Positions 1-64,000 of a stretch of 64,000 nucleotides of DNA are shown piece by piece. The notes beneath the pieces were generated by a model that ran no database searches, was not told the origin of the DNA, and was given only the letters and a program-made list of their open reading frames with translations. Each line of letters opens with the position of its first letter. Within the stretch, counting starts at the first letter, position 1. A program made the position numbers and the translations under genes. The stretch comes from Eledone cirrhosa (Eukaryota), in NCBI GenBank assembly GCA_964016885.1, contig OZ024744.1, forward strand, positions 103,726,001 through 103,790,000. Direction: 5' to 3'.

Positions 1-600
1 ATCTAGATCACCATCACTAGGAAGGTTGCCATGTCCTTCATACAATTGAAGGGCCCTCCCAACCCTTTGTTTAGTAAGATTTCTACAGGTTGGTTCAATT
101 CCTATCACCCACTATTTAACAATGTGTAGTGGGTACATTTCTCATGTAGATCACAACACTAAAGAGGTTGTTGTGTCATTGATACAACTGAAGGGTCCTA
201 CCAACCCTTTTAGGTATAGTTTCTACAGCAGGGTGCTATTCATGTCGACAACCAACATTACAGAGTGTACTGGGTGCATTTACTTGGCAGTGTCACTAGA
301 GAGGTTTTCAGTCATAGTCATATTGGAAGATCCCTCTCTGCCCAGGGGATGGGGCAATATGGGAAGGAGATTGAATTGAAGTTATAGATGTATGAGGTGA
401 TTTGGCAGGGCAATGAGTAATGAGTAAGGGTTGCTGATTAGTGTATGGTGGTGTAGTGGTTTTGGGTAGTGCTTCATAGAGTGCTGGGTTGAGAGTGATG
501 GAAAGATTGGTATGGGGTGATGGTGTGATCAAAGAGACTAGGGAGAGGTTCTGGATACATGCATATATGCATGCATACATACATACATGCATACATACAT

Positions 601-890
601 AGTCCAATCTATTAATGGAACAGTAAAAATATGTAAAACATTCCCAAAATTCTGCATCTAATAACTGCATATACACATGTACAGATACAAAGCATATACA
701 CATGCACACATACAACTCAAAACATACACATCCACACATACAATAACATCCATATCTACACATACATGCATACAGACATATCTACCTAGTTGATGTTGTG
801 TAAATTCCAATGAGAGAGTCTTGTGTCTATGTTAGAAACCGACTCTCTCTCTATTGGTAACACTTTGTGAAATTATAAACCCAAAAGAAC
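601..890 (+). mobile_element. Heavily 5'-truncated R4/Dong-like non-LTR retrotransposon (ORF end and 3' UTR)
   Basis: Matches the 3' ends of the copies at 2950-3165 and 45670-45938 (INGTVKICKTF). Flanked on both sides by (CATA)n. Confidence 0.8.
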
Positions 891-913
891 ATACATACAT
901 ACATACATACATC

Positions 914-3165
914 TGCTACAGATACCTGGGGATAGATGAGAATATATCATATAATGGTATTTGTAATGGTGTTATAATGGTATAATGGTATTTGTAACAC
1001 GTAACCAGGGAATATTTCACCTGATTAATAAAAAATATGATCATCCGAAATCTCTGCGCACAATAAAACAGTGGCTCACAGTGTGATTGCTGTGCCTGTC
1101 CTAACACCAACGTTTGGAATACTCAATTGGATGATAGACGAAATCCGAGCAGTTGATGTTAGGACTCAAAAAAAACAACATCAGAAACTTCCACATCAAC
1201 AGTGACATAGACCGCCTTTACTTGAAACATAAGCAGGGCGACAGAGACCTAACATCAGTCCAGACAGCATTTGAGTGTCGCATCATATCCCTCCGACAAC
1301 ATCTACAAACCTCCAAACATAGGGGCCCATCTATTGAACAAGTCTATCTGCATGAGACAGATAAGATCATGAGAGTTGGGAAGGAAATCCTCGAGAGATA
1401 TTCCTTGTGTGATAATCAAAAACTCACACCCAGAGAAGTTGCTCAGCAGTATCGCAGTGAATCCATGGATGAAAAACTGCATGCTTATCAGCAAAAAATC
1501 ATGCATGGATAAGTTGCCAGGAAGCTTCAGAGTGAGAGTAATATAGATAAGGAAAGTAGTCTATCTTGGACCAACAATCGCTATATTGGCTCCCATTTTG
1601 AAGGATATGCTTTTGCAATCCAAGAACAGGGGATTAACATGAAATACCTGATTCACAAAAGAGATAAGGATGCAGGCAAAACACCTAGATGTGATAACAA
1701 GTGCAGACTCTGCAGAACTAACATCGAGGATATCACCCATGTCATCAGCAGCTGTCCAAAGATGTCATCGTGGTACTATCTACTATGAGGCATGATGTAG
1801 CGGCCAAAACACTGTACAATGCAATATGTAGAAAAGATAACCCATACAATAAACATATTTTAAAAGCTATAGCAATGTGGAAGACATACATATACATAAT
1901 ATGAAAAAGTACTGGTGGAATGTTCCAGTCAAAACCCCAATAAAATGCAGCCATAATGATATGGGACAGGGAAAAGAAGGCATGCATGTGTAACGGAATA
2001 CTATGTGTGGTTGTAACGATAAGTGGATGGATGGATGTAACTGTTGGTATGGTGGTTTCGATGTAAAGAAAAATACCAGGATTGTGTTGTTACAAAGTTT
2101 ATTTTATTACAACAATATTCAATTTGAATATTGAATGATAAAATAATTGACACAAAATATTCATACAATAATTTGGTGGATCTTCGAGCCACGTAAATTC
2201 AAGTATCACAGAATACGATTATAATATGTGTAAACAGAAATGAATGGTGCGTGTACAAATGCTGGACTCACTATGAATGCGTGTGTGCGGCGTATCAGTA
2301 TATTTACTTATTTGTATTGCAGGAGTCAGCGATCAGCCAGGAAGGTGAGAATAAGTGGCAGACTGGTTTTTCGTGACGAGAGCTTGTAAAAACGTCTTGT
2401 CTTGTCTGTATCTCACTTCTTTTCTACTCGAGGCGTAAACAATCCCTGTATTTATAAGAGTTGAAGTTAGAAGGATAGATATATCCTCTGAACTTTGGTT
2501 AGTCTCCCAAGGGATTAGTTTGCCAAGCGTAAACAAGTCAGAAAGATGGATATATCCTCTGACCTATTTTCTGTCAGGCGTAAACACCTCTGACCTGTGT
2601 TTAGCCTCTCCCAAGGGGTTAGTCTCTTGAGCGTAAACAAGTTACCACGGCTTGTCCCAGAGGCGGGAAAGCTCAGATTCGGTTTTGAATCTTCGCCGCC
2701 GTTATACATGCACAGTAGTGGAAGTTAGCTGCCCAGCAGATGCCAATATAATATCAAAGATTAGCGATAAGGAGAATATTTATGCAGAACTAATGAGAAA
2801 TCTGCAGATACTCCACCCTGAATATACCTTCAGATTTATACCTGTGATTATTGGAGCACTTGGGAATGTTAATAACTGCCTCAATACAAATCTTAAGAAG
2901 CTAGGCTTCACAGGAACAGAAAGAACACAACTAGTTAGGAAATTACAGGTACAATCCATTAATGAAACAGTAAAAATATGTAAAACATTCCAAATATTCT
3001 GCATCTAACAACTGCTTATACACTTGTACAGAAAAAAAGCATATGCACATGCACATATACAATAACATCCATACCTGCACATGCATGCATGCAGACATGC
3101 ATACCTAGTTGATGTGTAAATTCCAATTGGTAAAAATTCATAAAATTATAAAATCAGAAGAACAT
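914..3165 (+). mobile_element. 5'-truncated, decayed R4/Dong-like (RLE) non-LTR retrotransposon interrupted by a solo LTR
   Basis: Contains YRYLG (end of RT), DIDRLYLKHKQG, the CCHC knuckle CRLC..HVISSC, RHD and the VEVSCP..KENIY restriction-like endonuclease motifs. Begins and ends in (CATA)n. Confidence 0.85.
1987..2708. mobile_element. Solo LTR (TG...CA) with 4-bp TSD TGCA
   Basis: Termini tgtgtaacgg / ccgttataca form an imperfect inverted repeat. TGCA is duplicated at 1983-1986 and 2709-2712. Removing the insert restores aaggcatgcacagtag as seen at about 45424. Confidence 0.8.
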
Positions 3166-3227
3166 ACATACATATTGACACACACTGATATCTATGTAAA
3201 ATTGCTTCTATTTTCTTTATGATTTAG

Positions 3228-3278
3228 TCTCGTTCCAATATCCCTTGGAAATAACAGATCAGTTAGCCCTGACAGAGG
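3228..3278 (+). CDS. Candidate 51-nt phase-1/phase-1 exon, copy A (SFQYPLEITDQLALTE)
   Basis: Pyrimidine tract plus atttAG acceptor and G|GTAAGT donor. The frame is open and shared with the paralogs at 12783 and 19689. Confidence 0.5.
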
Positions 3279-3376
3279 GTAAGTTATGATTAAAACATAC
3301 TTTGAAATTCTGTTTTGTGTGTAAACATGTATTTTCTGTTGGAAGTGTTTGTATGTATAGATGTAACATGTATATA

Positions 3377-4757
3377 TCTATACTATAAAGCTGACGGCCG
3401 TATGTAGGTAACAAACCTTCTGCCAGATGGCTGGACCAAACACCACCAAATTTGCACCATAGATATAACTTTTTCCAAGTAAAAAAGTGAGGGTATTTTT
3501 GTCTACTGAATTTTGTTAAAAGATTAAAGACATTATTTAACTATTCACTTCTTTAAAATTTCAAATGTCAACACTTCCGGTTATACGTCATTCCTCACTT
3601 TTTCTTATGACGTCGCACAACATTCCCCTCTTTTTCTTAGTTTGTCTTTTTAGATAGATACATCGCTATAACGTAGCGCCCTTATAATATGTCTCTGTAT
3701 GTCTGGCTGTCTGCATTAGATAACGTTTTTCGAAATATTTACTTCTGCGTTCACAAACGGATTTTTTTACTTAAACTTTAATGTTATTTTAATATATATA
3801 TTCGTGTACAGATATTTTTGCATACACAAAAACAAAAACCTATTTATTTCACAAAACCCCAGACGGCTTATTGTCATTGTTACTGTTCGAGGTTAGAGGA
3901 CCACAGTCTTTCCAAGATCTGAGAACTATCAATGGCCATCAATGTTCCACTTACCATTTGGCTTGCCAGATGCGTGGTATGTTACACAATGACAGCCATT
4001 GGCACCTCACCCTGCAAGAAGCAGCAACTGCTAAAATCCCTTCTCAGCTGCGAAAACTTTTTGCTATTATGCTGCACAACTGCGATTTCGCCGACCCTCT
4101 CGCACTGTGAAACAACCACCGTGAAAGTCTAGCTGAGGACATCCTCCATCGCACACGGAGACACAATCCAAACGTAAGATACGATGTCGTTTTCAATGAG
4201 GCGCTCATTTGTCTTGAAAACAGTGTCCTGTAGATTGGTGGTAGGCCTCTAAGTCACTGCAGCTTACTTGCTCCTGACAGGAGTGTCCAGAGGTCAACAA
4301 CTACAGATCTTCTCTGCGAGACAAGCTACCAAATCAGTGATTCTCCTATGGTCAATTGTATGTAGGATGTTCTAGGGTGAGCTCGCGAAACAATCTCTTC
4401 ATCTTTGCTCCGGAGGACCGAACAAAAAATATTGTATACTCTGAGGTTCTAACAATGTAATTTAAATATTTTCTTTCACTTGGAATTTCCATTATGGTTG
4501 TACAAATTATTGTTTGTTAAAAAATTTGTTCTCTGTTCAGCCTTTATTGTTGTAACTATCAATTTTCTTTAACGTACTGGCTGCTGAACTGGGGAATCCT
4601 AAAAACTATTCAAACCCAACATCAGAACACGTTAACCCCTTCCCTCTCACTGACTTGAGAGGGCGTGCGGTATCTTTGCATTGGAGTGTAGGGGGGATTC
4701 CTGAAAAGATAAAATGCCGGTATACCTAGCCAGGTGCCAGCCGGACGGGCCAGCTAG
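3377..4757 (+). mobile_element. Internally deleted Helitron
   Basis: A|TC 5' end and CTAG|T 3' end after a GC-rich subterminal stretch. Rep-Hel remnant LLLFEVRGPQSFQDLRTING..QLRKLF (3871-4110) and helicase C-terminus LYVGCSRV..TKNIVYSEVL (about 4357-4460). An empty-site paralog lies at about 12940-12990. Confidence 0.85.
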
Positions 4758-5149
4758 TACTTATATGTGTGTGTATTTCCGCTTTTAAAATAGGTACACC
4801 AAATGTTGTAAGAGGTAACTAAAAGGTTTTGTGTCAGGAAGGACATCTTCCAGTAAAACCTTGTCTCAAAATATCCTGTCCACCCCATTTCTGCTTGGAA
4901 AGGTTTGTGTAAAAGATCATGATGATGATGGTATATAGATATATATATCATCAGCATTGTTAACATCTGCTTTCCTTGCTAACAAGAGTTGGACTGTTCA
5001 TATAGACCTTTGTAGTGGGGGTAGTCACTAAGATGAGGGTCTGGAGGGGGCATGGGTGAAGGGTACAGTAACGGTGAGGATAACTGATGGGTGTGCTAGT
5101 AGAAAGGAGAGTATTTCACATAGTTGAGTCAGGTCATATTGTATGTTTG

Positions 5150-6515
5150 TGGCTGGGACTTCATCATTACGGCATAGCACGAGCCCCTCACAATCCAGTT
5201 TTGAGGCTTAGCTTCTTAAGGTCACTCTTCACTACCCCTTCCTAAGTTTTCCTGGGTCTACCTCTTCCATGGGTTGTAGCTACTGGGATTGCTCTGCATT
5301 TCTTTATGCAGTGGTTATCCTCTATACATATCACATTACATCCAATTCTCTTATGTTGAGTTTTTCTCTCAGTTCACTTATACTACATCGTTCATACATA
5401 TTAACATTACATATCCATTGGAGCTTACTGGATTCATTTCTCTCCAGCCTGTTCTGATCCTGGCTATCACACATTTAATGTATCCTCCCCCACTGCTAAT
5501 TGAATCTCCTAGGTAATAAAATCTGTCGTCAACTTCTAAGTAGCCTCCTTGTTAACTGAAAGAATCTACTTCACATGTTTTTTAGTGCTTACTTCTCCTA
5601 TGTATATGCCACATACAAAGTCTATCTTTTCCGTTAATCTGTCTGCAATCCCATTACATCACTTGTGTGTCCTTAAATTACATCATGTGCACCTTATAGA
5701 CTTTCTACCCAACCCTTTCTGACATATCAAACAATGATGGTGTCACCCTCTTCTCCTCTTTCCTACTTATTAACACTTTTGTCTTTGCTAAGTTTACTTG
5801 TAGGCCTTTCCTTCCAACTACTTTTAGTATCTCAGCAACTATACCAGATGGTCCAGTTGTCTTCCCTATCTTCATGTCTTTAATTGATTTATCTACCATA
5901 GTGTTGTCAACTTTTATAGCTGGTTCCTCAGTAGGGTCTACATGGGGTAGGGCTTTGCTGTCCCACTTATTCTCTACATTCAGCAATCTCTCACAGTAAG
6001 TCTTCCATACCTTCTTTATTTTCAGCATGAGACAGGGCAAGTGCTCCACTATCATTGTGAACATACTTTTCCTCAACCACATCACAATAGTCTCTAGTGA
6101 AGTGCCTCACAATCAGAAACACATCACGCCTCTGATCTTAAAGATGCAGAACATTTACAAACTTCTACTTTTCTGCATCTGCTAAGTACATCTGGTGCTT
6201 GTCCTCTCTTCTAGCTATTTGGTATTGCTCCCTGTCTCTCTGTTTTTATTGCTCTACCTTATCATTCCACGACTATGTCACCCTCCATCTTGCTGGGACC
6301 TTGTTCCAGCTGCAAACCTGGTTTGTTGTTTCTAGCAGGATGTCCTGTAAGAAACCCCTGTTTTCCTCTATGTTATATGTCTCCATCTCTTCCTTACTGT
6401 CAAATATGTCAAGTAAGGTTTCTCTGAATATGTTACCTGCCACAGGTTCTCTTAGTTTCTAGGTCTTATTCTAAGGTCACTCTAGCCCTTATTCTAAGGT
6501 CACTGATAACTAGTC
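5150..6515 (-). mobile_element. Decayed RTE-clade LINE fragment
   Basis: ERLLNVENKWD..MKIGKTTGPSGIVAEILK and LQVNLAKTKVL. Homologous to the plus-strand copies at 25-27 kb and 30-32 kb. Confidence 0.75.
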
Positions 6516-6756
6516 TACAAGTGGGAACACCTAGAAATCTTCATATATTATGCATGAATCATAAAACGAAGAATTTGGTGTATCTGGAAGATGTTTTACT
6601 GGTTTTCTTTTTTTGTCTCAGAAACACACAACAATCTCAACCAGACAAACATCCAATACAGTCATTTTCTTTTCTCCCTGTCTTCCCGAGTGATGCTGGG
6701 TAGATCAGCTAATACTATATATTTTCAACAGTTCAAACGAGTAGCAGATAAGTACA

Positions 6757-6797
6757 CAGTCCTGATGAAGGGCAATAACCCAGAAACATGTTGACTG
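6757..6797 (+). ncRNA. Minimal type-I hammerhead ribozyme motif (Penelope pLTR type)
   Basis: cagtc-CTGATGA-a-ggg(caataa)ccc-a-GAAA-catg-tt-gactg: stem I, conserved core, stem II and a palindromic short stem III. Confidence 0.7.
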
Positions 6798-7004
6798 TTC
6801 TTCAATGATACTGTTTACCAAAAGGATGACAATGATCATCAAAAACAAAATATAGCATAATGAGGCTGTTTGCTTGCAAGCGAATCGAATATCATTATTA
6901 TTATTATTCAATATAAAACCCATAAATATATTTATGTAATCTGCCATGTTAGAGCAAAAAATCAAATTCTTATATATATATATACCCAACGGACTTCCCC
7001 AGTT

Positions 7005-8410
7005 TCTTCTTCTTCTTCTTCGCCCACTTATTCCTGAGAGGGTCGTAGGAGCAGAGTCTTCAAACACACCTTCCAGCGAGTCCTGTCAGAAGCAACTGTC
7101 TCCAGCTGATCCGGTTGGATCCATAAGCGTGACCAGCAAAGTTCATGGATGTTAAGCAACCATCTTGTTCAGGGTTTGACACTGGGTCTCTTGTGAGTTG
7201 GTTTTGCTCGTAAAATCTGTCCAGCGATTCTTTCCTGAGACATTCTCACTACATGCTCATAGTATCGCTGTGATCTCTCAATTCGAAGAAGTAGCAGCTC
7301 TACCTGGAGTGACTCTCTGATCTCCAAGCTATGCACTCTATCGAGAAATGTTACTCCAGAGACCCTTCAGAAGAACCCCAATTTGGCCGCTTGTATTTGC
7401 AATCGTATTCTTTCAGTCATTACCCAAGATTCATGGCCATAGGTGTGGGTTGGCACAAATACTGAATTGAAGATAGTGACTTTAGCTTTTACACCTACCT
7501 CCATTCTTCTGATAACTGATTACTGAAGCTGATGCATTACTGCACCAGCTCCTGCAATTCTTGTACTTATTTCAGCCTCTTGCCTTCCATTACTCATGAA
7601 CATGGCCCAGAGATATTTGAAGTTCTCCACCTGCTTCAGTGGAACTCCATTTACATGTAGTGTGCGCACTACGCAGGCTTCCTTGAGAGGACGACTGTCT
7701 CAGTTTTCACAGCACTCAGCATAAAACCTATCAAGTGCAAGGCAGAGATCACCTATCAAGAAGCACCATGTTGTCTGCAAATTCCAACCAATTGATTTTA
7801 CACCTGCCAGTCATGATACCACTCCCATCCTGGCTGTGCATGTCAATCCTGTTCATGTAAATAATGAACAGGAGAAGTGACAGTACACACCCTTGCTAGA
7901 GTCCTACTCCTACTTTAAATGGTTTCTATTTATCTGAACAGAAATAATCAGGCATTTTGTATAGGGACATCAGGGAAGCAAGAAGCTGACCATCGATCCC
8001 ATACTCCTGTAGAACATTGCACAGCAGATCCTGAAGAAAGCAGGTATATGCCTTTATGAGGTCTACAAAACAAGAATAAACCTCTTGGCAATACTTCCAC
8101 AATTTCTCAAAGACCTGCCACAGTGTGAATATTTGGTTGGCTGTGATGTGTCTGGGGTGAAAACTACAATGTTCATCAGCTAGCCTGGGCTCGACAATCT
8201 CCCTGCATCTCTTTGCCAAGCACTTAGCATAGACTTTAGTGGAGATGCTTAACAAGGAGATCCCTCTGTAAAATGGGACAATCTCTCTTGTCACCCTTTT
8301 TGATTACTATTGCTTAGGTGCCTTTCCAGAGATCCAGGCCACTTGGCACACACAACTCAGCCAGAGAATAATTTCTCTAATTATGGTTTTTAACATTTCA
8401 GGTCAGATTT
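7005..8410 (-). mobile_element. Decayed 3' portion of an RTE-like LINE (second family) with short (GAA)n tail
   Basis: YRGISLLSISTKVYAK..CFVDLIKAY RT motifs in ORF 7926-8294; (ttc)n at about 7005-7021. Confidence 0.75.
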
Positions 8411-8769
8411 CATCTTCCCCAATGATAATGGTCATATTTACATATACATTTATATATGTATATGCCTGGCAGGTTTTCTACTGCTGGATGCCCTCCTATC
8501 ATCAATCACTTTACAGCATATACTGGGTACATTTATCATGTAAATCACCAACAATAGGGACATTGTCACATCCTTAACACAGATGTAGGGTCTTCTCAAC
8601 CTTTGTCTGGCAAGCTTTCTATGACTGCATGCCCTTCCTATTGTTAACCTCTTTACAGTATCTACTGGGTGGGTGCATTTATTATGTAGATCACTGACAC
8701 TAAGGAAGTTGCCAATCCTTGACACAGATGAAGAGTTCTCCCAACCCTTTTTTTCTATATATACATAGG

Positions 8770-9890
8770 AAACAGTTCAGCTTTAATCAGTTGTATAGTA
8801 GTCAAACCGTTATAGATTGGTTTAAAGTCCTCAAATACACTAAGAAAGCTTGGTTTACATAATTTGGAATTATTGACTTTTACCCCTCGATATCCAGGAC
8901 CTTACTTGATAAGGCCCTTGATTTTGCTACTAAATTTACTAACATGGATGGTTTGGACCGATTAGTCATATCCAACTGCAGGGAAACCCTCCTCTTTAGC
9001 AATGGCGACCCATGGACAGAAAAATGCACTACCAATGAGCTATTCAATGTACCAATGGGATCATTTGATAGCACCAATATATGTGATCTGGTGGGCCTGT
9101 TTATTCTAGACACTATACAAAATAAATTCCCTGATTTCCATACGGGCCTATATCGAGATGATGGTCTGGCATTATCCAGCCATAAAAGTGGCCATGACCT
9201 GGACACCTTTAGGAAAAACTTAATTGCTAGCATCAACAGCCTTGGTTTAAAAATTACGATAGCAACCAACCTCACTAATGTTAACTTCCTAGATGTTAAC
9301 TTAGACGTACAGACACACTCATACAGACCATTCCACAAACCCAGAGAAAAACTCTGGTACATCCATAAGGACTCTAGCCACCCCCCTATAGTTTTTAAAA
9401 ACCTCATTAACATTAGTAAGAAGGTTTCAACCTCTTCTCCAGCAAAGCTACCTTTGATAGGGCACACGCTACTATAATTCAGCACTAAATAGCAGCAGCT
9501 TCTCTGAAAAAACCACATACTATCCAGATCACTGCCCTACATCTAGTAAGAAAAAACCTAGACATAAAGATGTCATATGGTTCATGCCACCTTTTTCACT
9601 GAATCTGAAAACTAATGTAACTAAAAAATTCCTAACCCTAATAGATCTCCATTTCCCTGTTGTCTATAAATACTGAAAGATATTTAATCACCATACATTA
9701 AAAATAGGATGCTCTTACACTAACAATGTTAAATCCTACATCACCAGCAAACACAAAAGCCCTCCACTGTACAGATGCTCATGTAGAAGACCAGAAACAT
9801 GCCCACTAGACCAACAGTGCAACACTCCAGTGGTGATATACCAAACAGTGATTTTTATTGAATATTGATTTGGTTTGTGTTGACTAATAC
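8770..9890 (+). mobile_element. Penelope-like element fragment (RT and Cys linker before GIY-YIG)
   Basis: PMGSFDSTNICDLVG, GLYRDDGL, VNFLDVNL and YIHKDSSHPP motifs; CSCRRPETCPL..C..VIYQ at about 9775-9845. Confidence 0.8.
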
Positions 9891-9975
9891 ATACCTTGCT
9901 AGCAAGGAAAAACAGACTTTAAATGATGGTGATGTTAATGATACATACATACTTACATATATATCTACATACATA

Positions 9976-12725
9976 TGTAGTGACCCCTAGCAGTGAAATC
10001 CAGAACTCAAGAGAGTTACGTCCCTTGGGGACTGTAGTGACCCCTAGTGTCAACAACAGAAGTAAATGGAGTTACGTCCCCATTGAGACAGCGAGAGCAC
10101 TCCACCTCTTTTTACTCGCAGCAGCCCTGGAGAACGGAGGCGCCTTCGCCTCCTTCACTTCAGCCTTCACCCACCACACGTGGAGTGCAAATACCATCCT
10201 ACTCCAGTGAACATGTTAAGAGCAACTCTTTTTACTACCAACAGCCTCATGAACCAACCACACCATTCCATCGTCAACCTTCACAAGTAGTGGTAATATG
10301 TTTATTGTCCTTTCTTTCACTTCAATGAAGTAAACCTTTGTGTATAAACCAAAAAGCCATTCTTGTTATTTCAACAACTATTATCTGTACTAATACCATT
10401 CTTCTAAAGTGGTGACCCCGACGTGATGGACTAATTGTTCTTTTTAAAAAAAAAAATGGAAAAAGAATACAAAGTGGTATTATAAAAAAAAAAAAAAAAA
10501 TTCATAGAAAACAACACGCTTTTTGCATCTGATATGGCTTCATTTACCGATCACATAAGGAAGAGAGAACTGAACTTTTTGTTAAGAACAATTATGTAAA
10601 TATTTTTCTTTCCTTCTTTTCCCTGCTAAAATTTTTGAATATATCAAGATGGCGGCTTTCTTCTCCATCAGTTTTTTTTGCGCGAAACTGTGCGCCATGC
10701 TGGTTTTTGTTTTAGGTTCTCTGTAAATGTATTGTTAATGCCATTGCTTGATTAGTCGCTCCCCTACACATTATTTCAGATGCATTTATTTTCCTGTCCG
10801 GTTGTTTGACAGAAAAAATTGTGGATTTATTTCCTTTTTCCTCGTGTTCAAGGTATTTGTTTTTACAGAGACGCATTTTGGCCGCTTACTGCACCAATGG
10901 CATCTCATTCTATTCTCCCTACTTACACGGGCGACGTTCACTCAAATGGAAGCATTTTTCGAGGCTAACAACATCGCCGAGGCACAGCAACATCCCCTCA
11001 GCCTTAGCGCATTTCCTCCGGCACTTCTCCCAATTATTAAGGATTTCGTATTGGAGATACCGACTGACGCTACTTACAAGTCGTTAAAGGCTGAAATACT
11101 CAGCCGGACTGCACAGTCCGCCGAGAAACACTTTAGAGCTCTGGTCCATTTGGAGCATATCGAGGATGGCACTCCATCGAACCTCTTACGTTAAATGAAA
11201 GACCTAACAGAGGTGTCGGCAGCGGAAACTGCATTGTTGAAGCAGTTGTTTTTCTCACGGCTACCGACCAACATTCGAGCAATTTTGGCCCCCATTAGGG
11301 ATACAAGTTCTGTGGACCAACTGGCCACCTCTGTGGACATAGTTTTTGAGGTCACGGGTGCTGGAGGCAGCGAGGCCCTTGCCGCTCTTTCTCACCCAGC
11401 TCAGGCCACACCTGGCCATGCCACTTGTGCGGCAACTCATGCAGACAGCGCAGCTATAATGGCTATGCAGAAAGCCATTCTGGAACTCACCCTGGAGCTA
11501 CAGAAGCTGAAAGCCTCTAGTGGTTTTCGTTCATGCTCACACAGCCGTGGTAGATCTTACTCTTTCAGACACGCCCCAGGTCACCAGCTTCATCTTTATG
11601 CTGGTACCACAAGCGTTTTGCTGAGAACGCAAACCACTGTGCAACCGTGTTCGTTTGTGAAGTCGGGAAACGCCAGAGAGGTTCCCTGAGAGCGGCAGTC
11701 GACCTCAGCATAAAGCTCCTAAACCGCCACTTCATCATCAAGAACCTTATGTCTGGAAGACGCTTCCTCATGGATACAGGAACCTGCTATAGTATTTGGC
11801 CGGTCCATTGCCTAAAGGATACCCCTGTGGAGTCATCCGTTACTCTGCAGGCCGTTAACCACTCACCTATAAAGATGTACGGTCAAATCTCGCTTCCCCT
11901 AAAATTCCAAAATCTTCATAGGGATTTTAAATGGATTTTTACGGTCGCTGACTTGCCTTACCCAATCTTAGGAGCGGATTTCCTCCACAATTTCTCCTTG
12001 ACTGTGGACGTCCGTGGCCAACGCCTGTTGGATGACATCACCGGATTCTCAATTCACTCCGACCGAACATTTTATTTCCACAACTGGTACTCCAGTGTTT
12101 TCACGTCCATGTCGTTTGCCGGCAGACAAGTTAAAGGCAGCACGGTCCGAGTTCAACCATATGCTGCAGCTGGGCATTATTCGCCCATCTACGAGTTCTT
12201 GGGCTTCACCATTACACATGGTGCCCAAGACTTCTGGTAACTGGAGACCCACTTGGGATTATAGAAGGTTAAACACGATGACCGTCCCGGATAGATATCC
12301 AATTCCCCATCTCCAGCGGTGAAATCCAGAACTCAAGAGAGTTACATCTCTTGGGGACTGTAGTGACCCCTAGTGTCAACAGAAGTAAGTGGAGTTACGT
12401 CCCCATTGAGACAGCGAGAGCACTCCACCTCTTTTTACTCGCAGCAGCCCTGGAGAACGGAGGCGCCTTCGCCTCCTCCACTTCAGCCTTCACCCACCAC
12501 ACGTGGAGTGCAAATACCCACCTACTCCAGTGAACATGTTAAGAGCAACTCTTTTTACTACCAACAGCCTCATGAACCAACCACACCACTCCATCGTTCA
12601 ACCTTCACAAGTAGTGGTAATATGTCCTTTCTTTGACTTCAATGAAGTAAACCTTTGTATATAAACCAAAAAGCCATTCTTGTTATTTCAACAACTATTA
12701 TCTGTTATAATACCATTCTTCTAAA
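9976..12725 (+). mobile_element. CsRn1/Kabuki-like Ty3/Gypsy LTR retrotransposon, internally deleted
   Basis: LTRs at 9976-10408 and about 12314-12725 (second one clipped at its 5' end); TSD CATA. Gag carries a CWYH..C..PC (CHCC) motif, protease FLMDTG, RT start [22 protein letters not shown]. The rest of pol is missing. Confidence 0.85.
10410..10427 (+). promoter_or_regulatory. Primer binding site complementary to the tRNA-Trp 3' end
   Basis: TGGTGACCCCGACGTGAT immediately after the 5' LTR; it is the complement of the conserved eukaryotic tRNA-Trp end ATCACGTCGGGGTCACCA. Confidence 0.85.
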
Positions 12726-12782
12726 CATACTACCTCACACCGATATCTATGTAAGATTGCTTCTATTTTCTTTATGATTTTT

Positions 12783-12851
12783 TCTCATTTCATTATCCCT
12801 TGGAAATACCAGAATTATTTTCTCAGAAAGCTAGACAGCAATCTATAGTGG
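12783..12851 (+). CDS. Candidate 69-nt exon, copy B (SFHYPLEIPELFSQKARQQSIV); homologous acceptor AG changed to TT
   Basis: G|GTAAGT donor and the same open frame as copies A and C. An alternative in-phase cAG at 12810-12812 would give a 39-nt exon. Confidence 0.4.
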
Positions 12852-13134
12852 GTAAGTTATAATTAAAACAAATTTTGAAATTCTGTTTTGTGTGTAAACA
12901 TGTATTTTCTGTTGGATTTGTTTGTTTGTATGTATAGATGTAACATGTATATATATGTGTGTATTTCAGCTTTTAAAATAGGTACACCAAATGTTGTAAG
13001 AGGTAACTAAAAGGTTTCATGTCAGGAAGAACATCTGCCAGTAAAACCTTGTCTCAAAATATCCTGTCCACCCCATTCCTGCTTGGAAAGGTTGATGTAA
13101 AAGATGATGATGATGATGACGGTATATAGATATA

Positions 13135-14000
13135 CAGGGTGCGGATGATATTTGTTCGCAAGATTACTGTCTAGGAAAAAATAACACAGTAGTTTTATTT
13201 TTTAAGATATATTTATCAAACTTGGGTCAGTTTGTCTTCATGACTTGTTCTTTCGATCTCACTCGATAAACCCACCATTGGCTTTGATGACGGCCTCGGA
13301 ACCGGCTACAGGCCTTCGTCACTGTCCCCCGACTTAGGTCCCTAAAGGCACTTGTGATCCTGGCCTTCAGATCGTCTTTTGTATTGCAGCTAGATCTGTT
13401 GGTGTCCCGTTCCACTGCGCCCCACACAAAGAAGTCGAGGGGGTTGCAGTCAGGCGAGCTGGGAGGCCAGATGTCAGGTGAAATGTGGTCGACAAAGTTC
13501 TCTGACAGCCAGGCTTGGGTTTTTTGGCTGGTATGGTAGGGCGCTGAGTCTTGCTGCCACACGTACGGCCTATCTGCAGCTAGCTGGTTGACCCAGGGCT
13601 TTACTACCTCGCTCAGAACGCAGATGTAGCCATCGGTGTTCAGCTTGAGGCCCTCAGGGAAAAAGTGAGGTGACATGACGTCACCATGACTGCTGACGAC
13701 ACCTAAGACCAATGTTGTCGCTGGAAACTTTGTCTGCATGACTCTGGGCACGTCTGACCTTTTCCACCATTCTCCTGCTGATGCTGAGGAAGTCTGAAAT
13801 TTCCTTATTTGTCCTCCCGGCTCAGATTCCAAGAAGAACTCTGTGTCTCTTCCACAAATTTGGAGGTTCAAAATTATTCATAATCAATTATTCTGAAAAT
13901 AAATAATGGAAATATAGTCACTGTTTTTATGAAGACAAGAGTGACAACGGAAGTAAAAGAAATTTGTGTAAATTAGCAGTTGAAAATTGTGAACACCCTG
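13135..14000 (-). mobile_element. Tc1/mariner superfamily DD37D (maT-type) transposon, internally deleted
   Basis: CAGGGTG termini and TA duplication. QQDSAP..WPPSSPDCNPLD has 37 residues between the last two catalytic aspartates. Empty sites exist at about 4940 and about 23935. Confidence 0.9.
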
Positions 14001-14150
14001 TATATATCATCAGCATTGTTGTTTAACGTCCGCTTTCCCTGCTAACAAGGGTTGGAGGGGTTCATATAGACCTTTGTTTGGCAAGCTCTCTATGGCCAGT
14101 TGCCATTCCTGATATGAGCCACTTTACACCATGTACTGAGTGCTTTTATC

Positions 14151-14452
14151 ATCTAGATCACCATCACTAGGGAGGTTGCCACGTCCTTCATACAACTGAA
14201 GGGCCCTCCCACCCTTTGTTTAGCAAGATTTCTACAGGTTCGTACCCTTCCTATCACCCACTATTTAACAATGTGTAGTGGGTACATTTCTCATGTAGAT
14301 CACAACACTAGAGAGGTTGTTGTGTCATTGATACAACTGAAGGGTCCTACCAACCCTTTTAGGTATAGTTTCTACAGCAGGGTGCTATTCATGTCGACAA
14401 CCAACATTACAGAGTGTACTGGGTGCATTTACTTGGCAGTGTCACTCGAGAA
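14151..14452 (+). repeat. Near-identical duplicate of 1-301 (part of a larger duplicated unit)
   Basis: Both start atctagatcaccatcactag, and the ORF track gives nearly the same spurious peptide at 122 and 14271. Confidence 0.9.
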
Positions 14453-14667
14453 GTTTTAAGTCATAGGCCCATATGATTTGATGGTCATGTTGGTAGTTGA
14501 TTGTGTTGTTGTGTTGCTTCATTTGTAGGGTGTGTGCTCACTTGTAGCTTACTATGTCATGAGGTCACTGTTGTGTGACACAGTGTGACCAGAGATTGCA
14601 TGTGTGCAGTAAGTGTTCAATAAGATGATGATATGATAGTTCCTTGATCACGCAGAAAATGAATATA

Positions 14668-15085
14668 TATATAAATAAACCACGATAATACAAAACCGCT
14701 ATATTATTAATTTATTGGAAATAACTTATGCCGAAGTGTATACACAGGAATTATGGATATTATTTGTTTGAAAAGTAGAGTTAAAGTTGTATTTACTAAG
14801 AAAACTGCATGAACTTTACTGGCTGGGTTGAGAGAGAGGGAGACAAAGAGATAGAGTAAGAGAAGGTAAGAGTCTGTAAGACCCCAATGTTTACTTTATC
14901 AAGAACTGCTCTGAACTTGCTGGCCTGATCTAAGGCAGGCTATTTATCTATGTTGCTTCCTCTGTCTCCAAGACTTGAGAACAAAGGACTGACTTTTCAA
15001 GGTCGTCCAATCTCGAAAGGAGATAACCCAGAAAATGACCATTAAATGTCAACCAAGGGTCAAAGTGTGGACAGATTTCACTACA
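14668..15085 (-). mobile_element. Probable solo LTR
   Basis: The minus strand starts TGTAGTGAAATC, like the LTR at 9976. Contains TATA-like and AATAAA signals and is flanked by TATA. The left boundary is ambiguous within (TA)n. Confidence 0.5.
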
Positions 15086-15539
15086 TATATAGATATATAG
15101 AATTAAGATGTTTGCTCCAACATAACTGTATACATATAAGTATGTGAATTTCATATAACTAATGATATATGGTATGTTTATGAATATATCTTGGAAAGAG
15201 GAAAGAAAGTTGGACGTGTCAGGCTTAAGCCCTTCTTCAGGAGTACAAATAGAGACAGGATGACAATGAAGAAAGAGAAAAAAGGTCCAGTAAAGACAAA
15301 AAAAATCAAAAATTAAGTTTGAAAACAAGACAACTGTTAGGTAGTCTTGGTAATGAGTTGGAACACAAAGTGGAGTGTGTGTGTGTATTAGTGTCGTTAT
15401 ATGTGTGAGTATGTGTATAAACGTGTGATTTTTAAAGTTATAATGTGTAAAGTATCAAAGATAGTGTGTGTATGTGTATATCCATGTGTTACTGGCAGTG
15501 GACATGTATGTGTGAGTGAATGTAAGTTTGAATGTCTGT

Positions 15540-16715
15540 CGGGTCTACTGGGGTAGTTTCTCTCTCTCCCATTCGTTCTCAACATTCATCAGTCTCTCAT
15601 AATGACATTTCCAGGGCTCCTTTTTCTGAGTATCAGTGACACTAAGTGCACCAGCATCATTTCAGACACACTTATCTCCAACAACATCCTGACTTACACA
15701 GACACACCGCCTTGCAATGCGGAACACTGCATGTCTCTGATCTTTTCATCACAGAACATTGACAAACTTCCTACTCTCAGCTTCCCTACATGCTAAGTAC
15801 ACCTGGCATCTAGCGTCTCTTTTAGCAGCTGTGTATCGGTCTCTACTCCCACCATTTTTCCAAGTCTTCCATGCTTTATATATATATATATATAATCATC
15901 ATCACTGTTTTACGTCCATTCTTCCACACTAGCATGGGTTAGACAGGTTGTCCTGTTGTGGGCAATTCCAGGTCAGGTGACCATGCCTTGCTCAAACAGA
16001 ACTGATTTTGACTAGATTTCTGAAGCTGGATGGCAGTACTCATTTACAGTGAGTACTGGCTGTTTTTTGCCATGGCACCTATACAACCGCTTTACAGAGT
16101 GGACTGGGTGCTTCTTTGTCATGACACCTCCATGACCATTTTACAGTGGGAGGTAGGTGAGAGCATACTATCTACATGCTTTAGTTTTGGCTTATACTTG
16201 TGGTAAGTTGGGTCTTCTGTATTACTGCATAACGCCTGAGGTCCCGGTCATGTGTCATCGCCTTTGAGAGGTGCAATTGGGCAAGGTCAGCTTTTATCAT
16301 CTCGTCCCAGGTCTTCTTGGGTTTCCAAACTCCAAGGCTTCCATCGACTTTTAGTGCTCTGCACCTTTTTATGCAGCTGTCATCCTTCATATGTATCGCA
16401 TGTCCATACCAACGCAACCTCCTCTCCTGCACACAGCATTTGATTCCTCTTATGCTCAGTCTCTCTCTCTCAATTTGTTTATGCTTTGCCATTCATGTAT
16501 ATTACTATTACACATCCATCGGAGCATGCAAGCTTTGTTTCTTTCTAATCTACGCAAGTCTTCTGCACACAGTGCCCAGATCTCACTACCATGTAACATT
16601 GCTGTTCGTATGCACGCATCATACAGTCTGCCTTTCATTTTGAGGGAAAAGCCTTTTGCAGCTAGCAGTGGTAGTAGCTCCCTGAACCTCTACCATCCCG
16701 TTCTTACCCTGGTTA
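15540..16715 (-). mobile_element. Decayed RTE LINE fragments and 3' UTR
   Basis: KGRLYDACIRTAMLHGSEIW and ERRLRWYGH..KPKKTW C-terminal motifs. Confidence 0.8.
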
Positions 16716-17074
16716 TATATATATGGGGATGGCGATGGCGACGTTTTCTTCATTGGCCACATGGGCTAACATGAAGAAAAAACATTACAGACGGTACAGG
16801 ACAATACAAAGTGGGTTTTGGCCGTGTAAAAAGGTTATTACAAGAAGATAGAAATGTGTAAAAACAAATCAAAAATATTCAAACAACAAAAATTCTCAAA
16901 AAAGGGGGAAACCTCTTAGGGTCACCCGTGGTGAAAACCACACAAAAGACCACAGCCACCCTGACCACGTAAAACTCCTCTGGTTTCAATCGTTTATGAC
17001 ACGTTTTACAACTGTCGTAAAACTCTTTTAGATTATCTCCCTTTCCCTTCTCTCTCTCACTTCCGGTTGCTCCA

Positions 17075-17115
<41 letters not shown>

Positions 17116-17552
17116 CTCTACCTTCACTTCGATTGAGATGGCACGGTATGACTGGCCTCCTGTTATCGCACCCCCAGACTTAAGTCTAATCGGTACGCTA
17201 TAACTTATTCTATTCTATTTTTCCCCTTTTTTCTTCTTCTTTTTTCTTTTCTTTCCCTCCTGGCTTTTTGATCGATAAAAGGCCTTGGGTGCGCCGCTGA
17301 TCGTTTTAGATGTCCTGTATTAAGCGCCGAAACCTCTTGATCTCAGTTTTACAGCGGATGAAGGATTTCTTTCCTTCTCTTGTTTCATCCATACTACCAT
17401 CTTAAACTATATATATCTGTTGGACACGCAGTGACTAACAACAGAATGTTTTAAGTCTGCGTGTCTGACATACATGCATAGCTTGTGAATAAAAAATTCA
17501 AGGGGTATCGCTGGACGTGGTAATCCCTCCCAAACATCTTTTGTAACATCTT

Positions 17553-17715
17553 ATTGGCTAATTTCATTGTCTTATTGGCTAATCAACCAATGAGAGTAAT
17601 TGTTGCTCAAAAACATCCGCCACTTTGTTTGCACGTTTATTTATTGTTTTGCTTTCGAATCTTCCTCCAGTATTTCGTCGTTTATCATCAAAATATTTTT
17701 CTTGTTTTGGTAAGT
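17553..17715 (+). promoter_or_regulatory. Possible CCAAT-box promoter followed by a short first exon ending at a GTAAGT donor
   Basis: ATTGG, ATTGG and CCAAT within 40 bp (17553-17591); TTG|GTAAGT at about 17710; not repeated elsewhere in the window. Confidence 0.3.
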
Positions 17716-18121
17716 TATATTGTTAATTTATATATGATTTTTAAAATTTATATTAACTATTAAAAGTCTGAAAATATTTTTATACATCTTACAATAATAT
17801 TTATAAGATCATTTATAAAATAACAATTATATAATCTAATTACATTACAACGATAATTTATTATTAATATATATCATGTTTAACTAGAGTCATTATAAGC
17901 ATTGCCTTAAAAAAATATTAAACTAGACCTGAAAAATGTGCAAGTTCAAAAGAGCCACAGAATGTTATAATAAACCTTCAAAAGTGTGGGACTAGAGTTG
18001 TTGCTAGCAAGGAAAAAACAAACTTTAAAGATGGTGATGTTAATGATACATACATACATACATATCTACATGCATGCATGTATACAAACATACATACATA
18101 TCTACATACATACATGCATGC

Positions 18122-18733
18122 ATGGTGGCTGCCAACTCGTTTTCGAGTACGGCCATTACTTTATATCCATGTAGGAGAACCCCTATCGATGCGCTGAACG
18201 AGTGTGACTTTTTAGTCCAGCCAGCAACTTGAAAACTCTGGTACAAACACTACACTTGTGACAATTATTGACACATAGTGCTGGGCCCATGGTACCATGT
18301 GATGACAAGGGCAGAGAGATCTCCAGATATAAAGCAATGCCTGTGCCGTGAAGCTTTTATAGTGAGGAAAAGGCACTGCACAAAGCCAGTCCCACTCTCT
18401 TAACCAAGATGATATTTACCAAAAAGAAGAACAAGTCAACATCATTGGATACCATCAGGGTTGCAGGTGTTATATCAGAGTTTTCCTTCTCCTAGAATTC
18501 TGCCTTGACAAAAGCTAAGGGGTCATCTCTCCCGGTGATTTTGGATGGCCATTGACTCTTAAGAGGTCCTTTGCCCTTTGACAGGTTTTGTTTTTAGTCC
18601 TGCAGGATGTCCAAAGTCACCCACCTCACCAAGAAACCTTGGTGGGGTTGCCAGTTTAGTCGCCAACGACCCGACCATGAGACAGGTTGTACTGGGATAC
18701 ATGTTACCAGTAGCACCAACTGGTGACCTGACA
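18122..18733 (-). mobile_element. Bipartite non-autonomous RTE derivative (5' UTR fused to 3' end)
   Basis: Its 5' end matches the start of the RTE at 19857 and it contains ctaggagaaggaaaactctga. Its 3' end resembles the RTE tail at 45993-46034. Flanked by (TATG)n. Confidence 0.7.
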
Positions 18734-18776
18734 TGCATACATACATACATATCTACATACATACATACATGCATGC

Positions 18777-19588
18777 AAAGTAGTCTATCTTGGACCAGTA
18801 ACCACTATATTGGCTCCCACTTTGAAGGATATGCTTTTGCAATCCAAGAACAGGAAATCAACACAAAATACCTGATTCACAAAAGAGATAGAGATGCAGG
18901 CGAAACACCTGGTTATGACAACTCTGCAGAATTAACATCGAAGATGTCACGCATGTCATAAGCAGCTGTCCAAAGATGTCATCGCAGTACTATCTACCTC
19001 AGCTGGATATGATCTTAGACCGTAGAAAGATGAGACAAATACCACAAAGGATGCACAGTAGTGGAAGTTAGCTGCCCAGCAGATGCCAATATAATATCAA
19101 AGATTAGCGAAAAGGAGAATATTTATGCAGAACTAATGAGAAATCTTCAGATACTCCACCCTGACTATACCTTCAGATTTATACCTGTAATTATTGGGGC
19201 ACTGGGATATGTTAGTAACTGCCTCAATACAAATCTTGAGAAGCTAGACTTCACAGAAACAGATATAACACAACTAGTTAGGAAATTACAAGTACAATCC
19301 ATTAATGGAACAGTAAAAATATGTAAAATATTCCAGAAATTCTGCAACTAATAACAGCATATACACATGTACAGATACAAAGCATATGCACATGCACATA
19401 TATAACTCAAAACATTCACATCCACACATACCATAACACCCATGCCTGCACACACCCAAGCCTACAGACATGCATACATATCTACCTAGTTGATGTCTAA
19501 ATTCCAATGAAAGAGTCTTGTGTCTATGTTAGATACTGACTCTCTCTCTATTGGTAAACATTTATAAAATCATAAAACCAGAAGAACA
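18777..19588 (+). mobile_element. 5'-truncated R4/Dong-like element with internal deletion
   Basis: SHFEGYAFAIQEQEI and EVSCPADANI..KENIY motifs plus the shared 3' UTR; (CATA)n on both sides. Confidence 0.85.
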
Positions 19589-19688
19589 TACATACATACA
19601 TTCACACACACTCAGATATATATATGTATATACTATCTCACACTGATATCTATGTAAGATTGCTTCTATTTTCTTTGATTTGATTTAG

Positions 19689-19757
19689 TCGCACTCCGTT
19701 ATCCCTTGGGAATGTCAGAAAAGTTACCCAAGAAATCTAGACGGAATACTTTACTGG
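19689..19757 (+). CDS. Candidate 69-nt phase-1/phase-1 exon, copy C (ALRYPLGMSEKLPKKSRRNTLL)
   Basis: Pyrimidine tract plus atttAG acceptor, G|GTAAGT donor and an open frame. The other two frames contain or align with stops in the paralogs. Confidence 0.5.
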
Positions 19758-19856
19758 GTAAGTTATAATTAAAACATACTTTGAAATTCTGTTTTGTGTG
19801 TAAACATCTATTTTCTGTTGGATTTGTTTGTATGTATGTATAGATATAGCATATTA

Positions 19857-22800
19857 TGTCAGGTCGCTCTTGAGTGCTACTGGAAACATGTAACCTAGTA
19901 CAGTTCTTTCCTTGAGAGAAGGACACTCTGAAATACCTGTGGTTGATATAGCTACCAATCATCTTGCTTCTGCTTGTCATTGAATTCTGGCTGTTGATAC
20001 TTAGAGAACAGTATATATGTCTCACAAGCATATGCTGCTATGATCTCCTTGTGTAGATATCTCTCCAAAGTCCTGTGGCAATGGGGAAGTAGCGATATGT
20101 ACAGACCTAACGAGTTGGAGGTATGCAGTTGCTAATCTGCACACAGGCGGCTTAAGGTTTATCTAACGTCGTTGCCTGTTTTTGGAATATCTGGCTTGGG
20201 CAGAGTCTTTTGTGAATGAGTAGCCCTTTCCAAGGAGAACACTGCTTACCCAAATCTTGGGAGAGGTCTAGGAAAGGTGACCAAAAAATTGTCGGTTCCA
20301 CCATCAAGCAAGCCAGCAACCTGCGGCTGACAGCTGTTGATACCCGCATGAGAAACAAGAAGAAAAATAATAATTTCCAAAAGAATAGAATACCACTGAA
20401 TGTTGCGATGTGGAACATACGAACACTTCTTCACAGAGAACTATCGACCAATCCAGGACTGCTATTGTTGACAGAGAGTTGAGCAGATATGATATTGATA
20501 TAGCTACACTCTCTGAAATTCATCTTAGTGGGCAAGGTCATCTATCAGAGAGGGGTGCTGGCTATGCATTCTTCTGGAAAGCGAAACCAAATGGGGAGAA
20601 AAGGAATGGAGGAGTAGGTTTTGCTGTCCAAACAGAGATCACAAAATGACTGGATCAACCACAAGGCATTAGTGATCGTACCATGCATCTAAGAGTTCCT
20701 TTTTCTAGGGAACGTTTCAATATTGTCATCTCAGTGTATGCCCCTACCCTGAAGAGTAGCCAAGAATCAATCATGGCATTTTACCAAGATTTACGACGGT
20801 GTATAACATCAATTCCACATTCAGATAAGATCTTGCTTCATGGGAATTTTAATGCATGTGTAGGAAGGGACAACCACATCTGGAATGTTTTAGGATGTCA
20901 CGTTATAGGTAAAGATGAATGCCAATGGTCTCCTTTTGCAGTTATACACTGAGTTTGAGCAGGTCGTATGTAACACATTTTTTCAGCAAAAGGAGATCTA
21001 GAAGACAACGTTGATACACCCAAGATCGAAACATGGACACATCTTGGATTACATCATCACCAGGAAGAGAGACTTCCAGGATATCTGCTCTGTCAGAGTA
21101 ATGCATGGTACAGAATATGGTACAGATCACAAACTTGTGTGTGGCAAGGTGAAGATGAAGATCAGAAGATTATTGAGAGCAGCAGGGGTACAAGTGCCAA
21201 AACATAGAGATGTATCAAAACTGCAAAGTGTAGAAATGCGAGACGCTCTTCAAAATACACTTGTCTTTGATGGAATTTGGGAACAGTTTAAAATACAGGT
21301 TTACAATAGAGCTGATGTACCTGGTCTTAAGAAGATAAAAACAGAGACTGGTTTGATGACAATGATGCTGCAATCTCCATGCTTATTGAGGAAAAAAACA
21401 AGCTGTATGAGAAGTGCCTTGTTGCAGAGGGTCCTATGAAGACCACTTTTGAGAAAGCCTTCAAAGAAGCTAAATCAAAATGACAAAATAAAACACGAAA
21501 GATAAAGAATAACTGGTGGTCTGAAGTTTCAGCAGAGATGCAGAGAGCTTATAACTGCAGAAACCTGAAGGCACTATACAGCACAATAGGGCAAGTTTTT
21601 GGTCCACAACCCTCAAAAATGGCACCTTTAAAGTCAAAAGATGGGAACGTCTTCATCAAAGATCCAGTAGGTACATGAGTCGGTAGACTGAACATTTAAA
21701 TCTGTTTGACAATACATCTGTAGTTGATGAATTTATTTATGGACTGTCGCAAAGGGAGACAGTAACAGAGATGATGGATGATCCAACCTTTAATGAGATA
21801 AGGTCTATCAAAGAGATAAACATAGGGAAAGTTCCAGGTTTGGATGGAATACCTGTTGAGATGATTTGCTTTGGAGGAGACAATGTTTCTATGGCTATTC
21901 ATGGGCTAGTTTTATCTGTATGGCATGGTGAGCCTGTCCCACAAGACTAGGTAGATGCAATTTTGCTCTCGATTTACAAGAGCAAGGGCTCCAAGTCAGA
22001 ATGCAGTGATTATCGTGGTATAAGTCTACTTGAATTGGTAGGAAAAGTCTTATCCAAGGTCTTGCTGAATTGTCTAGTAAAATATATCTGTCCTGGAGCC
22101 ATCCCTGAGACCCTGAAACCCAGTGTGGTTTCAGAGCTGGGTGGGGTACTATGTACATTATTTTCTCAGCCCGTCAGTTTATGGAGAAGTGTGTTGAGCA
22201 GCAAGTGCCACTTTACCAAGTAATTGTGAGCCTTACTAAAGCCTTTGATACTGTTAATCTGAGTGCCTTGTGGGTTATATTGGGGAAACTTGGATGCCCT
22301 CCTAAATTTGTTGGAATATTCAGAAAACATCATCAATATATGAAAGCAAATATGGACTTCAATAGGACACTTTCAGAGGAAAATGGTGTTAAACAAGGCA
22401 ACATACCTGTACTCTCCCTGTTCTCCATCTAGTTAGCCATACTGCTGACATATGCCTTCCAAGATTTCGAAATCGGTGTATACTTGCGAATTAGAAACTC
22501 TGGCAAAATATTTAATCTAAGAGGGTTTAACACCAAGTCCAAAACATTTGGCACTCTTGTTTTGGAGTTCATGTATGCTGTCCTGATGATGCAGATTTTG
22601 TGGCTCACACAGTAGAGAACATGCAGTACATATTGGACACCTTTTCCGATGCATGCACTGTGTTTGGGCTAAATATTAGTCTAAAAAAAGACAAAGGTCA
22701 TGTACACTCCACTAGTTGGGAAAGTGTATGTGGAGCCAGACGTTTTTGTGAGAGGCAAAGACTTGAGGTGGTGGATAGCTTTGTGTATCTCAGAAGTACA

Positions 22801-23778
22801 CTTAGTAGAGGTGGTACCCTCAATGCAGAAATAGATCACCACTTGAGAAGCGAGTCTGGTCAAATTGGGGTATCACGAAAAACACAAAGCTCTCTGTGTA
22901 TGAAGCCTGTGTTCTTACAGCCCTGCTATATGGATGTGAAATGTGGACAACTTACAGGCATCATACCAGGCAGTTGGAAAGGTTTCATCAGCATTGTATC
23001 AGACTCATCCTGAACACCAAGTGGTCCTCTTACACACCTAATGCTGCAGTACTTGAGAAAGTGGGTAGCATCAGCATTGAGAGGAGGATTGTTATGGACC
23101 AGATGTGTTGGGCTGGTCATGTGGTCAGGATGGAAGATAGAAGGCTGCCTAAACAGATATTTTATGGGGAACTGACCAGAGGAAAAAGGCCACAGCATAA
23201 ACCAAAGAAGTGGTTTAAGGATGTCATAAAAGACAATCTTAAAGCTCTGAAGATTGATATGGAAAATTGGGAGAAAATGGTTCAAAACCGTACATCTTGG
23301 AGAAAGATCATCAAATATGGATGTGATGTCTTTGAGAAAAAGCAAGTGGAACATGCTGTTTTGAAGCGTTCACTTCATAAGTGGGACTAGAGTGCAATGC
23401 CTGCAAAAATTCAGCAAGATTTGAGGTGCAATTTATGTAGCCGATTTCTTCTAACAAGAGCTGGATTTGTCAACCATCTGAAATCACACGAGCCAGGGAG
23501 AAATCAAGCCAACTGTGAGATGGTTCTCCTGCCACACACTCCACAGCATATTTGCAGTGAGTGTGGCTTAATTTGCAAGTCAGCGGGTGGTCTGACCAGA
23601 CATGGTAAAATGCATGAAAACACTCTCTAGCCAGTATTGGCAGGAGACAGACAGTTCAAATGTCACATTTGTGAATAAGCCTGCTAAACAAAAGTGGGTC
23701 TGAAAAGTCACCTGCATGCACATGACCATGCAATGTTCAAGGGATGGCACTCTTCTGACAAGAAGTAGCAAACAACAT
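19857..23778 (+). mobile_element. Full-length but decayed RTE LINE (APE, RT and three C2H2 fingers)
   Basis: WNIRTL, YAPT and LDYII endonuclease motifs; YRGISLL and KAFDTV RT motifs; WAGHVVRM..RLPK; fingers at about 23425-23725. Many stops and frameshifts. Confidence 0.9.
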
Positions 23779-24009
23779 GTATGTGTGTATTTCAGCTTTT
23801 AAAATAGGTACACCAAATGTTGTAAGAGGTAAATAAAAGGTTTCGTATCAAATCCTTGTCTCAAAAAATTCTGTACAACCCATTCCATCATGAAAAGGTT
23901 TGTGTAAAAGATGATGATCATGACGGTATATAGATATATATGTCATCAACATTGTTGTTTAATGTCTGCTTTCCCTGCTAGCAAGGGTTGGACAGGATCA
24001 TACGATCCT

Positions 24010-24890
24010 TTATCATCTCAATTTTGACAAATTGGTTGACACGTGTTCCCTCAGCAACTGTCCAATGCGCCAGAGGAACTGTTGCTTATGCACGTACATC
24101 ATATACAAGGTAGAATGTGACAAGTGTAACAATTTCTACATCAGTAGCACCATCCGGCCACTACATGTCCGGATTAGGAACACATCAACACTAGGGCCTC
24201 GTCTTTCTGGAAACACATAATCAAATGCGGAAACAAAGATGGAAGGCCCATTGTCACAGTGTTAGCGATGGAATACAACGTCGGCAATTTAAGAATCAAG
24301 GAGGCACTTTGGATCAAACATCTTGGACCACAAATAAATAACCGATCCGAGAGAAGTGAGACGATATGGCTGGTGTAAATAAATGGAACAGCAACAACAC
24401 ACACACACACACAGTAGCAATCGAGCGATTGTTATTGTGTGTATATCATGTCCACCATGCAGACAACAGACAGGCAGACTACTATCACCATGCCTGCCAC
24501 TGACCCCACTATCACAGACAGAACACAAAGATTTGACAGCAATGATGCGTACACACTGACCCACCACCACCACCACCACCCCACTATTCTAGTATAGAAG
24601 AACTGCTTCAAACTTTATCTGACCACAATAATTCCGCGCGCACACACACCCGATAGAGTATTTCAGTTGTACACACACGGTAAACAACAAAGGCCACATG
24701 TTGTCCCTCTCCGACTAAAAACCTTTTCCCCTCAGAAAACCCCCAGTTGATGCATGTGAAATCTGAAATATAGGGACTATTAAATCATTTCCAAGGTAAC
24801 TCTGTCTCGTGTTATTATTTTTACACTTTTCTTACATTCCTTTATGGTTTCTATGCTTCCTGTTACATCTCTCTATCATTACCACCTGAT
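24010..24890 (+). mobile_element. Penelope-like element 3' fragment (GIY-YIG and pLTR)
   Basis: C..C..C linker followed by IIYKVECDKCNNFYISSTIRPLHVRI; degenerate hammerhead-like remnant at about 24742-24776. Confidence 0.7.
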
Positions 24891-24989
24891 TCTGTTACCC
24901 AGGGATTTACCCATCTGCCTTGTTAAGGCTTCCAAAAGGACTATTTTTATAAATATATATATGTGTGTGTGTGTAACTATATATATTCT

Positions 24990-26965
24990 TCCCTCATGAA
25001 GAATGCACCTCCCAACATTGTTAGTGACCTAATAGTTAGTCAGGGCTAGACGTACTTTACGACAGAAGAATACCTTGAGGAGAAGATTATTGAAGTTGAA
25101 GAACACCACAGCCAGTAACAAATTCAAAAGCATATTACTTGATGCTTTTGACAGTAAGGAAGAGCAATTAGAGACGTACAATATAGAGGAACAGTGGGTA
25201 TTTCTGAAAGTTAACCTGCTGAAGGCGACAGATGAAATCTGTGGCTGGAGCAGACCTTTAGGGAGGAGGAGAGTGACATGGTGGTGGAACAGTAAGGTGG
25301 AGGAGTCAATCAATGCCAAAAATCTGGCTTGGAAAGAATGGCAGGATGGGGGTAGTAGAGAACGCTGTCAAGAAGCTAGGCGACAAGTGTATTTTGCAAA
25401 AAGGGAAGCAGAGGATAGTTCCAGCATATTCTGCAATGTGAGAACCAAAAATGTGAGGTATTCAGGATCGCTAGACAATATGTCAAGGAGAATTGTTATA
25501 TTGTCTGGGAGACGTGTGTCTGTAATGATGATGGTGTACTTGACCTCACTGATAGTAATAAAAAGGTAGCTTGGCAGTGTCACTACGAGAGACTACTGAA
25601 TATGAAGAATAAATGAGAGAAAGATAGTCTTCCCCACATTGATCCAACAGAAGGACCAACTGTGCAAGTTAATGGTAGTATAATAAGTAAAGCAATAAAA
25701 AATGTGAAGACAGGCAAGGCAGCTGGGCCTTCGGGGATAGTTGCTGAAATGTTGAAAGCATCTGGAATGATGGGACATACTATGGTCACCCAGATAGTAA
25801 ATCAAGTAATACAGAATGGGGTCATACCAAAGGACTGGCATAGCAGCAGCATCGTCAACTGTACAAGGGCAAAAGAGATTCTCTAGATAGAGGAAACTAT
25901 AGAGCCATTAAGTTAGTTGACCAGGTCATGAAGGTCTCAGAAAGAGTTATCACTCAACTGATTAGAGACCGAATTGATCTAGATGAAATGCAGTTTGGGT
26001 TTGTGTCAGGTAAATAGCACCATGGATGCTCTCTTCCTTGTATGGCAACTACGGGAGAAGTACCTAGCTAAAAGTAAAACCCTCTACTTAGCTTTTGTTG
26101 ACTTGAAGAAAACCTTTTGACAGAGGCTCCTGTTCCATTATCTGATGGGCTCTTAGAAAATTAGGAGTAGAGAGAGTGGCTTTTTAAAGCTATACAAGCC
26201 ATGTATAGAGAAAGAGTCAGCAAGGTTAGAATTAACAATGAATATAGTGAAGAATTTAGCTTAAAAGTAGGTGTTCATCAAGGCTCCGTCCTTAGCCTCC
26301 TCCTGTTTATTATTGCCCTACAGGCTATAACAGAAGAGTTTAAGACTGGCTGCCCATGAGAACTTCTATATGCAGATGATCTAACTCTCATAGCTGAATC
26401 TATGGCTGAACTAGAGAAGAAATTCCAAACATGGAAGCATGGCCTAGAATCAAAAGGCCTTAAATTTAACTTGTCTAAGACTAAAGTTCTAGTATGTAGA
26501 ATGGGAAATGGCCATGCTCAGTGTGTAGGAAAGGAGTAGGTAGAAATTCCATTCTATGACCCAAATGCAAACTATGGGTACATAAAAGATGTAGTGGGAT
26601 CACAGGCAAGCTATCTAAGAATGTAGATTTTATATGTAGCCAATGTTCAGGTGCAGTAAGAAGCAAGTGCCCACCGGATACTATCTCCTTCAACTGCGCA
26701 GATGGTTCTATAGAAATGGTAGACACTTTCCGTTACCTGGGTGACAAAATCAGCAGTGGAGGAGGGTGCTCTGGAGGTACAGTAGCCAGAGATAGAACAG
26801 GATGGAAAACGTTCAGAGAGCTTATACTGCTGTTGGCCATAAAAGGTTTCTCTCTAAAAATGAAAGGCAGATTATATGATGCAATGTATACGAATGGCAA
26901 TGTTACATGGCAGTGAGACCTGGGCGTTGAGTGCAGAGGACCTGTGCAGACTGGGAAGGAACGAG
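24990..26965 (+). mobile_element. Decayed RTE LINE
   Basis: TWWWN, KTGKAAGPSGIVAEMLK, RT core remnants and VDTFRYLGD..KGRLY. Confidence 0.85.
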
Positions 26966-27335
26966 TTTATATATAATATCGTCTTTTTTTAAATGTATCA
27001 TGGATTACTTTACTGATCACATAAGACAGTGTAACACAGTATCTCTTCAATTTCTGTGCATATTCTCAATTACGATTTTATTTGACTTATCATATCTACA
27101 TGCATGTATATTTGCGTATAATATCAATATGCACACTACACATGCTAGCAGGGTTGTTTTTCTGCTAGTATATAAAATTAGTTACAACAGTGACATATAA
27201 CTAATTATACTTACCGCGTCCTATGGACTGAGTACTCTTACCCTTGTATATTTCTCCCAAACTTATACTACAATATATATATATATATATTTATGATGCT
27301 GTCTCTTATTTATGTGTATTATATTTCATCATATA

Positions 27336-28215
27336 CAGGGTGTGGACGATATTTGTTCGCAATTTTCAACTGCTAATTTTATGCAAATTTTTTTACTTCC
27401 GTTGTCACTTTGTCTTCATAAAAACAGTGACTATATTTCCATTATTTATTTTCATAATAATTGATTATGAATAATTTTGAACCTCCAAATTTATGGAAGA
27501 GTCACAGAGTTCTTCTTGGAATACACGCCGGGAAGACAAATAAGGACCAGAAGATCAACTCTCAGAACAACAGGTGGCTCGCTGTCTCATCCAAAGACGT
27601 GCCCAGAGTCATGCAGACAAAGTTTCCAGCGACAACATTGGTCTTAGGTGTCGTCAGCAGTTAAGGTGACATCATGCCACCTCACTTCTTCCTTGAGGGC
27701 CTCAAGCTGAACACCGATGGCTACATCTGCGTTCTGGGCGAGGTAGTAAAGCCCTGGATTGACCAGGTAGCTGCAGGTAGGCCGTACGTGTGGCAGCAAG
27801 ACTCAGCGCCCTGCCATACCAGCCAAAAAACCCAAGCCTGGCTGTCAGAGGACTTTGTCGACCACATTTCACCTGACATCTGGCCTCCCAGCTCACCTGA
27901 CTGCAACCCCCTCGACTTCTTTGTGTGGGGTGCAGTGGAACGAGACACCAACAGATCTAGCTGCAATACGAAAGACGATCTGAAGGCCAGGATCACAAGT
28001 GCCTTTAGGGACCTAAGTCGGGGGACAGTGACGAAGGCCTGTAGCCGGTTCCGAGGCCGTCATCAAAGCCAATGGTGGGTTTATCGAGTGAGATCGAAAG
28101 AACAAGTCATGAAGACAAACTGACCCAAGTTTGATAAATATATCTTAAAAAATAAAACTACTGTGTTATTTTTTCCTAGACAGTAATCTTGCGAACAAAT
28201 ATCATCCGCACCCTG
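27336..28215 (+). mobile_element. DD37D (maT-type) transposon, internally deleted; second copy, inverted relative to 13135
   Basis: 27-bp TIRs CAGGGTGTGGACGATATTTGTTCGCAA with 2 mismatches, TA flanks and the same transposase C-terminus. Confidence 0.9.
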
Positions 28216-28639
28216 TATATCTCATCACCACACACTCTCTATATACTTATCATGAAGAAAATCACCATGATAATTCCGTCTATCTATCTCTTTGTCTCTC
28301 CCTCTCTTTCTCTCTATATCTCTCTCTCACCTATCCTGCCAGGCTTCGACTTAACTTCGTTCAATCATTACTCGCTAACAGTTATGGATGGTTAAATTAT
28401 TTCACAACATCCACCTTCTCTCAGATGTCCCCTTCACAACAATGTGTATTTTATATAACTGCTGCTGCTACTACTATTATCTTCCCTATCCCACCTGGAG
28501 AATTTTTGTTTATTGTTACCTATGGATGAGCTGGAATGATGGTATAACCCTGAATATAATATGAACCCACACATTCCCAGGGGACCTTAGAAATCATTTA
28601 CTCACCATCCCGCAAAAACTCCCCCACCATTGATGGAAA

Positions 28640-31600
28640 ATGCCCCAAATTCTAAATTGGCACCATCAAAGAAAGAACAGGAGAAATTGAAGAGATGTTA
28701 GAGTGAAAGGAAATTGATTAGTGCGTTGCGCAAGAGGAGAGTCAGCTAGACACCTGGCAGGCAAAAAAACAAAATGCTACATATTTTTCTTGATGAGAAA
28801 TGACAATGGCCTGGGTGGAGTAGGTATACTTTTAGCTGATAAACTCAGGCTAGTCTTAAATAAAACAATTGCCACAATTATATCAGCTTATGCACCCCAA
28901 TCTGGGTTGTTAGATGAACTCAAGGATAGGTTTTATGTGTCCCTAATGCACACTACCACTCTAACGAATCACTATGACTTCCTACTCATTGCAGGGGACT
29001 TTAACGGACATGTTGGGAAACACTGTGACAGCTTCTATAGAGTCCATGGAGGCTACGGGTTTGGCACAAGAAATGAAGAAGGTTACAAGTGTAGCGCTCT
29101 CTAGACAAGAAGTAGCTGGAGTTACTTCCCGTTGAAATTTCTAGAACCTTCTTTGTGACTTCCGTCCAGGGAACTATAAAGGAGAGAGCTGAAAGCTATC
29201 TTCCTCTTTTTTCACCTTTTGGTTACCTGGCCTTCGGCCAGACGCGTTACGCCGAAGGTATACTCTCTCTTTGGCGCTTTCCTTCGAACCAACAACACTG
29301 GAGATGAACATGTTAATCACAAGCTTGGACTAAACCTAAATATGCGTGAGGATATTTTATGTACCACGATTATGACGGAGTTAAAATAAAATGAAGACTT
29401 GTATTAGATATAGTGTTTTGTAAATATATCTTATCCTTTTCTGTATAAAAATTAGTAGTTAGATTCTGGTGATATTTACTCAAGTAAATAATCCTGGGTC
29501 TGACAGAACACTAAACAGGCTTCTAGAATTCTGTGATGCCAATGACCTGTCGATATGTAACACAAACTTCAAAAAACCTGACAACCACCTGATCACCTAT
29601 TGATCTGGGGAGTATTTTAGTCAGATAGATTTTATCCTTACCAGAGGATGAGATAGATGGATGGTTGTCAACACGAAAGCCTTCCAGGATGAGGAATGTA
29701 CTTCCCAACACAGCCTAGTAGTCAGCGATCTCACTGTCAGACCTAGACAAACTTTGAAATAAAAGGCAACTTGAAGAAGAAAGATTTGGAAGCTGAAAGA
29801 TCCCTCAGCCAGTAACAAATTTAGAGATATTTTACTTGACATTTATGACAGTAAAGAAAAACAGATAGACATTCAATACAGAAGAGCACTGGGAATTCCT
29901 AAAAAATAACCTACTAAAGGCGACAGACGAGATCTCTGATTGGAGCAAGGCTACAGGGAGAAGGAGAGTGACTTGGTGATGGAACAATAAGGTAGATGAG
30001 GCAGTTAAGACTAAGAGACAGGCATGGAAACAATGGAAGAATGGTGGAAGCAGGGTACATTACATAGAGACCAAGAGGGAAGCTAGGCGACAAGTTTACT
30101 TAGCTAGAAAGGAAACTGAGGATAAAAATTCAAGCATGTTTTGCAGTGTGAGGACCAGAAACAGGAGTTATTCAGGATTGTGAGGCAGTGTGTTAGAGAA
30201 AATTGTGGTGTCATTGGAAAGAAGTGTATCTGGGATGATAAAGGTTCACTTGCCCTCACAAGTACCAAGAAGAAAGCTGCTTGGAAGAGCCATTATGAAA
30301 GATTATTAAATGAGGAGAATGCATGGGAGAAAGAGACTCTACCCCAAGTGGACCCCATTGAGTGCCGAGCAGTACAAGTCAGCAGCAGTGTAGTATGTAG
30401 GGCAATTAAAGATATGAAAGCTGGGAAAGCAGGTGGTCCATCAGGAATAAATAGTTGCTGCGATGCCGAAAGCATCTGGATCGGTAGGACACAGCATAAC
30501 CACACGTATTGTTAACCAAGTAATACTAGAAGGTGTCATACCAAAAGATTGGTGCAGCCACATCATTGTCAACTGCTACAAGGGTAAAAGAGATGCACTA
30601 GCCAGAGGAAACTATAGAGGCATAAAGCTGATGGACCAGGTCATGAAAGTAACGAAAAGAGTTATAGCACAGTTGATTAGGGACCGGGTAAAACTAGATG
30701 AGATGCAGTTTGGGTGTGTTCCAGGCAAAAGCACCACTGATGCCCTCTTCCTTGTGAGGCAGTTACAGGAAAAGTATGTAGCTAAAAGTAAGCCGCTCTA
30801 CCTGGCATTTGTCGATCTGGAAAAAGCCTTTGATAGAGTGCCCCATGCTATAATTGGGTGGGCTTTTAGAAAACTAGGAGTAGATGAATGGCTTGTGAAA
30901 GCTGTACAAGCCATGTATAGGGGAGCAGTCAGAAAAGTCAGGATTAAGAATGACTATAGTGAGGAATTTAGCAGGTCAGTGACCACCAGGGGTGTTCTTA
31001 GCCTGCTCCTGTTCATTATAGTATTGCAGGCAATAACAGAGGAGTTTAAGACTGTGAACTCCCATGGGAACTCCTGTACACAGATGATCTTACACTCATA
31101 GCTGAATCTATTGTAGAACTAGAGAAGAAATTCCAAACATGAAACAGGGCCTAGAAAAAAAGAGTCTTAAAACCAACCTGACAAAGACTAAGGTCCTAGT
31201 AAGTAGAAGAGAAAAAAGTACCCAGATCCCCTTGAGGAAATGGCATGGCTCAGTATGTAGGAAAGGTGTAGGTAGAAATTCCATCCTCTGTTCCAAATGC
31301 AAACTGGGTACACAAAAGATGTAATGGGATCTCAGGAAGTTTAGCTAAGAATGTAGGATTTACATGTAGCAGTTGCACCAGGAGAGTAAGCAGAGGGGGC
31401 TCTGTAGAAACAGGTGAGAGCTTCTGCTACTTAGGTGACCAAATTAGCAGCAGTGGTGGGTGTTCTGAAAGTACAGTAGCCAGAATAAGAAACGGATGGA
31501 AGAAATTTAGGGAGCTACTACCACTGCTAGCTGCAAAAGGCTTTTCCCTCAAAATGAAAGGCAGACTGTATGATGCATACAAACAGCAATGTTGCATGGT

Positions 31601-32338
31601 AGTGAGTCCTGGGCGCTGTGTGCAGAAGACTTGCGTAGATTGGAAAGAAATGAATCCTGCATGCTCCGATGGATGTGTAATAGTAATATACGAGAACAGT
31701 GAAGCATAAATGAACTGTGAGAGGAATCAAATGCTGTGTGCAGGAGAGGAGGTTGTGTTGGTATGGATATGTGATGCATATCAAGGATGACAGCTGCATA
31801 AAAATGTGTAGAGTGCTAAAAGTCGATGGAAGCCTTGGATTTGGGAGAGCCAAGAAGACTTGGGATGAGGTGATAAAAGCTGACCTTGCCCAATTGCACC
31901 TCTCAACGGTGATGACACAGGGCCGAGGCCTCGGGTGATATGCAGTAATACAGAAGACCCAACTTCCCATGGGCAGAAGCTGAAGCATATATACAGTATG
32001 CCCCAACCCATCCTCCTTATACACCCCCATGAGGACAGGCCACAGTAAATGCATCTAGTGAAGCCCCCAGTCGACACTGTAAAGTGGTTGTGATGGTGAC
32101 ATGGCAAAAAGGGCCAAGCCCACATTGTAAAGTGGTTGTGTAGGTGTCACGACAAAAGGCACGCAGTATTCACTGTAAATGAGGTTGGTGTTAGGAAGGG
32201 CATCCAGTTGTAGAAACCAAGCTAGAATCAGTCATGTAAGAGCAAGACATGGTCAGCTGACCTAGCATTGCCCACAACAGGACAACTCGTCTAACCCATG
32301 CTAGCATGGAAAATAGATGTAAAACGGTGATGATGACA
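28640..32338 (+). mobile_element. Near full-length decayed RTE LINE with a nested solo LTR
   Basis: SAYAPQ and GDFNGHVG (APE); NYRGIKL and FVDLEKAFDRV (RT); C-terminal region, 3' UTR and (GAT)n tail. Confidence 0.85.
29090..29515 (+). mobile_element. Solo LTR (TGTAGCG...CACTAAA)
   Basis: Interrupts the RTE at EEG.|RLLEFCDA with flanks CAAG/CAGG. Its start and end match the minus-strand LTR at 33053-32584. Confidence 0.75.
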
Positions 32339-32342
32339 TGTA

Positions 32343-33053
32343 TTTAGTGTATTGGCCATACATAGGGTTATTTACTCCAGTAAACGCCAAGTTAGAAGCA
32401 TTTGAACGTTGTCACCACGTGAGGTGGGAATAGAAATTTTTTTTTTTTTTTTCTTCATTCTTCAGTTGGTGTTATTTTACGTTAGGGTCACCATTTTAGT
32501 AGTTGATGTTTCACTCCATCTGGGTCACCATTTTAGTAGTTTGCTCGGGGTCACCATTTTTGTAGTTTGTTCGGGGTCACCATTTTAGTGTATTGGCCAT
32601 AGGGTTATTTACTCCAGTAAATATCACTACATGCCAACCACTAATTTAATTTGTTTAGAAGATGTAAAAGAAATGACGATGCAGTAATTGAAACATGACA
32701 AATACTTCGGAAAAGTGTATCAGTAATGATTTGCATTTATTGAAGAAGCTTATTACAATTTTGGTAGTGAAACGTACCTCGCGCCATGATGTGGTATAAT
32801 CCTGAGGTATAGGATTAGAAAAGGTTTAGCATCTGTGCTTGGTGTGGTCAGTTCTAGAGCCGTTGGTGAAAGAGAGTATACCTTTTTGGTGTAACCATGC
32901 CTGGCCTTAAGGTCAGGCAGCCAAGAGGTGAAAAAGAGATAGATTGTCCTTTGCTCCTTCTTTTATAATCTCTGAAACGGAAGTTCAAGGAGTATTCTAT
33001 AAATTCCACAGGAAGTAACTTTGGCTACTTCCCTTTGTCTAGAGAGCGCTACA
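32343..33053 (-). mobile_element. Deleted LTR element: 5' LTR, four tandem PBS copies and a 42-bp remnant of the 3' LTR
   Basis: TSD TGTA (32339-32342 and 33054-33057). LTR 33053-32584; TGGTGACCC four times in 32485-32582; LTR end repeated at 32343-32384. Confidence 0.8.
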
Positions 33054-33654
33054 TGTATATACACACAAATATATATATATATATATATCATCATGATGTA
33101 TATATATATTATGTTGGTACCACAAAATATCCAGCCCACACTAAAAAGTGGTTGTGTAGGTGTCATGACAAAAAGCACCCAGGCAGGCTTACAAAGAATG
33201 TAGCCTTTATATGTGGTTGGTGAACAAGAGCAATAAATAGCAAGAGCTCTCAGGATACAATCACCTTCAAATGCCCAGAGGGCTCTATAGAAATGGTGGA
33301 TAGTTTCAGTTACCTGGGTGTCCAAATTAGCAGTGTTCTGAAAATACAGTAGCCAGAGTGAGATCGGGTTGGAGAAAGTTCAGGGATCTACTATCGCTGC
33401 TAACTTCAAAAGGTTTTTCCCTCAAAATGAAAGGTAATAAGAGCTGACTTTGATCAATTACATCTCACTAAGGCGATGACACAGGACAGTGAACTCTGGC
33501 TATACAGAAGAACCGCCCTCTATTATTCTTGGGCTGAGGCATATATCTAGTAAGCAACACCATTCCCTACCATCTCCTCTCTCATAAACCTCCCTTATAC
33601 CTACATCCCCAAGTTTCCAACCTCCTCTATAAAGTGATTCCCCCTGATGCCACG

Positions 33655-33975
33655 ACAAAAGAGCCCAGCCCACACTGTGAAGTAGTCATGTAGGTGACAT
33701 GACAAGAAGCACCCAGCCCACACTGTGAAGTAGTCATGTAGATGTCACGACAAGAAGCATGCAGTCCATGCTGTAAAGTGGTCATGTAGGTGTCATGACG
33801 AAAAGCACCCAGTCCACACTGTAAAGTGATCATGTGGGTGTCTCGAAAAAAGGCACCCAGTTCACACTGTAAACAAGTCATGTAGGTTCCATGACAAAAA
33901 AACACCCAGTCTTCACTGGAAGTGGTCATGTGGGTGACACCACAAAAAGGACCTAATACACACTGTAAATGTGGT
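33655..33975 (+). repeat. 48-bp minisatellite, about 7 copies, within an RTE-type 3' UTR
   Basis: cacactgt recurs at 33671, 33719, 33767, 33815, 33863, about 33911 and 33959. Confidence 0.85.
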
Positions 33976-34129
33976 TGGCGTTAGGAAGGACATCCAGCTG
34001 TAGAAACCAAGCCAAAATCATTTCTGTGTGAGTAAATTAACAGTCCTCCTACCTGATCCCTCACAAAGGGACAACCTGTCCTACCCAAGCTAGCACGGAA
34101 GATGGACGTTAAATGATGATGATGTATCC

Positions 34130-35175
34130 AACCTTTGGGCATAAAGAAAAATAATTTTCTACATTTAACAAATGTTATTTAATCTTCTTCAAAATACTCC
34201 CCTTGGGAGTACACACACTTCGCCTAGCATTCTGCCACTGCTGGTAACACTTCAGGAACACCTCTGGAGTGCTATGGAGCTCTGTCCTCTCTTTTCTCAT
34301 AATTTTCTCCTGTGACACAGTTTGTTTCCCTTTCAGCATAGTTTTCTGATTGGGGAAGAGCCAGAAGTCACATGGTGCCATATCAGTAGAATAGAGAGCT
34401 TGTCAAACAAGTAGTGTGTTGATCTTGACCAGAAAATTTGGATTATGTAGGTGGAGTGAGTGGGTACATGGTTGTGGTGAAGTTGCCAATTCTTCGCCAT
34501 CCACATGTTCAGCCACTTTCAACACACAGCATCCTGAAGGCAACATATAACCTCCAGTTAGTATTCCTTATTGATTGTTTGGCCTTGTAGTATATATTCA
34601 TGATGCACTATACAATAGGAGTCAAAGGAACAGGTCAACATTACCTTCATATTGCTGCGAACCTGTCATGCTTTTTGCGGCCTTGGTCAAGACAGATGCT
34701 TCCATTGGGAGGACTGGAACTTGTTTTCTGAGTCATAACTATAAACCATGTCTCATCACCCTTGGTGATGGTCTTAATAAAGTATGGGTCCTCGTTTGCA
34801 CAGTACAGCATGTCCCAAGCAATTTCAAAGCAGAGTTGCTTCTGCTGCTTCACCAGCACATTGGGGATGAATTTCACTGACATTTAGCATGCAAAAATCC
34901 TCTGTCAAAATGGAATTCACTGATCCTGTGCTTATTCCCACTTCTTGAACAATTTTCTGGATTGTTACTCAATGGTCTTCCATGACTATTGCTGAACTTT
35001 CTCAATCAGCTCTGCATTTTTTGAGTTTGTGGGTAACCTGCCTGAGTGTGCCTGTTCTCCACTGAGGTGTGGCCATGTTTGAAGTGGTTATACCACTCCT
35101 TAATCTGAATTTTTCCCATGGCAATATCACCAAAGGCCTACTGAATCTTCTGGATGGTTGGAGTTTGAGTATCAC
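34130..35175 (-). mobile_element. Decayed mariner transposon
   Basis: ITKGDETW and MAPCDFWLFP..KTMLKG motifs; boundaries approximate. Confidence 0.75.
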
Positions 35176-35199
35176 TATTTGTGATACTGAGTCCTGCAG

Positions 35200-35405
35200 T
35201 GGCTTTTAAAGCCTGCTAGAGACTTGCATGTTTTCCAACATTCAGCTCTTCAATACATCTACAAAGAGTAAGTTATAATTTTAAAACGTTTTGTAATTTT
35301 TATTGAACATATTAATGTGTATGTTTATATGTTATACATATCAATTTATTTTAGATAAGACTTCATAGAATAATTTGGTCTTGTTTGATACCATATCTCT
35401 ACAGG
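35200..35405 (+). pseudogene. Two possible degenerate small exons (35200-35267 and 35355-35405)
   Basis: cAG..GTAAGT (68 nt) and ttttAG..G|GTAAGT (51 nt). The first donor context resembles that of exon copies A-C. Both have stops in the phase-1 frame. Confidence 0.3.
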
Positions 35406-36119
35406 GTAAGTCATTATTTAATCACCCTTTCTAATTTTTAACCGTCTGTTACATATACATGTGTATTTGTTAGCATTCTATGTTGTGTTCAGATATGTCA
35501 AACAATTTTAATGATAAATATGTCTGCCATACTGGATAACAACATAGCTTCAATGTCTTGTGAAATTTATAATCTGAAGATGTTAAAATATCATATAGTA
35601 ACACAACTATGGAGACTGCAGAAGGTTGCCAACAGTATTTTGTAATATTATACCAATGTTTAAAGCTTGTGACCAAACATGGTAGATATATTCATTACTT
35701 AATGTTATAAACTTTTATTCATATTTCCTATTTTACAAAAAGTTGTCCATGTCTTTTGTGTTTGTCAAACTATATAGTTTATTATATTTTGATCACATTT
35801 TAGGTGACTGTTATTCAACTGAAAGTGTTGATAATATTGAAGAGATTTCATGTGCTCTGAAGTTTATTTTGAGAAGAAGAAACAATTGAAAATGAAAAAA
35901 ATAATATCAATTCTTCATATGTGTATATATATATATACACTGCTATCTGTTAAGGCCAATAACATTGTTAGAACTCCATGCAATCTTGAAGAGATAATTC
36001 CAATGAGATCATACAGTGAGAGCTATTGTTTTTGAAGTCGCTCACATCACATAAGATTCCATTGTAGATTCTTAGCAAGTGACAGAGTCATATATATGTG
36101 GGTGTCTTATATATATTAA

Positions 36120-36228
36120 TTTATCAATATATCGATATATCGATTTATCATGATCAATCAACAGTCTGAAATGATCATAAAACAATAAACTAATTAACAA
36201 CCTATATTCGCTTTTTGTTTTATTTTCA
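36120..36228 (+). repeat. About 105-bp AT-rich segment repeated at 39061-39160
   Basis: atcgatttatcatgatcaatcaacagtctgaaatgatc..ttattttca is present twice. Confidence 0.85.
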
Positions 36229-36374
36229 TTGGTCAAAACATTTATATATACATATTTAACTAGCAGAAGTATATGGTGGTGCCTGGGTTTTGTATGAAAT
36301 TATTTTAAGAGAGTAAAATAGGATTTCAGGGAGAATTGACTACTGTTTCTAGCATGAATCTATTAAGTTAGACA

Positions 36375-37150
36375 TGTGTGGAGGACCTGCGAAGATTGGA
36401 AAGAAAGGAAGCCTCCATGCTTCACTGGATGTGCATTAGCAATATACGTGAACAGCAAAGTATAGATACACTGAGTGAGAAATTAGGCTTAAGAGGGATC
36501 AGTTGTTGCATGCAGGAGAGGAGATTGCGTTGGTATGGACATGTGATGCGTATGAAGGATGACAGCAATATAAAAAGGTGCAGAGTGCTCAAAGTCAATG
36601 GTAGCCATGGTGTGGGCAGGCCAAGGAAGACTTGAGATGAGGTAATAAAAGCTGACCGTGCACAATTATACCTCTTAAAGGCAATGACTGAGGACCGCGA
36701 CCTCTGGTGCTATTGTTCTCAGGATGAGGCCTATACCTAGTAGGCAGCACCTTCCTCAACCTGCTATCCCCTCTCACTCACCTTCCTTAGTGGTAATCAT
36801 ACCTCCCTACTACCCTGTCCACATCTTTTTGCCCCAAGCCCCCTCCACCCTCCCTAGTCCCACTGTGTTATGTAGGTGACACAACAAAGGTGTCCAGTCC
36901 ACACTGTAAATGTGGTTGGCATTAGGAAGGGCATCCTGCTGTAGAAAACCAGCCCCAAAACACCTAGCCCACACTGTAAAGTGGATGTGTAAAAGACATG
37001 GCAAAAAGCACCCAGCACACACTGTCAATGTGGTTGGCATTAAGAAGGGCATCCAGCTGTAGAAAACCAGCCAGAAACACTCCTATATGAGCTAACATGG
37101 CCTCCTGACCCAACTTGCATCTAAATGGGACAAACCCTAGTTACTAGGTA
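36375..37150 (+). mobile_element. RTE LINE 3' fragment
   Basis: ERRLRWYGHVMRM..GRPRKT followed by 3' UTR repeats. Confidence 0.8.
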
Positions 37151-37640
37151 GGTCTAGCAATGACATCATCATATAGATGTTTGAAGCTCATAAGGGAGAT
37201 CTTTGTGTTGTATTAGAAATAGTAAACAAATCTCCCTCAAATCACCTACAATCTTCTTTGCTATATATTTATGTATGTAGGCCATCATTATTATCCTCAT
37301 TTAACATCCATTTTAATTGCTATCAACAGTTGGACAGGTCATGTTGAACCAAGACAATACTCAAGCCAAGCTAATAATCTCTGAGATGGACCAATTGCTT
37401 ACATACATTGCTATGATCTATTGCATGCCTTTTATCATGGTATCAACATTAGGGATAGTGTCATGTATTTCACACAAATGATGAATTCTGACAACTTTTC
37501 TATAGTTGCATACCTTTCCTACCATTAACCACATTACAGAGAATCTTGGCACCAACACAGGAGGTTGTCATTCCATTGACACCACTGACTAGATCTCCTG
37601 GCCTTTGTTTTATAATCTTTCCATGGCTAGATGTTTTACC

Positions 37641-37817
37641 TTGGCAGTATCGGTAGAGGGTCGGACGCCATGCTTTCCAGCATAGTTACTTCCCTTTACG
37701 ATCTGAGTTCAAATCCCGCCGAGGTTGACTTTGCCTTTCATCCTTACGGGGTCGATAAAATAAAGTACCAGTAATGCACTGGGTAATTTCTGGCCTTGTG
37801 TCTAAAGTAGAAACAAT
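37641..37817 (+). mobile_element. tRNA-derived SINE
   Basis: B-box gagttcaaatccc, conserved body gcctttcatccttacggggtcgataaaat; inverted copy at 49866-50050 and partial copy at about 50660-50780. Confidence 0.75.
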
Positions 37818-38144
37818 TAATTAGTTTACAGAGTGTATGTATCTAGTTGATCACTATAACTAAAGAGGTTGCCATGCCATTGACACAACTTAATATCTTA
37901 CTCAATACATTTGTGGCTTAGATTTTATTGTGGTATGTACTTCCTATAACAAACTACCTTACAGTGTGTACTTGCTGCATTTATTGTTGCACCACCACTA
38001 AAGTGGTTGGCAGTTATCATCATCATTTAACATCAGTTTTATCTACTAGCAATGTTTCAACAGTTCATACAGACTAAATCAATAATCAAGCTGAACCAAC
38101 ATCTTGTATCTCATATACATCTGTTACCACAGTGTACTGAGTGT

Positions 38145-38530
38145 TCAGATGGCCTTGGACTCCATCTCACATACATTCCCACCCTCTACAGAAAGCTCAG
38201 ATGAACTGGGGCTCTATCTCACACATATGTTTCCATGCTGTACTAAATTCTCAGATGGACTGAGGACTCCATTTCCAATAAGTTTCCCTGCTCTAATAAA
38301 TGATCAGATTATCTGGGTGTCCCACCTCACATATTTTCCCACCCTACACCAAATGATCAAATGGGCTTGGACTCCACATCACATACATTCCCATGTTTAG
38401 ATGGGTTTGGGCCTCCATCTTACATATGTTTCCATGTTCTACCAAATTCTCAGACGAGCTGGGGCAACCATTTCCCATACATTTCTATGATCTATTAAAT
38501 TCTCAGATGTGCTGAGGGTTCCATCTCACT
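38145..38530 (+). repeat. Degenerate tandem repeat, about 52-bp unit, 7-8 copies
   Basis: Recurring cagatg..ctccatctcacata..ttcc motif. Confidence 0.7.
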
Positions 38531-39599
38531 TACCTACACTCTAGGGATATTATATCTTTCACACAACTGAAGAATCTTTCTGACCTTTTACTAGTCTGGT
38601 TTTCTATGACTAGATGCCCTTCTCATTACAGGGTGTACTGAATGTGTTTTATGTAAATCACAAACACTAGGGAGGTTGTAATGTTCACCCAACCCTTCGT
38701 ATGGTAAGTTTTTCATAGCTTGATTCACCAACCACTCAACAGAATATTGTGTTAGTATTTATCATGTAGATTACTAACACTAGAGAGTTTGTCATACCAC
38801 TGACCCAATTGTATGCTCAAACATTTTTTAGCAAGGTTTCTACAACGAGTTGACCTAATAAACAGAAGGACCTCATATGGTGTGACCTCTGATACTATGC
38901 TGATGTTTACTACAATGATAGCAACCACTAACATGTGTGATGAGGGGAGCGTAAATGAAGGGATAGTTTATAGTAAAGGGGACAACATTTACTGTTGTCA
39001 TAGAGGAGAGTGTATATATATGTATATATATAAATATATACTATTTTGGTAAATTAAATATTTATCAATATATCGATTTATCATGATCAATCAACAGTCT
39101 GAAATGATCATAAAACAATAAACTAATTAACAACCTATATTCGCTTTTGTTTTATTTTCAACCTACCCTCCACATGATTAGCCTGATACATTTTTAGATC
39201 ACTGGTGTATATTGAACACCAGTCTAGAAAATAACATGAAATATAGAAAATAATAGTAAACCTACATTGATATGAGTATCAGTCTGTATATATATATATT
39301 TATGTATGTAGGTGTACATGTATGTATACATTATCATCATTGTCATCACCATCATCATCACCATCATCACATTTATCACCATTATCAATCTGTATTCAAT
39401 CAGAGTTATTGACCTAACAGATGGTCTGGGGCCACATCTCATTTATAAATGTTCCTACACTCTACAAAGTGTGCCAGCTGTATTTTATCATTGCAATAGC
39501 AGGATGCCATGTATTTGACACAACTAAAGTGTCCTCTTAATTCTTTGTATGATGAGTTTTATGTGGCAGGATACTCTTCCAATCACTAAGCAGGGGAGA

Positions 39600-40600
39600 T
39601 ATATCAATTTAGATCAATACGATGCTTGGCAATAAAGGATATGAAGACAGGCAAAGCAGCCAGGCCGTCAGGAATATTTTCTGAGATGCTGAAAGCATCT
39701 GGGATGGTAGGTCATACTATAAGCACCCATTTTGTATACCAACTAATACAAAATGGTACTGTACCTAATGACTGATATAGCAATGGCATCCTCAATTGCT
39801 ACAAGAATATAAGTGATACACAAGATAGAGGAAACTACTGAGGCATCAAACTGATGGACCAGGTCATAAAAGTTACAGAAAGAATCATTGTACAACTGAT
39901 TAGGGATAAAATTAACCTAGATGAAATGCAGTTCAGATTTATACCATGAATCTCCTTTTCCTTGAGAGCTAACTGCAGAAGTACCTAGCAAAAATAAACC
40001 ACTCTATTTTGTATTTGTTGACCGGGAGAAAGCTTTTGACAGGGTCGCCCATTCAGTAATTAGGAAACTAGGGTCAGATATGAGGCTTGTGAGGGCAATA
40101 CGAGCCATGTACAGAGGTGAAGTCAGCAAGGTTATAACTGATGACTATAGTGAGGAGTTTAGCATGCAACTTGGGGTCCACCAGAGCTCTGTCCTTATCG
40201 TTCTCCTGTTTATTATCATCATCCAGGCTATAACAGAAGAATTTAAAATAGGGTACCCAGGGGAACTCTTGTATACTGATGATATAACTCTCATAGCTAA
40301 ATCTATGGTAGATCTAAAGAAACAATTCATAGTCTGGAAGCATAATCTGCAATCAAAAGGTCTTAAAGTCAACTTGGTAAAGTCCAAAGTTCTAGTAAGT
40401 AGTAAGGAAAACAAGGTCCTGATCCCTTCTGAGAAATAGCCCTACACAGTTTATAGGAAAGTGTTGAGTAGAAATTCCATCCTCTGTCCCAAATGCAAAC
40501 TATAGGTACAAGAAATGTAGCAAGATGTCAGGTAGGTTAGCAAAGAACATGGGTTTTACATGTGGCCATTGCACAGGAGCATTGAGCAGCTCCAGCTCAC
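39600..40600 (+). mobile_element. Decayed RTE LINE RT fragment
   Basis: GVHQSSVL..ELLYTDDITL..GLKVNLVKSK. Confidence 0.8.
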
Positions 40601-40604
40601 AAGA

Positions 40605-41632
40605 AACACAGATTGACTTTCAGGAAGAACACAATCTGCAATGTGTGTCAGCAGACAGTCCAGAAGCATCCTACATAAAATATTCACTATCCTGCCAAAC
40701 AAAGAGTGAAGATGTTGCAGAAGTCTCTCATCACCATATTGTAAGAGCTCTGGATGTAAACCATCCATACCTGGAGACCTTCATCTGTTCAGCTTCGAGA
40801 CAGCTACTGCAACCTCCTCTAACGTTGGTAGTTCTGTGAGAGCTACTTTCACAGGTTTTTCGGGGATAAGATTGAGGAAATCTTTATTGACAATAGATGG
40901 CTGATTCAAAAGTTCATCAAAGTGCTCTCGCCACCCTTGCAGAATTCCCTGTGAGTCACAAAGAAGCACCTTGCCATCCCTGCTGTGAAGCAGTGACACC
41001 AGAGAAGAAGACGGTCCATAAACTTCATGCAAGAGATTGTACAACAGCTTTGTGTTATTGGAATCTGATGCAGCTTGTTTCCCATCAGCCTTCTCACTCC
41101 ACCACATATCCTTCATCTGAGACAGACTCCGCCTCACACGTGATTTCATATCCTTGAGTTCTTTATGCAACATATTCTTCTCCTGTGGCTTCACTGCCAA
41201 GTAGCGTGACAGAGCACGCCTCTTATCAGCCAACAAGTCTTCTATATGTTCATCATTTTCTTTAAACCAGTCTTGATGCTTTCTTTGCACCAATCCCAGA
41301 ACATGCCTGCCTACATCATAAACCGATTTTTTAAGGGTCAGCCAATCCTTACCAATATCTGCAACATGCATCTCTTCTCGCAATGTTCTCTTCACACTAT
41401 TATCTCTAAGACAAGCAGCATTCAGTCTTCGAAGCAGGGTTACACCAGGAGCCCAGATTTTACATTTTGTAATGAATTTCACTTTTGAACATACCAGGCA
41501 TTGGTCCTTCCAACATTTAGCCCCACGAAGAACACAAACACACTGCACATCCCATCTGTCATGCAGCTTAACAAGGATGTAGTCCACTGACGATGTTGAT
41601 CTTTTCTTCTTTTCAGGTTATAGCTACTGTCA
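40605..41632 (-). mobile_element. Deleted copy of the RTE family found at 45993-50350
   Basis: ORF 40781-41587 aligns with 47661-49037 (RKHQDWF, LHEVYGPSSS) and is fused to a piece of the 5' UTR. Confidence 0.85.
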
Positions 41633-41730
41633 CACATACATACATATGTACATACATATATACACACAAATGCGTGAATGAATACATACATACACATGCC
41701 CGAATGTATACATACATACATACATACATA

Positions 41731-44190
41731 CAGATCACTATAGTTATAAAATGCAACATAGAGAGCAACTTCACAAGACATTAGGAAGACTTAAGAAAAA
41801 CAACTAGAGAGACGATTTGGAGACACTACACCAGTTAAAACAACTCACAGCTGCAGCAGAAAGACTAAAATATAAGTCAACAGCACATAAACAGCAAGTG
41901 CTAAATAGATTATTTGCCAGAGATCCTAAATCGGTTTATCGCAGCTTCAATGAGAAAAGCTCAATCTCTGTAAATGACACTCCTTCTAAAGAACAGGTTG
42001 AGAGCTACTGGAGATCTGTATGGGGAACACATGATGGATTTAACAGACAAACTAAATGGCTAAAAGAACTGAAACAGGAATACTGCCAGTATGTCCAGAC
42101 AAAACAATATGACATAGATAGGTCAATACTGGAAACAGCTCTACAGAAAATGTCAAATAGAAAATCACCAGACCCAGACCTCATAACAGGATACTGGCTG
42201 AAGAATTTCACTTCCTATTGGCAAGATCTCATATGGTTGTTTAGAGAAACCATCAAATGCACACAAGAACTGCCACAATGGTTATCAACTGCCTCTACTC
42301 TCCTCATATCCCCAAATAGCCAAACCACCCTTGCTAAAAATTACCACCCAATAGCCTGCCAGAACATTATGTATAAATTATACACTGGGTGCCTTAATCT
42401 GTTCTTACAGGATCATTGTACCACCAACAAAATTATAACATCTGAGCAAGCTGGTGGAAAGAAGGAGGTGTGGGGCTACATAGATCACCTACTAACAAAT
42501 AAAATGATACAGGAAAAAACAGCAAAGAATTGCAGGAACATGACTGTGGTGTGGCTGGACTATCAGAAGGCTTTTGATAGTGTATTATTAAGGCTTTACA
42601 GTTAGCCAAAGTCCCACAACCACTAGTAGCTGCTGTTGAACGCCTGACCAAAAACTGGTACACCAATTTGATCCTTAGGGGTGAGAAGGAGCAAATTAAG
42701 ACTGATACAATACACTACCAGAAAGACATCTTTCAGGGTGATACCTTATCAGTGCTGCTCTTTGTCCTCTCACTAAACCCTCTATCGTACTTGCTCACAA
42801 AACAAAGTGGTCATAGAAGTGGGTCCAGAAGTATCTCCCATCTTTTCTTTGTTGATGACCTGAAGTTGTATGGGCCAAATATCAATTATATTAAAAACAA
42901 TTGAACCTCATTACACAATTTTCTGCAGACATCAGAATAAAATATGGTGAGTCCAAATGAACATATTGACACTAAAATGTGGAAGGGTTGTTCCCTCCTC
43001 TGGAAATCTAGGGATGAATGGCTTGACAATACAACCTCTACAGTCAGGTGATAACTACAGATATCTTGGGCAGGATGAGAATGTCAGATATGATGGACCA
43101 ATAAATAAGGAGAGAACCAGAAGTGAATACCTCAAGAGATTAAAGGAAATATGGTCATTAGAACTATCAGTGTACAACAAATACATTGCCCACAATACTT
43201 ATTTTATGCCACCAATCCTAACACCAACATTTGGTCTACTGAACTGGTTATTGCAAGAATTAAGTGAGACCGATGTAAGAATTTGCAAGCTTCTCAGTGT
43301 TACTGGAAACTTTAACATCAATGGTGATGTGGAGAGGCTATACTTCTCACACAAGGAAGGTGGCTGGGGTCTAAAATCCATATTAACATCATACGAGACT
43401 TGGATAGTAACACTGAAGCAACATCTTCAACAAGAAAAAGGTCAGCAACCATCTTGCCCAAGTTTATGACATCCCACCTTGAAGGATATCTCTATGCAAT
43501 ACAGGAACAAGAAATCCCTACCAAATATCTGCTACACAAAAGAGGAGGGCCATCAGTCAACAATAAATGTAGGCTATGTAAAACAAAGATCTAAGATGTT
43601 AGCCTCATTATTGCCAACTGTGAAAGAATGTTGTCTCGCTACTACCTCCCTATGAGACACGATGTGATAACTAGAACCATCTGGAATGCACTAAGAAAAA
43701 CAAATGAGGAGGAATATGTTGAGATAGATGGCACTAAAGAATACTGGTGGAACCTGAAAATAAGAACTGCCACCAAATTAAAGCACAACCGGCCTGATAT
43801 TGTTATTTGGGACCACACATTAAAAACATGCTCAGTTGTAGAGATCAGCTGCCCATTTGATGTCAGCATTGTAAGAAAGATACAGGAGGAGGATATCTCC
43901 GGGCCATTGATGAGGAGTGTCCAAGAAACACCTTCAGCTTCATACCCTTCATTGTTGGAGCTACAGGTTATATAACAACCTGCTTGGACCAAAGTATGAT
44001 TGAACTTGGATTTGTGGACAAAGAGCACAGCTCCCTAATTCTTAGACTCAAATGGCTGCAATAGTTGGCACCTTTAAAATTTGCAAAGCATTCTTGTGAT
44101 TCAAGGGATGACAATTTCTTTTCTTTTACAACCTTGCAACCAAGAAGGTGGTCAGTCAAAAATATACTCAAAATTAAGAGAAAGAGAAAC
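41731..44190 (+). mobile_element. Divergent R4/Dong-like non-LTR element (RT and RLE), decayed
   Basis: WLDYQKAFDSV, IFQGDTLS, HLFFVDDLKLY, YRYLG, CRLC, MRHD and HNRPDIVIWD..VEISCP motifs; (CATA)n at both junctions. Confidence 0.9.
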
Positions 44191-44198
44191 TTACATAC

Positions 44199-44815
44199 AT
44201 GATGGCTTCCCCCTCGTTATTGAGTATGGCCATTGCACGATATAACATTACTAATAATTATCAATTAATGCTATCGTGCAATGCATGTGTATGAAGATTT
44301 TTTTAAAGTGAGGAAAAACTGTACATTGAGCCAATCCCACTCTCTGAGTGACAATAGCTATAACCTGAAAAGAAGAAAAGATCAACATCATCAGTAACTA
44401 CTGAGCCGCAGGTTTTATGTCAGAGTTCTCCCAGTTCCCTGAGTTGCCTTTTTCTAGAAGAATGCCCTAACAAAGGCTAGGGGTTCTTCACTTCCAGTGG
44501 TTTAACTGCACGATTGGGTACCCAGCCCGATTATTTCTATGTCCCCACGCATATATGCATATACATATATACATATATATACATACATACACATGCATAT
44601 ATTCATATACATGTTTACACACTTTTGGATGACCGTTGACTCTTATGAGTTCTTCCACCCTTTGTCAGGTTTGTTTTTGTCCTACAGGGTGTCCAAAATC
44701 ACGCTCCTAACCAAGTAAACTTGGTGGAGTTGCTGGTTTAGTCACCAACAACCCGACCATACGACAGGTTGTACTAGGTTACATATTACCAGTAACACTC
44801 AAGAGTGACCTGACA
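44199..44815 (-). mobile_element. Bipartite non-autonomous RTE derivative with an internal microsatellite
   Basis: 44199-44243 matches the RTE 3' end at 45993; 44270-44548 matches 50075-50350; 44625-44815 matches 18540-18733. Confidence 0.7.
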
Positions 44816-44839
44816 TAGCATACATACATACATATATGA

Positions 44840-45938
44840 TATGTGATAATCAAAAACTCACACCCAGGGAAGTCGCTCAGCAGTATCGCAGTGAATCCAT
44901 GTATGAAAAACTGCATGCTTATCAGCAAAAAATCATGCATGGATATGTTGCCAGGAAGCTCCAGAGCGAGAGTAATATAGATAAGGAAAGTATTCTATCT
45001 TGGACCAACAACCCCTATATTGGCTCCCACTTTGAAGGATATGCTTTTGCAATCCAAGAACAGGAGATTAGCACGAAATACCTGATTCACAAAAGAGATA
45101 GGGATGCAGGCAAAACACCTAGATGTGATAACAAGTCCAGACTCTGCAGAATTAACATCGAAGATGTCACCCACGTCATAAGCAGCTGTCCAAAGATGTC
45201 ATCGCGGTACTATCTACCTATGAAGCATGATGTAGTGGCCAAAACACTGTACAATGCAATCCATAGAAAAGATAGTCCCAATAATAAACACATTAAAAGC
45301 TACAGCAATGTGGAAGACATACATATACATAATATGAAAGAGTGCTGGTGGAATGTTCCAGTAAAAACCCCAATAAAATGCAGGCATAACAGACCAGATA
45401 TTATGATATGGGACAGGGAAAAGAAGGCATGCACAGTAGTGGAAATTAGCTGCCCAGCAGATGCCAATATAATATCAAAGATTAGTGAAAAGGAGAATAT
45501 TTATGCAGAACTGATGAGAAATATGCAGATACTCCATCCTGATTATACCTTCAGATTTATACCTGTGATTATTGGGGCACTGGGATATGTTAGTAACTGC
45601 CTCAATACAAATCTTGAGAAGCTGGGCTTCACAGGAACAGAAAGAACACAACTAGTTAGGAAATTACAAGTACAATCCATTAATGGAGCAATAAAAAATA
45701 TGTAAAACATTCCAAAGATTTTGCATCTAATAACTGCATATACACATGTACAGATACAAAGCATATACACATGCACACATACAACTCAAAACATACACAT
45801 CTACACATACAATAACATCCATACCTACACATGCATGCAGACATATCTACCTAGTTGATGTTGTGTAAATTCCAATGAGAGAGTCTTGTATCTATGTTAG
45901 ATACCGACTCTCTCTCTATTGGTAAAACCAGAAGAACA
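44840..45938 (+). mobile_element. 5'-truncated R4/Dong-like element, the best-preserved endonuclease region
   Basis: ORF 44836-45705 contains the knuckle, KHD, RPD..E and KENIY motifs; the element ends in a long (CATA)n. Confidence 0.9.
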
Positions 45939-45992
45939 TACATACATACATACATACATACATACATACATACATACATACATACATACATA

Positions 45993-48900
45993 CATGATGG
46001 CTGCCCCCTCGTTATCGAGTATGGCCATTGCACGGGGAGAAAAAAAAAATATTTATAGATAAATAAAAAATTAAATTAAATAAAAAAAAGAAATATATAT
46101 ATATATACACACACATATACATATATACACACATATATATATATACATACGCACATATACATTAATAACAACAATAATAATAATAATAATAACAACAATA
46201 ATATACATATACATATATATATACACACACACACACGCGCACACATAAACATAGCTATACACACACACACACACACGATAGCAACTAACAGCGCTGCGAT
46301 CGAATGTGGCTTTTTAGCCCAGCCAATGATCTAAAATGTTTTGCACAGAGTCGGCAACCAAAACATTCACTGGGAATAGTCGGCTGTGGTTGGAGTTCGT
46401 GTACTTTTGCATGTCGCTTGAGCCCTCCTGCTGATTTACATTCTCTACCACATGTTTGGCAAGCATGATGTGTAGCATCTCCAACAACAGCCTGGTAGTC
46501 AACCACTGGTCTTATTTTATGACTACGAAGATGACTTTCGAGTCCAGCTTTGCTTAGGCAGAGTCTCGCACAGACGCTGCATGACAGCACCATAGGCGGA
46601 CCCTCGCCGTCTGGAAGTGCAACAGCAATGCCCTTCCTCACATCCCGCTTTACTTTCTCGTATGTGATTCGAGATGCCTCAAAGGCAACTTTTCCCTCAT
46701 ATACAGTCTTTCTCCATTTATTACAATCGGTAGCAATATTTTCCCATGTATCAGCAGAGATGTTAGCGTCTTTCAGAGAGGCTTTCAAAGAATCCTTATA
46801 CCTCTTTTTTGGTTTATGTGGTGGTCGTTTTCCTTTAACCAACTCTCCATAAAAGAGTTGTTTTGGTATTCTAGAATCCTTCATCCTGGCAAGGTGACCA
46901 CTCCAACGGAGTCGTTGCTTAAGCACAAGCGCTTCTATACTGTCACACATAGAGCTTTCCAAAATCTCGACATCACTGATGTGGTCCCTCCAGTGAACGC
47001 CATGGATCCATCTGAGACACATCTGATGGAAACGCTCCAATTGCCTAAGGTGGTGCCGATATGTGACCCAGGTCTCACAGGCATAAAGAAGACAAGAGAG
47101 CACACATGCCCTGTACACCTTTCCCTTTGTCCTCCTGCATATATCTCGCAGACCCCAGAATCGCCTTTCTAGCTTTCCGAAAGCATCACTTGCTTTCCTA
47201 ATCCTAAGTGAGATTTCACTGTCAAGGTTGCTGTATCGATTGACAGTGCTTCCCAGGTAGACAAACTGATCAACCACTCCAAGTCGTTTACCATACACAT
47301 AGATATTTGGTTCAGTGTACTGCTTACCAGGGGCAGGTTGGTACATGACGACGGTTTTCTTGAGACTGACAGTCAAACCTCGGGCAGTGCAAGCGTCAGA
47401 AAATGCATTCAAAATGTGCTGCATATCACTCTCTGTGTGCGCTACAAGATCACAATCATCTGCATACAAGAGGTCTCTTATGATTGATGTAAATACTTTT
47501 GTCTTTGCAGCAAAGCGCCTGATGTTAAATATGCTGCCTGAGGCTCGATATCGGATGTAAACACCATGCTCGCAATTCCTGAATGCAATACAGAAAACCA
47601 TTGCAAAGTATATGGCAAACAGGGTCGGTGCTGGAATATCCCCCTGTTTCACTCCATTTTTTACTGAGATAGGCTCCGACATGTTCCTCCGACATTAACC
47701 CAAGCCTTCATGTCGTCATGGAAAGACCTAACTAAAGCAAGGAACTTATCAGGGCAACCAAGTTTCTGGAGAACCTTCCATAATGCATTTCTGTTAACAG
47801 TGTCGAAAGCTTTTGTCAGATCGACAAAAACCTGATACAGATCCAAACCTTGTTCCATGCACTTCTCCTGGAGCTGTCTAGCTGAGAAGATCATATCAGT
47901 AGTGCCACGTCCAGCACGAAATCCAGATTGACTTTCAGGAAGAACACAATCTGCAATGTGTGTCAGCAGACAGTCCAGAAGCACCCTACATAAAACTTTC
48001 CCTACAACAGAAAGCAATGATATACCTCTGCAGTTTCCACAATCATTCCTGTTACCCTTTCCCTTGTACAAGACCACCATTACTGCATCTCTCCAGTCCT
48101 CAGGTATGGATTCATTAGCCCATATCCTGCCAAACAAAGAGTGAAGATGATGCAGGAGTCTCTCACCACCATATTGTAGAAGCTCAGCATGTATGCCATC
48201 CATACCTGGAGACCTTCCACTGTTCAGCTTCGAGATAGCCACTGCAACCTCCACAAGCGTCGGAGGTTCTGCGAGAGCTACTTTCTCAGGACTCTCTGGA
48301 ATGAGATTGAGGAAATCTTCACTGACGACAGACGGCTGATTCAAAAGATCATCAAAGTGCTCTCGCCACCTTCGTAGAATTCCTTGTGAGTCACGAAGAA
48401 GTTCTTTGCCATCCTTGCTGCGAAGCGGTGTCACCAGAGAAGAAGACGGTCCATAAACCTCATGCAAGAGACTGTACAACAGCTTTGTGTTATTGGAATC
48501 TGACGCAGTTTGTATCTCACCAGCCTTCTCACTCCATCACTTATCCTTCATCTGCGAAAGACTCCGCCTAACACGTGATTTTACATCCTTGAGTTCCTCA
48601 TGCAACGTATTCCTCTCCTGTGGTTTTGCCGTCAAGTAGCGTGACAGAGCACGCCTCTTATCAGCCAACAAGTCTTCTATATGTACATCATTCTCATTAA
48701 ACCAGTCCTGATGTTTTCTCTGCACCAATCCCAGAACACGCCTGCCTACATCATAAACCGACTTTTTAAGGGTCGGCCAATCCTCACCAAGATCTGCAGC
48801 CTGCATCTCTTCTTCCAATGTCCTCTTCACATTTTTATCCTTAAGACAAGCAGCATTCAATCTTTTGGGAGCCCGGATTTTACATTTAGTGATTAGTTTC

Positions 48901-50350
48901 ACTTTTGCACGTACCAGGCAGTGGCCCATCCAGCACTCAGCTCCACGAAGAGCACGAACACACTGCACATCCTGTCTGTCACGCACCCTGACTAGGACGT
49001 AGTCCAAAAGATGCCATTCCTTAGATGCAGGATGCATCCATGTGGTCTTGAATTAGTTCTTTTGTTGGAACATGGTGTTGGTAACACACAGATCCAGCTC
49101 CTCACACATCTGCAGCAAGAGCATACCATTGTTGTTACACTTTTCCACCCCATGCCTTCCAATTACATTCCATATGTTAAAATCCCTACCCACTCTAGCA
49201 TTAAAGTCACCAAGCACGATGACTTTGTCTGCCTGAGAGATATTTCTTAAAACACCTTTCAAGGCATGGTAAAAGGACACTTTTTCTTCATCAACAGAAT
49301 TCATAGTTGGAGCATACACACTCACCAGGGTCGCATATCTTCCTTTGTCCAGCGGAATTCTCATGGACATAAGACGCTCACAAATCCCTACTGGGAATTC
49401 TTCTAATTTATTCACAAGTACAGTCTTAACAGCAAATGCTACCCCAGCCTCTCTTCTGGTTCCTTCATCTCTTCCTTTCCAGAAGAATGTATATTCTCCA
49501 CAAAATTCTGTAAGATGACCATCTCCAGCCAACCTCGTCTCAGATAAAGCCACGATGTCAAGATCGTAACGTCGAAGCTCCTTTGCAACATGAGCGGTCC
49601 TTCGTTCAGGACGCTCCAAGGAATCCCTGTCAAGCAGCGTCCGTACGTTCCAGCAGCCAAGACTAAATGCCCTGTTTGGCTCTATTACAATGGCACGATG
49701 ACGAGTGGGCCCAGGCTGTGATAACCTGGGGCCCCTGCCCTTATTGCCAATTTTTTTGTTCCAGAACCTAAATCGCCAATTATCTCTTTTATATTGTTCT
49801 GGAACATCATTGAATTTGAAAAAAAAAAAAGTAATAATAATAGTAACAATAATAATAATAATAATTGTTTCTACTTTAGGCACAAGGCCAGCAATTAACC
49901 AGTGCATTACTGGTACTTTATTTTATCGACCCCGTAAGGATGAAAGGCAAAGTCAACCTCGGCGGGATTTGAACTCAGATCGTAAAGGGACGTAACTATG
50001 CTGGAAAGCATGGCGTCCGACCCTCTACCGATACTGCCAATCCACCGCCCTTTTATTAATAATTATTAATGCACTCGTGCAATGCCTGTGCGTGACGAAT
50101 ATTTTTAAAGTGAGGAAAGACTGTGCACTGAGCTAAATCCCACTCTCTGAGCGACAGTAGCTATAACCCGAAAAGAAGAAAAGATCAACATCATCGGTAA
50201 CTACTGAGCCGCAGATTTTATGTCGGAGTTAACCCAGTTTCCTGAGATGCCTTCTCCTAGAAGAATGCCCTGACAAGGGCTAGGGGTTCTTCACTCCCAG
50301 TGGTTTAACTGCGCGATCGGGCATCCAGCCCGATTATTTCTATGTCCCCG
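45993..50350 (-). mobile_element. Near full-length, relatively young RTE LINE with three C-terminal C2H2 fingers
   Basis: ORF pieces 49053-49907 (APE), 48537-49037, 47661-48479 and 46285-47682 (RT with LYADD, then fingers). (TATG)n tail; a SINE is inserted in the 5' UTR. Confidence 0.92.
49866..50050 (-). mobile_element. tRNA-derived SINE nested in the RTE 5' UTR
   Basis: Reverse complement of 37641-37817 with an (ATT)n tail. Confidence 0.75.
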
Positions 50351-51254
50351 CGCAAAAAAACTAAAAAAAAACTCACTTATTGACACTTATACGTACGACA
50401 CACACACACGCGCATACATACGCGCGCACACATACGCATACATACACGCGCACACAGCAACACTCATACATACAAACAAACACACACACGCTACTCACTC
50501 ACACACACATATATATATATATATATATTACCGTCATTACTGATACAAGATTACAAGATTATGTCAACTGTTGACTTTCAAGAGTTTGTATAGTTGAAGC
50601 CGATCGTATTACAGTCCAGTATTATTATAATTGCTTTACAGCATAGAGTCACGGCCCTCCACGCTCTGAGCTCAAATCCCGCCGAGGTCAACCTTGCCTT
50701 TCATCCCCACGGAGTCAACAAAAGAGAGTACCAGTAATGCGCTGGACCAGTCGCTGGATCCGTGCCAAAAGCAGAAAAATTAATATTATTAAAGTTGTTT
50801 TCTTAAGGCCCGGTCGCTGGTGATGGTGATGGTGGCGGTGGTGGCAGTTGATGTTGTTTGTTTGTGGTTCTTTTTTTTTATCGTTTGATGCCGCTGTTGT
50901 TGTTGTTGTTGTTGTAAATGTTCATTTCAGTTCATTCTGAAGCTGTTGTTGCTGTAAACATTAGTGCCGGTGTTGTTGTTGTAGATGTTGGGGTTGAAAT
51001 CTGGTCGTTTGACTGAGTGATGTATATACACACATATACATACATATATATATATACACATTCAACACAGAGTAGAGAGTTTGACAACAGTTCGATGACT
51101 TTAGTCTAGATAGGGTAATGACATGTGATGGTGGGGAAAGAGTGTAGACATTATTGTGGTGGTGGGGGACAGTGAGATGTATCTAGTTCATTTGTCCGTT
51201 TTCTTCTCTTTGCAAAATTTGAATTTTAGCCATGTTATATTGAGATGTAAGTAA

Positions 51255-54200
51255 TGTGGTTAGAAAAAGCTATCTCGCTTACCGCTTTTCACAGGCGCCG
51301 CTAAATTCCACTGCAGGTACTCCTCTTCCACGTGCGTACAACTGCTTAACACCGGGAGCTACCCAAAACTCGCGTCCACACCGTGTGCTGGTCACCACTA
51401 GAGAGAGGCCCTCTGCTGGCCCTTCCGGTCGAGCATCCTTTCGGCCAAAAACCCCTTCCGGTCGAGCACTCCCCCGCCTCCGGCCACCGCACGCCACACC
51501 ATACCCACACGCCCCCCCCCCCTGATCTCAAGGATCAATTTCCCCCTCGTCCCTCTGCATATGAAAGTCTGCTGTCCAGGTCGGTGGTCTACGACTTCGT
51601 TGCGATCTTCGTAGTATTGGGGCAGGGCTCTGGGTTTCCACCTCATCTTGCGTTTCCTCTTCCTCGGAGTCCGTCGACACGGTGATTCTTCTTACATCCA
51701 GGACATGACGTGGTACCCCGTCCACGGACACATTGTTCTTTGAATTTACGGCCGTCACCGTTCCCCTTCCCCATTGAGATGTGCAACGTGCATCTGGGGG
51801 CTTAACCCAGACTTCTTCGCCCACCTGCACGAATGCACTCTCTCCCAACTGGCCGTTGTGGTGGCGTGCACGGGTGCCGCCACTCGTATTTGAATACTAC
51901 TCTATGTGGCACCGATTCCTCGACCTGTCCAACCCGAGGGGACATATTGTACCAGAACACTGCCTCCATTGGTGAGATATGGCCCCGCTCCGCCATTGCC
52001 TTGATCGTCCGGTGGTGTCGCTCCACGATTCCATTCCCGCTCGGCCTGTGCGCCGCTCTGAAGAAACGGTTCACCTTCCATCCATCGAGCATCTCCCTCA
52101 GTGCCTCCGAGCGGAACGCTGCGCTGTTGTACATCAGCAGTTCATCCACAGGGCCCCGCTCCAAGAACACCTCTCTCAACGTCCGCACGATTTCCTCGGC
52201 CGTTCCAGTCTTCATCTCCCTCCATATCGCCATTCGACCTGGTCCACAGTCGACCATCGAGAGGTACGTTCCCTGCCGGTAGTGCGTCACATCCACCGCT
52301 AATCGCTTCCAGTCGCGATCCACCGAGAGGCTTCCCGTTTCGTGTACACCCGGGGCGGGATCAATGGACTGACATCGGACGCAGCCTCTAACGACCCCCC
52401 GAACACTGTGTCTGCTAACGTCCGAGTCGATTCTCCTGGCTAGGAACAGGCTCCTATCCACCCCCATGTGGTGCATGTCATGCAACCCCTTCAGGTCTAA
52501 CTCGGTCAGCCGACACACGGCAGCTATCTCATCCTCTACCTCCTCCGGCGCTTCCATCCAGGCTTTCTTCACTCTAGTTAAGATGTCCGCCCTATTTTTC
52601 TCTGAGGGCACGAACACTATGCTCAGCTTCAGGTCGAACTCGGTGGCCAGCTCTCCTAACGTTCCCAGGCGGCGCTTTATCAGCATCTCCGCCGCGACTC
52701 TCGTTCGCACTCTCTTCTCACTGGTGAGCACTGATCTTACCCATCCGAGTACAGTAGCCGAGTCGGTGCATATCTCGATGGTGCGCAGCCCCCACCGCAG
52801 GGCGAGGTTCACCCCTCTCAACACCGCGTCCAGCTCGGCCACATTGATGTGGCTGCAGTCGTCCTTCTTTCTAAGCCAGGCTGCATCCTCGACCTCAACA
52901 CCTCCTATCTCCAACGTGACACCCAGCGCTATGCTGCTGGCATCGCACCATACGGTCCCGCTCCGTGATTTGGGAACGTACCAGCGTCCCCGCACTGGGT
53001 CGTCGGCCTTCACCCTCCCCACGATCTCCTGCATCATGGCCACCGTCCTCTCTCCCACTCTGTCACTCTAAGTCACCCCTCCCGCTCGTCTCTTGACATA
53101 GCTGCATGCCGTCCGGAGCCACCCAGCGATCGGGTAGTGACCCACCAGCTTTCCACACACCGAGAAAAGCTCCCGCCTATTCATACTTGGGCCCAGTTCC
53201 GGAACTTCGTTTCCCCTCTGGAACACCAAAACGCCCGTCTTGTCTCGCCGTAGCCTAAGTCCCAGCGCGGCTCCTCCCTCCAATGCTTCTGATGGCTTCG
53301 CAGTCAGTCCATACCTCCGCAAATGGCTCTGATCTCCGCCGTCGACACCACCGACTCGTCCACTAGGATGTCGTCAATATAGGAGTTAGTATCCCTCTTT
53401 ATCTTGTCGGCCCTCCCCAGAGCGGTCTTGAGGACCGCCGCCATGATCTTCGGTGCGGAGCTCAGCCCGAAACCGAGCCTGGTCAGGCAATATGTCCGGC
53501 CCTTATACCTGACCAGCTGATACCGCCAAAGCTTCTCATCTATATGCAACTGCAAGTAAGCCGACTTTAGATCCACGATCGCTGAACCCCCCGTCATGCG
53601 TCTCCACTCACGCAGGGTTTTCCCACAGACATCCGTGACCTCGCCACCCGTGTGGCATGACACGTGCTCGTTCAGCTCCCGATAGTCAAGCACCGGCCTC
53701 ACCTTGCTCTTCGTGGGTTGCACCACCGCCATCAACGGCAATACTCCGCACTTCACCTCCTCCTTCCGGGGAAGCAGTATGCCCTCTTCGATTCATCTCT
53801 CTACTTCTCGCTCCTAGCGTTTCCCTTCAATGTGTGTTGATAGCAGCCCACTTTGGTCTTCAGTGTTGGTGGTTCTCCCTTCCAGTACCACTCAACAACC
53901 CATCGCTGCCCATCAAACACGGCCTTGAAGTCTTTGTCCTGTACAGTGTAAGCGGGGTATTCCTCCTCGTGGGCCTTCTGGTTCTCATGACGTGCACACA
54001 CAGCGCATACCGATGCAGCGGCGCCAAACGACACACCGACATTGTTCACCGTGACGCCCCCTAGACGGCTAATCGCGTCCATGCCCATAACCACGCCGAT
54101 CCCATCCACCACACTGTCTACCACGATGGCGGAAAGCCTTATCCTCCTTCCCCGTACCGCTATTTCCATCTCGCTGCGACCTCGGCATTTTCTTGCCGTC

Positions 54201-55421
54201 GACTGCCCTTACGCTGCTCTTCCCTCCCCACCTCTGCGCCACCACCCCCGCGGTCACCAGTGTCGTCGTACAGCCCGTATCCACGAGGGCTCGCTGTGGC
54301 TTCCCCCTCACGAAGACTTCCACCACGGGCAGCGCCGCTACTCGTAAGGGGCAACTACCGGCGCAGTAGTTCCCCTTGGATCGTTTCCCTGGTCGCAGTT
54401 AGTAGCGATGTGGCCTGGTCGCTTACACCGGTAGCAAATTATCTCCGGCTTCGACTCTCTACAGTCTCTAGCCATGTGCGGGCCCTGGCACCGAAAACAG
54501 CGCCCCCTAAACGCATGCGGACGGCCGCGTGCCGAGGTTGCCTCCCTTTCACCATTTCGCTGCCAGGTGTCCTGAGCCTCCGTAGTTGCTATCGCCGCAA
54601 CACTCTTTTTGGCATCTTCCGCTATGATCCGGGCTTGTTCCACCAGTGAACGCATTTCCATCTCTTTATAACCCGGGACTTGCTGCAGTTTCACTGCTAA
54701 GTCGTCCGGAAATCCATTGATGAACGCCAACCGCACCGTGCGTTCGCATTCCGCCTGGTAACCGGCCAACATAGCCAACCGCCTTATTTCCGCTGCGAAA
54801 ATGTCGACGCGCTCACCATTCCACCTGATTCTCGCCAGCTTAGCAAAAGCCGCCAACGGTCCCTCGGCGAATGCATCCATCAGACGCCTCTCAATCTTCT
54901 GCACATCTCTTTGGCTGTGCTCGTCCAACTCAAGGAAGAGTACCAGCGCGTCGCCCTCGAGGTACAATGCCATGAGGCCGGCCACGTCCTCTATCTTCTG
55001 CAAGCTTGCGACCAGCCGAACCTTCCGCAGCCAAGCGACAACATCGCCTTACCCGGTGAATGCCCTGATAGCTTCGTTCATCCGTAGCCTTGTCGCCATC
55101 TTCTGATTTGTCTTGCGGCAAGTTTTTTTTTTTTTTTTTTTTTTTTTTTCCAGTCGCCGAAATAGCTTGTGGTTAGAAAAAGCTATCTCACTTACCGCTT
55201 TTCACAGGCGCCGCTAAATTCCACTGCAGGTACTCCTCTTCCATGTGCGTCCAACTGCTTAACACCGGGAGCTGCCCAAAACTCGCGTCCACACCGTGTG
55301 CTGGTCACCACTAGAGAGAGGCCCTCTGCTGGCCCTTCCGGTCGAGCATCCTTCCGGCCAAAAACCCCTTCCGGTCGAGCACTCCCCCGCTCCGGCCACC
55401 GCACGCCACACCATACCCACA
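51255..55421 (-). mobile_element. Compact GC-rich LTR retrotransposon (gag-PR-RT-RH-IN), complete but frameshifted
   Basis: LTRs at 51255-51509 and 55168-55421 (TG..CA), 5-bp TSD AGTAA and a G-run PPT. Gag has two CCHC knuckles; pol shows ALVDTG, YIDDIL, WCDAS..AELDA..TDS RNase H, and an HHCC plus GNGIVER integrase. Confidence 0.93.
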
Positions 55422-55647
55422 AGTAAATGTAAAATGTAAAATATAAATAAGGATTGCTCTGGTAAAATATACTAAAATATTTGTGTAACTTCCACAAACT
55501 TCTGTCGTGACATTCCCGAGTCCAGTGACCAAAAGATTGTTGTATTTTGATGTTTCAGAATACAAAAATTAATTAAAAACTTACCCCACGAAAAGACAAC
55601 GTGTGTTGTCCTATCTATAAGCTCCCTCATACATACATACACACATA

Positions 55648-56040
55648 TTGATTATTGAGGCACTGGGATATGTTAGTAACTGCCTCAATACAAATCTTGA
55701 GAAGCTGGGCTTCACAGGAACAGAAAGAACACAACTAGTTAGGAAATTACAAGTACAATCCATTAATGGAATAGTAAAAATATGTAAAACATTCCAAAAA
55801 TGTTGCATCTAATAACTGCATATACACATGTACAGATACAAAGCATATACACATGCACACATACAACTCAAAACATACACATCCACACATACAATAACAT
55901 CCATATCTACACATGCATGCATACATACATATCTACCTAGTTGATGTTGTGTAAATTCCAATGAGAGTCGTGTGTCTATGTTAGAAACCGACTCTCTCTC
56001 TATTGGTAAAACTTTGTGAAATTATAAAACCAGAAGAACA
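55648..56040 (+). mobile_element. Short 5'-truncated R4/Dong-like element
   Basis: Matches 45566-45938; preceded by catacatacatac. Confidence 0.85.
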
Positions 56041-56089
56041 TATATATTTATATATACATATATACATACATACATACATGCATGATATT

Positions 56090-56385
56090 GCATCAGTTAC
56101 AGCGATGAGTGTTCCTGCTGATCCGATCAAAGGAACAGCCTGCTTGTGAAATTAATGTGCAAGTGGCTGAGCATTCCACAAACACATGTACCCTTAATGA
56201 TTTGGCGTGACACAAAATGTGACAAGGCTGGCCCTTCAGGTATAACTCATTTTTTCCAGTTGAGTGGACTGGAGCAACGTTTAATAAAGTGTCTTGCTTA
56301 AGGACACAGCGCGCCGCTGGGAATCAGACCCATGACCTTACAATTATGAGCTGAATCCCTAACCTCACAGCCATCTACCTTCACA
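56090..56385 (-). mobile_element. Decayed SINE (second family)
   Basis: On the minus strand, a tRNA-like head followed by the gtgtccttaagcaagacacttt body motif and a (TATG)n tail. Confidence 0.55.
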
Positions 56386-56391
56386 TACATA

Positions 56392-57925
<1,534 letters not shown>

Positions 57926-58340
57926 CAACATTCCACATTTAAAGTAGGTCTTTCACTTCAGTGAAATGCTTTGATTTATGAGTTAATTAATGTTATAAAG
58001 AATTTATTTTAGGCTCTGATGATAATATTGATACACATATTTATTTATTTTTAATGTACTAATATCGGTTTATATTCGATATCTCAACATCTATGTCCAT
58101 TCTTACTGGTCAGTATTTGAAACAACTTGTCAGCCATTAAATATATATATATATATGTATTCATAAATTTTTGTTGTTCTCTCCATCATTTTAAATATGA
58201 TATATATATATATATATATATATTAATAAGAGGAATTCCAACTTTGTCTGATTTACTCGTTTTATTTACAATCCTTTAAAATATATATAATGGTATTATA
58301 ATGAAATAGTATGATAGAATATTAAATTCTAAGTGTTAAT

Positions 58341-58379
58341 TGAACAAGTACTTTCATGCTTTCGCAATCTTCAGGTTCA
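58341..58379 (-). ncRNA. Minimal type-I hammerhead ribozyme motif
   Basis: tgaac-CTGAAGA-t-tgc(gaaa)gca-t-GAAA-gtac-tt-gttca on the minus strand. Confidence 0.7.
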
Positions 58380-58834
58380 TGATATGTGGTGACAGTCGAG
58401 TTTGCAATTTTCAACTTATTTTATTTTATTTTTGTCTTTAATCGGCTTTGAATTCCTCTCACTCGGGAGGAGTGTCATAACCATCGATTCTGGAGTGATC
58501 AAAGGTAAAATCAATGCCGTTATAATATAGTAAATATATTTCCCATTCAATTTAAGGTGTTGTATGGCCAACATTTTGGGTTGAGTCGTGTGGAGTATAA
58601 TCGATTGATTAAGAGGATATGAAGATAATCAATCAACACTGGTGTAATATCGATACCAAACAATAACATCATTGTGTGTCCAGTCATATCTCAACCTGTT
58701 TACATCATGTGTTTATTAAATTTATGCCTAAAAATCCTCACACGATATATTATATATAGCATTAAAAAAAAACCCGGTTTCTACAAAACCGTACAACAGA
58801 TGAAAATTGCAAACTCGACTGTCACCACATATCA

Positions 58835-58873
58835 TGAACCTGAAGATTGCGAAAGCATGAAAGTACTTTTTCA
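58835..58873 (+). ncRNA. Minimal type-I hammerhead ribozyme motif (one stem-I mismatch)
   Basis: Mirror copy of 58341-58379. Confidence 0.6.
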
Positions 58874-59055
58874 ATTAACACTTAGAATTTAATATTCTAT
58901 CATACTATTTCATTATAATACCATTATATATATATTTTAAAGGATTGTAAATAAAACGAGTAAATCAGACAAAGTTGGAATTCCTCTTATTAATATAATC
59001 TTCTATACACAATCATACACACCCGTGTATATTTACCTATCTATATCTATATATA

Positions 59056-59106
<51 letters not shown>

Positions 59107-59252
59107 CCCCCTCCCTCTTCTGTATGCTGATGTAGAGTATACTTCAGTCGTATAATCGAAGTGGATTCTAGCTGGTTTATTTGCACTTTGGTGGATTCCA
59201 TAATGTAGAACTTTCAGTATTCACTCCATCTATTTAGAATTAAGTCTTTTCG

Positions 59253-62200
59253 TTAGAAAATCTGTTGAAGGCAGCTGATGAAATTTGTGGCTGAAACAGA
59301 CCTTCGGACAGGAGGAGGTGGAACAGTAAGGTGGAGGAGTCCATCAAGGGCAAAAAGCGGGTGTGGAAAGCTTGGCAGGACGGGGGTAGTAGAGAACACT
59401 ATCAGGTAGCTAGAAGAGAAGCTAGACAACAAGTATACCTTGCAAAGAGGGAAGCAGAGGATAGTAAGTTCAAGCATATTCTACAACGGGAGGACCAAAG
59501 ACGTGAGGTATTCAGGATTGCGAGGCAATGTGTCAAGGAGAATTGTTATATTGTCGGGGAGACGTGAGTCCGTAATTATGATGGTGTTGTAGCGGTTGTC
59601 TCCCTTGTTTGGATCTAGACGGGAAGTAGAACCCTTTCTGCAACTTCCGGTCAGAACCCTATAAAACTAACAACTTTAAGCTCTCATTCTCTCATTGCCC
59701 TTCCGGCGCCCTGGCTTTAGCCAGGCGTCCTCTGCCAGCCGCGTTTGCCTGGCAATCAAAACGGTAACGACTAACTTTGTTTCATTCTATCATCTATTAC
59801 TTTGACATGTCAACTATACTATCTACCATTGTTAATTAAATATTATCTACACACAAACAATGTATTCCTTGTTACATTCATACAACCCAGTATTCTCGCT
59901 ATATTGGTAACCCTGACATGATACGAACACGCAGCCGTTCATCGCTATAAGTGGTCACCCCCAAAAAAGAAAAAAATAGCACATCTGGTTTTGTGTGAGT
60001 AACATTACGAATACACAGCGAATTTATCGACAAACTATGAAAATACTCAAGGACACGCACACACGCACATGTGGAATTCGCACAGACAGACTTTTTCTCT
60101 CACGCATCAACTAACTGTCGCATTTCACCAATATATATATATGTTTCTCGTTTCTTACAACGAACACTTTCAAAACAAAAAAAAAAAACATTTCACGATA
60201 TATATATATGTTTCTCGTTTCTTACAACGAACTCTTTCAAAACAAAAAAAAAAAAAGAAATTTGATATTCTTTAAAAAACATTTCAACAGGAACATTTAT
60301 TTTCGATGAACCATTGCCTTTTTGTTCATCGTTTTCTTCATCGTTCAAGTCTTTTTTTTTTTTCTTTCTCCAAAGTTCACACCAATAATTATGCTGAGTG
60401 AAGCCTTTCTTTTTCATCATTGTCACTTTCAAAATTGCACTATCATTTTCTCGCGCGTTAGAAATATTATTTTTTCAACCTTGTATTGGCACGTGTAGGC
60501 AGCACAAATCCTCGACTCACAGAGATAGCCGCACGCCAGAGATAACATTTCTCGCCAAGGATTCTTCAGCCTTAAGCTATATTCTTCTATTTGCCGGTTT
60601 ATAAATTTACAATGTAAATTTACCGTTGATAACCGCGCATTTATTAAGAATGCTTATTTCTCTGGTCGCTGGCCTCTTGACCCTTCCAGGTCAACGCATT
60701 CTCAACATCGACCATCAACTTCGGCTGCTATTTCTAGCACTTTGCGCAACTCATTTTTTTCTAAAAAAAAATTTTTTTTTTTACTGTGAATTTAAACACC
60801 GAATACGCTCACTCAGCGAGACAACAGCAGCAGCAATACATCAACACAGCTTCACCAACAACCAAAGCCAGAGAATTTATTTTTGCAGCACTCTTCCTGT
60901 GAGAAAATCCATTCGGAGGTTGGAAATTTCACGATATACCACAGAACAGAAACCACCTGCATTCATTCTCGGGAACACACTTTCTTTCCTGCTGTCATGT
61001 GATTACACACCTGTGAACTATATTTTGTACATTTGAGCTCTTCTCTTACTTTATTACATTGTATCTTTGGGTGATGGATAGATGGATGTCCAGTCGTTCT
61101 CTGGCCAAGAGCGGTTGGCTACCTTGATATCTATCATTGATTTTTGCAAACATTCTTTTGTCGTAATTTTCATGCCTGTTACAACATTCTCGCCAACTTG
61201 CTACATATTTTCATTTCGATTTTTATACACTAAAATTCTGGCGGGAGGTTATGTAGCGGTTGTCTCCCTTGTTTGGATCTAGACGGGAAGTAGAACCCTT
61301 TCTGCAACTTCCGGTCAGAACCCTATAAAACTAACAACTTTAAGCTCTCATTCTCTCATTGCCCTTCCGGCGCCCTGGCTTTAGCCAGGCGTCCTCTGCC
61401 AGCCGCGTTTGCCTGGCAATCAAAACGGTAATGACTAACTTTGTTTCATTCTATCATCTATTACTTTGACATGTCAACTATACTATCTACCATTGTTAAT
61501 TAAATATTATACACACCAACAATGTATACTAACTTTGTTTCATTCTATCATCTATTACTTTGACATGTCAACTATACTATCTACCATTGTTAATTAAATA
61601 TTATCTACACACAAACAATGTATTCCTTGTTACATTCATACAACCCAGTATTCTCGCTATATTGGTAACCCTGACATGATACGAACACGCAGCCGTTCAT
61701 CGCTATAAGTGGTCACCCCAAAAAAAGAAAAAAATAGCACATCTGGTTTTGTGTGAGTAACATTACGAATACACAGCGAATTTATCGACAAACTATGAAA
61801 ATACTCAAGGACACGCACACACGCACATGTGGAATTCGCACAGACAGACTTTTTCTCTCACGCATCAACTAACTGTCGCATTTCACCAATATATATATAT
61901 GTTTCTCGTTTCTTACAACGAACACTTTCAAAACAAAAAAAAAAAACATTTCACGATATATATATGTTTCTCGTTTCTTACAACGAACTCTTTCAAAACA
62001 AAAAAAAAAAAAAGAAATTTGATATTCTTTAAAAAACATTTCAACAGGAACATTTATTTTCGATGAACCATTGCCTTTTTGTTCATCGTTTTCTTCATCG
62101 TTCAAGTCTTTTTTTTTTTCTTTCTCCAAAGTTCACACCAATAATTATGCTGAGTGAAGCCTTTCTTTTTCATCATTGTCACTTTCAAAATTGCACTATC

Positions 62201-64000
62201 ATTTTCTCGCGCGTTAGAAATATTATTTTTTCAACCTTGTATTGGCACGTGTAGGCAGCACAAATCCTCGACTCACAGAGATAGCCGCACGCCAGAGATA
62301 ACATTTCTCGCCAAGGATTCTTCAGCCTTAAGCTATATTCTTCTATTTGCCGGTTTATAAATTTACAATGTAAATTTACCGTTGATAACCGCGCATTTAT
62401 TAAGAATGCTTATTTCTCTGGTCGCTGGCCTCTTGACCCTTCCAGGTCAACGCATTCTCAACATCGACCATCAACTTCGGCTGCTATTTCTAGCACTTTG
62501 CGCAACTCATTTTTTTCTAAAAAAAAAATTTTTTTTTTTACTGTGAATTTAAACACCGAATACGCTCACTCAGCGAGACAACAGCAGCAGCAATACATCA
62601 ACACAGCTTCACCAACAACCAAAGCCAGAGAATTTATTTTTGCAGCACTCTTCCTGTGAGAAAATCCATTCGGAGGTTGGAAATTTCACGATATACCACA
62701 GAACAGAAACCACCTGCATTCATTCTCGGGAACACACTTTCTTTCCTGCTGTCATGTGATTACACACCTGTGAACTATATTTTGTACATTTGAGCTCTTC
62801 TCTTACTTTATTACATTGTATCTTTGGGTGATGGATAGATGGATGTCCAGTCGTTCTCTGGCCAAGAGCGGTTGGCTACCTTGATATCTATCATTGATTT
62901 TTGCAAACATTCTTTTGTCGTAATTTTCATGCCTGTTACAACATTCTCGCCAACTTGCTACATATTTTCATTTCGATTTTTATACACTAAAATTCTGGCG
63001 GGAGGTTATGTAGCGGTTGTCTCCCTTGTTTGGATCTAGACGGGAAGTAGAACCCTTTCTGCAACTTCCGGTCAGAACCCTATAAAACTAACAACTTTAA
63101 GCTCTCATTCTCTCATTGCCCTTCCGGCGCCCTGGCTTTAGCCAGGCGTCCTCTGCCAGCCGCGTTTGCCTGGCAATCAAAACGGTAATGACTAACTTTG
63201 TTTCATTCTATCATCTATTACTTTGACATGTCAACTATACTATCTACCATTGTTAATTAAATATTATACACACCAACAATGTATACTAACTTTGTTTCAT
63301 TCTATCATCTATTACTTTGACATGTCAACTATACTATCTACCATTGTTAATTAAATATTATCTACACACAAACAATGTATTCCTTGTTACATTCATACAA
63401 CCCAGTATTCTCGCTATAGTGTACTTGCCCTCACTGATACTGATAAGAAGGTAGCTTGGAAGTGTCACTACGATAGACTACTGAATGTGGAGAATGAATG
63501 GAATAAAGATAGTTTGCCCCACATTGATCCAACAGAAGGACCAGCTGTGCAAGTTAATGGTAGTGTAGTAAGTAAGGCAATCAAAAATATGAAGACAGGC
63601 TGCACCTTCGGAGATAGTTGCTGAAATGTTGAAGGTATCTGGAATGGTGGGACATACTATGGTCACCCGGATAGTAAACCAAGTAATACAGAATGGGATC
63701 ATACCAAATGACTGGAGTAGCAGGATCATCAACTGTTACTAGGGCAAAGGAGACGCCCTGGATAGAGGAAACTATAGGGGTATTAAATTAGTTGAGCAAG
63801 TCATGAACGTCACAGAAAGACTGAATTGATCTAGATGAAATGCAGTTTTGGTTTGTGGCAGGTAAAAGTATCACGGATGCTCTTTTCCTTGTACGGCAAT
63901 TTCAGGGAAAGTACTTGGCTAACAGTAAACCCCTCTACTTAGCTTTTGTTGACCTGCAGAAGATCTTTGACAGAGTTCCGCGCACCTTAATCTGGTGGGC
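59253..64000 (+). mobile_element. Decayed RTE LINE split by the tandem LTR element
   Basis: 59253-59587 and 63419-64000 join to match 25210-26150. Confidence 0.85.
59588..63418 (+). mobile_element. Non-coding tandem LTR element (LTR-internal-LTR-internal-LTR)
   Basis: LTRs at 59588-59903, 61252-61661 and 63009-63418; TSD GTGT; PBS TGGTAACCCTGACATGAT; purine-rich tract before the LTRs; two near-identical internal regions of about 1.35 kb with no recognisable domains. Confidence 0.9.

What the first reader, a model, noticed from the sequence alone, without database searches (positions are those of the whole stretch)
3228..19757. Tandemly duplicated small exon that is far more variable than its own introns
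Seen: three paralogous segments (3228-3278, 12783-12851, 19689-19757) lie between a pyrimidine tract/AG and a G|GTAAGT donor. Their lengths are 51, 69 and 69 nt, all multiples of 3. Only one frame (phase 1 to phase 1) is open in all three: SFQYPLEITDQLALTE, SFHYPLEIPELFSQKARQQSIV and ALRYPLGMSEKLPKKSRRNTLL. By manual count, B and C differ at 21 of 69 exon bases, and all 16 differing codons change the amino acid. The next ~85 intron bases differ at only about 4 positions. Established: exons diverging faster than introns is the pattern reported for toxin, immune and gamete-recognition genes under diversifying selection. Inference: these are cassette exons or paralogous genes of a fast-evolving, unannotated protein with an invariant YPL core. 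Caveats: copy B has lost the homologous AG, and the segments are short.
Basis: partly seen in the sequence, partly recalled or inferred. Interest (0 to 1): 0.8.

Follow-up and report, generated by a model that had tools for sequence, protein, structure and literature searches.

The report
Octopod cluster of hypervariable mini-exon genes
The three pieces belong to a cluster of 57 tiny exon-like units at one place in an octopus-type genome, most of which keep one reading frame and differ from their sister copies more than the neighbouring intron DNA does; they likely build a few unnamed, fast-evolving proteins, though no RNA was available to show that they are spliced.

Summary
The three copies are part of a much larger structure. 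In 1.46 Mb around the window lie 57 related internal mini-exons (15-69 nt) with shared intron flanks; 51 keep phase 1-1 and an open frame under a frame-blind test (background 54 of 438). They fall into a 208-kb plus-strand gene model ending inside the window, a 355-kb minus-strand sister, and short copies. They are not a dispersed transposon. Across 10 independent paralog pairs exons differ at 139 of 442 sites, flanks at 119 of 958; the first exon is conserved. No homolog was found. Splicing and function are untested. The scan has reported mini-exon arrays before in other genomes, none with this sequence.

The parts
3228..3278 (+). Mini-exon A, 51 nt, phase 1-1; second in-frame acceptor (CAG) gives a 21-nt form starting at 3258. 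Three further recent copies (D 21 nt, E 39 nt, F 15 nt), nine older internal exons and the candidate first exon of the same gene model lie upstream of the window (C28:103,553,482 onward; see full report)
   Evidence: frame-blind acceptor scores 3.0 (long) and -0.7 (short)
12813..12851 (+). Mini-exon B in its in-frame 39-nt form (CAG acceptor); the upstream AG at 12781-12782 is lost; a competing acceptor gives a frame-shifting 25-nt form from 12827
   Evidence: acceptor scores 0.5 (39 nt) and 3.2 (25 nt)
19689..19757 (+). Mini-exon C, 69 nt, phase 1-1; second in-frame acceptor gives a 39-nt form from 19719
   Evidence: DNA contigs match it
2708..3127 (+). 3' fragment of a LINE-like repeat duplicated together with the unit (also before C at about 19051-19625); used as neutral yardstick
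   Evidence: A vs C 20 of 300 differ; LINE identity inferred from its other copies in the window, no Pfam hit
3279..3377 (+). Conserved donor-side intron shared by the six recent copies (also 12852-12954 and 19758-19852); a second shared intron block follows at 4782, 12970 and 23796, pushed away in A and C by insertions of about 1.4 and 3.9 kb
35246..35267 (+). Remnant family exon: family donor at 35268, acceptor side replaced by a decayed mariner-like element (about 34300-35190, minus strand); no good in-frame acceptor
   Evidence: mariner motifs recognised from memory in the three-frame translation
35355..35405 (+). Family exon of 51 nt with an in-frame stop at its fourth codon; its homolog in the minus-strand sister gene also carries a stop; possible alternative end of the protein
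35804..35889 (+). Candidate last coding exon (phase 1, 27 codons, stop), AATAAA at 36184; an open homolog ends the short sister gene 1.0 Mb upstream
39167..39223 (-). Family mini-exon of 57 nt, open in phase 1-1, lying inverted beyond the end of the plus-strand gene

Best explanation
A, B and C are three of the six youngest copies of a duplicated exon-plus-flank unit and are likely cassette exons near the 3' end of an orphan octopod gene, predicted to encode a soluble, probably disordered protein of up to about 290 residues whose conserved first and last exons frame a string of short modules that likely diversify under positive selection. Shown: the unit was copied in tandem with its intron flanks and transposons later widened the spacing; the family is confined to one locus; lengths change in steps of three; exons outrun their flanks while the first exon is conserved. 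Inferred: splicing at these sites (about 0.85); because every module is phase 1-1, modules can be added, shortened (acceptor moved 30 nt downstream) or skipped without breaking the frame, and the six young copies, with weak acceptors, are probably included only in part of the transcripts (about 0.6); diversifying selection rather than relaxed constraint (about 0.7). Guess at function, untested: a cytoplasmic or membrane-attached protein (cysteines in an amphipathic N-terminal stretch could be lipid-modified) in an evolutionary arms race, most likely in the germ line or sperm, working like mammalian TSBP1 (about 0.35; immune role about 0.25; secretory gland about 0.15; other about 0.25).
For: Frame-blind acceptor choice gives in-frame open phase 1-1 exons in 51 of 57 family members, 35 of 40 without the tandem block, against 54 of 438 non-family GTAAGT sites; all 35 with a length divisible by three are open in the same frame, against 14 and 4 in the other frames. 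The minus-strand array was first found with a donor profile trained on plus-strand exons only and 18 of its 20 non-tandem internal exons pass. Median acceptor score 5.7 against a background median of -0.7. A family-blind splice-site scan of 464 kb of low-repeat DNA returned 9 candidates, 6 of them family exons. Exon vs flank divergence 139/442 vs 119/958, higher in 10 of 10 independent pairs; neutral repeat flank of A, C, F 20-26 of 300, similar to the introns (6-10%); in six close pairs pS 0.13 is like intron 0.12 while pN is 0.25, codon positions 21/18/11. First exon against its diverged copy: 12 of 18 differences at third positions, 9 synonymous on 11.7 sites against 9 nonsynonymous on 51.3. 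First, internal and last exons join in phase. All matches of two flank patterns lie at this locus (7 of 7, 21 of 21), 6 of 7 for a third. The neighbouring Rab1A exon is closest to Octopus and Argonauta proteins (91-92%).
Against: No splice junction was observed. dN/dS among internal exons is above one but not significantly: 2.1 (p = 0.11) for six close pairs, 1.3 (p = 0.43) when a seventh, saturated pair is kept. In the 17-copy tandem block exons are not more divergent than flanks (0 of 57 and 2 of 57 against 2 and 4 of 100). The six young copies have weak acceptors (-0.2 to 3.3, below the 95th percentile 4.0 of background sites), and B's best acceptor would shift the frame, so some may be dead. 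Six of 57 members fail the test. The gene ends are picked from sequence alone; the two candidate first exons do not align with each other. Nothing here speaks to tissue; the germ-line guess rests on analogy.
Confidence: 0.6

Rival explanations
1. Secreted arms-race protein (venom-gland, mucus or immune effector) built like schistosome MEGs, with a signal-peptide exon that I did not find or with the modules released as separate peptides.
For: Exons outrunning flanks is the conotoxin pattern (PMC10561478, passages) and MEG mature regions reach dN/dS above one (PMC4350168, passages). Some modules hold paired basic residues or several cysteines. Phase 1-1 cassettes are typical of extracellular proteins (recalled).
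Against: The first exon starts acidic and its most hydrophobic 9-residue window averages 1.9, 19-residue window 1.1; it has no good acceptor of its own; a scan for signal-peptide-like first exons over 240 kb gave only repeats and unconvincing ORFs. An alternative ATG in the first exon gives a more hydrophobic peptide but ends in phase 0, and the codon-position pattern supports the other frame.
Confidence: 0.17
2. The older exons are real, but the six young copies are largely dead or rarely used duplicates whose exon part decays, while gene conversion or splicing signals keep the flanks alike.
For: Four of six have lost the upstream AG by four different lesions; acceptor scores are weak; the first 75 intron bases are slightly more alike (67/1125, 6%) than the second intron block (202/2105, 9.6%); the intron tree is nearly star-shaped.
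Against: All six stay open in one frame with lengths 15-69 in steps of three and an invariant CAG and donor; a co-duplicated repeat fragment differs by only 7-9% among A, C and F, so the flanks are not unusually conserved and the exons are the outliers; conversion tracts would not be expected to skip a 15-69-nt exon between two conserved flanks.
Confidence: 0.15
3. Local hypermutation of the exons (a mutational, not selective, cause) produces the contrast.
For: dN/dS is not significantly above one; pooled pS reaches 0.24 when the saturated pair is kept.
Against: In six close pairs synonymous sites (0.13) match the intron (22/180); transition/transversion ratio does not differ between exon (35/49) and intron (27/31), p = 0.61; the first exon shows the opposite pattern.
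Confidence: 0.06
4. A dispersed transposon or repeat with a variable middle that only mimics an exon.
For: The region is 64-70% repeated and the unit travels with a repeat fragment.
Against: DNA search finds 6 copies, all within 34 kb; flank patterns match only at this locus in 3.0 Gb; strand follows the gene models; frame conservation.
Confidence: 0.02

Closest known systems
Schistosome micro-exon genes (MEGs)
   Same: Most of the coding region in short symmetric exons (660 of 882 nt in the plus-strand model) between long transposon-rich introns; recent lineage-specific duplication; variable part evolving faster than a conserved first exon (PMC4350168, passages).
   Different: No signal peptide; exons mostly longer (10 of 51 are 36 nt or less, against 6-36 bp in PMC5825161, passages); a mollusc, whereas MEGs are described as restricted to platyhelminths; genes of 200-350 kb; no sequence homolog found.
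Mammalian TSBP1 / C6orf10 (mouse BC051142)
   Same: Gene with very many isoforms and unknown function (PMC10953240, one passage); a long run of in-frame phase-1 mini-exons according to an earlier scan note (e1-8046248; exon layout not checked here).
   Different: No homology shown; TSBP1 is known to be testis-specific, here tissue is unknown; here several sister genes and diverging paralogous exons.
Conotoxin genes of cone snails
   Same: Mollusc genes whose coding exons diverge about three times more than flanking non-coding DNA, in transposon-rich surroundings (PMC10561478, passages); here 0.31 against 0.12.
   Different: Conotoxin genes have about three exons, a signal peptide and a cysteine framework and diversify by whole-gene duplication; here diversity is by exon duplication inside one gene, with no signal peptide and no fixed cysteine pattern.
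Tropoelastin and casein/SCPP genes (recalled, no call)
   Same: Modular proteins grown by duplication of small in-phase exons, with exon loss through splice-site mutation.
   Different: Secreted, with strongly biased composition; here composition is mixed and no signal peptide is seen.

Membership tests
Schistosome MEG | Most coding sequence in short symmetric exons | tested here: met
   660 of 882 nt in 15 phase 1-1 exons in the plus-strand model; predicted, not from RNA
Schistosome MEG | About 80% of coding in exons of 6-36 bp (PMC5825161); 3-81 bp in the wider definition (PMC10526429, abstract start) | tested here: inconclusive
   10 of 51 in-frame exons are 36 nt or less; all are 15-69 nt: fails the strict range, meets the wide one
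Schistosome MEG | N-terminal signal peptide | tested here: not met
   hydropathy of the first exon and scan for signal-like first exons; no SignalP run was possible
Schistosome MEG | Platyhelminth host, sequence similarity to a MEG family | tested here: not met
   neighbouring Rab1A closest to octopods; no hit for the first exon among 1.84 billion representatives
Schistosome MEG | Protein variants made by exon skipping | not testable with these tools
   needs RNA reads
Conotoxin-like toxin gene | Signal peptide, propeptide and cysteine-framed mature peptide in about three exons | tested here: not met
   17 coding exons predicted, cysteine 0.6% in 13 plus-strand internal exons, no signal peptide
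Conotoxin-like toxin gene | Coding exon more divergent than flanking intron | tested here: met
   139/442 vs 119/958
TSBP1-like testis gene | Sequence homology to TSBP1 | tested here: not met
   no hit of the first exon in phmmer over all representatives or Pfam; internal exons are too short to search
TSBP1-like testis gene | Testis-restricted expression with many isoforms | not testable with these tools
   needs RNA from gonad and soma
Dispersed transposon | Copies spread over the genome in both orientations | tested here: not met

The most novel reading that the evidence does not exclude
An undescribed octopod gene cluster that makes a combinatorial repertoire of intracellular proteins: a constant first exon is spliced to varying subsets of dozens of positively selected mini-exons, giving MEG-like variability without secretion, in a germ-line or immune arms race, next to (and possibly in conflict with) a 330-kb satellite array.
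Probability: 0.25. Interest if true: 0.85.

Novelty: new variant of a known kind. Interest (0 to 1): 0.64.

Why it matters
If spliced as predicted, this is a megabase cluster of genes that homology-based annotation cannot see: exons of 15-69 nt in introns of 1-47 kb, no homolog of the first exon among 1.84 billion representative proteins. It would show the schistosome-MEG strategy (in-phase mini-exons under diversifying selection) arising independently in cephalopods and apparently in a protein that is not secreted. It also catches exon birth and change in progress: six young copies with different acceptor losses, a 17-copy homogeneous block and older diverged clades side by side. Exons outrunning their introns mark an arms race; finding the tissue would point to an unknown antagonist in octopus reproduction or immunity.

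Tried and rejected
RNA: no RNA holder listed; the two listed runs, one sample, behave as genomic DNA (contigs run through intron and exon); the 15 joints shown (819 more not shown) do not lie at the exon borders; this says nothing on expression. Homology: first exon, word-indexed search of 80-2000-residue proteins, 0 of 13 candidates; phmmer over 1,835,955,588 representatives, 0 hits at E 0.001; ESM Atlas no usable hit; Pfam none for the first exon, exons B and C, the sister first exon and the last exon. Only single exons were searched, so these negatives are weak for a fast-evolving gene. First-exon candidate at -130 kb rejected: no fitting donor, lies in a segment shared with other places. 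No homolog of the plus-strand first exon upstream of the minus-strand array. Intron tree of the six copies unresolved (support 40-85), so gain versus loss of the upstream AG was not settled by phylogeny; loss is inferred from older family exons having their AG at that distance. The 48-bp satellite was read by eye in the frames of one printed stretch: stops recur, no long ORF seen; not computed. A CRE-like palindrome 147 bp before the sister gene's ATG is one of 22 in 1.46 Mb, noticed after the fact, not used. One search covered a wrong stretch (a repeat) and is uninformative. One search used too strict a cut-off; repeated. No structure prediction was run (single short exons without relatives). 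Literature: searches listed no paper on such a cluster in cephalopods (45 found 0 papers; 71 matched 5,142, 12 listed, none with 'micro-exon gene'); supplements of genome papers were not examined and could list these genes as unnamed models.
Full report
Setting. The window is G000:C28:103,726,001-103,790,000 in a 3.0-Gb assembly. Positions below are window coordinates (C28 position minus 103,726,000), negative upstream. The DNA is dominated by repeats (64% of 464 kb has a second match in the region); long ORFs in the window that hit Pfam are reverse transcriptases, an RNase H-like domain or a DDE transposase. The last exon of a Rab1A gene 200 kb downstream is closest to Octopus bimaculoides (92%), O. 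vulgaris and Argonauta (91%) among named hits, other molluscs 84% or less (the top-scoring row, 78% identical, is a record marked as contaminated), so the animal is an octopod.

Check of the observation. The three segments, their lengths and their one common open frame are as stated. B against C: 21 of 69 bases, 16 of 22 codons, all nonsynonymous; 4 of 85 intron bases. A DNA search of the genome found six copies, all within 34 kb: A, B, C and three just upstream, D (donor -14138), E (-11717), F (-424). All six are open in the same frame. Over all 15 pairs, divergence is 43/416 in the upstream intron, 98/450 in the 30-nt stretch holding YPL, 67/1125 in the first 75 intron bases and 202/2105 in a second intron block; after the internal CAG it is 56/138, but only 4 pairs have equal length and one of these (A-D) may not be truly aligned. 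A repeat fragment copied along with the unit differs at 20, 25 and 26 of 300 sites among A, C and F; D's fragment differs by 18-21% and may be a separate insertion, E and B gave none of their own. So the introns sit near the neutral rate and the exons are the outliers.

The acceptor. All six keep a CAG exactly 30 nt downstream, in frame. A frame-blind acceptor score prefers the upstream AG in A and C, the CAG in D, E, F (21, 39, 15 nt), and in B a third AG that would shift the frame, with the in-frame 39-nt form second. An older pair shows the same 30-nt shift (57 and 27 nt). YPL is therefore not an invariant core: it is present in 4 of 6 copies and would be intron in those that use the CAG.

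The family. Profiles of the flanks found more distant members. Over 1.464 Mb, one search listed 70 donor sites. I set aside 2 first exons, 3 stop-exon homologs and 8 low-scoring rows without family flanks; 6 members under the score cut were admitted by flank similarity. Of the 57 left, 51 give a length divisible by three and an open phase 1-1 frame when the acceptor is chosen without regard to frame; 35 of 40 without the 17-copy tandem block; the same procedure on 438 other GTAAGT sites gives 54. Part of the training set was chosen after seeing open frames, but the minus-strand array was first hit by a profile trained on plus-strand donors and 18 of its 20 non-tandem internal exons pass. Failures are explicable in part: lost AG (-589044, -527559), a 46-nt exon, a better-scoring internal AG (-98546 and B), and an acceptor replaced by a decayed mariner-like element at 35.2 kb. 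Genome-wide patterns match only here: 7 of 7, 21 of 21, 6 of 7 with one control hit.

Gene models (predicted from DNA only). Plus strand: a first exon at -172,518 to -172,383 (45 codons, phase 1, family-type donor, no acceptor, CpG ratio 0.85), 15 internal exons of 15-69 nt (nine older ones between -125,517 and -23,355, then D, E, F, A, B, C) in introns of 0.9-47 kb, then an exon with an in-frame stop (35355-35405) and a last exon (35804-35889) with AATAAA at 36184. With all 15 included and the stop exon skipped, the frame runs for 882 nt. Minus strand: a candidate first exon with its donor at -233,973, 37 internal exons down to -589 kb, among them 17 near-identical 57-nt copies about 2.5 kb apart, and a stop-carrying exon, followed by a 48-bp satellite reaching to about -920 kb. 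Beyond it lie a short minus-strand model (99% copy of the first exon at -950 kb, one mini-exon, an open last exon at -987 kb) and a decayed plus-strand copy (-993 to -933 kb). One intact family exon lies inverted at 39167-39223. The D-E unit is 2.4 kb and no second exon was found in it, so A-F are cassettes of one gene, not separate genes.

Selection. Of 20 paralog pairs computed, 10 share no member: exon 139/442, flank 119/958, p = 2e-16, exon higher in all ten. The two pairs from the tandem block were not among the ten and show no excess. For six close equal-length pairs pN is 0.25 and pS 0.13 (dN/dS 2.1, p = 0.11), pN against intron 22/180 p = 0.003, differences by codon position 21/18/11; with a seventh, saturated pair dN/dS falls to 1.3, p = 0.43. 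The 3' 21 codons of the first exon against their diverged copy show the reverse: 5/1/12 by position. The mutation spectrum does not differ between exon and intron. Diversifying selection on the internal modules is the best reading, but dN/dS alone does not prove it.

The protein. No homolog was found for the 45-residue first exon, nor Pfam hits for the other exons that I scanned (5 exon peptides in all). The first exon is acidic at its start and has an amphipathic stretch (moment 0.54) followed by two cysteines; the sister's candidate first exon also starts with cysteines; no transmembrane or signal-like stretch is seen. Internal modules of the plus-strand model are rich in Ser, Leu, Lys, Glu, Asp. 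I infer a soluble, largely disordered chain, perhaps held at a membrane by lipid-modified cysteines; this is untested.

How it most likely works. Unequal crossing-over, helped by shared repeats, copies an exon with its flanks; because each exon begins and ends in phase 1, new copies enter the message without harm; amino-acid changes, in-frame length changes and acceptor shifts then accumulate quickly, and weakly spliced copies can be skipped. The constant ends would set location, the variable middle would meet a changing partner. By analogy with TSBP1 (many spermatogenic isoforms, function unknown; PMC10953240, one passage; lead from scan note e1-8046248) and from general knowledge that duplicated, fast-evolving orphan genes are often germ-line genes (recalled), I put a germ-line role first at about 0.35.

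Comparison. It works like schistosome MEGs in layout and evolution (PMC4350168, PMC5825161, PMC10526429: passages read) but is not a MEG: no signal peptide, longer exons, another phylum, no homology. It shares the exon-over-intron contrast with conotoxin genes (PMC10561478, passages) but not their structure. Eight literature searches (listings and abstract starts only) showed no description in cephalopods; I could not see this assembly's annotation or any supplements. The scan has noted mini-exon arrays in other genomes, none near this place or with this first exon.

Verdict. Observation confirmed and much extended; interpretation partly supported; a new variant of a known kind of gene architecture; interest 0.64, limited by the lack of RNA evidence and of any handle on function.

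Noticed in passing
G000:C28 about 102,805,700-103,136,000 (window -920 kb to -590 kb): A 48-bp satellite array of about 330 kb (3,940 exact 13-mer hits) starts 0.5 kb after the stop exon of the minus-strand sister gene and separates it from the short copies; possibly centromeric or a source of rearrangement.
   Followed up: partly
window 39167-39223 (minus) with 36127-36228 and 39060-39160: An intact family exon lies inverted past the gene end; 102 bp of its downstream intron are duplicated at 36.1 kb, and 37192-37641 is 98.9% identical to a stretch 1.03 Mb upstream, a sign of recent exchange between distant members.
   Followed up: partly
window 17671-17709 (+): A 39-nt segment in unique DNA with strong acceptor and GTAAGT donor, open in all three frames, without family flanks, lying between B and C; could be an unrelated cassette exon of the same gene.
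   Followed up: partly
G000:C28 103,168,500-103,216,200 (window -557 kb to -510 kb, minus): 17 near-identical 57-nt exons about 2.5 kb apart; one has lost its AG; here exon and flank are equally homogeneous.
   Followed up: partly
L040:8750-8941, L040:9040-9219, L041 about 4904-4951 (minus): Exons of a Rab1A gene about 200 kb downstream; useful synteny anchor.
   Followed up: partly
window 59588-63421: A tandem duplication of about 1.9 kb at 99.6% identity with internal 96- and 68-bp repeats; very recent or an assembly duplication.
   Followed up: no
L036-L039 (window coordinates about 161-191 kb): A block of short-period tandem repeats with many similar short ORFs appeared as weak background hits.
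   Followed up: no
window 51805-55048 (minus): LTR-retrotransposon-like ORFs (RNase H-like Pfam hit) between 255-bp direct repeats at 51255 and 55168 (97.6%).
   Followed up: no
L080 (window coordinate -233705): A TGACGTCA palindrome 147 bp before the ATG of the sister gene's candidate first exon; 22 such sites in 1.46 Mb.
   Followed up: partly
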